Notes: generated from the sequence alone by a model not told the origin. Counted from the first letter of the stretch, positions 1-64,000 are shown. The stretch: 64,000 bases of DNA from Candidatus Eiseniibacteriota bacterium (GCA_963717505.1 OY970342.1:3136001-3200000); one strand, 5' to 3'. Numbers and translations are program-made.

Positions 1-794
1 CGCGGCTGGCGAACGTCCAGTGCCAGACCGAAGCCGATGCCGACCGGTGGCGCCGCCTGGGGGCGCTCGCCTCGCGGGTCGAAGTCAGCGGCAACCTCAA
101 GGACGATGCTCTGCCGCAACCCGCCGCCAGCCGGCCCGGTGCCAGGCTCGGCCTGGGACTCGATCCGCGCCGGCCGCTGCTGGTGCTCGGGAGCCTGCGA
201 CCGGGCGAGGGCTCGATCCTGGCGCGCGCCTGGTTGCGATTGCCGGAAGCGTTGCGGGTGACCTGGCAGGTGGTCGCGGTCGCTCGACATGCGCGCGCGG
301 CGGGCGAAATCCGCCGCGAACTGCGCGAACGCGGAATCGAGACCCAGGCCGTCGGGTCGGCCACCGCGGGGCGGCCGAGTGCGGCCGCGCGACAGTGGCT
401 GTGGGAGGAACGCCCTGGCGTGCTCGCGTCCTACTATTCCGCCGCCGACGTCGCGTTCGTCGGCGGCAGCCTGGTGCCGCTCGGGGGCCACAATCCGCTG
501 GAGCCGGCAGCCTGCGGGGTGCCGGTGATCATGGGACCGCACCATGCGACCCAGCGCGACGCGGTTCAGGCGTTGCGCAGCCACGGCGCGCTGATCGTCG
601 AGTCCACCGATCGTGGGGTGACCGAGGCACTGGGTCGTTGGCTCGCTGACGAACCGGCTCGTGGCAGCGCCGGCCGTGCAGCACTGGCGGTCGCCTCGGC
701 CCGGCGCGGCACCGCCCAGCGGGTGGCCGGTCATTTGGTCGCGCGGCGGTTGTGGCCGCCCCGCGAGGAGAAATCGGAGGTGGCCCGGCGATGA
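1..794 (+). CDS. waaA: 3-deoxy-D-manno-octulosonic acid (Kdo) transferase, 5'-truncated by the window edge
   Basis: C-terminal motif ADVAFVGGSLVPLGGHNPLEPAACGVPVIMGPH; stop overlaps the lpxK start. Confidence 0.9.
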   Translation, partial: RLANVQCQTEADADRWRRLGALASRVEVSGNLKDDALPQPAASRPGARLGLGLDPRRPLLVLGSLRPGEGSILARAWLRLPEALRVTWQVVAVARHARAAGEIRRELRERGIETQAVGSATAGRPSAAARQWLWEERPGVLASYYSAADVAFVGGSLVPLGGHNPLEPAACGVPVIMGPHHATQRDAVQALRSHGALIVESTDRGVTEALGRWLADEPARGSAGRAALAVASARRGTAQRVAGHLVARRLWPPREEKSEVARR

Positions 795-1750
795 CGGCGC
801 TGATGCGATGGGCGGCCGACGCCTACGGCGTGGCCTGGGATCTGCGCCGGCGATGGTACGCCGCAGGCCTCAAGACGCCGCGGCGCGTCGATGCGCGCGT
901 CGTCAGCATCGGCAATTTGACCGCGGGCGGCACCGGGAAGACCACGCTGGCACTCGACCTCGCGCGGCGCTGGCGCGCGGCCGGCGCGAATCCGGCCATC
1001 GTCTGCCGTCGCTATCGTCCGGGACCTTCGGGGCTCGGCGACGAGGAGCTGATGTTTCGCCGAGCGTTGGGTGACGAGACGGTGTTCGCCGGACGCAGCA
1101 AGCTGCGGCTGGCGGCGGCGGCGGTGGGCGCGGGACATCGTGAGATCCTGGTCGACGACGGTTTCTCGCACTGGCCGCTCGAGCGCGATCTGGATCTGGT
1201 ACTGATCGACGCGCGGGACCCCTGGGGCGGTGGTGCGCTGCTGCCGGCCGGGCGCCTGCGCGAACCGCACCGAGCACTCCAGCGTGCGGACCTGATCGTG
1301 GTCAGCCGGTTGGATCCCGGCGAGGACCCCGAAGTTCTGATCGACGCGCTGCGCCGCTACGCACCCGCCGCCGAGTTCGCGGCGGGGCGGCATCGGGTCG
1401 CGGGCGTGCGACCGCTGGGCGCAGGCGAAGTGAACTCCGAGGCGCGCGCGCTTCGCTACCGTCTGGTGACGGCGACCGGTTCGCCGGCGGCGGTCGAGCG
1501 CAGCGCCCGCGAAGCCGGCCTCGATCTTGCGGGTGTCGCGGTCTATCGCGATCATCACTGGTTCGCAGCGGGCGAGATCGAACACGAGCGGCGCGCGGCG
1601 GATGCCGCTGGAGCGCGCATCCTGCTCACCGGCAAGGATGCGGTGCGCTGGCCGGCAGCGTTCGCTTCCGGGGTCTGGGTGCTCGAGGTCGAATGGCAGT
1701 GGGTCCGTGGCGGCGAACGGGTCGTCGATCGAGTGCGAGGCGTGGCGTGA
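791..1750 (+). CDS. lpxK: tetraacyldisaccharide 4'-kinase
   Basis: VVSIGNLTAGGTGKT P-loop, LGDE, LVDDGFSH, LLPAGRLREP, DHH and LLTGKDAVR motifs. Confidence 0.93.
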   Translation: MTALMRWAADAYGVAWDLRRRWYAAGLKTPRRVDARVVSIGNLTAGGTGKTTLALDLARRWRAAGANPAIVCRRYRPGPSGLGDEELMFRRALGDETVFAGRSKLRLAAAAVGAGHREILVDDGFSHWPLERDLDLVLIDARDPWGGGALLPAGRLREPHRALQRADLIVVSRLDPGEDPEVLIDALRRYAPAAEFAAGRHRVAGVRPLGAGEVNSEARALRYRLVTATGSPAAVERSAREAGLDLAGVAVYRDHHWFAAGEIEHERRAADAAGARILLTGKDAVRWPAAFASGVWVLEVEWQWVRGGERVVDRVRGVA

Positions 1751-3414
1751 AGCGACCGCGCGCCACACGTTCGGGCCTGGGGAGCGCCGACACCGACGTG
1801 CTCGTGCTCGGCAGCGGCATCGCGGGCCTGAGCCTGGCGCTCGCCGCGGCGGCGTTCGCCGACGTCCTGATCCTGACCAAACGGCGGGCTCAGGACGCGA
1901 ACACCAACATGGCGCAGGGCGGGATTGCGGCCGTGTTCGGCGGCGACGACAGCGACGACCGCCACGTGCGCGACACGCTGCGCTGCGGAGCCGGGTTGTG
2001 CGACCCGGACGTGGTGCGCGACGTGGTGCACCAGGGGCCGGAGCGCGTCCGTGAGCTGGCCGCACTCGGGGTCGCCTTCAGCCGCGGTCGCGGCGGATTC
2101 GAACTCGGGCGGGAAGGCGGACATTCGCGGCGTCGCATCGTCCACGCCGGCGACCTGACCGGGCAGGAGATCGAGCGCGCGCTGATCGCCCAGGTGCGCG
2201 CGCATCCCCGCATTCGCATGTTCGAGGACCAGCTGGCGGTCGATCTGATCCTCGAGTCGCGCCTGTCGCGGAGGCCGCGCGGTCGCGCACGCGAACGCTG
2301 CTGGGGCGCCTACATCCTGGACCGGCCGAGCGGCCGCATCCGGCCGGTGCGCGCCCGGGCGACGGTGCTCGCCACCGGGGGCTGCGGCAAGGTCTACCTG
2401 TACACCAGCAACCCGGACATCGCGACCGGCGACGGACTGGCGATGGCCTACCGGGCCGGCGCCTCGGTCGCCAATCTCGAGTTCATGCAGTTCCATCCGA
2501 CGTGCCTGCATCACCCGCGCGCCAAGTCGTTCCTGCTGTCCGAGGCGCTGCGCGGCGAAGGCGCGGTCCTGCGCACCATGGACGGGACGCGGTTCATGTC
2601 GCGTTACCACCGCGACGGCGAGTTGGCGCCACGCGACGTCGTCGCCCGGGCCATCGACCGGGAGCTCAAGCGCCGCGGCGAACCCTACGTGCTGCTCGAT
2701 ATCACGCACCGGCCGGCCGCTCAGGTGCGCGCGCGTTTCCCGAATCTGGTGCGTTCGCTGAAGAGTTTCGATTTTGACCTGACGCGTGAACCAGTGCCGG
2801 TGGTGCCGGCGGCGCACTACATGTGCGGCGGTGTGCGCGCAACGCTGGCGGGCGAGACCGACCTCGCCGGGCTGCTGGCGCTGGGCGAGGTCGCGTGCAC
2901 CGGGCTCCACGGCGCCAATCGCCTGGCGAGCAATTCCCTGCTCGAGGCGGTGGTCTCGGCGCACGAAGCCGCCGAGCTGCTGCGCCGGCGCCTGCCCGAG
3001 GTTCCGCGGCCGCCGGCCGTCGATCCGTGGCGGGCGCACGGCATGCGGCCGCCCCAGGAGCAGGTCGTGTTCGATCACAACTGGGACGCGGTGCGGCGCG
3101 TGCTCTGGGACCTGGTCGGCATCGTGCGCACCGACGAGCGTCTGGCGTTCGCCGCCCGGCGCCTGGAGCTGCTCTCGGACGAGATCGAGCGTGACTACGT
3201 TCGCTTGCGCCTGCATCCCGACCTGATCGAGCTACGCAACATCGCGCTGGTCGGCACGCTGATCGTGCGCTCGGCGGCGCGCCGCCGGGAGAGCCGCGGG
3301 CTCCACTACAACCTCGACCACCCGCGCCGCTCGCCCGCCGGCGCCCAGCCCACGGTGCTTCGCGGGGGGGGCCGCCGCGCCGCGGTTGCCCGACGGTCCG
3401 CGGCCGACCTATAG
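1747..3414 (+). CDS. nadB: L-aspartate oxidase
   Basis: VLGSGIAG FAD motif, NTNMAQGGIA, REGGHSRRRIVH, FMQFHPT, HYMCGG, GLHGANRLASNSLLE, ESRGLHY; GTG start overlaps the lpxK stop. Confidence 0.95.
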   Translation: MKRPRATRSGLGSADTDVLVLGSGIAGLSLALAAAAFADVLILTKRRAQDANTNMAQGGIAAVFGGDDSDDRHVRDTLRCGAGLCDPDVVRDVVHQGPERVRELAALGVAFSRGRGGFELGREGGHSRRRIVHAGDLTGQEIERALIAQVRAHPRIRMFEDQLAVDLILESRLSRRPRGRARERCWGAYILDRPSGRIRPVRARATVLATGGCGKVYLYTSNPDIATGDGLAMAYRAGASVANLEFMQFHPTCLHHPRAKSFLLSEALRGEGAVLRTMDGTRFMSRYHRDGELAPRDVVARAIDRELKRRGEPYVLLDITHRPAAQVRARFPNLVRSLKSFDFDLTREPVPVVPAAHYMCGGVRATLAGETDLAGLLALGEVACTGLHGANRLASNSLLEAVVSAHEAAELLRRRLPEVPRPPAVDPWRAHGMRPPQEQVVFDHNWDAVRRVLWDLVGIVRTDERLAFAARRLELLSDEIERDYVRLRLHPDLIELRNIALVGTLIVRSAARRRESRGLHYNLDHPRRSPAGAQPTVLRGGGRRAAVARRSAADL

Positions 3415-3446
3415 TCGTTGCGCGGCACGTCCGCCGCACCCCCGCC

Positions 3447-3848
3447 ATGAGTTCTTCGGAGACCAACTTCTGGGACATCGTGGATGCGCTGCGTGAGCGC
3501 GATCCGCGTTACCGACGCGAAGCCTACGGCTTCGTGGTCGGGGCCCTCGGCCTGACCGTCCAGTCGCTGCCCCAGGAACGCAGGTCCGATCCGGTGCGCC
3601 GACACTTGACGGGGGGCGAGCTGTTGGCCGGGGTCATTCGGCTCGCGCGCCGCGAGTTCGGTGCGATGGCGCCCACGGTCTTTCGGGAATGGGGCGTGCG
3701 CGAGGGCGAGGACATCGGGCGCATCGTGTTCCAGCTGGTCGAGGCCGGTCAGCTGAGCGCACGACCCGAGGACACGCTCGAGGATTTTCGGGGCGGCCCC
3801 GACCTGCCCCGGGCCCTGGGCGAAACCAACGCGTCTGCGCGCCACTGA
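3447..3848 (+). CDS. conserved hypothetical protein, Minf_1886/TIGR04138-like
   Basis: RDPRYRREAYGFV, RHLTGGELL, FGAMAPTVFREWGV, EDIGRIVFQLVEAG and EDTLEDF match the remembered family pattern. Confidence 0.75.
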   Translation: MSSSETNFWDIVDALRERDPRYRREAYGFVVGALGLTVQSLPQERRSDPVRRHLTGGELLAGVIRLARREFGAMAPTVFREWGVREGEDIGRIVFQLVEAGQLSARPEDTLEDFRGGPDLPRALGETNASARH

Positions 3849-3850
3849 TC

Positions 3851-5701
3851 GTGCGCGTCTACTTTCGTTTGCTCGAGACGCTCAAGCCGTACCGCGCCCG
3901 TCTGGCGGTCGCGATCGGTTGCATGGTGCTCTACAGCCTGAGCAGTGCGGTGTCGCTCGGACTGGTCGCGCCGTTCATGAAGGTCCTGTTCGAGCGGCCC
4001 GAGATCCGCGTGGTCGCGGGCCAGGTCGAGCCCGGGGCCGCGGTCGCGGATCCGGGACCGTCGCGCCTGGTCGGCTGGCCGGGACCGCTGAGGCGGTGGG
4101 CGGAGGGCGCGTTCCTCTCCGCGCGCCCGCTGGTGGCGCTCGAGCGGCTGTGCGTGTTCATCCTGGTGGCACTGCTCCTCAAGAATCTCGCCGACTACCT
4201 GCAGGCCTACCTCATGGTCTCGGTGGAACAGGCCGCGATTCGCGACCTGCGCAGCCGACTGTTCCGGCACCTGCTCCGCCTGCCGCTCGCCTACTTCCAC
4301 GGGCGGCGCAGCGGGGTGCTGGTGTCGCGCGTGACCAACGACGTCGAGTACCTGCGCGCCGCGCTGGCCAGCGGGGTCGGCAACCTGATCAAGGACTCGC
4401 TGACGCTGGCCGGGAGCGTGACCTGGATCGTGCTCGCCTCGTGGAAGATGGCGCTCCTGTCGGCGCTGGTCCTGCCCCCCGCGGCCTGGGCGCTGGTGGT
4501 GATCGGACGCAAGATGCGCAAGCGCTCGGGCACCGCCCAGGAGCGCATGGGCGACCTGACCAGCATCCTGCAGGAGGCGATCGGGGGGGCTCGCATCGTC
4601 AAGGCGTTCGGGATGGAGGAGCGCGAAGCGTCGCGCTTCGACGCGATCAACCAGCGTTTCTATCGGGCGTTCGTGCGGCTGCGTCGGGTTTCCGCCGCCG
4701 CCCGTCCGGTGAGCGAGTACCTGATCGTCCTGGTCGCGGTCACCATGTTGTGGATCGGCGGCCGCGAGATCTTCGTCAACCACAGTCTCGAGCCGCAGCA
4801 GTTCGTGCTGTTCGTGACCGCGTTGCTCTCGACGATCTCGCCGATCAAGAGCCTGGCCGAGGTGCACACCAACGTGCAGCAAGGCATGGCGGCGGCGGAC
4901 CGCGTGTTCGCGGTGCTCGATACGCCGCCGACCATCGTCGACCGGCCGGGGGCGAGAGCGCTGCCGCCGTTCCGGGACGTGATTCGCTATGAGGACGTGT
5001 CGTTCGCGTACGGCAGCAATCCGCCGGTGCTGCACGGCATCTCCTTCGAAATCCGCCGGGGCGAGATCGTGGCCCTGGTCGGGAGCAGCGGGGCGGGGAA
5101 GAGCACCGCCATGGACCTGCTCGCCCGCTTCCACGACCCGACCGGCGGGCGCATCACGGTCGACGGCGCCGACCTGCGCGACGTCACCGTCGCCTCGCTG
5201 CGCGATCAGCTCGGGATCGTGACCCAGGAGACGATCCTGTTCCACGACACCGTGCGCAACAACATCGCCTACGGCCGGCCCGACGCCGACGAAGCGGCGA
5301 TCCACGCCGCGGCCGAGGCGGCCAACGCCCACGACTTCATCGTGCGCATGACGGAAGGCTACGACACGGTGATCGGCGATCGCGGCGTGCGGATGTCGGG
5401 TGGTGAACGGCAGCGATTGGCGATTGCGCGCGCCCTACTGCGCAACCCGCCGGTCCTGTTGCTCGACGAGGCGACGTCGTCGCTCGACCTCGAGAGCGAG
5501 CGTCTGGTTCAGGAAGCACTCGAGCGGCTGATGCGCGACCGTACGGTGCTGGTCATCGCCCACCGGCTGACCACCGTTCAGCACGCGGATCGCATCATCG
5601 TGCTCGAGCGCGGGCAGGTCGCCGCCAGCGGCACTCATCCGCAGCTGCTCGAGCAAGACGGACTCTACCGGCGGCTCCACGAGCTCCAGTTCGTCGCGTG
5701 A
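3851..5701 (+). CDS. msbA: lipid A flippase-type ABC exporter (fused TMD and NBD)
   Basis: TM domain, GSSGAGKST Walker A, MSGGERQR signature, LLLDEATSSLD; LPS gene context. Confidence 0.85.
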   Translation: MRVYFRLLETLKPYRARLAVAIGCMVLYSLSSAVSLGLVAPFMKVLFERPEIRVVAGQVEPGAAVADPGPSRLVGWPGPLRRWAEGAFLSARPLVALERLCVFILVALLLKNLADYLQAYLMVSVEQAAIRDLRSRLFRHLLRLPLAYFHGRRSGVLVSRVTNDVEYLRAALASGVGNLIKDSLTLAGSVTWIVLASWKMALLSALVLPPAAWALVVIGRKMRKRSGTAQERMGDLTSILQEAIGGARIVKAFGMEEREASRFDAINQRFYRAFVRLRRVSAAARPVSEYLIVLVAVTMLWIGGREIFVNHSLEPQQFVLFVTALLSTISPIKSLAEVHTNVQQGMAAADRVFAVLDTPPTIVDRPGARALPPFRDVIRYEDVSFAYGSNPPVLHGISFEIRRGEIVALVGSSGAGKSTAMDLLARFHDPTGGRITVDGADLRDVTVASLRDQLGIVTQETILFHDTVRNNIAYGRPDADEAAIHAAAEAANAHDFIVRMTEGYDTVIGDRGVRMSGGERQRLAIARALLRNPPVLLLDEATSSLDLESERLVQEALERLMRDRTVLVIAHRLTTVQHADRIIVLERGQVAASGTHPQLLEQDGLYRRLHELQFVA

Positions 5702-5723
5702 CCGCGGCCGCCGCAGACCCGGC

Positions 5724-6818
5724 ATGAGCGGGAGGCGCATGGTCGCGGTGCCGCCCGGAGGGTTCCGGCGCATCGCGGTGCTCCGGCTGTCGTCGCTCGG
5801 GGATGTGATCCTGGCGCTGCCGGTAGTCCACGCCCTGGCGAGGGCCTACCCCGAAGCCCGCCTCAGCTTTTGGGTCAAAGAGGAGTTCGGCGACGTCGTC
5901 CGCCACGACCCGCTAGTCGCGCACGTTCGGTCGCTCGAGCGCGACGCGCGACGGATCGAGGATCTGGTGTCGATGAGCGCCGAGCTCGAGGACGTGGACC
6001 TGATCGTCGACCTCCATGGCAGCGCCCGGACCGCGGTTCTGACCTGGCGCCAGCGGGCGCCGGTGCTGCGCGCGCCGCGCTATCGGATGCGACGTGCGCG
6101 GTGGGTGCATGCGCGCTGGAGCCGCCCGGCCCCGGTGCCGCGGACCCTCGAGCGATATGCCGCGGCCCTGGCTCCGATCGGCCTCCGAGTCGAGGGCGAT
6201 CCGCGGATGACCGCCGGCGATGAGGCCGAGCGGTGGGCGGACGAGTGGCTGGCAGGCTGGGGGCCTGGAACGGCTCCGCGGACCGCGACCGGCTCGTCGT
6301 CGGGGGCCGGGCCGTCGCCGATTGCGCTCTGCCCGGGTGCTCATCATGCGACCAAGCGCTGGCCCGAGGCCCACTGGCTCTCGCTCCACGACCAACTGCT
6401 CGAACGAGGTCACGCGCTGCTCTACCTGGTGACCGCCGCCGAGCGCGAGAGCTTCCCCGAGCTGGCGGCGCGCGTGGCGCGCGACGATCGCGCCCGGTGG
6501 CTCGAAGCCTCGATCCCGAAGGTCGCCGCACTCCTGTCGCGTTGCGGCGGCGCGGTGTCGTCCGACAGCGGGCTCATGCACCTGGCGGCCGCGCGCGGCT
6601 GTCGCGTGGTCGCGCTGTTCGGCAGCACGTCCCCGGTTCTCGGTTTCGCGCCGGCGGGAACCGGACACGTCGTGCTGTGTCGGAACGAGCCGTGCCAGCC
6701 GTGCACGCTCCACGGCCGGGCCAGCTGCCCCAAGAAACACTTTCGCTGCATGAACCTGCTGACGCCGGAACCGGTTCTCGAGGCCCTGGCCGCGATCGGA
6801 TCACGAGCCGCCCCGTGA
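5724..6818 (+). CDS. GT9 family glycosyltransferase (LPS heptosyltransferase-like)
   Basis: LRLSSLGDVIL, DLHGS, PGAHHATKRWP, DSGLMHLAAA, VALFGST, CQPC..HG..CP...FRCM. Confidence 0.9.
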   Translation: MSGRRMVAVPPGGFRRIAVLRLSSLGDVILALPVVHALARAYPEARLSFWVKEEFGDVVRHDPLVAHVRSLERDARRIEDLVSMSAELEDVDLIVDLHGSARTAVLTWRQRAPVLRAPRYRMRRARWVHARWSRPAPVPRTLERYAAALAPIGLRVEGDPRMTAGDEAERWADEWLAGWGPGTAPRTATGSSSGAGPSPIALCPGAHHATKRWPEAHWLSLHDQLLERGHALLYLVTAAERESFPELAARVARDDRARWLEASIPKVAALLSRCGGAVSSDSGLMHLAAARGCRVVALFGSTSPVLGFAPAGTGHVVLCRNEPCQPCTLHGRASCPKKHFRCMNLLTPEPVLEALAAIGSRAAP

Positions 6819-6850
6819 TCCAGGGCAGGAATCGATCGGGCCGGCGCGCC

Positions 6851-6880
6851 TTGTCCACAGCGAAGACCGGCTCCTATACT
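6851..6880 (+). promoter_or_regulatory. sigma70-type promoter for proS
   Basis: TTGTCC-N18-TATACT in the intergenic gap. Confidence 0.6.
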
Positions 6881-6930
6881 GCTGCACTTCGCCGCGACTC
6901 GTCCGTGCGCGCGTACTTCCGGGAGCCCTC

Positions 6931-8379
6931 GTGACCACCGAATCAAAAGACGACGTTCGCTTCGTCGAAGAGCTGACCGACCAGACGGATGACTTCGGGC
7001 GCTGGTACACCGAGGTCGTGCGCAAGGCCCAGCTCGCCGACTACACCCCGGTGCGCGGGTGCATGGTGATTCGTCCCTACGGCTTCGGGCTGTGGGAGAA
7101 CATGCAGGCCGCACTCGATCGGAGAATCAAGGAGACCGGCCACCAGAACGCCTATTTTCCGATGCTGATCCCCGAGTCGCTGCTCCAGCTCGAGGCCGAC
7201 CACGTCGAGGGCTTCGCTCCCCAGGTCGCATGGGTGACCCATGGCGGCAACGAGAAACTCGAGGAGCGCCTGGCCATCCGCCCGACCAGCGAGGCGATCA
7301 TCGGACACATGTATTCGCGCTGGATCGAGTCGTATCGCGACTTGCCGGTGCTGATCAATCAGTGGGCGAACGTCATGCGCTGGGAGAAGGTGACCCGGCT
7401 GTTCCTGCGCACCGCCGAGTTCCTGTGGCAGGAGGGACACACCGCTCACGCCACCGCCCAGGAATGCCAGGAGGAAGTCCTGCGCATGCTGGAGGTCTAC
7501 CGCGAATTCGTCGAAACCGAGCTGGCAATTCCGGTCTACGCGGGGCGGAAGAGCGCGGCCGAGAAGTTCGCTGGCGCCGAGATGACCTATTCGATCGAGG
7601 CACTGATGCGCGACGGACGCGCACTCCAGGCGGGGACGTCGCACAACCTCGGACAGCACTTCGCCAAGGTGTTCGACATCACCTATCAGGACGAAGCCGG
7701 CAAACGGCAGCACGTGTGGCAGACGTCGTGGGGGGTTTCGACCCGTCTGATCGGTGCCCTGATCATGACCCACGGAGACGACCAGGGGCTCAAACTGCCG
7801 CCGCGGGTGGCGCCGGTCCAGGCCGTGCTGGTCCCGATCTGGCGCAAGGACGCCGAGCGCGCCGCAGTGCTCGAGTTCGTGGCCCGGGTGCGCGAAACTC
7901 TGGCCGGCCGCGTTCGCCTGCACATCGACGACCGCGACCAGTATTCGCCCGGATGGAAGTACAACGAGTACGAATTGCGCGGGGTGCCGGTTCGGCTCGA
8001 GGTCGGCCCGCGCGATGTGGCCCAACAGTCGGTGATGTCGGTGCGCAGGGATACGCGCGCCAAGGAGCCGATCCCGATCGCGCAGCTGGCCGAGCGGCTG
8101 CCGGTAATCCTCGACGAGATCCAGCGCGATCTGTTCGCCGCCGCGCAGCGTTTCCGCGCCGAGAACACCGTGCTCGCGCGCACGCCGGCCGAGCTCGAAG
8201 CGCACTTCGCCGAACGGCGCGGGTTCGTGGCGCTGCCGTGGGCCGATGACGCCGCGCTCGAGGCGACGATCAAGGAGAAGACCGGAGCGACGCTGCGCTG
8301 CGTGCCGGTCGATCCGGCCGTCCAGGAGGCCCTGGCCCCCCAGGGCGGTCCGGTGGCGCTCTTCGCTCGCGCGTACTGA
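6931..8379 (+). CDS. proS: proline--tRNA ligase, archaeal/eukaryote-like type without editing insertion
   Basis: RPTSE, QWANVMRWE, FLRTAEFLWQEGHT, QAGTSHNLGQHF, C-terminal ARAY. Confidence 0.96.
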   Translation: MTTESKDDVRFVEELTDQTDDFGRWYTEVVRKAQLADYTPVRGCMVIRPYGFGLWENMQAALDRRIKETGHQNAYFPMLIPESLLQLEADHVEGFAPQVAWVTHGGNEKLEERLAIRPTSEAIIGHMYSRWIESYRDLPVLINQWANVMRWEKVTRLFLRTAEFLWQEGHTAHATAQECQEEVLRMLEVYREFVETELAIPVYAGRKSAAEKFAGAEMTYSIEALMRDGRALQAGTSHNLGQHFAKVFDITYQDEAGKRQHVWQTSWGVSTRLIGALIMTHGDDQGLKLPPRVAPVQAVLVPIWRKDAERAAVLEFVARVRETLAGRVRLHIDDRDQYSPGWKYNEYELRGVPVRLEVGPRDVAQQSVMSVRRDTRAKEPIPIAQLAERLPVILDEIQRDLFAAAQRFRAENTVLARTPAELEAHFAERRGFVALPWADDAALEATIKEKTGATLRCVPVDPAVQEALAPQGGPVALFARAY

Positions 8380-8398
8380 CGCCGGCCGCGGCGGGCCC

Positions 8399-9439
8399 AT
8401 GACGCTTTCCCGCATCGTGGTCCGGCTCCCGAACTGGCTCGGGGATCTGTTGATGTCGCGACCGGCGTTGCATGCCCTGAGGGTCCGGTATCCACGCGCC
8501 GAGTTGCGGGCGTTGACCACGCCCGGGCTGGCGACACTCGCGGCGTGGGAGGCGGGGTGGAGCACGGTGGACGGGTGGCCGGCGCCGAGCGGTGATCGCG
8601 AGGAGTGCGTGCAGACGCTGAGGCGATGGCAGCCCGACGCGGCCCTGGTGCTGCCGCCTTCCTTTTCGAGCGCCTGGTGGATGCGGCGCACCCGGGCCCG
8701 CATCCGGGTGGGCTATCGCGGCGAAGGCCGCGCGCTGTTGTTGACCCGTGCGCCGCGCAGGGTGGCGCGGGGGTCGCTGCACCTGGCGGCCGAGTACCTG
8801 AATCTGGTGCGGTGGCTGGCCGGTGACGTCCCGCCCTCGAATTGCCCGGATGAGGGATCGGAACTGAGCCAGGCGATAGCGGCGCTTCCATCTCTGCGCG
8901 TGCCCGAGCGCGGCAGAGAACGCGCGGCAGAGTTGCTCGAGGCGCGCGGTGTGCGCGGACGGTTCGCGGTGATCGGGCCCGGAGCGATCTACGGCCCAGC
9001 CAAGCGCTGGCGGCCCGAGCGATTTGCGACCGTCGGACGCGGATTGGCGGCGGCGGGAATGCGGATTCTCGCCTGCGGCGTGCGCGCCGAACAGGACGCC
9101 TGCCTCGAGGTCGCGCGCGGAGTCGAAGGCGCCTTTTCGCTGGCGGGTGAAACCGACCTCGAGACCCAGGCGGCGTTGTGCGCTTCCGCCGCGCTCGTAG
9201 TCAGCAACGATTCCGGGCTCGGACATCTGGCCGCGGCCACCGGGGTTCCGACCCTGTCGATCTTCGGCTCGACCAGCAGCGCGTGGACCGCGCCGATCGG
9301 CCCGCGCGTTCGGATCGTCCAGGACGCTCCGGTGTGCGCTCCGTGCTTCCAGCGCACCTGCGAGATCGGGTATCGCTGCCTTGAAGCGGTGTCTGCCGAA
9401 CGCGTGCTGGCCGCCTGCCGGGAACTGTTGGCCGCGTGA
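8399..9439 (+). CDS. waaF: LPS heptosyltransferase II (GT9)
   Basis: VRLPNWLGDLLM, LPPSFSSA, PGAIYGPAKRW, VSNDSGLGHLAAA, CAPCFQRTC. Confidence 0.88.
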   Translation: MTLSRIVVRLPNWLGDLLMSRPALHALRVRYPRAELRALTTPGLATLAAWEAGWSTVDGWPAPSGDREECVQTLRRWQPDAALVLPPSFSSAWWMRRTRARIRVGYRGEGRALLLTRAPRRVARGSLHLAAEYLNLVRWLAGDVPPSNCPDEGSELSQAIAALPSLRVPERGRERAAELLEARGVRGRFAVIGPGAIYGPAKRWRPERFATVGRGLAAAGMRILACGVRAEQDACLEVARGVEGAFSLAGETDLETQAALCASAALVVSNDSGLGHLAAATGVPTLSIFGSTSSAWTAPIGPRVRIVQDAPVCAPCFQRTCEIGYRCLEAVSAERVLAACRELLAA

Positions 9440-10488
9440 GGGTGCTCGTTCACGGGGACTCGCTCGCGGGAGCACCGCGCATGCGTGCGGCGGCGCATGG
9501 GCTCGCGCAGCGAGGCCACCGCACGTGGTGGCTCGGTCCCGGAGCCGATCAGGCACCCGAAGTCGAACCGGTTCGCGATCTGGCCACGGTGGTGCGCGCG
9601 CATCAACCGGTTGACCTGGTGATCGGAGACGTGTCCCAGCCGTGGCCGACCGCGTGGACCGCCTGGCGGCTGGGGGCCCGGTTGCGCGTGCTGAGCCTGG
9701 AGGGTGCACCCGCGGCGCGCTTTTCGTGGTGGCTGCGATGGGGGCTCGAGAGCGTGAAGACCACGACGATCGGGCCGGCGGGATCCCCGGGATTCGAATG
9801 GCCCGGAGCGCGGCCGCCGGACGCCGCATGGTCGACGGAGCCCGTGCCGAACCCGCCGGATGCTGCGCATCCCGATACCGAGGCGCTCGAGCGCGCCGGT
9901 GAGCGCGGGCTGGCGCTCGACGTCGGCGGTCCGCGCGCCGCCGCGTTTCTCGACCGCGACGGGACGCTGGTCCTCGAGAAGCACCACCTGTCGGATCCGC
10001 GCGAGCTGGAGCTGGTCCCAGGCGCCGTGCCCGGCTTGGCGCTGCTGCACGCGGCCGGGTATGCGCTGATCGTGGTCTCGAATCAATCCGGGGTCGGGCG
10101 TGGCTACTTCACGCTCGCTCGCGCCCACGAGGTCATGGCCCGGCTCAGGCGCGCGCTACGCGTGCACGGGGTGGAGCTCGATGCGGTGTATCTCTGTCCG
10201 CATGCCCCCGACGCCGGGTGCGCCTGCCGCAAGCCGGGCCGGGCGCTCTTCGATGCGGCCGCACGCAACATGAACCTCGTGCTTCGTCGATCGGCGATGT
10301 TCGGCGACAAGCTGATCGACGTCGAGGCCGGTCACGCCGCCGGCGGGTTCGGCGTCCTGGTGCGCACCGGGTACGGCGGAGCCGAGGAAGCGCGTGCCGG
10401 CGAGCTCGCACGGCCGCCGGACCGAATCGCGAACGATCTCGAGAGCGCGGCGGCCTGGTTCGTCGAGCGGGGCGCGGCCCGCGAATAG
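9436..10488 (+). CDS. gmhB: D,D-heptose-1,7-bisphosphate phosphatase (HAD) with an extra N-terminal domain
   Basis: FLDRDGTL, VSNQSGVGRG, CPH...CACRKP and GDKLIDVEAG in the C-terminal half; ~165 aa unexplained N-terminus. Confidence 0.85.
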   Translation: MRVLVHGDSLAGAPRMRAAAHGLAQRGHRTWWLGPGADQAPEVEPVRDLATVVRAHQPVDLVIGDVSQPWPTAWTAWRLGARLRVLSLEGAPAARFSWWLRWGLESVKTTTIGPAGSPGFEWPGARPPDAAWSTEPVPNPPDAAHPDTEALERAGERGLALDVGGPRAAAFLDRDGTLVLEKHHLSDPRELELVPGAVPGLALLHAAGYALIVVSNQSGVGRGYFTLARAHEVMARLRRALRVHGVELDAVYLCPHAPDAGCACRKPGRALFDAAARNMNLVLRRSAMFGDKLIDVEAGHAAGGFGVLVRTGYGGAEEARAGELARPPDRIANDLESAAAWFVERGAARE

Positions 10489-10498
10489 CGGCGGGGCT

Positions 10499-11596
10499 CT
10501 AGTGGTGTCGCTCGAGTCGAACTTCGTACTCGCTGGAGCCGCCCGGGAAGTCGTAGTAGATGTCGTGTCCGGGGACCCGGAGCCACTCCGGTCGCACCCA
10601 GCGGTCGGCGGCCAGGTCCTCGATCCGGGCCGGATAGGTCCCGTGCTCGAGACGGTAGAGATCGAGCGCGTAGCGCAGGTCTCTCAGCTGTGCGGCGACG
10701 AACACGTCGTCGGCCGAGATCGCGGTTGCGCGCCGGAGCCCGAAGCCGATCAGGGCCAGGATCATGATGCCCAGGGCCATGACTCCGGTCACGGCCATCT
10801 CGCTGGCGAACGACCGCTGAACCGGCCGACGCACGGGAACCACGGTCGGGGCGACCCGGACCTCGGCCTGCTCCGGCTCCGGGCCGACATCGCGTCGCCC
10901 GACGACCTCGACCCATTCCATCCTCATGAGGCGATCGATGGCTTCCAGCGTCTCGTAACGCGTGAGCGGAACCTGGGCGACGATCTCGTCGAGGGTCGTG
11001 CGCCCGTCGATCAGGCCGAACAGGTCGCGCTCTTCGTCGGTGAGTGGCTCGGTCGGGTCGGGGAGATCGCGAACGCCCAGGAGCAGCTGCGAGTCGTTGA
11101 GCTGTTCGCCGAAACGCTGCTGCTCGTCGATCCGGCGCGCCGCCTCGATCAGGGCGCCCTCGACTGCGATTTGGACCCGCGCCGGCTGCTCCCAGATCCG
11201 GCGCGATTCGAAGCGATAGGTGCCATCGGTCCACGGCACCGCGAGCGTCACGCGATCGAGGATCTGGCGGTGCAGCAGGTTCTCGAAGTCCTCGGCGTCG
11301 ACGTAGCGTCCGTTGACCAGGATGTCCTCGAGGTCGCGACCGGTCTCCTGCTGCAGCGTCTCGATGCCGCGTCGCTGGTCGGCGGACAGCCGCTGGACCT
11401 TGATCAGGAACTCGAGCAGCGGGTCGCCCGGAGCGAGGCCCGGATCGCGGGTCGAGACGATGCGGCCATCGATCACGTAGATGAGCACGCGCTGCTGGCC
11501 GCGCTCGAGGATCAGGCAGCCGCTCTTCTGCTGCGTGCCGAGCAGCTGGAGGATCTCGCTGGTCGAGAAGTCCGACAGGCTGCCTTGGAGTGCCAT
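10499..11596 (-). CDS. DUF4388 (PatA-N-like) membrane protein with a C-terminal GspG/pseudopilin-like domain
   Basis: MALQGSLSDFSTSEILQLL...KSGCL, W.DGTYRFE, ALIEAARRIDE; one TM helix; LRYALDLYRLEHGTYPARIEDL. Confidence 0.75.
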   Translation of the reverse strand: MALQGSLSDFSTSEILQLLGTQQKSGCLILERGQQRVLIYVIDGRIVSTRDPGLAPGDPLLEFLIKVQRLSADQRRGIETLQQETGRDLEDILVNGRYVDAEDFENLLHRQILDRVTLAVPWTDGTYRFESRRIWEQPARVQIAVEGALIEAARRIDEQQRFGEQLNDSQLLLGVRDLPDPTEPLTDEERDLFGLIDGRTTLDEIVAQVPLTRYETLEAIDRLMRMEWVEVVGRRDVGPEPEQAEVRVAPTVVPVRRPVQRSFASEMAVTGVMALGIMILALIGFGLRRATAISADDVFVAAQLRDLRYALDLYRLEHGTYPARIEDLAADRWVRPEWLRVPGHDIYYDFPGGSSEYEVRLERHH

Positions 11597-11604
11597 GGAG
11601 CCTC

Positions 11605-13653
11605 TCATGCGGCCTGCCCGACCGAACGCGATGGCCGCGAGCGACGCACCGCCTCCAGGCTTCGCTCGATTTCAGCCCGTTCCCGCCGGGCTTCGCCGAA
11701 GTATCCGAGAATCGACAACGCATAGACCCCGGCCCACGGCAACACGAGCAGCATGAGGCCGGCGCTGCCATGCGGGTACTGGATCCGGGGCTCGTACGAG
11801 AACGGCATGGCGACTCCGGCGGCGAACGTGGCCAGTGCCGCGGTCGCGATCCACAGGCCGAGTGCCCGGAACGTCCGGCGATGGAGGATCAGGCCCAGGC
11901 CGGGGACGGTGGCGGCGAGGGCCGCGCGCCAAACGCGGCGGCGCCGCTGCAGATCGCGCTGCCGGTCGAGCAGCAGGACCTGGATGAACTCGGACGAACC
12001 GGACCGCGATGCCGCCTCGAAGCACTCGCGGCACAGCGGAATCTCGCGGCGGCGCCGCGCGCAGCGGCGGCAGATGACGCGCTGGCAATTGCCGCACAGC
12101 CTCACCGGCATCTTGCGATGGGCCACGAATCCGACCGCGAAGCCGGAGATCGCCGTGACCACGGCCAGGATGCTGAACGGCCACCCGGAGCACTCGATGC
12201 GCGTGCGCCACGCGGGCGGGATCGCGAGCAGTGCGCCCTGCGGGGCCCGATAGCCTTCGAGTGCGGCGCGCAGGCGCATCGGCGCCAGCCAGACGTCGGC
12301 CGGCATCATCGCCTGGCGCGAGCGAAGTGCCCCCGGGTTCATGAGCTCGAAGTCGAGGGCGGTGGCCCGAGCCATCGCTTCCTCGGCCGCCGCGAATTCA
12401 TATCGGTCGGTCAACAGCCGGGCGCGGTTGTAGTGGGGGGCGCCGCTCATCGGATTCGATTGCGAGGCACGAGTCAGCGCATCGAGTGCCTCGTCCGATC
12501 GTCCGAGCAGGCCGAGGACGTTCCCCAGGTTGTTGAGCACGCGATCATCATCGGGCCATGCGGCGAGGGCCTGACGATAGGCCGCTTCGGCACCTTCGAG
12601 ATCGCCGCCCCGCCTCAGCACCCAACCCTGGGCGAAGTGGACGAAGCCGTTGTCGGGGTTGGAGTCGGCCGCCTGGGTGAGGCGAGCCGCAAGCTGCGGC
12701 GAATAGGGTTCGTTCTGCACTCGCAGCACGCCGAACAATGGCTCTCGATCTTCGCGCAGCGGGCTGCCGAGCCGATCGAATTCGCGGATGCACCAGGGCA
12801 TGGCGCCCAGCGATACCGCGAGCAGGATGAACACCGTTCGCTCGCCCCAGCGCAACAGCGGCCACAGCAATCCGAGGAACGCGATCGCCGGCAGGGCGGG
12901 TCCGAGCCCGAGTGCGAAGGGAACGCAGAACACCACCCAGGACCAGAAGATGGCACTGCGCCGGGAGACGCGCTCCGCGAGCATCTCCTGCCAGCGATGG
13001 CGAAGCTCCTGGCCGCGGACCAATGCGATCAGCAGCGCGGTCGCGATCAAACCGAGCAGGACCGCCTGCAGGAACGCGAACAGGCTGTTGGCTTTGAGCG
13101 CGAGCTGAACCGAGAAACTCTGACGCGCGATGTCGACCATCGAGCCAAAATGGGCGATGGCTGGGCCCGGTTCGCGCAGGAGCATCCACATGCCGAGCGT
13201 CATACGCGGATCGATGAACGTCGGGTCGAGCGCGGCGGCGCCGCGTACCAGACGCAACGCTTCGTCGTGCGAGCCCGCCTGTTGGGCCATGATCCCGCGG
13301 CGATAGAAGATGCGCGCCGCGTCGGGGAGCGCCGGGAGCTGCATGCGCTGTTTGTAGTCCAGCCATTCGTCGAGATCGTGGAGTTGCGGGGGCGGGGTCG
13401 GATCGGGAGGAATCCACGCGACCAGAGACTCGGCGGGCGCCGGCATGGCCTCGGTGGGGGTCTCGACCTCGGTGGGTGCACCGTCTGGTGTTACGAATGA
13501 GATTCCGGTGTCGGGTGGGGCGGATTCGGCGCGTGCGTGCGAGATGCCCACCAGGCAGACGAACGCCGCGGAAAGCCCCAAAACGGCGGATCGGGACGCG
13601 AATGCGGCCGAGCTCCGCGCGCGGGTGCGCCTGGTTTTCCGGAATGGGTACAC
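11605..13653 (-). CDS. multi-pass membrane protein with TPR repeats and a Cys-rich (CxxC) segment
   Basis: TPR-like [22 protein letters not shown]; hydrophobic segments; [12 protein letters not shown]...CREC. Confidence 0.7.
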
Positions 13654-13668
13654 GAGAAGTGCAACCCC

Positions 13669-13698
13669 TTGACAGTGCGTGCGCTACGCTTCTAGGGT
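13669..13698 (+). promoter_or_regulatory. sigma70-type promoter for asnS
   Basis: TTGACA-N18-TAGGGT in the divergent intergenic region. Confidence 0.6.
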
Positions 13699-13790
13699 GC
13701 GGTGTTTCCCATTCCGTTATCGGCTCGCGGACGCAGCGCCTGAGCAGCGTTTTCCGGCCGATCTTGCGGCCTCGGAGGGCCTTCTCGAGC

Positions 13791-15104
<1,314 letters not shown>

Positions 15105-15148
15105 ACGCCGCGCGATTCGGCGATGCCGACTGGGAACCTTGCAAGCGC

Positions 15149-15256
15149 TTGACAGCACCGGAGCCGGTCCCTACCGTCGTCGGACTTCTGTGGCCAGCGA
15201 ACCGGACCGGAGCGGGAGCGGGGTGATTGACAGCACGCGATCGGGGTTTCTAGACT
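15149..15256 (+). promoter_or_regulatory. tandem sigma70-like promoters upstream of the PstS-like/TonB operon
   Basis: TTGACA-N17-TACCGT at 15149-15177 and TTGACA-N18-TAGACT at 15227-15256; both begin TTGACAGCAC. Confidence 0.55.
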
Positions 15257-16218
15257 CGACTCGCTTCGTTTTCCGGGAAGCCATTGGGCATCTTGGCGTT
15301 GGGGCATGTGGCGTTGCCGCGCTCTGCCTCGTCGGCTGTGCTCCCGAGCCGACCCCGCGTCCCGTGGAAGACTCGATCACCAGCGGGCGTATTCGTGTCG
15401 TGTCCGCAGCAGAGGCGTTCGACGTCGTGCAACGGGTGGCGGAGGACTTCATGAGCCGTTATCCCGAGGCCATGATTTCCGTGGATCGCAGGACCTCCAG
15501 ACAGGCAGTTCAGGCACTGTTCGCAGCGGAATGCGATCTGGCGATCCTGAGCCGCGAGTTGGACCCGGACGAACGGCGCGCGGCGACGGAGGGTGGGCTG
15601 GAAGTGGAAGGGTACCGATTCGCCCGGGGCGGGCTGGTGTTTCTGGTTCACGAAACCAACCCGGTTCAGAATCTGGCTCTCGAAGATGTGCGGCGCATCT
15701 ACCGTGGTGAATGGCGGGACTGGCAGGAGACCGGGGGGGGCCGGGGCCGAATCGTACCGGTGATCCAGGAGTTGAATTCCGACGTGACCGAGGCCTTTCT
15801 CGAGCGGGTGATGATGGGCGAGCCGATTCGCGCGGCGGTGCGGACCGTGCCGTCGGACTCGGCGGCGGTGGCGGCCGTGCAGGCGGATGCCGGCGCGATC
15901 GCATTCGTGGGTCTTGCTGCACCGCGAGGCACCACTCGGGCGCTCCGCCTGGCGAACCTGCGAGGACTGCCCTACGTGTTGCCCGATCCCGAAGCGATCC
16001 ACGGCGACCAGTACCCGCTGAGCCTCGCGTTCTACGCCTACACTCGGGCCGAAGGCGCTCGGCTGGCGAATGGCTTCATCACGCACCTGACCAGCATGGA
16101 GGGGCAGCGCCTGGTTCGGGACCTGGCGCTGGTGCCGGCCAATGTTCCGGTGCGTTTCGTGCGTCGCTCCCCCATGCTGAGCACTCATTCGAGAGGAGAC
16201 TCGACAAACACGCCATGA
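15223..16218 (+). CDS. PstS/PBP-like substrate-binding lipoprotein (start uncertain, GTG 15190 or 15223)
   Basis: lipobox LVGC; CDLAILSREL, LVFLVHETNPVQNL..EDVRRIYRGEWRDW, GAIAFVG, YPL. Confidence 0.8.
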   Translation: MIDSTRSGFLDSTRFVFREAIGHLGVGACGVAALCLVGCAPEPTPRPVEDSITSGRIRVVSAAEAFDVVQRVAEDFMSRYPEAMISVDRRTSRQAVQALFAAECDLAILSRELDPDERRAATEGGLEVEGYRFARGGLVFLVHETNPVQNLALEDVRRIYRGEWRDWQETGGGRGRIVPVIQELNSDVTEAFLERVMMGEPIRAAVRTVPSDSAAVAAVQADAGAIAFVGLAAPRGTTRALRLANLRGLPYVLPDPEAIHGDQYPLSLAFYAYTRAEGARLANGFITHLTSMEGQRLVRDLALVPANVPVRFVRRSPMLSTHSRGDSTNTP

Positions 16219-17993
16219 AGAACCTGAACGGCATTCGACGAATCTCGCGCCTCGGCGCGGTCGCATGCGTGCTGGCCGTGGCCGTGACGCCCGTCGCCTG
16301 GGCGGACGACATCAAGGACGGCAACCGCGCCCTGCAGGAGGGGCGGCTGGACGATGCGTTGCAGCTATTCGAGAAGGCCGCGAATCAGGGGCTGGCCGAA
16401 GGGCGTTCCGGAGTGGGCAAGGTCTGGCTGCGGAGGCGCCAGTATCCCAAGGCGATCGAATCCTTCAAGCTGACCCAGAAGATGGATCCCAATCTGGCGT
16501 GGGGATACTACGGGGAAGGCGAGGCGCTCAAGCGCCTGGAGCGCTGCCCGGATGCGTTGCCGCTGCTCCAGCGCGCCACCGACATCGACCGCAAGTTCCC
16601 CGAGGCGCAGCTGGCGCTGGGCGAGTGCCTGGTGTCCGCCGGAAAGCACACCCAGGCGGTCGAGGCGCTGAACAAAGGCCTCAACTGGGGCCCGAAATGG
16701 CGGCCGCGATTCCTGGTCGCCCTGGGCGATGCCGAACTGGCGCGCGACTCGCTGCGCGACGCCGGCATCTGGTACACGAAGGCGCGCGAGGAAGCGCCCG
16801 AGGATCCGGCACCCCGGCGCGCGCTCGGCGACTTCTACATGGCGCGCGGCACCTTTGTTTTGGCGGTGCCCGAATACCAGGCGGCGATCGAGAAGGACAG
16901 CACCGACATCGACCTCCGATTCCGGCTCGGCCGGGCGCTGTTCTACGCCGAGCGCTACAACGAAGCGCTCGCCGCCTACCAGGATGTCGTGGCCCGGGAC
17001 CCCGAGTTCGCTCCCGGTCAGCTGGCGCTCGGCGACCTCTATTTCCGCTCCGCACAGGCCGACCCGCGCCGCTATGCGGACGCTCGGCCCTACCTCGAGA
17101 AGTACGTCCAGATGCGGCCGGACGATGGCAAAGGGTGGAGTCTGCTGGGTCGCGTCCTCTACCACCTCAAGGAGACCGACAAGGCGCTGGAAGCCATGAA
17201 TCGGGGCGAGGCGCTCGGTGACAAGTCAAAGGACATGTACCGGTCGCGGTTCCGTGTCTACGTGGACAAGAAGGAGTACGACAAGGCGATCGCGGACTAC
17301 GAGCGGGCCGACCCGGAGCCGGACGACCAGCTGCGCATGGCCCAGGTGCTGGTCATCCAGAAGCAGCCGGCCCGTGCGGAGTCGCTGTACCGGTCGATGA
17401 TCGCGACCGATTCGACCTCGCGCCACGCGAAATTCGCCCTCAACGAGCTGGGCAAGATGAGGTTTCGCGAGAAGGACTACGAAGGGGCGATCGCCTACTT
17501 CCAGCGACGAATCGCGCTTGACCCCCAGAACGACGAGGCTTACTACTATATAGGCTTGTCACACAAAGAGATGAAGCGATACCCGGAGGCATTGACCGCC
17601 CTGCGTCAGGCATCGAGCCTGGCGCCGGACAAGGTGGACCGGCGCTTCTGGCTCGGAATCATGTACGCGCAGGTGGACTCGATTCCGCAGGCGCGGCGGG
17701 AGTTCATCCAGGTCACGCAACAGGATTCGCTCGGGAGCAACAAGACCACCGGCGTCGCGTTCCGGCAACTGGGGTTCTACCTCTTGCTCGACAAGGAATA
17801 CGCGGAGGCGGTGCGAATGCTGGATCGGGCGGTCACCATCGATCCCAAGGACGTGCAGGCGTGGGTCTGGCACGGCCAGGGCTGGCAGAATTCGGGGAAC
17901 CGTGCCAAGGCCTGTGAGTCGTACAAACGCGCGCTCGAACTGGATCCGGCCCAGCCGGACGCATTGAACGGCAAGAAGGTGCTCGGCTGTTAG
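16215..17993 (+). CDS. exported TPR-repeat protein
   Basis: signal peptide ending AWA-DD, followed by many TPR units. Confidence 0.85.
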   Translation: MKNLNGIRRISRLGAVACVLAVAVTPVAWADDIKDGNRALQEGRLDDALQLFEKAANQGLAEGRSGVGKVWLRRRQYPKAIESFKLTQKMDPNLAWGYYGEGEALKRLERCPDALPLLQRATDIDRKFPEAQLALGECLVSAGKHTQAVEALNKGLNWGPKWRPRFLVALGDAELARDSLRDAGIWYTKAREEAPEDPAPRRALGDFYMARGTFVLAVPEYQAAIEKDSTDIDLRFRLGRALFYAERYNEALAAYQDVVARDPEFAPGQLALGDLYFRSAQADPRRYADARPYLEKYVQMRPDDGKGWSLLGRVLYHLKETDKALEAMNRGEALGDKSKDMYRSRFRVYVDKKEYDKAIADYERADPEPDDQLRMAQVLVIQKQPARAESLYRSMIATDSTSRHAKFALNELGKMRFREKDYEGAIAYFQRRIALDPQNDEAYYYIGLSHKEMKRYPEALTALRQASSLAPDKVDRRFWLGIMYAQVDSIPQARREFIQVTQQDSLGSNKTTGVAFRQLGFYLLLDKEYAEAVRMLDRAVTIDPKDVQAWVWHGQGWQNSGNRAKACESYKRALELDPAQPDALNGKKVLGC

Positions 17994-18015
17994 CCGGGGG
18001 GAAGAGGACGCCACT

Positions 18016-18363
18016 ATGAAGCAACGCCAGGTGGGCAACATCGCCGTGCTGACCCCCAAGGGGTATCTGGCCGGCGGCGACGAGACCGACGAACTCGAAC
18101 AGGCGATCAAGGCGCTCGGCGAGGGCGGCAACCGGAATCTCGTGATCAACCTGAGCGAAACGCAGCACCTGAACTCGACCGCGCTCGGCGTGCTCATCTC
18201 GGCGCACTCGAACTACGTCAAGCGCGGCGGACAGGTGAAATTGTGCAACGTCGACAAGCGGATCGAGAACATCTTCGTGATCACCAAGCTGTCGATGGTG
18301 TTCGACGTCTATCCGACGGAAGAGCAGGCGATGGCCAGTTTCGCCGAGCGCGAGTCGGTCTGA
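18016..18363 (+). CDS. STAS-domain anti-sigma factor antagonist
   Basis: LVINLSETQHLNSTALGVL, GGQVKLCN, FVITKL..VFDVYPTEEQA. Confidence 0.9.
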   Translation: MKQRQVGNIAVLTPKGYLAGGDETDELEQAIKALGEGGNRNLVINLSETQHLNSTALGVLISAHSNYVKRGGQVKLCNVDKRIENIFVITKLSMVFDVYPTEEQAMASFAERESV

Positions 18364-18392
18364 CGGTCCCTCAGGAAACGGAGACAGGCGCA

Positions 18393-18734
18393 ATGGCGAT
18401 TCGACGCCGGCAGGTGCAGTCGATCGTGGTGCTGTACCCGAAGGGCAGCTACTTCGGGGGCGACGAAACCGATGAGCTGCAAAAGGCCATCATGGACGAG
18501 GCGACCGGCGGCAACCGGCACCTGGTGCTGAACATGTCGGAGTGCACCGCGCTCAATTCGACCGCGATCGGGGCGATCATGCGCGGGTACACGAACTACA
18601 AGGGCCGATCGGGGGAAATCAAGTTGTGCGGCTTGGGCAAGCGGCTGCACGACCTATTCGTCATGACCAAGTTGATCATGGTGTTCGATCATCACGACAC
18701 GGAGGAGCAGGCGATCGCGGCTTTTGCCGCGTGA
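18393..18734 (+). CDS. STAS-domain anti-sigma factor antagonist (paralog)
   Basis: LVLNMSECTALNSTAIGAI, GEIKLCG, FVMTKL..VFDHHDTEEQA. Confidence 0.9.
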   Translation: MAIRRRQVQSIVVLYPKGSYFGGDETDELQKAIMDEATGGNRHLVLNMSECTALNSTAIGAIMRGYTNYKGRSGEIKLCGLGKRLHDLFVMTKLIMVFDHHDTEEQAIAAFAA

Positions 18735-18790
18735 CCATGACCCCCGGCTCCGCGTGACCCGCGGCCCGGGATCAGGAGGAACTTAGGAAC

Positions 18791-19531
18791 ATGAATCGTT
18801 TCATCGTCCCCATCGGCTTCGTGCTTGCGGCGGTCATCTCGTTCGCCATCTGGTTCAATCTGCCGGCTCTAGGTGATTTCGGCGAGCAGATGTTCCAAGG
18901 CGGACCCCTGGTCGCGGCGCTCATCATGCTGACCATCCTGCAGACGTCGTTCATCTTCGAGCGCCTGTGGAGCCTGCGCAAAGCGCAGGGCCGCGGACCG
19001 CTGCCGCAGTTCCTCAACAACGTCCGTAAGCGCCTCCACGCCGGCGACGTCGAAGGCGCGATCAAGGCGTGTGCGCAGCAGCGCGGTTCCGCGGCCAACG
19101 TGATTCGCGCCGGCCTCGAACGCTACATGTCGCTGCGTGCCGAAGGTGCCCCGAAGGAGAAGATCGTGGCCGAAACCCAGGCCGCGATTCAGGAGGCCAA
19201 CGGCCTGGAAGTGCCGCTGCTCGAGCGCAACCTGATCGCTCTGTCGACCATCGCTTCGATCGCCACCATGGTCGGTCTGCTCGGAACGGTCATCGGGATG
19301 ATCCGTTCGTTCGCCGCCCTGGGCCACACCGGCGCCGTCGACGCGAGCAAGTTGGCGATCGGTATCTCCGAGGCGCTGATCAACACCGCCGGCGGATTGT
19401 TCGTGGCGATCGCCGGCATCGTCGCCTACAACGTGTTCGTGACCCGGGTCGACGGCTTCAACTACATGATGGACGAGGCCTCGTACGAAGCCGTGCAGCT
19501 GCTGGCGGCGTCGGCGTCCGAGCGCGGCTAA
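18791..19531 (+). CDS. exbB: MotA/TolQ/ExbB proton channel protein
   Basis: LSTIASIATMVGLLGTVIGMIRSF, GISEALINTAGGL. Confidence 0.9.
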   Translation: MNRFIVPIGFVLAAVISFAIWFNLPALGDFGEQMFQGGPLVAALIMLTILQTSFIFERLWSLRKAQGRGPLPQFLNNVRKRLHAGDVEGAIKACAQQRGSAANVIRAGLERYMSLRAEGAPKEKIVAETQAAIQEANGLEVPLLERNLIALSTIASIATMVGLLGTVIGMIRSFAALGHTGAVDASKLAIGISEALINTAGGLFVAIAGIVAYNVFVTRVDGFNYMMDEASYEAVQLLAASASERG

Positions 19532-19543
19532 GGGAGCCGGGAA

Positions 19544-20035
19544 ATGCTCAAGAAGAAACGCCGCATCGGGATCGCGATCGACATGACGCCGATGGTCGAT
19601 GTCGCGTTCCTGTTGCTCATCTTCTTCATGTGCACGACGCAGTTCAAGCCACCGGAGAAGGACAAGATCACGCTGCCAGAGTCGAACTCCGAGGCGAAAT
19701 CACCCGAGTCGGACATCATCACGATCGCGGTCACCCCGCGAAAGCCGGAATATGGCAACCAGTCCGGGGTGACGGTGATCTACCGCCGGGGCGGGGAGGA
19801 AGTCCATCAGGCGATCGCCGCCGACCAGGTGCGCGACGTCATGGCCAGCGTGCTGTCCACGGCGCGGGCGTCGAATCCTGCGGCGCGAATCATCGTCAAG
19901 ATGGACAAGGACGCGCCGTATGGGGTGATGGCGGACCTGATGCCGGCCCTGCAGGCGGCCAAGGCATCGCGTTTCAACGTGCAGACGGACCTCGAAGGCA
20001 AAGGCGGCATGTTCGGCGCCAAGCCGGAGCACTGA
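19544..20035 (+). CDS. exbD: ExbD/TolR family protein
   Basis: IDMTPMVDVAFLLLIFFM. Confidence 0.9.
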   Translation: MLKKKRRIGIAIDMTPMVDVAFLLLIFFMCTTQFKPPEKDKITLPESNSEAKSPESDIITIAVTPRKPEYGNQSGVTVIYRRGGEEVHQAIAADQVRDVMASVLSTARASNPAARIIVKMDKDAPYGVMADLMPALQAAKASRFNVQTDLEGKGGMFGAKPEH

Positions 20036-20056
20036 ACAGCGAGGAGGTGAGCAGTC

Positions 20057-20557
20057 ATGGGGATGGTCGACACCCCCGATCGCGGCGGTAAGAAGAAAAA
20101 GGGCAGAGGGTTTTCGCGCCCCAAGCGCAGGGTGGGCGTCCGCATCGACATGACGCCGATGGTCGACGTGGCGTTCCTGCTGCTCATCTTCTTCATGGTA
20201 ACCACGGTGTTTCGCACGCCTCAGGCGCTCGAGATCAACTTGCCGCCGGATGAGGACGTCAAGATCGAGGTCGCAGAGTCCAAGGTGCTGAGTCTGTGGG
20301 TGCTCGGCGCGGATCGCATCTACTGGAAGCGCGGGGGCAAGGACGTGCCCTGGGCGCGCACGGATGCCAAGACGCTGCCCAAGGTTCTGGCGCCCTTCAA
20401 GGGCAACAAGGACCTGGTGGTCGTGATCAAGATCGATCGCGACGCCAGCTTCAACAACATGGTGGACATCATCGACGAACTCGATCTCGCGAGCCTCAAT
20501 CGATTCTCCCTGGCGACCCTGACCCCGGAAGAGCGTGGGGAGGTGGCTTCTCTGTGA
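20057..20557 (+). CDS. exbD: ExbD/TolR family protein (second copy)
   Basis: IDMTPMVDVAFLLLIFFMVTT, MVDIIDEL. Confidence 0.9.
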   Translation: MGMVDTPDRGGKKKKGRGFSRPKRRVGVRIDMTPMVDVAFLLLIFFMVTTVFRTPQALEINLPPDEDVKIEVAESKVLSLWVLGADRIYWKRGGKDVPWARTDAKTLPKVLAPFKGNKDLVVVIKIDRDASFNNMVDIIDELDLASLNRFSLATLTPEERGEVASL

Positions 20558-21264
20558 GTGCTCGCGGCTGGCTGTTCTACTTCATGCCCTACGGGGCACC
20601 CGAGCTCAAAGAGGTCGGGCGGAAGTACATGGTGCGCGCGGTCCTGGTGGCGTCGGCCGCGTGGATTCTCTTGTTCCTGATGTCGCTCGGGACGAATGCG
20701 TTCCTGCGTAGCCGGCCGCGGGAGACCAGCGTGATCGTCGTTCCCTACCGCGAGATCGCAGCTCCGCCGCCGCTGACCCAGGATGCGCCGCCGCCGCAGG
20801 TGGCGATCGCGCAGCCGGTCGCGCCACCGACCGTGGGTGTCGCGGTCCCGGTGCCCGACGCCGAAGCGCCGCCCGAGCAGACGATTGCCTCGCAGGAGGA
20901 GATCGCGGCTTCGACGCCGGGCGTCGAGTCCACCGGGGACATCGTCGTGGCCCCGCCCTCCGAAGACGAGTTGCCGGCGTTCGGCGAGTACGTCTACGTC
21001 GAAGAGCTTCCGGAAGCGGTGACCAAGGTGAACCCGAGCTACCCGGACATCGCGCGTGAAGCCGGGGTCGACGGCGTCGTCCTGGTCCAGGCGTTGGTCG
21101 GCAAGGACGGCAAGGTCAAGGACACCCGCATCGTGAAATCGATCCCGATGCTCGACAATTCCGCGGCGGACGCAGTCAAGCAGTGGGTGTTCAAGCCGGC
21201 GCTGTCGAACAACAAGCCGGTTGCCGTGTGGGTGGCCGTGCCGGTGCGCTTCAGCCTCCACTAG
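20554..21264 (+). CDS. tonB: energy transducer TonB
   Basis: PYGAPELK N-terminus, TM anchor, Pro-rich linker, PSYPDIAREAGVDGVV...WVFKPA C-terminal domain. Confidence 0.9.
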   Translation: MSARGWLFYFMPYGAPELKEVGRKYMVRAVLVASAAWILLFLMSLGTNAFLRSRPRETSVIVVPYREIAAPPPLTQDAPPPQVAIAQPVAPPTVGVAVPVPDAEAPPEQTIASQEEIAASTPGVESTGDIVVAPPSEDELPAFGEYVYVEELPEAVTKVNPSYPDIAREAGVDGVVLVQALVGKDGKVKDTRIVKSIPMLDNSAADAVKQWVFKPALSNNKPVAVWVAVPVRFSLH

Positions 21265-21316
21265 AATCGCGCGGTTCCGCGCTCGGGGATGGAAATCCCG
21301 CGCCGGTCTGGCCGCG

Positions 21317-21346
21317 TTGACGCGTCTTCCCGCGTTTCCCTACCCT
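21317..21346 (+). promoter_or_regulatory. sigma70-type promoter for the YIP1-TolC-ABC operon
   Basis: TTGACG-N18-TACCCT. Confidence 0.55.
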
Positions 21347-21406
21347 CGGCGCGCGAGTGCCTGCAGCGTTCCGCGCGCTTGCACCCCGTCCATTGGAGGT
21401 TCCCCC

Positions 21407-22153
21407 GTGATTTCGCCCGAAGCTGCGGTTCCCCCGGCCGCTCCGCCGGAGTTGTCCCCATGGTCGCGGTTCGTCGCCGTCTTCGTCCGGCCGGCTTCCG
21501 CCTGGGGTGGGCTCGACAAACCTCAGTGGTGGTACCCGATGCTCGTGACTCTGGCGCTCAGTCTCGGTTCGGTGGCCGTGCTTCACGATCGCGCCCTGAT
21601 GCCGATGCTGATCAGCCAGTGGGAGGAGGCGGTTGACGAGGGACGCATGCCACCCGAGCAGCTCGAGCGCATGGAATCGTTCTTCTCCGATGGGGGTGGC
21701 CGGATCGTCAACCTGAGCACCCAGGCGGTCGCGATCCCGTTGATCCTGATCATCACCGCAATCCTGCTCAGCTTCATCTGCGGTTTCCTGCTGGGCCACA
21801 AGCTGTCCTTCCGGCTGGCGCTCGAGGTGGCCTGTTGGTCGTCATTGATCAGCATTCCGTCGATCGTCCTGACGACGGTGATCGCCTGGCAGCGCGAGAC
21901 CATGGAGGGCATTCACCTCGGCTTCGGGGCCCTGCTGTCCGGCGCCGAGCCCAGCCGGATGACCAGCGCGATCGCCAGCACGCTCGACGCGTTCGGCCCG
22001 CTGGCGCTGTGGCAGGTTGCCGTGATGATCCTGGGAGCGAGCACCCTGTCGGGCGCGCCACGGGCCAAGACCGCCTGGGCGGTCGGGGGCGTGTACCTGG
22101 TCGTGATCGCTGGACTTGGCGCGTTGGGCGCCGCATTCGGCCGCGCGGGCTGA
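21407..22153 (+). CDS. YIP1 family membrane protein
   Basis: WSRFVAVFVRPASAW, about 5 TM helices, GGAGG RBS; typical partner of TolC-MacAB operons. Confidence 0.7.
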   Translation: MISPEAAVPPAAPPELSPWSRFVAVFVRPASAWGGLDKPQWWYPMLVTLALSLGSVAVLHDRALMPMLISQWEEAVDEGRMPPEQLERMESFFSDGGGRIVNLSTQAVAIPLILIITAILLSFICGFLLGHKLSFRLALEVACWSSLISIPSIVLTTVIAWQRETMEGIHLGFGALLSGAEPSRMTSAIASTLDAFGPLALWQVAVMILGASTLSGAPRAKTAWAVGGVYLVVIAGLGALGAAFGRAG

Positions 22154-22227
22154 TGGAAACCTTTCGAGACAAGGGCCGTAGTGCACGTGGTTCCACCGCC
22201 GGTCGGGGAACGTTTCATGGAGGATGC

Positions 22228-23565
22228 ATGAGCAGGAGTCATTGGACGCTGGCAGCAATGGTGGTGGTGCTGGCGACCGCGAGCGCGACCGCGGAAGCCC
22301 AGTTGTTGACCGTCGACCGAGCCGTCGAGATCGGTCGCGAACGCAGCTCGCTCACCGTGCAGGGCAAGGCCGGGGTGGTCGACGCCCAGGCGGGGCTCTA
22401 CGGCGCCTACTCGGGCATCCTGCCGCGCCTCTCCGCCGGCATCAGCCGCTCCGGGCAATGGACCGACAACCGCACCGGCAGCGAGCAGTTCGGCGGCGTC
22501 ACGCTGCCATCGGTCACGTTCGACGCCGAGGACTACTCGACCAACCCCGGGGTCACGGGCTCCTGGGCGATCCTCGATCTGGCGGCGATCTCGAACTTCT
22601 CGGCGGCGCGCAACAACCTCCGCGCCGCTCGGGACCGTGAGACCGCGACGCTCAACGATCTGACCTTCCAGGTGCGCGCCCAGTTCTACGAAGTCGTGCG
22701 CGCGGTCCAGCTGGCGCGGGTCAACGCCGAAGCCGTGCGTTTGGCGCGCGACGACGAGCGGCGCGTGCGCGCCCTGTTCGAGGTCGGTTCGGTGTCGAAG
22801 AGCGACCTGCTCGCCGCCCAGGTGCGAACCGCCCAAAGCGAGCTCGACTCGATCACCGCTCGGCACGCGATCACGACGACGCGGAACGACCTCGCGATCC
22901 TGATCGGTATGGAAGCGTCCGAGCTGGGCGAGGTCGACACGCTGCTGGCCTTCGCGCAGCAGACCTACGACGAAGCCGCGATTCTGGCCGAAGCCGAGCA
23001 GAATCGACCCGACATCATCGCGGCCGAGTCCGACATGACCGCGGCCGGAGCCGCGGTCAATGCCGCGCGATTCAATTACCTGCCCTACGTGACGGTCTCG
23101 GGGAGCGCCGCCTTCTCGCCCAAGTCCAGCTCGGCGCTGACCATCAATGACACGACGACCGTGAGTCGCAACGAAACCGACCAGGTTTTGCGCGGCACCG
23201 TGGCACTGAACTGGGACTTCTTCGATGGTCTGGCGGCCGAAGCGCAGCGGGCTCAGGCCAAGGCGCGGCAGATGCGGGCGCGAGACACGCGCGACGCACT
23301 GCGGCGCAACCTGGCGGCCGACGTGCGCGAGTCGCTGCTGCTCTACCAGGAGGCGACCGAAGCCCTGCGACTGGCCGAACGGGCCATGGAGTCGGCGGTC
23401 GAGAACAACAACCTGAACCAGCAGAAATACAACGTCGGCTCGTCGACGATTCTGGAGTTGATCAATGCGCAGGTGCAGCTGCAACAGGCCAGCAGCCAGA
23501 GGGTGACCGCATTGGCGGTGATCAAGGTCGCCGAAGCCCGCATCGAGCGGGTCCGCGGACGCTGA
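22228..23565 (+). CDS. TolC family outer membrane efflux protein
   Basis: signal peptide; FEVGSVSKSDLLAAQV, RPDIIAA, KYNVGSSTILELINAQ repeats. Confidence 0.9.
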   Translation: MSRSHWTLAAMVVVLATASATAEAQLLTVDRAVEIGRERSSLTVQGKAGVVDAQAGLYGAYSGILPRLSAGISRSGQWTDNRTGSEQFGGVTLPSVTFDAEDYSTNPGVTGSWAILDLAAISNFSAARNNLRAARDRETATLNDLTFQVRAQFYEVVRAVQLARVNAEAVRLARDDERRVRALFEVGSVSKSDLLAAQVRTAQSELDSITARHAITTTRNDLAILIGMEASELGEVDTLLAFAQQTYDEAAILAEAEQNRPDIIAAESDMTAAGAAVNAARFNYLPYVTVSGSAAFSPKSSSALTINDTTTVSRNETDQVLRGTVALNWDFFDGLAAEAQRAQAKARQMRARDTRDALRRNLAADVRESLLLYQEATEALRLAERAMESAVENNNLNQQKYNVGSSTILELINAQVQLQQASSQRVTALAVIKVAEARIERVRGR

Positions 23566-23598
23566 CGACCGCCGAGCTCGGGAAGGAGCACGCAGCGA

Positions 23599-24885
23599 AT
23601 GAAGCGCAAGTGGCTGTGGTTCGTCATTGGAGGCGTGGTCGTGCTCGCGCTGGTGGGGGTCAACGTCGTGCGCGGCGCCAAGGGGCGGGCCGAGTCCGTT
23701 CAGCTGGCGAAGGTGCGATCCGAGACCGTGACTTCGACGGTTCGCGCTCCGGGCAAGATCGAACCGCGCACCCAGGTCAAGGTCAGCGCTGACATCCCGG
23801 GGAAGATCGTGCGCCTGGCGGTCAAGGAAGGCGACACCGTACGCCGCGGCCAGCTCATGCTCCAGCTCGACGACACGCAGTACCGCGCCGCGCTCGAGCA
23901 GAGCCGCGCGGGTCTGGCGTCGGCGGAAGGCCGCCTGCGCGAGGCGACCACGGCGCTCAAGGTGTCGTCCTCGAACCTGACGCGCCAGAAAGCGCTCTAC
24001 GAGCAGAAGCTGCTGTCGGACGCCGAGTGGGACATCGCCATGCGCAATCACGAGTCCGCCGAGGTCGCGGTCAATACCGCGAACGAGGAAGTGGCTCGGA
24101 CCCGCGCGATGGTGACCGCCGCGGCGGACAACGTCAGCAAGATGCCGATTCCTGGCGCCGTTCGACGGTGTGGTCAGCGCGCTCAACGTCGAGGCCGGCG
24201 AGATCGTGATCACCGGGACCATGAACAATCCCGGCACCCAGATCCTCACGGTGTCCGACCTCTCGCGCATGCTGGTGCGCGCCGATGTCGACGAAACCGA
24301 CGTGGTCGACATGACCGTCGGCCAGAAGGCCAAGATCACGGTCGACGCGCTGCCCGACACGTCGTTCGGCGGCATGGTGCTCGAGATCGGCAACACCGCG
24401 AAGCGCTCGGCGACCTCGAGCATCGAGGGGCAGACCAACTTCGAAGTCAAAGTCGGCTTCGACGAGAACGTGCCCGCGATCCGGCCCGGGATGACGGCCG
24501 ACGTCGAGATCGAGACCGCGACCCGACGCGCAAGACGCTGGCGGTGCCGATCCAGGCGGTGGTGGTGCGCACCGACCGCGACCTGGAGCGTGCCGAGAAG
24601 CGCAAGAGCGGGGCGAAGAAGCCGCGCAAGGGGGACGCGATCGCCGCCGACGAGGACACGGTCGGACGCAAGGCCAAGGAGATCACCGGGGTCTTCGTGG
24701 TCAAGGACGGCGTGGCGACGTTCGTCCCGGTGCGCACCGGAATCGCGGGCGAGACGATGCTGGAGGTGTTCGGCGAGGTTCAGGCCGGCAACGAGATCGT
24801 CTCGGGACCCTACAAGGCGCTGCGCGACCTCAAGCCGGGCACCAAGGTCAAGGCCGAGACCGTGAAGCGCGCGGAGCGGCGCTGA
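23599..24885 (+). CDS. MacA-like periplasmic adaptor (compensating indels near 24142 and 24527)
   Basis: VKVSADIPGKIVRLAVKEGDTV; in an alternate frame APFDGVVSALNVEAGE, VDETDV, IRPGMTADVEI; then LAVPIQAVV. Confidence 0.88.
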   Translation: MKRKWLWFVIGGVVVLALVGVNVVRGAKGRAESVQLAKVRSETVTSTVRAPGKIEPRTQVKVSADIPGKIVRLAVKEGDTVRRGQLMLQLDDTQYRAALEQSRAGLASAEGRLREATTALKVSSSNLTRQKALYEQKLLSDAEWDIAMRNHESAEVAVNTANEEVARTRAMVTAAADNVSKMPIPGAVRRCGQRAQRRGRRDRDHRDHEQSRHPDPHGVRPLAHAGARRCRRNRRGRHDRRPEGQDHGRRAARHVVRRHGARDRQHREALGDLEHRGADQLRSQSRLRRERARDPARDDGRRRDRDRDPTRKTLAVPIQAVVVRTDRDLERAEKRKSGAKKPRKGDAIAADEDTVGRKAKEITGVFVVKDGVATFVPVRTGIAGETMLEVFGEVQAGNEIVSGPYKALRDLKPGTKVKAETVKRAERR

Positions 24886-25597
24886 TGCTGATCCAGCTCC
24901 GCGAGTTGCACGCGGATCTACGAGATGGGGGCGGAGAAGGTCCACGCCCTGGCCGGCGTCGACCTCGACATCGCCGAGAACGAGTACGTGGCGATCATGG
25001 GGCCGTCGGGCTCCGGGAAGTCGACGCTGATGAACATCATCGGCTGCCTCGATACGCCGTCGAGCGGCAGCTACAAGCTCAAGGACACCGAGATCGGCAA
25101 GCTGAGCGACGACGAGCTGGCGCGCATCCGCAATCAGGAGATCGGTTTCGTGTTCCAGACGTTCAACCTGCTGCCACGCGCCGACGCGCTGCACAACGTC
25201 GAGCTGCCCCTGGTCTACGCCGGGCGTCAAGCACGAGGAGCGGCGCAAGCGCGCGCGCGAGGCCCTGGAGCTGGTCGGCCTCGGCGACCGCATGAAGCAC
25301 CGGCCCAACGAGCTGTCGGGCGGGCAGCGCCAGCGCGTGGCGATCGCCCGCGCGCTGGTCAACCGGCCGAGCATCATCCTGGCCGACGAACCGACCGGGA
25401 ATCTCGACTCCTCGACCGGCGAGGAGATCATGGCGTCCTTCGCGCGCATCTGGAGCCAGGGCAACACGGTCATCCTGGTGACCCACGAGGCCGACATCGC
25501 GGCGCATGCCCGCCGCGTGGTGCGCATGCGCGACGGCAAGATCGAGAGCGACGTGTCCAGTACCTCGAGCACCGTCCCCGCGGCGCCGGCGTCGTGA
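24885..25597 (+). CDS. MacB/LolD-type ABC ATPase (indels near 24909 and 25222)
   Basis: [49 protein letters not shown] across frames. Confidence 0.9.
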
Positions 25598-26811
25598 ACC
25601 TCCGCGAGAGCGCCGGCATCGCCCTGGGTGCGATCCGGGCCAACAAGCTGCGCTCGTTCCTGACGCTGCTCGGCACCATCATCGGCGTCGCGTCGGTGAT
25701 CGCCGTGGTCTCGTTCGTCGAAGGCCTGAACCGCTTCGTCGCCGACAAGGTGCTCCAGGCCGGCTCGAACGTCTTCTACGTCGACAAATGGGGCTTCATC
25801 ACCAGCCAGGAAGCCTGGGAGGAGGCGCAGAAGCGCCCCGACGTCACGATCGACGACGCCGACGCGCTGCGTCGCGGAGTCAGCCACGCGGCCCTGGTGG
25901 TCGCGATGGCCGATCAGCGCGAGACGGTTCGTTACCGCACCAAGACGCATGAACGGCGTCAGCGTCTCCGGTCGCAGCGCGGATACGAGATCATCGACGA
26001 TCTGACCATCGCCGACGGGCGGCATCTGAGCGATCTCGACGATCGCCGCCGGCGGATGGTGTGCGTCATCGGTCCGGAGATCGCGGAAGAGCTGTTCCCG
26101 GGTCTCGATCCCATGGGCCGGGTGATCCGGGTCGGCGCCCAGTCGTTCCAGGTGATCGGCGTGACGCAGAAGAAGGGCAAGCTGCTCGGCCAGAACCGCG
26201 ATCGCTTCGTCGCGATCCCGATCCGAACGTTCGTCAAACACAAGCAGGAGCGGGCGTCGGTGACCGTGGCGATCAAGAGTGTCGACCAGGCCACGCTGCC
26301 GACGGCACAGCACGAAGCGCGCAACGTGCTGCGCGGCCGGCGTCACCTGGCGCCGGGGCGGCCCGACAACTTCGGCATCCAGACCTCCGAGACCTGGATG
26401 CAGTTCTACCACAACCTGACCGGCGGCATCTTCTTCGTGTCCATCGGCGTCGCCGCGATCTCGCTGGTGGTCGGCGGCATCGTGATCATGAACATCATGC
26501 TGGTCTCGGTGACCGAGCGGACGCGCGAGATCGGCGTGCGCAAGGCGCTGGGCGCGCGCCGGCGCGACATCCTGATCCAGTTCCTGATCGAGGCGACGAC
26601 CTTGTCGCTGGCCGGGGGCATCAGCGGCATCGTGCTCGGCGGAGGGCTGGCGCTGCTGGTCGGCGCCGTGAGCCCGCTGCCGGCGGCAATCAGCATGCCG
26701 GCGGTGATCATGGGCATCTTCATGTCGTGCGGGATCGGATTGTTCTTCGGCTCGTACCCGGCCTGGCGCGCCGCGCGCCTCGATCCCATCGAAGCGCTGC
26801 GCTACGAGTAG
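25594..26811 (+). CDS. MacB/FtsX-type ABC permease
   Basis: [57 protein letters not shown]. Confidence 0.92.
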
Positions 26812-26814
26812 GCC

Positions 26815-28084
26815 GTGAGTCTCCACTGGATCGCGAGAATTCCTGGCGATGGCCAGCACCGCACTGGTCGCCAACCGGCTGCGGTCGGCGCTCGCCCTGC
26901 TCGGGATCGTCATCGGCGTCGGCACGGTCATCGGCATGGTCGCGCTGATCAACGGCTTCCAGCGCTCGTTCCAGCAGAGCATCCAGTCGATCGGCCAGAA
27001 CACCATCTTCATCCGGCGCATCCGCCCCGGCGTCATCATCAACGGGCAGATCCCGGACAGCCTGAGGCAGCGCAAGGCGTTCACCATGGACGACGCGCGC
27101 GCGATCCTCGACCACTGCCCGGCGGTGCTCGCGGTGTCGCCGTTCAAGTTCCCGTACCAGGACCTGCGTCTGCGCCACCACGACAAGCTGACCAAGGTCA
27201 CCTTCGTGTTCGGCACCAACGAAGACTACATGCGCACCCACGGCTACGAGCTGGCGCGCGGGCGGTTCTTCACCGGCGAGGAGGTCCAGCGTCGCGCCAA
27301 CGTCGTGGTCCTGGGCAAGGACACCCGCGACGCCCTGTTCGGCAACCGCGACCCGATCGGCGAGCGCGTGCACATCGGCAACATTCCCTTCACCGTGGTC
27401 GGCGAGGCCGAGGAGAAGGGCCGGATCCTGGGCAACAACTTCGACGAAGTCGCGATCGTGCCGTACGCGACCGTCGACAAGTACTTCCCGGCGCCCGACG
27501 ACGCGCCGCCCTGGTTCCCGAAACGCGGGGAGCTGTTCCTGGACGCGATCGCGGTTTCGCCCGAGATGGACGAGGAGGCTCAGCGCCAGATCATCGACGT
27601 CCTGCGCATCCGGCGGCACCTGCCGAGCCACAAGAACAACGACTTCGTCGTGTTCTCGGACGACGCCTTCCTCCAGCTCTACCAGACCGTGACCGGGGGA
27701 ATCGTGCTGCTCATGACCCTGATCTCGTCGGTGGCGCTGGTGGTCGGCGGCATCGGCGTCATGAACATCATGCTGGTCGCGGTCACCGAGCGGACGCGTG
27801 AGATCGGCGTGCGCAAGGCGTTGGGTGCCCCGCGAAGGGCGATCCTCGCCCAGTTCCTGATCGAGGCCGTGCTGCTGACCGCCGCCGGCGGCGTGGTCGG
27901 CATCCTGCTCGGTGCCGGCGTGTCGTGGCTGGTGCGCCTGGCCACACCGCTGCCCTCTTACGTGTCGCCGTGGTCGGTGATCACCGCGCTCCTGTTCTCG
28001 GCGGGGGTGGGAATGTTCTTCGGCATCTACCCCGCGATGCGTGCGTCGCGTCTCGACCCGGTGGACTCGCTCCGGTACGAGTGA
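26815..28084 (+). CDS. MacB/FtsX-type ABC permease, second copy (indel near the 5' end)
   Basis: [57 protein letters not shown]. Confidence 0.92.
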
Positions 28085-28136
28085 CCGTGGACGGTCCCCC
28101 GGCGGCTTGCGCCGGGCTGGTATAGTCGCCCGTCCC

Positions 28137-31080
<2,944 letters not shown>

Positions 31081-31131
31081 TGCCGCGGTAGCCCGACCGC
31101 GAACGTTCCGACACGCCGACCTCGGAGTGAC

Positions 31132-32258
31132 ATGAATCCCGGTACCCCCGCCGTGACCGCGATGCCGCGCACTGCCACGTCGGCGCCTCCGCGCACGATG
31201 CGCGCGGTGGTCAAGACCGGCTCGAGCCCCGGTGCGGAAATCCGCGAGGTGCCGACACCGGCGGCCGGCCCGGGCGAGTTGCTCCTGCGAGTGTTGCGCG
31301 CGGGCGTGTGCGGCACCGACCTGCACATCGTCAATTGGGACCGATGGTCCCAGGGACGCATACGCCCGCCGGTCACGCTCGGCCACGAATTCGTCGGCGA
31401 GATCGTCGCGTGGGGTCCGGGAGTTACCGGATTCACCCCCGGCGAGCGGGTCTCGTGCGAGAGCCACATCGTGTGCGGCGTCTGCGTCGCATGCCGAACC
31501 GGCAACGGGCATGTCTGCGAGCAGACGCGCATCCTGGGAGTGGACGTCAACGGCGGCTTCGCCGAGTACGTCGCCGTGCCGGCGGTCAATGCCTGGCGCG
31601 CGCCAGCGAACGTTTCACTCGAGGTTGCGGCGGTCATGGAGCCGCTCGGCAACGCGGTGCACACCGCGTTCGCCGGGCCCCTGTCCGCGTGCAACATCCT
31701 GGTCACCGGTTGCGGTCCGATCGGCCTGTTCGCGGTCGGGGTCGCGCGCGCGGCGGGTGCCAGCCGGGTATTCGCCAGCGACATCTCACCCTATCGCCTG
31801 GATCTCGCCCGCCGCATGAAGGCGGACGCGGTCCTGGACGCGGGCCGCGAGAACGTCGTCGAGCGGGTGCGCGAGCTGACCGGGGGCGAAGGGGTCGATG
31901 GGGTGTTGGAGATGTCCGGGCACCCGCAGGCGCTGCGCGATGGGCTCGCGGCCTTGCGCAACGGCGGGCGGCTGTCGCTGCTCGGCCTGCCGACCGAACC
32001 CTTCGAGCTGGACTGGAACCGGCTGGTGATCTTCAAAGGGGTCACGATTCACGGCATCATTGGCCGGCGCATGTACGAGACCTGGTACCAAATGGATCAC
32101 CTGCTGGGATCGGGGCGGCTCGACGTGCGGGCGGCGATCACCCATGTCCTGCCGATGGAGCGGTTTCTCGAGGCCATCGATCTCCTCCGCTCCGGCGCCG
32201 CCGGGAAGGTGGTGCTGGTACCGTGGGGCGCCGGCGAATCGGCGGTGGAGGCGGGATC

Positions 32259-32262
<4 letters not shown>
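31132..32262 (+). CDS. tdh: L-threonine 3-dehydrogenase (start may be ~31198)
   Basis: CGTDLHI..WDRWSQ, GHEFVG, CGVCVAC...[19 protein letters not shown]; adjacent to kbl. Confidence 0.93.
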
Positions 32263-33470
<1,208 letters not shown>

Positions 33471-33482
33471 GACCTTCGGCGG

Positions 33483-34727
33483 CTAGTACTCCCGCCACGA
33501 CAGCGTCGCGAACTCGCCTCCGTACTTCGCGATGTTCTGCTCGATCGCTTCCTTACTGAACAGGAGCGTTGCGCCGCCGTTGGCGTGCTTCAGCTCGGTC
33601 ACGCCGCGCACGATCACCGCGCCCAGGATCCACGCGCCGCCGTTCATCTTGAGGTCGCCCTCGACGTAGATCATGCCGCGGAACGTGAAGTTGCCGTTGC
33701 AGGTCAGATCGCCGTCGACGTACAGGAAACCTTCGCCATTGCCGCCGTGGTAGGCGAAGCTGCCCGACTGGTCCTGGGTGGTCGTGTTGTTGTCGAGGTA
33801 GTAGATGCCCCGGGGCGGGGAAGGCTCGTTGCTGAGCGGGCTGCCCACCCAGGAGAAGAACTCGGCCTGGGTCATCTGCAGCGCCTGCCATGGTCCATCG
33901 TAGAAGCCGACCTGGTTCTCGACCACCGCCTGCGGGGTGCCGAACTGCTGGCTGGCCCCGCCGGCCTGGGTGGTCGACGTGGTCCACGCGCCGGGGAGGT
34001 CGTCCGTGCCGTCCTCCCATTGCGGGGGCACGGCCGCGAGATCCTCGGCGCAGCCGCCGCCGACGAATCGACCGCCCGACCCGGTTCCGGTCGGTGTGTC
34101 GCCACGATGGTCGAAGCCGCAAACCACGGAGTTGCCGAGGAATCGGATCGACACATCGGCGGTCAACGCGCCGAAAATGCTGAGGTTGACCGGCTTGCGG
34201 AACACTTCGGTCTGCACGCGACGTACGTCCTGGTTCACGCGACCCGTCGAAGTGATGCTGAAGATCGGGTATCCGGAGACCGTCTGAACCGAAGGGTCCT
34301 TGCTCGAGTCGTAGCGGAAGATCTCGGTGCGTGCCGCGTTGGTCTTGTACCGGACGGTGAGCACTTCTGAATCGCGGCTCGCCTTGCTGTAGGGAAGCCA
34401 GTCGCCGATCGGCTGGGCCGTCGGTAGTGCGGTCGAGTCCGGGCCGAGCACCGGCACGGAGCCGGTGCTGGTCAGGAAGATCTGCGTGACCATGAGCGGG
34501 TTGCCGTTGTCCGGCACGTCGCCGGCGCGCAGGCGCGAGACCGCTTCACCGACGCCGGCTTCGGCGAGATTGAGCGCGTTGGTCAAGCGGACCTCGTGGC
34601 CCGCGATCTTGGTGTCGGAATTGAGGGTGGCGAGCAGCGCGAGTGCGACCGCAGCCATCACGGTGAGCACCATGAGGGCCATGAGGACGCCGATGCCGCG
34701 CTCCGCGTGCGGGTGGGCGGCGGTCAT
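33483..34727 (-). CDS. PilX-like minor pilin / pilus assembly protein
   Basis: ERG|IGVLMALMVL class III signal, ALNLAEAGVGEA, C-terminal G.LYVDGDL..NG..TFRGMIYVEGDL and LSWREY. Confidence 0.75.
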   Translation of the reverse strand: MTAAHPHAERGIGVLMALMVLTVMAAVALALLATLNSDTKIAGHEVRLTNALNLAEAGVGEAVSRLRAGDVPDNGNPLMVTQIFLTSTGSVPVLGPDSTALPTAQPIGDWLPYSKASRDSEVLTVRYKTNAARTEIFRYDSSKDPSVQTVSGYPIFSITSTGRVNQDVRRVQTEVFRKPVNLSIFGALTADVSIRFLGNSVVCGFDHRGDTPTGTGSGGRFVGGGCAEDLAAVPPQWEDGTDDLPGAWTTSTTQAGGASQQFGTPQAVVENQVGFYDGPWQALQMTQAEFFSWVGSPLSNEPSPPRGIYYLDNNTTTQDQSGSFAYHGGNGEGFLYVDGDLTCNGNFTFRGMIYVEGDLKMNGGAWILGAVIVRGVTELKHANGGATLLFSKEAIEQNIAKYGGEFATLSWREY

Positions 34728-37723
34728 CGGATGAACACCACCAGAGCGCCGGTGGTGCCGTCGATCTTGACCCCGGCGGCGAAGTCCGGCAGCCATGGGT
34801 TCGGCGGCAGCGCCGGCTTGACGCCCCAGTTGAAGTTGCCGGTGGTCAATGTCGGCACGAAGTGGACGACTTGACCGGCCGAAGGGTCGGTCGACGCCGT
34901 CGGAATGGTGCCGATGTCGGTGTAGAAGATGCGCGTGCCGCCGACGAAGCTGCTCTCGCTCTCGCGCCAGCCGATCAGGAGGTCCCGTCGCGCCATCGAG
35001 CCGCCGAGATCGGCGGCGGTCATCGCGCTGACGATGCCGGGCGCCGGCACTTCGGCGTTGAGTGCGAAGTCCCAGAGCGAGCCGACGGTGGTGTTCCGAT
35101 AGTATTGGATCGTCCCCGACGCACTGGTCGTCTGAATGCCGGCGACGATGTCCTGCAGGCTATCGCCATCGACGTCGAGCACGGTGAGCGCGGTGACTGA
35201 GGCGCTGATCAGGTCGATCGATTTGGCCTGGACGAAGCGCGACGGTGGCGCGGTCTTGCCCTGGTTGCGGAACACGAGGATGCGACCGCTGTAAGTTCCG
35301 GTCTTGGTCCCGACTACCAGGTCCTTCTTGCCGTCCCGCGGCCAGTCGAGGTCGACCAGCTGCATCGAGGTCACCTCGCCGAGGGCGCCCGAGAACCCTC
35401 CCGAGGGCGCATAGGTCTCGACCCGGGTGTAGGCCGGGGTGGTGGCGTTGTCGCTCTGCCAGATCTCGAAGGTGCCGGCGCCCGAGAGCGGCGAGCGCGT
35501 GCCGACCAGGAGGTCGGGGGCGATGCCGCCGATCAGATCCGCGGTCGCCACCGCGGTGACATCTCCGGCGTCCTGGGTGCGGTAGTTGCGTCCGGTGCTG
35601 TAGGCGGTCGGCAGAGTTCCTTCGTTGCCGCCCGAATTCTGCATGAACCAGACGAAGAAGTTGCCGGCGGCGGCGTTCTTGGTGCCGGTGACCAGGTCGG
35701 GACGCGCTTTGGGCGCCGCAGCGTCGAGCGTATCCAGCGCGACCGCGAGCACCGACTGCGGCGCGAGGCGCGAGTGCGACGGGGTCGAGGCGAACAGCGG
35801 ACTGCTGTCATAGCGGTTGTGCCAGACCGACACGTTGACCGAGCCGCCGGCGTCGGCGCCGAGCAGGAGGTCGGTGTCTTTGCGGGCGTTCTGAGTCTGG
35901 TTGCCGTTCCAGTCCTTCTCGATCACGTCCTGCGAGGCAAGACTCAAGACGCGATCGGCGTTGAGCGTGATCACCTGGAAGCCCTCGACCCCGAACAGGA
36001 GTCCGCCGACCACCTGACCCGTGGTCACCGTATAGGGCCCGACCGCGGTCGCGGTGGTCGCGAAGAAGCCGTTGGGCACGATCAGGGTCACGAAGTACGG
36101 GCGGCCGCCGGCGCCGTCATTGACCGGCACCTCGATCGAGAACTCCCCGTTCAGGTCGGTGTAGTCGTAGCCGACCACGGTGACGCCGCCGTCGGGTGTG
36201 GCGCCGACCCAGACGTTCTCGACGCCACCCTCGCCGGCGTCGGGGCCGCCGTTCCGGTTCTGGTCGCGATAGACGCGGCCGGTGAAGGTCGCGACGTCGG
36301 TTCCGTAGACCCCGAATGCGATGTTGTCGGCCGCGCCGTTGACCATGATTCCGGATGCGGGATTGGGGGTGCTGCACGCGAACGAGTCGGGCAGGGTCGC
36401 GCTCACCTGATACGAGCCCGGACTGGCGAACAACTGGGCATGGCCGTCTACCGCGGTGTACACCTGTTGCCCGCTGGGGTAGAGGGTCAAGCTGATCCCC
36501 GGCACCGGCACCTCGCCGGTTTCCTGGGTTCCGTTCTGGTTGTCGTCGGTGAACACGAACACGTTCACGAAACCGCCCTGGACCAGCGTGTCGGCCCAGT
36601 CGTGGCTGTGCCCCGGCGGCACCACGACGTTGACGCTGTCGGGCCAGCTGTTGACTCCGTATCCCGGCGGCGCCAGATGCCGCACCGTGTAGTTGCCGGC
36701 CTGGACGCGGAACAGGTAGTAGCCGGTGGCGCTGCTCACGGTCGACATGCCATTGCCCAGGCGGACGGTGGCGTTGGGAACTCCGGTTTCGCCCATGTCC
36801 CGAGTGCCATCGCCGTCGTCGTCCTGGAAGACCGTGCCGTCGAGCGCATACAGGCGAGCGCCGAGGTTGGGGGTGTTGCGCATCGAGCTGACCTCGGTGC
36901 GCAGGCTGGTCTCGGCATATTTGCCGTCGAAATCCGGCCGGGCGGAGGCGGCGCGCACGTGAACCCGAACCCGCTGGATGTCGGCCAGGCGAGCGGCAGG
37001 CACCGGGCCCTGCGACCAATCCCACGGCGTCGAGCTGCCTTCGAGATAGACCTCGAACATGGGCGGCACGCCGGCATCGTCCGGGAAGCGAACCAGCGCC
37101 ATGCGCTCGATCACGCCGCCGTTGTTGCCGAGAATGCCGCCGCTCGAGTCGCCGTAGACCTGGCGGACCAGGACGAAGTCGTCGGGGTTCTGGGTGCGCG
37201 CGGCATCGAGACCGTTCGCATCCGAGAGATCGTTGGCGTCCACGGTTCCGTCGTTGTTGACGTCCAGGGTCCAGCGGATGATCTCGGCCCCGCGCCGATA
37301 CTTGATTGGCGGCTGCCACGGCGTGCCGGCGAGCGGGAACGGATTGGGCGATCCGTCCGGATCGTAGGCCTGTGGCTCCCCGATGGGGGAGCCGTCGTCG
37401 GGGTAGGGCGCCAGGTTGGCGCTGATCAAGATCTGCAGCGAATCGACGTAGGCGATCGCCGGCTGCGGCAACGCGGTGTAGTCGAAGTCGCTGCCGAAGC
37501 CGGCACTGCGCAGGTCGCGTGCGACCACGTCGACCGCGGTGCGCGCCGCCTGGATCGATTCGATGCGATTGATCGTCGAGGACTTGCTGCGCTGGGCCGT
37601 GAGGATCACCGACATCAGCACGACCATCATCAGCCCCAGGATCGACAGCGTGACCAGGAGCTCGATCAGCGTGAAGCCCGCGGCGGGCATGCGCCCACAC
37701 CGCGACCGGGAGGAGGGATGCAT
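34724..37723 (-). CDS. prepilin-type (PilW-like) protein fused to SdrD-B-like and FG-GAP/VCBS-like repeats
   Basis: G|FTLIELLV, ARDLRSAG; D.D.DG..D.GE repeats; DLDWPRDGKKDLVV, DVDGDSLQDIVA. Confidence 0.8.
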   Translation of the reverse strand: MHPSSRSRCGRMPAAGFTLIELLVTLSILGLMMVVLMSVILTAQRSKSSTINRIESIQAARTAVDVVARDLRSAGFGSDFDYTALPQPAIAYVDSLQILISANLAPYPDDGSPIGEPQAYDPDGSPNPFPLAGTPWQPPIKYRRGAEIIRWTLDVNNDGTVDANDLSDANGLDAARTQNPDDFVLVRQVYGDSSGGILGNNGGVIERMALVRFPDDAGVPPMFEVYLEGSSTPWDWSQGPVPAARLADIQRVRVHVRAASARPDFDGKYAETSLRTEVSSMRNTPNLGARLYALDGTVFQDDDGDGTRDMGETGVPNATVRLGNGMSTVSSATGYYLFRVQAGNYTVRHLAPPGYGVNSWPDSVNVVVPPGHSHDWADTLVQGGFVNVFVFTDDNQNGTQETGEVPVPGISLTLYPSGQQVYTAVDGHAQLFASPGSYQVSATLPDSFACSTPNPASGIMVNGAADNIAFGVYGTDVATFTGRVYRDQNRNGGPDAGEGGVENVWVGATPDGGVTVVGYDYTDLNGEFSIEVPVNDGAGGRPYFVTLIVPNGFFATTATAVGPYTVTTGQVVGGLLFGVEGFQVITLNADRVLSLASQDVIEKDWNGNQTQNARKDTDLLLGADAGGSVNVSVWHNRYDSSPLFASTPSHSRLAPQSVLAVALDTLDAAAPKARPDLVTGTKNAAAGNFFVWFMQNSGGNEGTLPTAYSTGRNYRTQDAGDVTAVATADLIGGIAPDLLVGTRSPLSGAGTFEIWQSDNATTPAYTRVETYAPSGGFSGALGEVTSMQLVDLDWPRDGKKDLVVGTKTGTYSGRILVFRNQGKTAPPSRFVQAKSIDLISASVTALTVLDVDGDSLQDIVAGIQTTSASGTIQYYRNTTVGSLWDFALNAEVPAPGIVSAMTAADLGGSMARRDLLIGWRESESSFVGGTRIFYTDIGTIPTASTDPSAGQVVHFVPTLTTGNFNWGVKPALPPNPWLPDFAAGVKIDGTTGALVVFIR

Positions 37724-37757
37724 GCCGGTCAGCCTCCGAGGACGGAGAACATGCCGG

Positions 37758-38168
37758 TCAGCGCCGGATGTACGTGGCAGTCGACAGCGAGCGGCTGCCC
37801 TGGGCGTTCCAGGTCACGGTCACCGTGACTTTCTTGAGATTGTCCAACGGGGCCGCCAGCGTCTCGACCTCGTAGTACCGCTCCCAAGAGCCGCCTTCCA
37901 GCAATTCGTTGGTCGCGACCGGATGACGGCCATTCGTGAGTTCGGGATCCGACCAGGGAAGCTGCCGCAGACTCTCGAGCTTCTCCTGCGCGAACAGGTT
38001 GCCCGAAGTCATCATGCGGTCGCGGTTCTGGCCGCGCTGGCCGGCTGGGAACAGCTGGCCCACCATGAGGACGCCGATCGCCAGCATCATCAGCCCGACC
38101 ATCAGGTCGACCAATGATGCGCCGCGCTCGTTTCGGTCGTGACGGCGCGCGTGGGATGGAAGGCTCAC
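37758..38168 (-). CDS. PilV-like minor pilin
   Basis: AGGAGG RBS then GTG; ERG|ASLVDLMVGLMML, AQEKLESLR, LKKVTVTVTW. Confidence 0.8.
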   Translation of the reverse strand: MSLPSHARRHDRNERGASLVDLMVGLMMLAIGVLMVGQLFPAGQRGQNRDRMMTSGNLFAQEKLESLRQLPWSDPELTNGRHPVATNELLEGGSWERYYEVETLAAPLDNLKKVTVTVTWNAQGSRSLSTATYIRR

Positions 38169-38534
38169 GGTGTACCTCCTGCGATCGGAACCGCCGGATC
38201 TCGTCCGGACCTGCTCCATGAGACATGGGTGCCGCCGCGGTTTCCCGGAACGAGACACCATGGCGGACAGGGCGTTGACCCTCATTGCACGGTCCGGGCC
38301 TGGGACGCTCCTGTGCCTTCGATCAGGAGTGTCGGCGAAGTCCCCCAACGGCTTGAGTGTTTATTCCCAACCGGCCCAGGCTCGCCGCGGCCCCGGAACT
38401 CGTGCGCGCCGCAATGTGATGCCGGGCGACACGCATACGCTCGCTTGCCGCCGGAACGGTCCCAAGTCATCTTGTCCGCGTCAGGTCGAGGCGAGAGCCA
38501 CGACGAGTCCCTGCGCCAAATCACCGGAGTTTCC

Positions 38535-41222
38535 ATGAAGGCATTGAAAATTGCCCTGATCGTATTCGTGGTCGTGGCTCTTCGGGCGGGTGGGTCGGCC
38601 GCCGCGGGGGCAAAGCCGCAGGCGGGTTCGGCTCCGGCCCTCCACCTGAAGACTCTTTCGCTGCGGCCCATCGGACCGGCCAACATGGGGGGACGGGTTT
38701 CGGATCTCGCGGTCCGCGCCGACCGGCCCTCTACATTCTATGTGGCCCTGGGCACCGGCGGTCTGATGAAGACCACGAACGCTGGCACCACGTGGAGCGC
38801 GGTGTTCGAGAAGGAGGCCGTGGCCTCGATCGGCGCCGTGGCTCTGTCGCCTCAGAACGCCTCCGTGGTCTGGGTCGGGACGGGCGAAGCCAACAGCCGG
38901 AACTCGTCGTCGTGGGGGAACGGCGTCTATCGCTCCGATGACGGAGGTGGAACCTGGCGGCACCTGGGACTCGAGGCGACCCACAACATCGCGCGCGTGG
39001 TGCCGGATCCCACCGACAGCAACGTCGTCCACGTCGCGGCCCTCGGGCGCCTGTGGGGCGAAGATCCCGAACGCGGCGTGTTTCGCACGACCGACGGCGG
39101 CCGCACGTGGAGCCACACGCTGCGCGCGGACGCGCGCACCGGCGCGTGCGACCTGGTGATGGCGCCCGACGATCCCACGACACTCTACGCGGCCTTGTAC
39201 ACCCGAAAGCGGACCCCTTGGTCCTATGAGTCCGGCAGCGAGACCGGCGGCATCTTCCGGTCGCGCGACCACGGGCGGACGTGGCAGAAGTTGGCCGGCG
39301 GCTTGCCCCGGCGCACCGGCCGCATCGGACTCGCGGTGTGCGCCGCGAGTCCGCGCTCGGTGTTCGCGGTGGTCGAGTCCGACGAGGGCGGCAACATCGA
39401 CGACTTCGAGTCCAAGAGTCGGGCGGGCGGCGTGTTCCGATCCGACGACAACGGCGAGACCTGGACGCGATTGTCGCCGCATACGCCCCGGCCTTTCTAC
39501 TTCAGCCAGATCCGGGTCCAACCGAACGACGATCGACGCGTCTACCTGCTCGGCTTCGACCTCTACGTGTCCGACGACGGCGGGCGCAGCTTCCGCGCCG
39601 GCGGTGCTCGCAACCTGCACCCCGATTTGCACGCCATGTGGATCCACCCCACCGACGGCGATCACATGCTGCTCGGCACCGACGGTGGCGTCTACCAGAC
39701 CTACGACCGCGGTCGCGCCTGGGACTTCCTCAACAACATGGCGGCCGGCGAGTTCTACAACATCGCGGTGGACCTCGGCGATCCTTACCGGATCTGCGGC
39801 GGGCTCCAGGACAATCAGGCCTGGTGCGGACCGAGCCGGACGCGGCTGAGCCGCGAGTCGTGGCTCGACGAGTCGTCGACCGAGCAGAACGCGATCCTGA
39901 ACGATCATTGGTTCTGCCTGGGCGGCGGCGACGGCTTCCACGTCGCGATCGATCCCGAGAATCCCGATCGCGTCTACCACGAATCACAGGGCGGCTACCT
40001 GATCCGCACCGATCTGGGGACCGGGGTGCGCCGCATGTTGCGGCCGTCGCCGAAGGAGGGGGAAGCGCGCTTCCGGTTCAACTGGAACACGCCGTTCTTG
40101 ATTTCGCCCCACGACCCGGCGGTGTTGTGGATGGGAGGGAACCACGTATTTCGCTTGTACGAGCGCGGCGAGCGCTGGCAGCGAGTCAGTCCGGACCTGA
40201 CCACGGCCGATCCCGTGAAGTCCTCGACGGTGGGCTCGAGCGCCGAAACCCATTGCACCATCACCACGCTCGACGAGTCGCCCAAGGTCGCGGGCCTCCT
40301 GTGGGTCGGTACCGACGACGGCAAGGTCTGGGTGTCGCGCGACTCCGGCGCGAAGTGGACCGATCTCACCAAGAATCTCAAGGTGCCCACCGGGCTGTAC
40401 GTCAGCCGGATCGTCGCGTCGCACCACGATGAAGCGACCGCGTACGTGTCGATCGACGGCCATCGCAGCGACCGCTTCGAGCCGTTCGTGCTGGTCACCC
40501 GCGACTACGGGCGCAGCTGGCGGTCGATCGCCGGGGATCTCCCCAAGGATGGGCCGGTCAAGGTGGTCCGGGAAGACTCCGCGAATCCCAAGCTGCTGTT
40601 CGCGGGGACCGAGTTCGGCCTGTTCGCGAGCCTCGATGATGGCGTCCACTGGGTTCGGCTCGACTCGGGGCTTCCGACGGTCGCGGTGGACGACCTGGTC
40701 ATCCACCCGCGGGAGCGCGACCTGGTGGTCGCCACCCACGGCCGCAGCCTGTACGTGCTCGATGACGTGAGCGGACTCGAGCAGTGGACCCCGGCCTGCC
40801 TCGAGCAGCCGGTCAGCTTCTTCGCCCCGCGACCGGCCACCGCCTATCACCTCGGCGTGCTGAGTGGTATCTGGGGTCAGAGGGCGTACGCAGGCAAGAA
40901 TCCGGCGTTCGGCGCTTACTTCAACTACTACGTGAAGGAGTTCAGCGGCGAAGGCGTCTCGATTGCGGTGCGCGACAGTGCCGGGGCAACGGTCCGGCGA
41001 CTCTCGGGCCCGGCGTCACCCGGATTCCAGCGCGTGGTCTGGGATCTACAGCCCGAAGCCCTGGAACGAATCGAGCGGCCGGAGTGGGCCGGTCAGCCGG
41101 CCTTCGTTCCAGCCGGGACCTATCGAGTCACGCTGAGCATGGGTTCGACGTCGGTCGAGCGAACGCTCGAGGTGCGGCACGCGCCCGGAGCCTCGGATCC
41201 CGATCGGCTCGCCAGTCCATGA
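38535..41222 (+). CDS. exported BNR/Asp-box (VPS10/sortilin-like) beta-propeller protein
   Basis: RPIGPANMGGRV, many S.D.G.TW Asp boxes, RFNWNTP, LVVATHGRS. Confidence 0.88.
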   Translation: MKALKIALIVFVVVALRAGGSAAAGAKPQAGSAPALHLKTLSLRPIGPANMGGRVSDLAVRADRPSTFYVALGTGGLMKTTNAGTTWSAVFEKEAVASIGAVALSPQNASVVWVGTGEANSRNSSSWGNGVYRSDDGGGTWRHLGLEATHNIARVVPDPTDSNVVHVAALGRLWGEDPERGVFRTTDGGRTWSHTLRADARTGACDLVMAPDDPTTLYAALYTRKRTPWSYESGSETGGIFRSRDHGRTWQKLAGGLPRRTGRIGLAVCAASPRSVFAVVESDEGGNIDDFESKSRAGGVFRSDDNGETWTRLSPHTPRPFYFSQIRVQPNDDRRVYLLGFDLYVSDDGGRSFRAGGARNLHPDLHAMWIHPTDGDHMLLGTDGGVYQTYDRGRAWDFLNNMAAGEFYNIAVDLGDPYRICGGLQDNQAWCGPSRTRLSRESWLDESSTEQNAILNDHWFCLGGGDGFHVAIDPENPDRVYHESQGGYLIRTDLGTGVRRMLRPSPKEGEARFRFNWNTPFLISPHDPAVLWMGGNHVFRLYERGERWQRVSPDLTTADPVKSSTVGSSAETHCTITTLDESPKVAGLLWVGTDDGKVWVSRDSGAKWTDLTKNLKVPTGLYVSRIVASHHDEATAYVSIDGHRSDRFEPFVLVTRDYGRSWRSIAGDLPKDGPVKVVREDSANPKLLFAGTEFGLFASLDDGVHWVRLDSGLPTVAVDDLVIHPRERDLVVATHGRSLYVLDDVSGLEQWTPACLEQPVSFFAPRPATAYHLGVLSGIWGQRAYAGKNPAFGAYFNYYVKEFSGEGVSIAVRDSAGATVRRLSGPASPGFQRVVWDLQPEALERIERPEWAGQPAFVPAGTYRVTLSMGSTSVERTLEVRHAPGASDPDRLASP

Positions 41223-41274
41223 TGATCCGTTCGGCGGATCGAGGTCGCAGTACCCCGGCGGAACACGTTCGGGT

Positions 41275-41304
41275 TTGACCGTTCCACCGGCGTTCGGCTA
41301 GGTT
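41275..41304 (+). promoter_or_regulatory. sigma70-type promoter for the gcv operon
   Basis: TTGACC-N18-TAGGTT ahead of an AGGAG RBS. Confidence 0.6.
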
Positions 41305-41331
41305 GCGTTGGTTTCCCTCCCAGGAGCCCCT

Positions 41332-42441
41332 TTGGACACGCGAACGGCCCCCAGGCGTACTCCTTTTCACGCTCTGCATGAAGCTGCCGGCGCCAAGCTC
41401 ATCGAGTTTGCGGGTTTCTCGATGCCGGTGCGCTACTCGGGCGACGTGCGCGAGCACCTCGCGGTGCGCGAACGTGCCGGACTTTTCGACGTCTCGCACA
41501 TGGGCGAATTCCTGGTGTCGGGGCCGGGCGCGCTCTCGTTCCTGAATCGGATGATCACCAACGACCTCGAGTCGATCGTTCCGGGACAGGCGATCTACTC
41601 GCCCATGTGTCTGCTGAGCGGGGGAATCGTCGACGACTTGCTGGTCTACCGTGAGGCGGATCGTTTCCTGGTCGTGGTCAATGCGTCGAACCTTCGCAAG
41701 GACTTCGACTGGTTGCGCGAGCATTGTCCGGCCGGGGTCCAGTTGACCGACGTCTCAGAAGAGACCGCACTGCTGGCGATCCAGGGTCCGGCGAGCGAAG
41801 GAATCCTGCGCGGCCATGTGCCGGACGCCGCCCTCGAACTCGGGAGCTATCGCTTCGTCCGCGGCGCGCTGTTCGGGATCGAGGCCCTGATCGCGCGCAC
41901 CGGATACACCGGCGAAGACGGATTCGAGCTCTACTTCCACCCGCGACACGCGGAAACCGTCTGGACCGGCCTGCTCGGCGCCGGGCGATCCGCGGGGCTC
42001 GAGCCCACCGGTCTCGGGGCCCGCGACACGCTGCGTCTCGAGATGGCCTACATGCTCTACGGCAACGACATCGACGAAACCACCCATCCGCTCGAGGCGG
42101 GCATCGGCTGGACCGTGCGCCTCGCGAAGAGCGACTTCGTCGGGCGCGAGGCGCTGGTGCGCCTGAAGGAGCGCGGGTTGGAGCGCCGCCTGGTCGGGTT
42201 CGAGCTCGATGGTCGTCGGGTCGCGCGCCACGGCATGGTGGTCGAAAGCGGCGGGCGAAGCGTCGGCATCGTGACCAGCGGCACGTTCAGTCCGAGTCTC
42301 GAACGACCGATCGGCCTCGCGTACGTCGAGACGGCGCTCGCCAAGGCGGGCACGATGTTCGAAGTCGCGGCCGGGACCAGCCGGTTGCCGGCGCGCGTGG
42401 TGAAGACCCCGTTCTGGACCCGCGGCTCGAGGAGAGCATGA
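41332..42441 (+). CDS. gcvT: glycine cleavage system T protein (aminomethyltransferase)
   Basis: RTPFH, FAGFSMPVRY, FDVSHMGE, RTGYTGEDGFE, GLGARDTLRLE; TTG start. Confidence 0.96.
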   Translation: MDTRTAPRRTPFHALHEAAGAKLIEFAGFSMPVRYSGDVREHLAVRERAGLFDVSHMGEFLVSGPGALSFLNRMITNDLESIVPGQAIYSPMCLLSGGIVDDLLVYREADRFLVVVNASNLRKDFDWLREHCPAGVQLTDVSEETALLAIQGPASEGILRGHVPDAALELGSYRFVRGALFGIEALIARTGYTGEDGFELYFHPRHAETVWTGLLGAGRSAGLEPTGLGARDTLRLEMAYMLYGNDIDETTHPLEAGIGWTVRLAKSDFVGREALVRLKERGLERRLVGFELDGRRVARHGMVVESGGRSVGIVTSGTFSPSLERPIGLAYVETALAKAGTMFEVAAGTSRLPARVVKTPFWTRGSRRA

Positions 42442-42492
42442 GCGCGAGCCGGATCGTGGCGGCCGCCGATTCACCGATCCAGGAGGGAGTGC

Positions 42493-42882
42493 ATGGCGTT
42501 TCCCGATGATGTGCGCTACACGGCCGAGCACGAATGGGCTCGCGTCGAAGGCGGTGTCGTCACCGTCGGCATCACCAGCTACGCGACCGAGCAGCTAGGC
42601 GACGTGGTGTTCGTGGAGCTACCCGAAGTCGGGCGCAAGCTCGAGGCGGCGAAGCCGTTCGGGCTGGTCGAGGCGGTCAAGACCGTGAGCGATCTCTACG
42701 CTCCGGTCGCCGGCGAAGTCGTCGCGGTCAACGCGTCGCTGGTCGACAATCCGGCGCTGGTGAATCAGGAGCCATTCGGCGAGGGTTGGATGATCCGGAT
42801 TCGTCCCACGCAACCGGACGACGTCAAAGCCCTGATGGGCCGGGCCGAGTACGAGAAGATGCTCGAGGAGCAGCACGCGTGA
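42493..42882 (+). CDS. gcvH: glycine cleavage system H protein
   Basis: HEW, LGDVVFVELP, lipoyl-Lys motif VEAVKTVSDL, GEGW. Confidence 0.97.
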   Translation: MAFPDDVRYTAEHEWARVEGGVVTVGITSYATEQLGDVVFVELPEVGRKLEAAKPFGLVEAVKTVSDLYAPVAGEVVAVNASLVDNPALVNQEPFGEGWMIRIRPTQPDDVKALMGRAEYEKMLEEQHA

Positions 42883-44216
42883 GCTTCATCGGAAGGAGCC
42901 CGGCCGAAGAGCAGCGGATGCTGGGCGAGATCGGCGTCCAGCGCTTCGAGGACTTGCTGGCGGCGATTCCGGCTTCGGTGCGTCGCACCGGCCGCCTGTC
43001 GGTCGGCGGGCCGTGGTCCGAGATCGAGCTGAGGTCGGGGTTCGGCGGGTGGGCGCGGTCGAACGCCGCCGAGAGTGCGATCTCGTTTCTCGGCGCCGGA
43101 GTCTACGAGCATTACATTCCGGCCGCGGTCGCGGCACTCGCTTCGCGCTCCGAATTCGCGACCGCGTACACGCCCTACCAACCCGAAGTCGCGCAGGGTT
43201 CGCTGACCGCGATCTTCGAGTTCCAGAGCATGATCGCCGAATTGACCGGCTGCGACGTCGCGAATGCGTCGATGTACGACGGCGCGACCGCGACCGTCGA
43301 GGCCGCGTTGCTGGCGCGCGCGCAGACCGGGAGGTCGCGGGTGGTGGTGGCGGGTGCCGTGCATCCGCACGTCGTCGAGGTCCTGCGCAGCTATCTCGAA
43401 GGCGACGTGGCGGTGGTCGGCGACCGCGGCGGCATAGCCGCGCCCGAGGATCTGCGAACGTCGCTCGGGCCCGACGTCGCGTGCGTCGTCTATCAGCATC
43501 CGAACTTCTTCGGGCTGCTCGAGAACCCACAGGGTCTGCACGCGATGGCGCATGAGGTCGGGGCCCTGGCGGTGGCGGTGTGCGATCCCATCGCGTTGGC
43601 GCTGGTCGAGCCGCCGGGCCGGTCCGGCGCCGACATCGTGGTCGGCGAGGGCCAGTCGCTCGGAAATCCGCCCTCGTTCGGCGGTCCGATGCTCGGATTC
43701 TTCGCGTGCCGCCAGGGACTGGTTCGTCGGTTGCCGGGCCGACTGGCTGCCGAGACCGCCGACCGCCGCGGACGGCGCGGCTACGTGCTCACGCTCCAGA
43801 CCCGCGAGCAGCACATTCGTCGGGAGAAGGCGACGTCGAACATCTGCACCAATCAGGGTCTGATGGCCCTGCGCGCGACGATCCACCTGGGATTGTTGGG
43901 CCACGAAGGCCTGCGCGAAGTCGCGAACCTGTGCGTGCAGAAGAGCCACCATGCCGCGCGGCTGGCCGAGGCGATTCCGGGCTACCGTCGAGCGCACACG
44001 GCGCCCTTCTTCCGCGAGTTTGCGCTCGAATGCCCCGGAGACGCGGCCGCGGTGGTCGAGCGCGGCCTCGCACGCGGGATTCTCGCCGGCGTCGATCTCG
44101 GACGCTTCCGGCCGGAATGGAAGCGCCTGTTGTTGGTCGCCGTCACGGAAGTGCGCACCGCGGACCAGATCGAACGTTGGGCGGCGGCGCTGCGCGACAG
44201 CGGGGGTGGGCGATGA
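42879..44216 (+). CDS. gcvPA: glycine dehydrogenase subunit 1
   Basis: [51 protein letters not shown]. Confidence 0.96.
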
Positions 44217-45730
44217 ATCACGACGCCCCGCAGGTTCCCCTGCGACTGTTGATTGAGCAGGGCGGCCCCGGGCACCGCGGCCCGGCGTTGCCCGCGTGCG
44301 ACGTGCCGGAGCGTCCGCTGGCCGAGCACCTGCCGGGGGTCGCGCTTCGCGAGGTACTCGCCCTGCCGCAGGTGTCCGAGCCCGAGGTGGTGCGTCACTT
44401 CATCCAGCTCTCGACGCTCAACCATCACATCGATCGCGGGTTCTACCCGCTCGGCTCGTGCACCATGAAGCACAATCCGAAGATCAACGACGAGATCGCG
44501 AGCCTGCCCGGCTTCGCACTCGCGCATCCGCTGGCCCCGGACCATGCGGTGCAGGGCGCTCTGCGCGTGATCCACGAGCTGGAGCGGACGCTGGCGGCGA
44601 TCACCGGCTTCAGTGCGGTGACCACGCAACCGGCGGCGGGAGCGCACGGCGAGATGACCGGCTTGATGATGATCCGGGCCTGGCATCGCTCGCGCGGCGA
44701 GGACGCACGGCGCCGCCGGGTCATTGTCCCCGACTCGGCGCACGGCACCAATCCGGCGAGCGTGAACTTGCTCGGCTGGGAAACGGTGACCATCGCCTCC
44801 GAGGAGCATGCGACGGTGAACCTCGACGAGCTGCGGAAGGCGCTCGACGACCGCACCGCTGCCGTGATGCTCACGGTGCCGAACACCCTCGGCCTGTTCG
44901 AGCCCCACATCCTCGAGGTCACGCGGATGGCCCACGAGGCCGGCGCCCAGGTCTACATGGATGGCGCGAATCTCAACGCACTGGTCGGAATCGTCCGGCC
45001 GGCGGATCTCGGCTTCGACGTCATGCACATCAACGTCCACAAGACCTTTTCGACGCCGCACGGTGGCGGCGGACCCGGAGCCGGTCCGGTGGCGGTCGCC
45101 GCGCACCTCGAACCCTTCCTGCCACGCCCCGTAGTGGTCGAGCGCGGCGGCACCTTCTCGCTCGACCACGACCGCCCGCACAGTATCGGGCGGGTGCACG
45201 GGTTCTTCGGGAACTTCGGAATCCTGGTCCGCGCGCTCACCTACATCCTCGGTCTCGGCCCCGAGGGCCTACAGCAGGTGAGTCGCGGCGCGATCTTGAA
45301 CGCCAACTACCTCATGCGACGCCTGGCGCGCACCTGGAACCTGCCGTACGCGGAACATTGCATGCACGAGTTCGTGCTCTCCGGACGCGGGCTGCGCAAG
45401 CACGGGGTCAAGACGCTCGACGTCGCGAAGCGGCTGCTCGATTTCGGCGTGCACGCGCCGACCGTGTACTTCCCGCTGATCGTCGAGGAAGCTCTGATGA
45501 TCGAGCCGACCGAGACCGAAACCCTGGACCGCCTCGACCACTTCGCCGCCGCGATGGAGCAGATCGCGCGCGAGGCCGTCGAGTCGCCGGCGACCCTGCA
45601 GCAGGCACCCTTCACGACTCCGGTCGACCGACTCGACGAGGGCCGCGCGGCCCGCGAACTGCGCCTGCGCTGGAACGTCCCGGGAGCCACGCCTTCTCCA
45701 TCGGCCGTGGAGACCGCCGTCCGCAAATGA
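44213..45730 (+). CDS. gcvPB: glycine dehydrogenase subunit 2
   Basis: [54 protein letters not shown]. Confidence 0.96.
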
Positions 45731-46149
45731 CTCCCGGGACGCTGGAGTGGACGTATCAGCCGTGGCGCGAATCTCCGGGGCGGGCGGCGATCGCGGCCGC
45801 ATTCACCGTGGGCTCGGCGGCCTGGTTGCTCGCCGCCTCGGGCTCGGCGGTGCTTACCGTGCTGATGTCGCTCGCGGTCGGGGCGCAGCTGGGGACGCTC
45901 CTGATCCCGACCCGTTGTCGGATCGACGGCGACGGCGTGCGTGCGCGTGGACCCTTCGGCTGGGAACGGCGGGCCTGGAGCGCGATCCGACGCGCCCACA
46001 TCGGGCCGGCGGGGCTCTGGGTGTCGCCTTTCGCCGCGCCTCGCCGGATGGATCGATTCCGTTCGCTGCTGTTGCCTCTGCCACGAGCGAAACGCGACGA
46101 CTTGCGGGCGGCACTCGGTCCGATCCTCTCCGAGCACGATCTGGGATGA
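45727..46149 (+). CDS. hypothetical 2-TM protein with a small beta-rich (PH-like) C-terminal domain
   Basis: ATGA overlap with gcvPB; two hydrophobic helices, then [11 protein letters not shown]...RAWSAIRR...LWVSPF. Confidence 0.7.
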
Positions 46150-46493
46150 CCAAGCCCGACGAGGTGCTCGACGAACAGGATCGGGCCCTGCTCGATCGCG
46201 TAGCGGCCCGCATCGTCGAGCTGCGGCTCGAGGTCCCGGCGATCCTGACGCTCGAAGGCAGCCGGCCGCTGACCGTGGTGGCCGGGCAGGCGATGATCTT
46301 CCTCGAACCGATCGTCCTGGCGTTGTTCCACTTCCCCGACTATCGCCGCTTCGCGCAGGCGATCGAGCGACGCGCGGCGCTCGACTACCTGATTCGCGGA
46401 ATCGAGACGCGCGCCGACGACGCGTTGGTGGCGCGCCGGGGTTCGCGAACCGCCGGCGGCAGCGAAGCCGGGCACGACCCGAGCGCGCGGTGA
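46146..46493 (+). CDS. conserved hypothetical protein
   Basis: overlaps both neighbours; LLDRVAARIVELRLEVPAILTLEGSRPL, AIERRAALDYLIRGIE. Confidence 0.7.
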   Translation: MTKPDEVLDEQDRALLDRVAARIVELRLEVPAILTLEGSRPLTVVAGQAMIFLEPIVLALFHFPDYRRFAQAIERRAALDYLIRGIETRADDALVARRGSRTAGGSEAGHDPSAR

Positions 46494-48298
46494 CCCTCGA
46501 CCCGAGCCAGATTCATTCGATCCTCGCGACCGACTGCGGCTCGACCACGACCAAGGCGATCCTGGTCGAGCGCGGCCCGGAGGGTTTCCGCCTGGTGACG
46601 CGCGGCGAGGCCCCGACCACGGTCGAAGCCCCGTTCGAAGACGTCACGCGCGGCGTGCTCAACGCCGTACGCGAGGTCGAGGAGCTGGCCGGACGCCGAC
46701 TGCTCGACGGCGAGCGCATCATCACGCCGCGCCAGGGCGACGACGGCGTCGACCTCTACCTGTCGACCTCGAGCGCCGGTGGCGGACTCCAGATGATGGT
46801 CTCGGGCCTGGTGCTGCAGATGACCGGGGAGAGCGCCCAGCGCGCCGCCCTGGGAGCGGGAGCGATCGTCATGGACGTGATTGCGCTCAACGACGGCCGG
46901 CGTCCGTACGAGAAGATCCGCCGCCTTCGGCAGCTGCGTCCGGACATGATCCTGCTTTCCGGCGGCACCGATGGCGGCGACATCAAACGCGTCGCCGAAA
47001 TGGCGGAGATCCTGGTGGCAGCCGACCCCAAGGCGCGGCTCGGCGCCGGCTACGAGCTGCCGGTGATCTACGCGGGCAACCAGGAAGCCGCACCCATCGT
47101 GCGCGACTGCCTGGGCGGGCGCACGGCTCTCACCGTGGTGCCCAACCTGCGCCCGAGCCTCGAACACGAGAACCTGAAGCCGGCCCGCGACGCGATCCAC
47201 GAACTGTTCATGGAGCACGTCATGGCGCACGCGCCGGGGTACAAGAAGCTGATGACCTGGACGCCGGTGCCGATCATGCCGACCCCGGGTGCGGTCGGGC
47301 TGATCATCGAGAAGGTCGCCAAGCGCGACGGCATCGCCGTCGTCGGCGTCGACATCGGCGGCGCGACCACCGACGTGTTTTCGGTGTTCCAGGACGTGTT
47401 CAATCGGACGGTCTCGGCCAATCTCGGCATGAGCTATTCGGTGTCCAACGTGCTGGCGGAAACCGGCATCGAGAACGTGCTGCGCTGGGTGCCGTTCGCG
47501 GTCGACGAAGTCGAGCTGCGGAACCGGATCAAGAACAAGATGATCCGGCCGACGACGATTCCGCAGTCGCTCGAAGACCTGGTGATCGAACAGGCCATCG
47601 CGCGCGAGGCCCTGCGCCTGGCGTTCGAGCAGCACAAGGCGCTCGCGGTCGGGCTCAAGGGGGTCCAGACCGAACGAACGATCTCGGACATCATGCACCA
47701 GTCGGCGAGCGGCAGCTCGCTGGTCAACCTCATGGACCTCGGTCTGCTGGTCGGATCGGGCGGCGTGCTGTCGCACGCGCCGCGCCGCGCCCAGGCCGCT
47801 CTGATGATGATCGATGCGTTCCTGCCGGAGGGCCTCACCCATCTCGCGGTCGACAGCATTTTCATGGCGCCTCAGCTCGGCATCATGTCGACGGTGCACG
47901 AGGAGGCGGCGACCCAGGTGTTCGAGCGCGATTGCCTGATCCGACTGGGCGCGGTGCTGGCGCCGGTCGGCGGCGGCAAGGAGGGCCAGGCCTGCCTCCG
48001 GATCGAACTCGAAGCACCCGCTCTCGAGCGCATCGAGCGATCGATCCCGTTCGGCCAGTTGGTGATGCTGCCGCTGCCGACTCAGGGCACGGCGCGGCTG
48101 ACCGCGACCCCGGAGCGCGGTTTCGATCTCGGCGCCGGGCGCGGCAAGTCGTTGCTCGCCGAGGTGCGCGCCGGGGTGTGCGGACTGATCGTCGACACGC
48201 GGGGCCGGCAACCCTTCCACCTGCCGTCGGACGCCAGTCGCATTCCCAAGCTGCGCCTGTGGAACCAGGCGCTCGGCGCGTACCCGCGCGAGGTGTGA
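46490..48298 (+). CDS. GlmL/MutL (glutamate mutase L-like) ASKHA-fold ATPase
   Basis: phosphate motifs ATDCGSTTTK and GVDIGGATTDVFS; TSSAGGGL, A..AALGAGA, PDMILLSGGTDGG, IMPTPGAV, GSGGVLSHAP. Confidence 0.85.
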   Translation: MTLDPSQIHSILATDCGSTTTKAILVERGPEGFRLVTRGEAPTTVEAPFEDVTRGVLNAVREVEELAGRRLLDGERIITPRQGDDGVDLYLSTSSAGGGLQMMVSGLVLQMTGESAQRAALGAGAIVMDVIALNDGRRPYEKIRRLRQLRPDMILLSGGTDGGDIKRVAEMAEILVAADPKARLGAGYELPVIYAGNQEAAPIVRDCLGGRTALTVVPNLRPSLEHENLKPARDAIHELFMEHVMAHAPGYKKLMTWTPVPIMPTPGAVGLIIEKVAKRDGIAVVGVDIGGATTDVFSVFQDVFNRTVSANLGMSYSVSNVLAETGIENVLRWVPFAVDEVELRNRIKNKMIRPTTIPQSLEDLVIEQAIAREALRLAFEQHKALAVGLKGVQTERTISDIMHQSASGSSLVNLMDLGLLVGSGGVLSHAPRRAQAALMMIDAFLPEGLTHLAVDSIFMAPQLGIMSTVHEEAATQVFERDCLIRLGAVLAPVGGGKEGQACLRIELEAPALERIERSIPFGQLVMLPLPTQGTARLTATPERGFDLGAGRGKSLLAEVRAGVCGLIVDTRGRQPFHLPSDASRIPKLRLWNQALGAYPREV

Positions 48299-48302
48299 CG
48301 CC

Positions 48303-49427
48303 GTGGCCCACGCCTACACTCCCGGATTGCGCGTCACCGGACGCACGGTGGTGCGCCGCGAGCGCCGGCTCCCGCTCAAGGGGTCGGTGGTGGTGGCGCC
48401 GCGTCAGTCGGTGAACGCCGACACGGTGGTCGCGCGCACCGAGCTGCCGGGAAACATCCACACCGTGAACCTGGCCGCCAAGTTGTCGATCGATCCCGCG
48501 CAGGCGGCGAGTTCACTCACCCGGCCGATCGGTTCGGCGGTGCGCAAGGGCGAGGAGATCGCGGCGGCGCGGAGCCTGTTCGGATTGATGCGCAATGCCG
48601 CCGCCGCCCCGGTCGCGGGTACGCTCGAGAGCGTTTCGTCGGTGACCGGACAGCTCATCGTGCGTGAGCCACCGATTCCGGTCGAGGTCCAGGCCTATGT
48701 CCGCGGCATCGTGGCCGAGGTCCTGCCCGAGGAAGGGGTCGTCGTCGAGTCGAATGCCGCGCTGCTGCAGGGAATTTTCGGCGTCGGCGGCGAGACGTTC
48801 GGGCCGATTGCGATCGCGGCGACCTCGACGTCCCAGCCACTGGAGCGTGACCAGCTGCGTCCCGAGCATCGCGGGTGCGTCGTGGTCGGTGGCGCGCACG
48901 TTTCGCACTCGGTGCTCCTGCATGCCCGAGATCTGGGGGTGGCCGCGGTGGTGGTCGGCGGTTTCGACGACCGCGACCTGCGCGAACTGCTCGGCCGCGA
49001 CCTGGGGGTCGCGATCACCGGGTCCGAAGACCTCGGGATCACTCTGGTGCTCACCGAGGGCTTTGGCCACATTCCAATGGCGGATCGCACCTGGCGCCTG
49101 CTGAACGAGCATACGGGGCGGACCGCGTCGGTCAGCGGCGCGACCCAGATCCGAGCGGGCGTCCTGCGCCCGGAGATCCTGATTCCGCTCGATTCCTCGA
49201 GTGTCGTCGGCGTCGAGGCGGGACAATCGACCGGTCTCGAGATCGGATCCCTGATCCGGGCCATTCGACAGCCGTATTTCGGTCGCATCGCGAGCGTCGT
49301 CGAGCTGCCCGCCGAACTCCAGGCGCTCGACTCCGAAGCGCAGGTCCGCGTCCTGGTCGCCGAGTTCGCGGACGACCAGACTCGGGCGCTGATCCCCCGC
49401 GCCAACGTGGAGTTGATCGCGTCGTGA
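48303..49427 (+). CDS. conserved hypothetical protein with barrel-sandwich hybrid repeats, a central alpha/beta (swiveling-like) domain and a C-terminal KOW/SH3-like domain
   Basis: GSAVRKGEEIA...APVAGTLESV and VQAYVRGIVAEV; GCVVVGG...ARDLGVAAVVVGG; EIGSLIRAIRQPYFGRIASV...IPRANVELI. Confidence 0.7.
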   Translation: MAHAYTPGLRVTGRTVVRRERRLPLKGSVVVAPRQSVNADTVVARTELPGNIHTVNLAAKLSIDPAQAASSLTRPIGSAVRKGEEIAAARSLFGLMRNAAAAPVAGTLESVSSVTGQLIVREPPIPVEVQAYVRGIVAEVLPEEGVVVESNAALLQGIFGVGGETFGPIAIAATSTSQPLERDQLRPEHRGCVVVGGAHVSHSVLLHARDLGVAAVVVGGFDDRDLRELLGRDLGVAITGSEDLGITLVLTEGFGHIPMADRTWRLLNEHTGRTASVSGATQIRAGVLRPEILIPLDSSSVVGVEAGQSTGLEIGSLIRAIRQPYFGRIASVVELPAELQALDSEAQVRVLVAEFADDQTRALIPRANVELIAS

Positions 49428-49471
49428 ACCACGATCGCCTGGTCGTCATGCCGCCGGCGTTCGGTCCATTT

Positions 49472-49504
49472 CCGTTGACAGACTGCAACGGCCGCTGCTA
49501 CGGT
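49472..49504 (+). promoter_or_regulatory. internal sigma70-type promoter with an inverted repeat over the -35 box
   Basis: TTGACA-N18-TACGGT; CCGTTG-ACAGACTG-CAACGG at 49472-49491. Confidence 0.6.
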
Positions 49505-49575
49505 GCCGCGCGATCGTGCCGGGGATACCAGGCACGATTTTGCTTTTCGCCGCAGCCCGACGTCGAGGAATGACG

Positions 49576-50783
49576 ATGCGAGTCGCATCCCAGCGGTCGA
49601 GGAAGCCAGGGGAGCAGGGTCGCGGGGCGTGCGTGTTGCTGGGCATCCTCCTGTTCGCGGCGAGCGCCTGGGCGCAGGAGTCCCCGGGTCCGGCGAGTTC
49701 CACGCCGCCGGCTCCGCCCAGCAACCTGACGGTGGTCGATCCGCCGAACGACGCCGGCCGCTCCCTGGTTCTGAACTGGACACCCTCCGCCGACGACGGC
49801 ACCCCCGGCGTCAAGGGGTATCAATTGCATCGCGCGAAGGATCCGGGCGGACCCTGGGATCTGGTCGATTCCGTCAATGCCGGGGTCGCCACCTACACCG
49901 ATCAAAGCGTGAAACGGGATATCGACTACTTCTACCGGGTGACGGCCACCGGCCCCTTCGGCCTGGTGCCTGCGCGCAGCGTCACCGGCCCGGTCCGCGC
50001 CGAAGCCGCAGTGGTACAACGATGGCCGGACCAGCGTACTGATCGGCCTGATCCTGTTCTTCGCGTTCGTCCTCTACTTCATCGCCAGCGCCCAGGCTGG
50101 GACGAAACCGTTCGTGCGCCGGATCGCGGGCATCGACGCGATCGAGGAGGCGATCGGGCGCGCCACCGAGATGGGCCGCTCGGTGCTCTACATCCCGGGC
50201 ATTCTCGACATCGACGACATCCAGACGGTCGCGGGACTGGTGATCCTCGAGAACGTCGCCAAGATCACGGCCCGCTACGAGACGCCGATCACCGTGCCGG
50301 TCACCTATCCGATCCCGTTCACGATCGCCGAGGAGATGGTCAAAGCCGGGTACCTGCAGGCCGGAAAGCCCGACCAGTACGACCCGAACAGCGTGCGCTT
50401 CATCTCGCCCGAGCAGTTCGCTTACGTCGCCGCGGTGACCGGCATCATGATGCGCGACAAGCCGGCCGCCCACATCTTCATGGGCGCGTTCTACGCCGAG
50501 TCGCTGTTGCTCGCCGAGACCGGCTTCGCGAACGGCGCCATCCAGGTGGCCGGGCACGGCCAACGTCCACCAGCTTCCGTTCTTCGTCGTCGCCTGCGAC
50601 TACACGCTGATCGGCGAGGAGCTGTACGCGGCCAGCGCCTACCTGTCCGGCGACCCCAAGCTGGTCGGCGGGCTCAAGGGCGCCGACCTGATGAAGATCG
50701 TGATCATCCTGGCGGTGTTCGTCGGCTGCGTCCTCGAGACCATGCACATCACGGCGTTCACCAAGTTGATGGAGACCCGGTGA
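49576..50783 (+). CDS. signal peptide + fibronectin type III + DUF6754-like membrane protein (indels near 50010 and 50552)
   Basis: PAPPSNLTV.D.PND.G.SL.LNWTPS...YFYRVTA (FN3); RRIAGIDAIEEAIGRATEMGR, QFAY, FYAESLLLAE, QVAGT...LPFFVVACDYTLIGEELYAASAYL. Confidence 0.75.
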
Positions 50784-50790
50784 GGGCGGC

Positions 50791-51457
50791 ATGAAGCGCG
50801 AGATTCCGCTCCTGCTGACCGCGGTGCATCGGGCTGTTCATGATCCTGTCGTTCTTCGTGCCCCACCACGTCGGTCAGCGTTCCGGCGGACTTCCTGCAG
50901 GCGACGGCGATCATCGTGGTGGCGTTCGGCTACGTCCTGGGCGGCGCGAATGCGCTGCGCGTCAACCTCGACGCGATCGACAAGCGCCAGCCGGGCTGGC
51001 TCTACAAGGTCGTGCTGGTGGTGGCGCTGCTCGCCACGGTGGTCATCGGCTTCATCGACGGCGTCTCGCGCCAGGGCGGCTTCCTCAACGAGGGCATCGC
51101 AGTCGAAGTGGATCTACGACCGTCTCTACTCGCCGATGGCAGTCGACGATGTTCTCGCTGCTCGCGTTCTTCATCGCCTCGGCGGCGTTCCGCGCGTTCC
51201 GCATCCGCACGGTCGAGGCCGGCCTGCTCGCGGTCGCCGCGCTGATCGTCATGCTCGGCCGCGTGCCGGTCGGCGACGTGATGAGCGGGGCCCTGCCCGA
51301 GTGGCTGCGTCTGGGCGCGATGCAGGACTGGATCATGAACGTGCCGCAGAACGCGGCGAAGCGCGCGATCCTGATCGGCGCCGCGCTGGGCGTGATGGCG
51401 ACCGGCCTGCGCGTGATCCTCGGCATCGAGCGCTCGTACCTGAGCGGGGAGGACTGA
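50791..51457 (+). CDS. hypothetical polytopic membrane protein (several indels)
   Basis: MKREIPLL..., STMFSLLAFFIASAAFRAFRIRTVEAGLL, MLGRVP, WIMNVPQNAAKRAILIG...LRVILGIER. Confidence 0.7.
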
Positions 51458-51458
51458 C

Positions 51459-52289
51459 GTGAACCTGCCGCTCGAGAACCTCGACCGCCGCTGGATCTTC
51501 CTGATCATGGGGGTGCTGGTGCTGCTGGCCCGCTGCTCTTCCCGCTGTCGCTGCCGCTCATCGTCTCGCCGCCGGTCCACGGCTTCCGGCGACGCGATCG
51601 ATCGCAGTCCCGAACGGCTCGACCGTGCTGCATGTCGTGCGACTACGACCCGGGCGCGATTCCCGAGATGGTGCCGATGACCCGGACCGCGCTCCGGCAC
51701 CTGCTGTCGAAGGACTGCAAGGTGGTGATGACCGTGCTGTGGAACGGCGGGCCGGGCCTGGTCGACAGCGTCACCCGCGAGGTGGCGCGCGAGTTCCCGG
51801 GCAAGACCTACGGCGTGGACTGGGTCAACCTCGGCTACAAGGCCGGCAACGAGGCGGTGATGGTGGTGATGGGCCAGGGCATCGCCAACGCGTTCCCGCG
51901 CGACTACCGCGGCAACGAGACCCGCACGCTGCCGATCATGGCGCAACGTGCGCGACTACTCGAGCTTCCCGCTGCTCGTGAACATCTCGTCCGGCTATCC
52001 CGGCACCAAGGAGTGGGTGCAGCAGGTGCAGGCGCGCTTCCACCTGCCGATGGTCGCGGGCTGTCACCGCGGTCAGCGCGCCCGAGTACTACCCCTATCT
52101 GCAGTCGGGCCAGCTGCTCGGCCTGCTGGGCGGCATGGCCGGCGCCGCCGAGTACGAGAAGGCGCGCGGCGAGAAGGGCACGGCGACCGAGGGCATGGAC
52201 GCCCAGTCGCTGGCGCACATCTTCGTGGCCATCTGCATCGTGCTCGGCAACGTGGTTCGCCGCGGCCAGAAGCGAGAGGCGTCGCATGA
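51459..52289 (+). CDS. hypothetical membrane-anchored alpha/beta protein (several indels)
   Basis: DRRWIFL, DYDPG..PEM.PM...LRHL, YGVDWVNLGY..G, EWVQQV, TAVSAPEYYPYLQSGQLLGLLGGMAGAAEYE, MDAQSLAH. Confidence 0.7.
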
Positions 52290-52986
52290 ACGTGCATCCG
52301 GCGACATCGGCGTCTGGATCGCCGCGCTGCTGACGCTGTGCATCTTCAGCTTCCTGTACAAGGACAATCCGTTCTACAAGTTCGCCGAGCATCTGTTCGT
52401 CGGCGTCTCGGCCGGCTACTTCATCATCCTCAACTTCTGGACGGTGATCGTCCCCAACCTGGTGCGAGCCGCTGTGCCGCCATCGTTCGGACGCGGCGCG
52501 GGCGGTGCACCGCCGGCCGACCGCCCGGCATGTTCGCCGCCGGAGCTCGGCGACTATCGCGGCTGCCTGCTGATCCCGGCGTTGCTCGGCGTGCTGCTGT
52601 TCACGCGTCTGTTCGGCAAGCATCGGCTGGCTGTCGCGCTGGTCGCTGGCGGTGATCATCGGCGTCTACGCCGGGATCAAGACCACCGGATTCGCGCAGG
52701 GCGACTTCGTCGCGCAGGTGCAGGCGAGCCTGCAGCCGCTGTGGATCCGGCGACCCGTGGCGATACGTTCAACGCGATCGTGTTCACGGTCGGACTGATC
52801 ACGTCGCTGCTGTTCTTCTTCTTCAGCCGCGAGCACAAGGGCGCACTCGGCGTCGCCTCGCGGGTCGGCATCGTCTTCCTGATGATCGGGTTCGGCGCCG
52901 GCTACGGCTACACGGTGATGTCGCGCATCTCGCTGCTCATCGGGCGGTTCCAGTTCCTGCTCGAGACCTGGCTGGGCCTGGGCTGA
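52286..52986 (+). CDS. hypothetical polytopic membrane protein (indels)
   Basis: IAALLTLCIFSFLYKDNPFYKFAEHLFVGVSAGY, LLFFFFSREH, FLMIGFGAGYGYTVMSRISLLIGR. Confidence 0.72.
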
Positions 52987-53029
52987 CGGTCGCCCCGCCC
53001 GCACCCACGCGGGCACGCGTCGCGCCGGC

Positions 53030-53771
53030 CTCACTTCTCTGGTGCGACGCGACGCGCCGGCCGCGTCCACATGCGAGCGCGACGCGCGGCTGCTCGAAGC
53101 CGCCGAGGCCGACTCGGGTTGCGGCGCCGGTCCTGCGGCTCTTTCGCTTCCGCCCGCGCGGGCATCACCCTTGGGCGTGCGCAGGATCCTGATGCGCACG
53201 CTCGACCTTGGCCGCTGCGCCGCCGACGGGATCGCGTGGGCGGTGCGGCCCACCGGCGGACGCGCCATCTTCCACGACGAGGAGTGGACCTACTCGTTCA
53301 CCGCGCGTCGCGACGACCCGGAGTGGGGCGGCATCGCTCGACGAACGGCTACGCAGCGAATCGCGAGCTGGATCGTCGGCTCACTCGTGCGACTCGGCGT
53401 CCCCGCCGAGATCGCCGCGAGCGCGGCGCGAGCGTACGCGGTCGCACGCGGCGCGACCGTGTTTCGCCTCCACCACTCGACACGAGATCGTGCTCGACGG
53501 GCGCAAGCTGGTCGGCAGCGCGCAACGGCGTGCGGCGTCGGCCTGCTTCAGCAGGGAAGCCTGCTGCTCGGGCCGGGCCACGCCCGGCTCGCCGACTACC
53601 TGCCGCTCGACCTCGAGGCGCGTGTCGCGAACGCGTCGTCGGCTCGAGCTGCAGGCCACCGATGCCGCGCGGTATCTCGGCGTCGATCCGCCGCTCGAAC
53701 GGTGGGCGGCCGCGCTCGCCGCGTCGCTTCCCGGCGTTCGTCGATTCAAGACGCTGCCCGCGGCCCGATGA
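53030..53771 (+). CDS. LplA/LipM-family lipoate-protein ligase or octanoyltransferase (heavily indel-affected, start uncertain)
   Basis: ITLGRAQ, RPTGGRAIFH.EEWTYS, PCF....HEIV.DGRKLVGSAQRR, LLQQGSLL across frames. Confidence 0.8.
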
Positions 53772-53801
53772 TTGACCGGCCCGGAAAGCCGCTCCTATAC
53801 T
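53772..53801 (+). promoter_or_regulatory. sigma70-type promoter for the peptide ABC operon
   Basis: TTGACC-N18-TATACT. Confidence 0.65.
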
Positions 53802-53849
53802 GCGCGTTCGCGCCCTTGCGCCGACCCACGCTCGCTGCGGAGGAATCAC

Positions 53850-55688
53850 GTGAGTTCGACCCGGATCCGGTGGCTACGGGCGGGGGCCGCCCTGCTCGCG
53901 TGCTGTGTTTTGACGCTCCCGCTCGCGAGTTGCGGGGGCACCGCTTCCCAGGCGCGCGTCCGCTATCAGGATCCGCATCCACTCCCCGCCGACACACTGC
54001 TTCTACCCATGGCGGACGTCGGGCAATACGGCGGGCGCTTCGTCATCGGACAGACCAATCCGCCCAAGACGTTCAACGGGATCATGGCCAACGAGACGTC
54101 GTCGACCGACATCATCGACCGAATGTTCACCACGCTGGTCGGTTTCGACTACCCGAGCGAGACGTTGTATCCGCTGCTGGCGAAGTCCTGGGAACTCAGG
54201 GCGGACGGCCTGACCTGGACGTTTCACCTGCGCGACGGCGCCGCGCTTCTCCGACGGAGCACCCGATCACCTCGGCCGACGTCCTGTTCTCGTTCGAGGT
54301 GTCGTACGACGAAACGCTGCACCCCTCGATCCAGGACCTGATCAAGTCCGACGGGCAAGCGGTTCCAGGTCGAGGCCCCGGATTCCCGCACCGTGGTGAT
54401 CCGCACGCCGATCCCCAACTCGGTCCTGCCGGAGATCATGACTTCACTGCGGATCATGCCCAAGCACCAGCTCGAGGCCGCCTTCCGCTCCGGCGACTTC
54501 GCGTCGGCCTACAGCGTCAGCACCGCGCCCGAGAGCATCGTCACCAGCCACGCCTGGCGGCTCAAGCAGTACGTGCCCGGGCAGAAGACCGTGCTCGAGC
54601 GCAATCCGTACTGGTTCGGTGTCGACGCGAAGGGGCAGCGCCTGCCCTATCTGGACGAGCTGGTCTACCTGATCGTCCCCGACCAGAACACCGCGGCGCT
54701 CAAATTCCAGTCGGGCGAGCTGGATGCCCTCGACAACGTCAAGCCCGAGGACTACACGACCTTCGACGACGGTGCGGCGGCGGGCGACTACACCGTGCAC
54801 GATCTGGGTCCGGCCCTCACCACGAACTTCCTCTGGTTCAACCTCAATCGGGTGCGCGAGCCGGCCGCCGGCAAGCGGGTCGGCACTCCGCAGGTCGGCG
54901 CGGTCAAGTACGCCTGGTTCAGCGACGCGCGCTTCCGCCGCGCCGTGTCGAAGGCCATCGACCGCGAAGCCATCATCCGCGGGCCGTTCTTCGGCCACGC
55001 CGTCAAGAACTGGAGCCAGGCGACGCCGGGGAACCGCACCTGGTACACGCCCGACATCGTGCATTGGGACCACGATCCCGAGGGCGCCCGGCAGCTGCTC
55101 GCCGAGATCGGTTACCGCGACCGGAACGGCGACGGCGTCGTCGAGGACGGCGACGGCAACGCGGTGAGCTTCACGCTCAAATCGAACGGCGACAACGCCA
55201 TCCGCGTCGGGATCATGAACCTGGTGCGCGACGACCTGGCTGAAGTCGGAATCCGTTGCGTGCCGACGCCGCAGGACTTCAACACCCTGATCACCAATTT
55301 CCGCCAGGACTTCCAATACGAGGCCGGACTGCTGGGGCTCCAGAGCGGCACGCCGCCGGATCCCGGCCAGGCCCAGAACGTCTGGATGTCGAGCGGCCTG
55401 ACGCACTACTGGAACATCCGTCAGCCGCGCCCGGAGACCGAGTCCGAGGCGAAGGTGGATGCGCTCATGGACTCGCTGACCTCGAATCCGAACCTGGCGC
55501 GGCGCAAGGAGCTGTGGCGCGACATCCAGAACCTGGTCAACCAGGAGTCTTTCATCGTCTGGCTCCCGGTGCTCAAGGTGCGGATTCCGATCCGCAACCG
55601 GTTTGGAAACGTCGAGCCGAGCGTGATGGCGCACCGGATTCTGTGGAACATCGAGCGCGTCTACCTCAAGACGCGCATGCCGGCGTGA
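53850..55688 (+). CDS. family 5 (Opp/Dpp) ABC substrate-binding lipoprotein (indels near 54245-54355)
   Basis: lipobox LASC, PKTFNGI, PLLAKSWE..DGLTWTFHLR, ERNPYWF, LPYLD, DRNGDG. Confidence 0.9.
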
Positions 55689-57511
55689 ACCGGGCCGCCG
55701 CGGCTGCGCCGGTGCTGTCGGCGCTCGCCCTCGTGACGCTGATCGCAGCGACCGGCTGCGGCGCGCGCGGGCGCGCGAGCACCGGCTACGTCGACCCCTA
55801 CCCGCTGCCGGCCGACACCCTGACGTTCGAGACCGCGGAGTTGGGGCGCTACGGCGGCCGGTTCGTCATGGCGGTGACCAGCGACCCCAAGACCTTCAAC
55901 TCGATCATGGCCAGCGAGCAGTCCTCGACCGACATCACGAACCTGCTGTTCGCCGGACTGGCCGAGATCGACAATCAGACCCATCAGATCTACCCGTTGC
56001 TCGCCAAGTCGTGGGAGGTGAGCGACGACGGCTGCACCTGGACCTGGCACCTGCGCCGGGGCGCCTGTTTCTCGGACGGACATCCGATCACCTCGGCCGA
56101 CGTCGTGTTCATGTTCGAAGTCGCCTACGATCCGGTGCTCCATCCCTCGGAGCAGGATCTGCTCAAGGTCAAGGGGCGCGGGTTCGAGGTCAGCGCTCCC
56201 GACTCGTACACGGTGGTCACGCGGGCGGCCGGTGCGCACGCGCTGATGTCGGCCATCATCGGCGCGCTCAAGATCATGCCCCGTCATGTGCTCGAGCCGG
56301 CGTTTCGCCGCGGGGAGTTCGCCTCGGCCTATTCGGTGAGCACGCCACCCGAGAGTCTGGTGACCAGCGGCGCGTTCCGGGTGCGCCAGTACCAGCCGGG
56401 GGAGAAGGTCGTACTCGAGCGCAATCCGTACTGGTTCGGGGTCGACAGCCGCGGCTGGCGCCTGCCGTATCTCGACGAGCTGGTGTTCCTGGTGGTTCCC
56501 GACCAGAACACCGCGGCCATCAAGTTCCAGGGCGGTGAAGTCGACGCGATCGACAACGTCAAACCCGAGGACTACAAGACCTATATCGATGGCGCGGTCG
56601 CGGGAAACTACACACTGCACGATCTCGGGCCTTCCCTGACCACGAGTTTCCTCTGGTTCAACCTCAATGTGCCCAGCACCGCGAAACCCGGCAAGCCGGC
56701 GGGCAAGCCCGTGGTCGGTGCGATCAAGTATGCCTGGTTCTCGAACCGGGCGTTTCGCGAGGCGGTGTCCCTGGCCATCGATCGCGATGCCATCATTCGC
56801 GGCCCGTTCTACGGCGAGGCGGTCCCGAACTGGTCCGCTCCCTCGGTCGCGGCCCGGCCGTGGGGAGGGCACGGGATCACCGGACCGGACTACGATCCTG
56901 AGCGGGCCAACGCGTTGTTGGACAGCCTCGGCTGGCTCGATCGGAATCAGGACGGGGTTCGCGAAGACCGTGGGGGCCATCCGATCCGCTTCCAGTTGCG
57001 CACCAACAGCGACAATGCCGTGCGCGTGGCCGTGGCCAACCTGATTCAGGACGACCTGGCCCGCATCGGGATCGCCTGCTCGCCGGCTCCGGTCGAGTTC
57101 AACACCATGGTCGCGAGCCTGCGCCAGGACTTCCAGTACGACGCGATGCTCTCGGGTCTGGGCAGCGGCGTGCCACCCGATCCCGGGATGTACGCCAACT
57201 TCCTGACCTCGTCCGGGGTCACGCACTACTGGAACGTCCGACAGACGCGCCCGGCGACCGCGGCCGAGGCCTCGATCGACCGGCTCTATGGAACGCTGGT
57301 GACGTCGATGGACACCGAGGAACGCATGCGGATCTGGACCGAAATCGTGCGCACCCTCAATGCCGAGGTCTTCGTGGTCTGGCTGCCGTCCCAGAAGATC
57401 AAGGTCCCGGTGCGGAACGGGTTCGGCAACGTGCATCCCTCGGTGATTCCTCACCGGATCCTGTGGAACATCGACCGCGTGTTCGTGAAGTCGGCCTCCG
57501 CCCGCGCGTGA
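55685..57511 (+). CDS. family 5 ABC substrate-binding lipoprotein (paralog)
   Basis: lipobox ATGC, DPKTFNSI, PLLAKSWE, FSDGHPITSADV, ERNPYWF. Confidence 0.92.
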   Translation: MNRAAAAAPVLSALALVTLIAATGCGARGRASTGYVDPYPLPADTLTFETAELGRYGGRFVMAVTSDPKTFNSIMASEQSSTDITNLLFAGLAEIDNQTHQIYPLLAKSWEVSDDGCTWTWHLRRGACFSDGHPITSADVVFMFEVAYDPVLHPSEQDLLKVKGRGFEVSAPDSYTVVTRAAGAHALMSAIIGALKIMPRHVLEPAFRRGEFASAYSVSTPPESLVTSGAFRVRQYQPGEKVVLERNPYWFGVDSRGWRLPYLDELVFLVVPDQNTAAIKFQGGEVDAIDNVKPEDYKTYIDGAVAGNYTLHDLGPSLTTSFLWFNLNVPSTAKPGKPAGKPVVGAIKYAWFSNRAFREAVSLAIDRDAIIRGPFYGEAVPNWSAPSVAARPWGGHGITGPDYDPERANALLDSLGWLDRNQDGVREDRGGHPIRFQLRTNSDNAVRVAVANLIQDDLARIGIACSPAPVEFNTMVASLRQDFQYDAMLSGLGSGVPPDPGMYANFLTSSGVTHYWNVRQTRPATAAEASIDRLYGTLVTSMDTEERMRIWTEIVRTLNAEVFVVWLPSQKIKVPVRNGFGNVHPSVIPHRILWNIDRVFVKSASARA

Positions 57512-57520
57512 TCGGAACCG

Positions 57521-58489
57521 ATGCGCACTCTGCTGGTCAAGCGGCTGTTCCAGATCGTGCCGCTCCTGATCGGAATCTCCGCGCTGACCTTCCTTCTGCT
57601 GCAACTGGCGCCGGGCGACTTCCTCAACACCATGGCCGAGAATCCGCAGATCTCCGCCGAGACTCTGGAAGCCATGCGCCGGCGCTTCGGCCTGGATCGG
57701 CCGTGGTACGTGCAGTACGGCCTGTATCTCCAGAATCTGTTCCTGCGGCTGGACTTCGGCGAGTCGTTCTCGCGACACCAGCCGGTGTTCACGGTGCTGC
57801 GGGAAGGCCTGCTCAACACGTTGCTGCTCGCGGGTGCCGCGGCGATCGTCACCTGGGGACTGGCGATTCCGCTCGGCGTCTGGGCGGCGGTGCGCCAGTA
57901 CACCTGGGTCGATCGGATCCTTTCGTTCCTCGCGTTCATTTGGCTGTCGATCCCCGAGGTGCTCTCCGGTCTGTTGCTGCTCTTGCTGGCCGCCAAGACC
58001 GGCTGGTTTCCGGTGGGGGGTATGCGCTCGGTGGATTACGAGGAACTGGACTTGTTGGGCCGGATGATCGACGTGGTGCATCACCTGGCCCTGCCGGCGC
58101 TGGTGGTCGGCTTGATTCCGCTCGCCGGCCGCATGCGGCAGATGCGCGGCAACCTGCTCGACGTCCTGCGGCTCGACTACGTGACCACGGCGCGGGCCAA
58201 GGGGCTCGACGAGAACACGGTGGTGTTCAAGCACGCGGTGCGGAACGCGATCAATCCGTTGATCACGCTGTTCGGCTACACGCTCGGATCGCTGGTCTCG
58301 GGTTCGTTCGTCGCCGAAATCATCTTCTCGTGGCCGGGGTTGGGACGCATCACGCTCGACGCCATCCTGTCGCAGGACCAGTACCTGGTCATGGGCTCGG
58401 TGCTCATGGCGTCCGTGGTGCTGATCCTCGGAAACCTGGTCGCCGATGTCCTGCTCGTGGTCGCCGACCCGCGGATCTCGTATGAGTGA
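57521..58489 (+). CDS. peptide ABC permease (OppB/DppB-like)
   Basis: [43 protein letters not shown]. Confidence 0.92.
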
Positions 58490-59580
58490 AGGCGCGGCCC
58501 TGTCGCCGTCGCGCCTGTTCTGGCGCCAGTTCCGCCGGAGTCCGGTGGCGATCGCCGGCGGCGTCCTGTTGTCCGGGTTCTACCTGATCGCGACGTTCGC
58601 GCCATTCTTCGCGCCCTACGCGCAGGAGGCGATCGACAAGCAGCGCTTCTTCCATCCGCCGCACCGGGTGCACTGGCTCGACCAGGGACGCTGGCGCGGT
58701 CCCTTCATTCGTCCGATGGAGCTGGTCGACCCGGCGCGAGCCCGTTATGCGGAGGACGAGTCGCGGGTGGTGCCCCTGCGCTGGTTCGTGCGCGGCAGCT
58801 CGTACCGGTTGCTGGGCGTGATCCCCAGCAACCTCCATCTGTTCGGCGTCGAATCCGGCGAACGCGTGTACCTGCTCGGCGCCGACCCACTCGGCCGCGA
58901 CCTGCTCTCGCGCCTGCTCTACGGCAGCCAGATCTCGCTCACCGTCGGGCTGGTCGGCATCTCGATCTCGTTCTCGATCGGACTCCTGCTCGGCGGCGTC
59001 GCCGGCTATTTCGGCGGCTGGATCGACTCCGTGATCATGCGCTTCACGGAGCTGCTGCTGACCATCCCCGGTCTCTACCTGATCGTGGCGCTGCGCAGCG
59101 TGTTCCCGACCGACCTGCCGAGCCAGCAGGTCTACCTCGCCATCGTCGCGATCCTGGCGTTCATCGGTTGGGCGGGACTCGCGCGGATCATCCGCGGCAT
59201 GGTGCTGTCGATCCGGCGCTCGGAGTACGTGACCGCCGCCGAAGCGCTGGGCATGAGCCGCCTGCGCATCATCGCCCGCCACATCCTGCCCAACACCATG
59301 TCGTTCGTGATCGTGGCCGCGACCATCGCGATCCCCGGCTACATCCTGGGCGAGGTGTTCCTGTCGTTCCTCGGGGTCGGGGTCCAGGAGCCGAGCTGCT
59401 TCCTGGGGCAACATGCTGAATCAGGCGCGGAGCCTGCGCGCGCTGAATTCCTTCCCCTGGCTGCTGTTCGTGCCGGGCATCGCCATCTTCCTGACCGTGA
59501 TGGCGTTCAACTTCCTGGGCGACGGCCTGCGCGACGCGCTCGACCCGCGCAAGGTCCACGGCGGTCGGAGTTCCGGATGA
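58482..59580 (+). CDS. peptide ABC permease (OppC/DppC-like; indel near 59400)
   Basis: [52 protein letters not shown]. Confidence 0.92.
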
Positions 59581-60590
59581 GGCCGCCGCTGCTCGAAGTC
59601 CGCGATCTACAGACCCACTTCTTCACCGACGAGGGCGTGGTGCGCGCGGTCGACGGCGTGTCGTTCGAACTGAACGCGGGGGAGACGCTGGCCGTGGTCG
59701 GCGAGTCGGGAAGCGGCAAGAGCGTGACGTCGTTGTCGATCCTGCGCCTGGTCGCCCAGCCGCCCGGCCGCATCGTCGGCGGACAGATCCGTTTTCAGGG
59801 GCGAAATCTGCTCGACCTGGCCCCCAGGGAAATGCGCGCGATCCGCGGCAAGGAGATCTCGATGATCTTCCAGGAGCCGATGACCTCGCTCAATCCGGTC
59901 TACACGTGCGGCGAGCAGATCATCGAGGCGATCGTGCTCCACGAGAAGGTCGACCGGCGCGCGGCGCGCCAGCGGACCATCGAGATGCTGCAGCAGGTCG
60001 GCATTCCCTCGCCCGAGCAGCGCGTCGACGAGTACCCGCACCAGATGTCGGGCGGGATGCGCCAGCGCGTGATGATCGCGATGGCGCTGGCTTGCCGGCC
60101 CGCGATCCTGATCGCCGACGAGCCGACCACCGCGCTCGACGTGACGATCCAGGCCCAGATCCTCGAGCTGCTCAAGCGACTCCAGCGCGAGCTGGGGATG
60201 GCGGTGCTGCTGATCACGCACGACCTGGGCGTGGTCGCCGAGACCGCCGATCGAGTCGCCGTCATGTACGCAGGGCAGGTGGTCGAGTACTGCGACGTCG
60301 CCTCGACCTTCCAGCGCCCGCTCCATCCTTACACCGCCGGTCTCCAGGCGTCTCTGCCCCGATTGGGGGCGAAGCGTGACCGCTGCGGGTGATCCCGGGC
60401 AACGTTCCCAACCCGGTGCGCTTCCCCGTGGGGTGCCGTTTCCATCCGCGCTGTCCGGTGCGACAGGAACGCTGTCTGACCGATCCGCCGTTGGTCGCGA
60501 TCGAGGGTCGACCAGTCGCGCTGCTGGCGCGCCGACGAGATCGCCACCGGCCGTCTCGATCCCGCCCGCGCCCTGGGAGAGGTGTCATGA
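59577..60590 (+). CDS. peptide ABC ATPase (OppD/DppD-like; indels near the 3' end)
   Basis: [56 protein letters not shown]. Confidence 0.92.
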
Positions 60591-61656
60591 CCCAGGTTTC
60601 GCCGGCGTCCGTGCCGGGGGCGCGTTCGAGCGCGTCGCCGAACGGAGAACCGCTGCTCCAGGTCGACGAATCTGGTCAAGCACTTCCCGATCCGCAAGGG
60701 ACTCCTGTCCCGGGTGGTCGGACAGGTGCGCGCGGTCGACGGCGTTTCGTTCTCGGTGCGCGCGGGCGAGGTGCTCGGCCTGGTCGGCGAGAGCGGCTGC
60801 GGCAAGACCACCACCGGACGCTGCGATCCTGCGCCTGATCGAGCCGACCTCGGGCAGCGTGCGCTTCGAGGGGCGCGAGATCCTCGGGATTTCCCGGCGC
60901 GAGATGCGCGCGCTCCGGCGCGAGCATGCAGATCGTCTTCCAGGATCCCTACTCGAGCCTCAATCCGCGGCTCACGGTCGGCAGCATGCTCGGGGAGGCG
61001 CTGTCGATCCACGGCCTGGCCCGCGGTGCGGCCGCCCGCGAACCGGGTCGCCGAACTGCTGACCCTGGTCGGACTGTCGCCCGACCATGCCCGCCGGTAT
61101 CCGCACGAGTTCTCGGGTGGCCAGCGCCAGCGGATCGGCGTCGCCCGCGCACTCGCGGTCGGGCCCCAGTTGATCGTCGCCGACGAGCCGGTGTCGGCGC
61201 TCGACGTCTCGATCCAGGCGCAGATCATCAACCTGCTGCGCGACCTCCAGCAGCAGATGAACCTGACCTACCTGTTCGTCGCGCACGACCTGTCGGTGGT
61301 CGAGCACATCAGCGATCGGGTCGCCGTGATGTACCTGGGCAAGATCGTCGAGCTGGCGACCAGCGAGGCGCTCTACGCAGGTCCGCGCGCATCCGTATAC
61401 GGTCGCGCTGCTGTCGGCGATTCCGGTTCCGGATCCTGCGCGGCGCCGGCAGCGGATCGTCCTCAAGGGCGACGTTCCGAGCCCGAGTCGGCCACCCAGC
61501 GGCTGCCGATTCCATCCGCGCTGCTTCATGGCGCGCCCGGTGTGCGCCGAACACGAACCTCTGCTGCGCGAGGTTCGCCCCGGGCATTGGGCGGCGTGCC
61601 ACTTCGCCGAAGACGTTCCAACCCACGTGCCGGAAGCCGCGATCCACGGGGGCTGA
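60587..61656 (+). CDS. peptide ABC ATPase (OppF/DppF-like; several indels)
   Basis: [59 protein letters not shown]. Confidence 0.9.
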
Positions 61657-61851
61657 GCCCCGGATTCTCGGGTCTCCGACGCCCGCGGCACCCATCGCGG
61701 GAAAAGACCCACCGCCGGGAGCGGCGGGGGCAAACCTTCCCAGCGTCTTCGCCCGCACCGCTCGTTTTCAGCTCCCCGCCACCGGTGGGTCGCACCCGTA
61801 ACGCCTCCACTGGCCGCGAGCTAGCAAGTCCCACCCGGGCGAGGCCCAGGT

Positions 61852-61866
61852 CGGCATCCGGCTTGC
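61852..61866 (+). promoter_or_regulatory. sigma54-like -24/-12 motif
   Basis: CGGCATCCGGCTTGC, i.e. GG-N10-GC with GGCA...TTGC. Confidence 0.45.
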
Positions 61867-61877
61867 GAATCGTCAAG

Positions 61878-62140
61878 GTTGTCCGCCGGCGTGTCAGGGC
61901 GGGCGCCACCGGGGCGGTCGGTCCAGCCTGCGATCGCCTCCGGTGGTCACAATCGAATACGTCGTGTTCCCTGTGCGACTCGTGATTGCCCGGCTGTCGG
62001 CTTATCCCCCTATCGCGAGCGAAGGAGTCGTTGGACCGGCGCACGGTCGTTACGGGGAACCGTTGTGGGCCCCGGGCCCCGCGTCAGCCTCCAGCATCGA
62101 CCTCCTCTGTACGCGCCCCGGGGCCTTATCCTTTTTCACG
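61878..62140 (+). ncRNA. candidate structured non-coding RNA or long leader
   Basis: hairpins at 61881-61904 and 61906-61946 just downstream of the sigma54-like motif; C-rich CCTCC motifs; no credible CDS. Confidence 0.3.
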
Positions 62141-62224
62141 CGCCCCCCGCGCGGCCTTCCTCGCCATGCTTCTGGCTCTCCCCGGATGGCCCTCGCGACC
62201 GGAGAATGGACCGCGCGGCATTCG

Positions 62225-62254
62225 TTGACCCTCTGTCGGCATCCCTGTTAGCGT
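62225..62254 (+). promoter_or_regulatory. sigma70-type promoter for the BMC operon
   Basis: TTGACC-N18-TAGCGT. Confidence 0.55.
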
Positions 62255-62404
62255 CCGCGTTCGATCGTGCTCCGCGGGCGCGAGTTCGCGCTCGAGGACC
62301 GTGGCGTGAAACAAGATCGCCGCGCCGTGAGTCCGAGGCGCCGGTGCCGAGCAGCTTCGCCCCGCGGGGGAACTCCGCGGGGTCACCAGGGCAAGGAGAG
62401 CTCC

Positions 62405-62705
62405 ATGCAGGAAGAAGCGCTGGGCCTGATCGAGACGCGCGGCTTCGTCGCCATGGTCGAGGCCTCCGACGCCATGGTGAAGGCCGCCCGCGTGCACGCT
62501 GGTGCACTACGAGAAGATCGGCGGCGGCTACGTCACCACGATCGTGCGCGGCGACGTCGCCGCGGTGCGCGCCGCCACCGAGGCCGGCGCGGCGGCCGCG
62601 GCCAAGGTCGGCGAGGTGGTGTCGGTCCACGTCATTCCGCGCCCGCACGGCATGCTCGAGGACGTGCTGCCGATCCGCCGTCCCGAGGCCGCCGGCAAGA
62701 AGTAG
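62405..62705 (+). CDS. bacterial microcompartment hexamer shell protein (BMC-H, EutM/PduA-like; indel near 62495)
   Basis: [57 protein letters not shown]; AAGGAG RBS. Confidence 0.93.
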
Positions 62706-62710
62706 GCGCC

Positions 62711-63043
62711 ATGATCCTGGCCCAGGTGCTGGGCACGGTCGTCTCGACGCGCAAGGACTCGCGGGCTCGCTCGGACTCAAGCTCCTGCTCGCGCGCGAGG
62801 TCGACGGCGCAGTTCGAGCCGGCCGGCGAACTTCGTGGTCGCCGCGGACGCGGTCGGCGCCGGCGAGGGCGAGCTGGTGCTGGTCGGCGCAGGGGTCGTC
62901 GGCGCGCCTGACCGAGGTCTCGCGCGAGAAGCCGGTCGATGCGGTGATCTGCGGCATCGTCGACACGGTCGAGATGCGACGGCCGGGACGTCTACCTCAA
63001 GCGCGCCGGCCGCGCGCCGGCCGCGGCGGCCTCACCGGCATGA
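62711..63043 (+). CDS. BMC vertex pentamer (BMC-P, EutN/CcmL-like; indels)
   Basis: MILAQVLGTVVSTRKD, VAADAVGAGEGELVL, GSSAR, PVDAVICGIVD. Confidence 0.9.
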
Positions 63044-64000
63044 CGCCTCGACGCGCGCCGCATCGAGTCGATCGTCGCCGAGGTGCTCGAGCGGCTCGAG
63101 GCCGGCGCGCTCGGCGGCCGGCAGGGGCGCCGCCGGCGCCGCTCGGCGTCCACGCCGACCTCGACACCGCGGTGGCCGCGGCGCGCGCGGCGTTCGAGGC
63201 CTACGAGCGGTGCCGCTCGTCGACCCGGCAGGCGATCATCGCCGTCGATCCGCGAGACGCTGCGCCGCCAACTACCGGACGCTGTCCGAGCTCGCGGTCG
63301 ACGGAGACCGGCCTCGGACGCGTCGAGGACAAGATCCTCAAGAACCGCCTCGTGACCGAGCAGACGCCGGGCACCGAGGATCTCGAGCCGATGACCTGGA
63401 CCGGCGACCACGGCCTCACGCTGCTCGAGCGCGCGCCCTACGGCGCCGATCGCCGTGATCACGCCGGTCACCAACCCGAGCGAGACCATCATCAACAACG
63501 GCATCTCGATGATCGCCGGCGGCAACACCGTGCGTGCTGTGCCCGCACCCGAACGCGCGCAAGGTCTCGAACCTGACGATCGACCTGATGAACCGCGCCG
63601 CGCGCGCGCGCCGGGGCGCCGCGCGCCGCTGCTCCACTCGGTCGGCGCAGCCGACGCTCGAGGTCGCCCAGGCGCTGCTCCGCTACCAAGGGCATCCGCC
63701 TCAACGTCGTGACCGGCGGCCCGGCCGTGGTGCAGGAGGCGCTGGCCGCGGGCAAGAAGGCGATCACCGCCGGCCCCGGCAACCCGCCCGTCGGTGGTCG
63801 ACGAGACCGCCGACCTCGAGCGCGCCGCCCGCGACCTGATCGCCGGCGCCTCGCTCGACAACAACATCATCTGCACCGACGAGAAGGAAGTGATCGCCGT
63901 CGGCGCTGATCGCCGACCGGCTCAAGGAGGCGTTCGCGCGCGCCGGCGCGGTGGTGCTGCCGCCGCACCAGACCGAGCAGCTGCGCGCGCGTGCTGCTCG
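63040..64000 (+). CDS. CoA-acylating aldehyde dehydrogenase (EutE/PduP-like), 3'-truncated, many indels
   Basis: ETGLGRVEDKILKN, TPGTEDL, TGDHGLTL.E.APYG, ITPVTNPSET, VTGGPAVV, AGPGNPP, DETAD, GASLDNNIIC.DEKE. Confidence 0.9.

Follow-up and report, generated by a model that had tools for sequence, protein, structure and literature searches.

A MutL/GlmL-family ATPase and its partner protein are linked with four membrane proteins in a widespread, undescribed two-module system of bacteria

A cluster of genes lying 3' of the glycine cleavage genes gcvTHP in an uncultured soil-type bacterium of Candidatus Eiseniibacteriota was found to represent a widespread, undescribed two-module system, in which an ATPase (C) and its partner protein (D) belong together with four membrane proteins (E, F, G and H), as was seen from their neighbourhood in shuffled gene order, from gene fusions and from shared presence and absence in genomes. 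The window, meaning the whole stretch of DNA that was analysed, is 64,000 nucleotides long. An earlier note on it had singled out the cluster as a candidate for an undescribed system, and a search of the literature and databases likewise found no described system or paper matching the gene set. The best explanation of its function would be an ATP-driven envelope machine acting through the variable ectodomains of E, a reading which we hold to be about as probable as all others taken together.

The cluster consists of eight co-directional genes (a, b, C, D, E, F, G and H) that follow gcvTHP and precede an LplA-like gene. The features are the following.

gcvT: 41308..42441, + strand, glycine cleavage T protein (Pfam GCV_T 1e-90, GCV_T_C 2e-24); context
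gcvH: 42493..42882, + strand, lipoyl carrier H protein (Pfam GCV_H 4e-46); context
gcvPA: 42885..44216, start approximate, + strand, GDC-P 9.9e-113 at residues 117-548 of ORF 42534-44216; context
gcvPB: 44213..45730, + strand, GcvP2_C 1.2e-27; context
a: 45727..46149, + strand, bPH_6 (E 5.8e-6, 26.7 bits against a cut-off of 22)
b: 46146..46493, + strand, small soluble helical protein, no family
C: 46490..48298, + strand, long-form MutL/GlmL-family ASKHA ATPase (PF13941 MutL), 602 aa, intact
D: 48303..49427, + strand, obligate partner of C, 374 aa, intact; nothing above Pfam cut-off
E: 49570..50783, start approximate, + strand, DUF6754 in two frames; 2 frameshifts, near 50002 and 50552
F: 50791..51457, + strand, polytopic, about 6 hydrophobic helices; 4 frameshifts, near 50827, 50870, 51099 and 51142
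G: 51459..52290, end approximate, + strand, bitopic; 6 frameshifts
H: 52233..52986, start approximate, + strand, polytopic membrane protein; 7 frameshifts
LplA/LipB-family lipoate or octanoyl protein ligase-like gene: 53013..53783, + strand; 8 frameshifts; context
Family-5 solute-binding protein: 53784..55688, + strand, SBP_bac_5 1.7e-52, peptide-type ABC importer; about 4 frameshifts; context

The Pfam matches and the stop/start overlaps (ATGA/GTGA) at gcvPB/a, a/b and b/C agree with the earlier description of eight co-directional genes with overlapping or abutting codons after gcvPB; C and D are separated by 4 nt, and D and E by about 140 nt. Genes a to D are translationally coupled to gcvPB, which has 79% identity to its L014 orthologue (tblastn).

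C, which is present as a single copy in the genome, matched PF13941 over the entire profile (1-450 of 450; E 2.8e-123, 412.5 bits against a cut-off of 27) and carries about 120 C-terminal residues beyond the MutL/GlmL family. In an alignment of 20 sequences from several lineages, identity to the window's C was at least 62%, with a mean column identity of 70%. Three segments were invariant in these 20 sequences from several phyla, namely D15-x-G17-S18-T19-T20-T21-K22, D288-I-G-G-A-T-T-D295 and G422-S-G-G-x-L-S-H-A-P-R-R433 (as sequence, ATDCGSTTTK, DIGGATTD and GSGGxLSHAPRR), which we take to be the phosphate-binding and adenosine-binding loops of ASKHA ATPases. Judged from its sequence, C is an ATPase of the ASKHA (actin/Hsp70/sugar-kinase) fold with all nucleotide-binding loops invariant, and its conservation makes it look like an active enzyme or machine part.

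As a classical GlmL, C would help a coenzyme-B12 mutase encoded elsewhere, a reading that draws on its place in PF13941 and on source annotations that name C-D fused homologues "glutamate mutase L", but which we consider barely credible. Whereas C was present in 35 of 41 related genomes, GlmE (PF06368) was found in 0 of the 41, a somewhat weak test in that the PF06368 positive control fell below cut-off in one control genome. The genome studied here also lacks PF06368 and EutB on its whole 4.16-Mb contig, and it has B12-binding domains in four places only, all >790 kb from the cluster. The claim that the window holds no mutase and no B12 gene was thus borne out, and for GlmE and EutB the negative extends to the contig. 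The L014 orthologue of C, 82% identical to the window's C and the sequence on which the NCBIfam scores were taken, fell below all curated cut-offs, with 210.7 bits against 475 for GlmL (NF040745), 203.8 against 600 for Or-4 (NF040744) and 155.2 against 204.05 for TIGR01319. An ATPase lacking a tie to a B12 mutase had been proposed, and co-occurrence of this GlmL clade with DUF6754 rather than with glmES had been named as a point to check; both agree with these counts and with the finding of C, D and DUF6754 together in 34 of the 41 genomes. By these comparisons C is not a glutamate mutase helper. The database label "glutamate mutase L" is misleading for C, and metabolic reconstructions that count C as glutamate fermentation are wrong because C-bearing genomes are without such a mutase.

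The suggestion that the ATPase has a soluble partner was supported by gene fusions and conserved adjacency, the partner being D. Fusion of C and D (PF13941) was seen in 51 of 52 long D homologues, two of which (P0152 and P0221) were verified by Pfam; D is joined to the C-terminus of C in many organisms, and in P0391 a single protein reads from D into E. The search for D returned 2278 representative relatives at E<=1e-3 (50% clustering). The model of D (pLDDT 92.5) has three domains, a barrel-sandwich hybrid, a swivelling beta/beta/alpha domain and a KOW/SH3-like barrel. Residues 49-123 superposed on RnfC (8ahx_C; Z 7.8, rmsd 2.5, 64 aligned) and NqrA (4u9o; Z 7.2), and residues ~152-299 on the phosphohistidine domain of Enzyme I (2wqd; Z 8.9, rmsd 3.0, 109 aligned) and on RraA (3c8o; Z 8.8), all of these being domain-level resemblances with Z values in the range that the comparison tool calls common. 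Among 74 sequences D had no invariant His, Cys, Asp or Lys, nor a nearly invariant His, and for lack of these invariant residues a phosphorelay through D is unlikely. Two candidate identities were rejected: a PEP-utiliser or PTS Enzyme I mobile domain, in that the phospho-accepting His is absent and the likeness is of fold only (Z 8.9), and a lipoyl/biotinyl carrier, in that the invariant Lys is absent and Biotin_lipoyl scored below cut-off (17.7 against 22.1 bits).

In the membrane half, the DUF6754 domain (PF20539) of E is split into 257.7 bits (profile 2-188) and 105 bits (profile 185-256), as compared to 379.7 bits in an intact orthologue. A model and hydropathy predict that E consists of a signal peptide, an exported FN3 domain, a TM helix followed by KKPFVRR, a Rossmann-like DUF6754 domain that would be cytoplasmic, and a C-terminal TM helix; the FN3 domain is below the Pfam fn3 cut-off and has an FN3 fold Z of 13. 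The DUF6754 search gave at least 8000 relatives, and 720 long DUF6754 proteins were found; in the 7 long proteins scanned the domain either followed FN3 repeats or BamB-type beta-propellers or preceded RHS repeats. E appears to be built of variable ectodomains on a constant core. From hydropathy, G is predicted to have an N-terminal TM helix preceded by an invariant RR, an alpha/beta domain of about 220 aa, presumably periplasmic, and a C-terminal TM helix. Frame-corrected F, G and H were identical to their L014 orthologues at 170/216, 202/277 and 177/245 positions. Invariant charged residues were R129, R132 and R186 in F and E26, R200 and R207 in H, and neither protein had invariant Cys or His for cofactors. 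F had no relative in Pfam, NCBIfam or the PDB, H no family or PDB relative, and G no family, the PDB matches listed for it being not significant (E 0.6 and 1.2); against Rnf/Nqr families F, G and H gave no Pfam match at E<=0.01-0.1. For D, F, G and H, and for the DUF6754 part of E, Pfam, NCBIfam and the PDB yielded no characterised homologue, no solved structure and no experiment, and the 8 proteins had 0 matches to the anti-phage models of PADLOC-DB 2.0 at E<=0.01. An ABC transporter was rejected as an identity for the cluster, there being no ABC_tran or cognate permease domain among a to H.

Linkage of the two modules was examined in 38 D loci that had 10 kb on both sides. C adjoined D in 27 of the 38, and all of E, F, G and H lay within 10 kb in 22 of these 27 C-D loci, so that the homologous genes do cluster in other genomes, a point on which the earlier note had made its proposal depend. 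E-H were absent within 10 kb from the other 5 C-D loci, 11 of the 38 D loci had neither C nor E-H nearby, and no locus had E-H without C. Operon linkage of C-D with E-H is frequent and, because of the 5/27 and 11/38 loci, not obligatory. In 5 of 5 genomes with a lone D, C and DUF6754 were found elsewhere, and in the 41 related genomes it was the same six that had none of D, C and DUF6754. Gene order and strand vary, the order being E-F-G-H-a-b-C-D in L069 and the opposite strand being used in L074, L063 and L068. Two or three sets of E-F-G-H accompany one C-D pair in L072, L099, L083, L102 and L063. By record names the carriers are Eisenbacteria, Fermentibacteria/Aegiribacteria, Zixibacteria, Latescibacterota, Fidelibacterota, Ignavibacteriales, Lentisphaeria, Bdellovibrionales and Nitrospirota, about ten lineages in all. 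The proposed linkage of the ATPase and its partner with four membrane proteins is upheld by this rearranged yet retained neighbourhood, together with the fusions and the presence/absence pattern; the functional interpretation as a whole, an ATP-driven membrane machine, is supported in part, in what it said of linkage.

Two small proteins accompany the modules. The small membrane protein a joins a bacterial PH-like domain to one or two hydrophobic helices at its N-terminus, as judged from the hydropathy of its orthologue; it was found in 39 of 86 loci and in none of the Nitrospirota loci L123-L128, and is an accessory part. b had no match in Pfam or NCBIfam; it carries the motif ..VPAIxFLESxKPLSFxGSQ.. 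with 5 invariant columns in an alignment of 17 sequences, and occurs in 51 of 86 loci, where it accompanies C-D or occupies the junction with E-H, lying between D and E in L076, L087 and L094.

The LplA-like gene is, by its Pfam match, a member of the LplA/LipB family: the window fragment gave LplA-B_cat at E 1.6e-7 (31.9 bits) and an orthologue at 3.1e-25 (89.8 bits, Pfam cut-off met), while the orthologue was far below the cut-offs of the NCBIfam LplA models (46.7 against 280 and 48.3 against 480). The downstream Opp-type genes form a unit of their own. A tie to glycine and lipoyl metabolism, as the earlier note had proposed, stood for Eisenbacteria, Fermentibacteria/Aegiribacteria and one WOR-3 locus, gcv genes adjoining a-b-C-D in 29 of 86 loci with an LplA neighbour in 22 of 86, but failed in most other lineages. 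The link with glycine and lipoate thus holds for some lineages only.

It might be argued that C-D is an ATP-dependent chaperone or reactivase of lipoyl-dependent enzymes, namely of glycine cleavage or 2-oxoacid dehydrogenase, or handles lipoate, with the membrane module supplying or exporting a related compound, which we find quite improbable. This reading would fit the overlap of a with the gcvPB stop codon, the retention of gcvTHP-a-b-C-D where E-H is elsewhere (L017, L079 and L088), the position of the LplA-like gene after H in Eisenbacteria and before a in the Latescibacterota locus L092, the two Nitrospira loci (L090 and L104) with LipA directly upstream and E2 also in one, and the lipoyl-domain-like fold of the D barrel-sandwich; in addition, GlmL relatives are described as reactivating chaperones (PMC4682846). 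However, gcv, LipA, E2 or LplA was found within ~8 kb in 0 of 6 further Nitrospirota loci, neighbours were unrelated in Zixibacteria, Bdellovibrionales, Lentisphaeria, Fidelibacterota and Ignavibacteriales, an invariant lysine that could carry lipoate is missing from D, and the gcv-linked loci come from few related phyla, where common descent may account for much of the count.

The earlier note had hinted at indels, which proved correct and understated. Frameshift-aware alignment to intact orthologues counted 31 frameshifts in ~5.7 kb, of which 27 fell in 4.35 kb between 50002 and 54353. E has 2 of them, F 4, G 6, H 7, the LplA-like gene 8 and the first SBP gene 4; C and D have 0. This crowding beside clean gcvTHP, a, b, C and D, at sites that are not homopolymer runs, could mean that the membrane half is a decaying run of pseudogenes with real frameshifts, which we take to be very improbable. 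Against decay, 29 of the 31 events are of one kind, an extra base, the alignment is without stops or larger deletions, and frame-corrected E-H match the L014 orthologues at 68-79% identity, a level shared by the intact orthologues of other genomes. The uvrA and opp genes elsewhere in the window look frameshifted too, and the single-contig genome is 86.7% complete, which together fit an unpolished long-read assembly. Because 29 of 31 are extra bases and relatives carry intact genes, the frameshifts in E-H are most likely assembly insertion errors and not gene decay; the stretch at 50.0-55.7 kb requires polishing before its annotation can be trusted.

In the envelope machine that we favour, a soluble module of b, C and D, joined in this lineage by the PH-like membrane protein a, would serve a membrane module of E, F, G and H. 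C-D would bind and hydrolyse ATP at the cytoplasmic face of E-F-G-H, and a conformational change would be passed through the membrane to the domain of G and the variable ectodomain of E, so that mechanical work or transport would be done in the envelope, in the manner of FtsEX or MacB with a different ATPase; one C-D pair could work with more than one E-F-G-H cassette. Co-transcription with gcvTHP and the LplA-like gene is expected in this phylum, and therefore the system is probably expressed with glycine catabolism. As for mechanotransmission, solute transport or a scaffold may fit the data about as well. That the system represents an envelope machine of a new class, in which an ASKHA ATPase, fused or paired with its swivel partner, energises a four-subunit membrane complex and transmits force to interchangeable exported domains (FN3, beta-propeller and RHS), is a tentative idea and somewhat doubtful; membrane energisers would then include a fourth kind, next to ABC, AAA+/secretion ATPases and ion-driven stators.

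Alternatively, the system might be a primary solute transporter, with E-F-G-H as permease, G as its periplasmic binding part and C-D as an energising ATPase of a new kind, and with a substrate that in this phylum would be related to glycine, peptide or lipoate use; we judge this unlikely. The ~16 TM helices predicted in the four subunits from hydropathy and charge rules, the invariant charges in F and H, the several membrane cassettes per ATPase module, as in transporters that share an energiser, the gcvTHP and LplA neighbours, and the peptide-type ABC importer genes beside the cluster in the window, L087 and L076 are all consistent with transport. On the other hand, no subunit matched any transporter family of Pfam or NCBIfam, the large FN3, beta-propeller and RHS ectodomains of E are unusual for a small-molecule permease, and no substrate-linked neighbour is conserved across phyla. 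A cytoskeletal or scaffold role, in which C would polymerise or cycle like MreB, FtsA or PilM while E-F-G-H with a and b anchor and position envelope proteins, seems to us distinctly unlikely. Full-length conservation is typical of many-contact proteins such as filament formers, and C is conserved over its full length in the sampled lineages, a and b look like adaptors, and E has exported protein-binding domains; yet C is closest to GlmL/Or-4 and the hydantoinase branch rather than to filament-forming actins, and C and D are fused at a fixed 1:1 ratio, which is not a known feature of bacterial actins.

The gene set is common and strongly conserved, as the numbers of D and DUF6754 relatives and the identity of C across lineages attest. 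It is carried by a large number of lineages, most of them uncultured, among which are the nitrifying Nitrospirota and phyla that are abundant in soil and sediment. Should C-D indeed power E-F-G-H, an ASKHA ATPase of the GlmL branch would for the first time be seen to drive a membrane machine, and four families of uncharacterised membrane proteins would gain a testable context.

When compared with known systems, C shares its Pfam family and ASKHA fold with GlmL/MutL, the accessory of B12 glutamate/methylaspartate mutase, and with Or-4 of ornithine degradation, but differs by the three NCBIfam cut-offs missed by the L014 orthologue and by its C-terminal extension; nor was it ever seen here with GlmS/GlmE, its companions being D, as neighbour or fusion partner, and the four membrane proteins to which it is linked. 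DdrA-DdrB (the diol/glycerol dehydratase reactivase) and EutA are ATP-dependent reactivating chaperones that combine an ASKHA ATPase with a swivelling beta/beta/alpha domain. C-D fusions resemble them in joining the swivel domain of D to the ATPase; unlike in those chaperones, the swivel of C-D belongs to a protein of its own, whose other two domains are the barrel-sandwich and KOW modules, and the partners are membrane proteins, with no B12 enzyme client (GlmE or EutB) in the same genome. The domains of D superpose on the barrel-sandwich of NqrA/RnfC and on the swivel of PTS Enzyme I and PEP-utilisers, a likeness that holds at the domain level only and, for Rnf/Nqr complexes, is confined to the 65-residue barrel of D (Z 7.2-7.8); unlike these systems, D has no invariant His or Cys and F and H have no Rnf/Nqr family match. 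As with PilM-PilN-PilO, FtsA and MreB-RodZ, the genes for an ASKHA-fold protein and for bitopic membrane proteins (E, G and a) stand together, whereas C comes from the GlmL/hydantoinase branch, polytopic F and H and the partner D are present besides, and no conserved pilus or division genes were found near the loci. By way of a working analogy only, the system is like FtsEX, MacB and LolCDE in having a cytoplasmic ATPase and membrane subunits with sizeable exported domains, but in place of an ABC ATPase, FtsX or MacB_PCD, none of which the cluster contains, its energiser would be of the actin/Hsp70 fold.

The genes lying 3' of the glycine cleavage operon were called from third-position G+C and stop-to-stop frames, since the G+C content of the region is 66-73%. 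The identities of gcvT, gcvH, gcvPA and gcvPB were supported by Pfam, and the genes that follow them are:

45727-46149, + strand: gene a, bPH_6 match (E 5.8e-6)
46146-46493, + strand: gene b, no family matched
46490-48298, + strand: gene C, ASKHA ATPase, PF13941 "MutL" over the whole profile (E 2.8e-123)
48303-49427, + strand: gene D, the partner of C, family matches all below the cut-off
about 49570-50783, + strand: gene E, weak fn3 match plus DUF6754 (PF20539)
3' of E, + strand: genes F, G and H, no family matched
3' of H: an LplA-B_cat fragment, then two family-5 solute-binding (SBP) genes (Pfam)

The gcvPB stop and the start of a share an ATGA, with the same kind of overlap at a/b and at b/C; C and D are separated by 4 nt, and D and E by about 140 nt. 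Pfam and inspection of the junctions thus bore out the earlier note's description of eight co-directional genes with overlapping or abutting junctions 3' of gcvPB. Scanned for promoters and terminators, the 41-58 kb region gave no signal above the level of shuffled sequence.

C is the sole component with a named family, and it fails the defining tests of that family. The C orthologue of L014, our reference locus with intact genes, scored 210.7 bits against GlmL (cut-off 475), 203.8 bits against Or-4 (cut-off 600) and 155.2 bits against TIGR01319 (cut-off 204), and a phmmer search of C against PDB sequences returned no matches. GlmE (PF06368) was found in none of 41 related genomes, with the positive control for PF06368 detected only below the cut-off, whereas C was detected in 35 of the 41. 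Neither GlmE nor EutB was found in the window's own genome, whose B12-binding domains are more than 790 kb distant from the cluster, in keeping with the earlier observation that the window holds no B12 mutase. A search for diol dehydratase (PF02286) gave no match, and its control was silent everywhere too, making it uninformative. Despite the family name, it is exceedingly improbable that C is a true GlmL serving as a B12-mutase helper. Identity among C proteins was at least 62% across the sampled lineages, with a mean column identity of 70% and invariant nucleotide-binding loops.

A search with D yielded 2278 representative relatives (E<=1e-3), and PF13941 was located N-terminal to D in 51 of 52 long D-containing proteins. 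The C-D fusion proteins measure about 990-1005 aa and carry the source names Marinimicrobia and Planctomycetota; two of them were verified by Pfam. Judged from these sequences, C and D appear to form one unit. The structure of D was predicted with confidence (pLDDT 92.5) and has three domains: residues 49-123 fold as a barrel-sandwich hybrid (Z 7.8 to RnfC and 7.2 to NqrA), residues ~130-299 as a swivelling beta/beta/alpha domain (Z 8.9 to PTS Enzyme I and 8.8 to RraA, with rifampin phosphotransferase and aconitase X as further fold matches) and residues 311-374 as a KOW/SH3-like barrel (Z ~8-9), these labels being fold names that make no claim of homology because the Z values lie in the tool's "common" range. 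Both folds named in the previous reading of D as a barrel-sandwich/KOW protein are therefore present in the predicted structure; Foldseek found no whole-chain relative. The invariant residues of D (Q156, G157, G160, T281, R284, R289 and others) are concentrated in the swivel domain, and none of the His, Cys, Asp or Lys positions of the alignment is invariant.

A scan with the D alignment, using one genome per species, gave at least 570 confirmed stretches, of which the best 80 were retained with flanks of up to 10 kb; all components were mapped on the loci by profiles built for the analysis.

Components accompanying D among the best 80 of at least 570 confirmed stretches
Fully flanked loci, C adjoining D and E, F, G, H all within 10 kb: 22 of 38
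Fully flanked loci, C adjoining D, no E-H within 10 kb: 5 of 38
Fully flanked loci, D alone: 11 of 38
Fully flanked loci, E-H without C: 0 of 38
All retained loci, C and all four membrane genes: 39 of 80
All retained loci, C and one to three membrane genes, mostly at contig ends: 7 of 80
All retained loci, C only: 12 of 80
All retained loci, D only: 22 of 80

The neighbourhood that the earlier note had proposed to survey is thus conserved, and its order varies. The arrangement is E-F-G-H-a-b-C-D at locus L069 and a-E-F-G-H-b-b-C-D at L071; the membrane set lies on the opposite strand at L074, L063 and L068, and b is placed between D and E at L076, L087 and L094. At L072, L099, L083, L102 and L063 one C-D pair is accompanied by two or three tandem copies of E-F-G-H. 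The five genomes with D alone that were looked at (three Poribacteria, one WOR-3, one Calditrichaeota) all encode PF13941 and DUF6754 elsewhere, and around D itself we found unrelated genes and no common partner. D, C and DUF6754 are all present in 34 of the 41 relatives, a count that takes in the unpublished genome G026 and also G030, where the DUF6754 match is a contig-end piece below the cut-off, and they are jointly absent from the same six (82-95% complete); in G007, C and a cut D were detected and DUF6754 was not found. As related genomes are not independent, these figures are given with no statistic. C-D and E-F-G-H belong together on these mappings, and in the related genomes C occurs with DUF6754 and without detected GlmE. 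In one protein (P0391), the sole such case, D runs directly into the signal peptide, FN3 and DUF6754 of E, which may reflect a lost stop codon.

Two other arrangements were seen at these loci. Ignavibacteriales and Zixibacteria loci (L063 9196-9972, L056, L068, L093; phmmer E 1e-54 to 1e-57) encode, between C and D, a ~258-aa protein that carries a signal peptide and, at its C-terminus, a TM helix; it may be a lineage-specific extra subunit. At L019 (6448-14900; G027, a relative of another family) ~8.4 kb with ORFs of 936 and 1171 aa separates D from E.

The topology of the membrane proteins was drawn from the hydropathy of intact orthologues. In E, a signal/anchor helix leads into ~130 exported residues; next come a TM helix with KKPFVRR behind it and a domain of ~195 residues, and the protein ends in another TM helix. 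F has about six helices, and G an N-terminal and a C-terminal helix flanking ~220 residues; in H three helices are strong and further ones are probable. The positive-inside rule would place the DUF6754 domain in the cytoplasm and that of G in the periplasm. The predicted structure of E (pLDDT 75) comprises an FN3 domain (Z 13), a helix, a Rossmann-like domain of alternating strands and helices and a terminal helix, in agreement, together with the Pfam DUF6754 match, with its former description as an FN3 + DUF6754 protein. In the fold search with this structure FN3 matches occupied both lists, and pLDDT falls below 50 at residues 237-296, within DUF6754. In profile searches against PDB sequences F and H drew no matches, G had just two, with E values of 0.6 and 1.2, and gene E matched FN3 alone; neither Pfam nor NCBIfam holds a relative of F, G or H, PADLOC matched none of the eight proteins, and the ESM Atlas gave no usable match for a DUF6754 protein. 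The membrane genes therefore map to no characterised transporter in these collections, and that the set is a plain solute transporter we consider unlikely. Paralogy found no support either for E and G (hhalign probability 0.6) or for F and H (0.3). Elsewhere in the window, at 18758-28081, ExbB-ExbD-ExbD-TonB genes are followed by genes for a Yip1-domain protein, an outer-membrane efflux protein and a membrane-fusion-like protein and by two MacB/FtsX-type permease genes, apparently an envelope transport island of an ordinary kind.

DUF6754 is also found in long proteins (720 at E<=1e-10; 757-2160 aa). Seven of these, from the set P0271-P0390, were scanned: either DUF6754 stands at the C-terminus, behind 500-1200 residues with FN3 repeats or BamB/PQQ-type beta-propellers, or, in one protein, RHS repeats come after it. 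DUF6754 genes also occur on separate contigs, four in G040 and three in G043.

Indels had been suspected in the window, and frameshift-aware alignment of the L014 proteins confirmed about 31 frameshifts, with none in C or D, two in E, four in F, six in G, seven in H, eight in the LplA-like gene and four in the first SBP gene. The events lie between 50002 and 55674, and all but two of the 31 consist of a single extra base; none of the sites is within a homopolymer run, and frameshifts are absent from the preceding 8 kb, which comprises gcvTHP, a, b, C and D. All of these genes are intact in relatives, as at L014 (a, b, C 603 aa, D 374, E 432, F 216, G 278, H ~245, LplA-like 260). After frame correction the window proteins are 68% (E), 79% (F), 73% (G) and 72% (H) identical to those of L014, comparable with intact orthologues in other genomes (66-78%). 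The stretch was matched in public sequencing runs only in small shares (<=0.08); contigs from four runs have one base fewer at about six of the window's frameshift sites (50550, 50869/50875, 51138, 51941/51944, 52062/52064 and 52617), these contigs being from relatives mostly <95% alike, which cannot tell what the window's own strain carries. We take the frameshifts to be insertion errors left by poor polishing; genuine decay, with the membrane half a relic in this genome, is a minor alternative with a slim chance. Two further anomalies look like frameshifts, uvrA (27981-31077) split over two overlapping frames (UvrA domains 27981-30674, ABC-domain end 30127-31077) and the opp genes (58425-61653) with an OppC-like permease and an ABC ATPase fused in one 655-aa frame; they fit the completeness score of this single-contig, 4.16 Mb genome, only 86.7%.

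A tie to glycine and lipoyl metabolism had also been proposed. It stands in some lineages, as gcv genes flank a-b-C-D at 29 of 86 mapped loci (Eisenbacteria, Fermentibacteria/Aegiribacteria, one WOR-3 locus and other MAGs) and an LplA-like gene occurs at 22 of the 86. At L017, L079 and L088 gcvTHP keeps a-b-C-D alongside even with E-H elsewhere. LipA lies immediately upstream of b-C-D-E-F-G-H in two Nitrospira loci (L090 5231-6169; L104 4715-6828), likewise a lipoyl-bearing E2 acyltransferase in L104 only. A general lipoate link was dropped, as neither lipoate nor gcv genes lie within ~8 kb in six further Nitrospirota loci, all of which keep the order b-C-D-E-F-G-H. Gene a, found in no Nitrospirota locus, is lineage-limited. 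The remaining phyla have unrelated neighbours, and clustering of all flanking ORFs gave no additional family conserved across phyla. The glycine/lipoate tie is thus a lineage-limited lead and no defining feature, and an accessory role for lipoyl enzymes appears improbable. Beside these genes, the window encodes a 1027-aa Sortilin/BNR-repeat protein just upstream of gcvT (38139-41222, +) and a 1029-aa protein (34727-37813, -) that combines SdrD B-like domains and FG-GAP repeats with a prepilin-type N-terminal methylation motif; in 14 related loci a member of a ~950-aa family is encoded upstream of gcvT.

What is at hand, then, is an ATPase that appears functional and has a fixed partner, accompanied by a four-protein membrane set whose cytoplasmic and membrane core is constant and whose exported domains are variable. 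We propose that C-D may dock from the cytoplasmic side, the DUF6754 domain and/or a link via b and a being the most plausible contacts, and that its ATP cycle would drive conformational work in the envelope. Complex prediction for D, b and the cytoplasmic part of E scored 0.00 in two runs, no answer either way. An ASKHA-driven envelope machine acting via the exported domains has, in our judgement, an even chance of being correct; a scaffold or cytoskeletal role seems rather improbable. In a literature search whose scope lay outside supplement tables, we found no mention of DUF6754, PF13941, PF20539 or TIGR01319, no link of GlmL to ASKHA or to such a system, and no mention of Eisenbacteria together with glycine cleavage; a search on "GlmL" or "glutamate mutase L" gave nothing relevant. 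The gene set, with its MutL-family ATPase, its three-domain partner and its envelope module, fits no described kind of machine.
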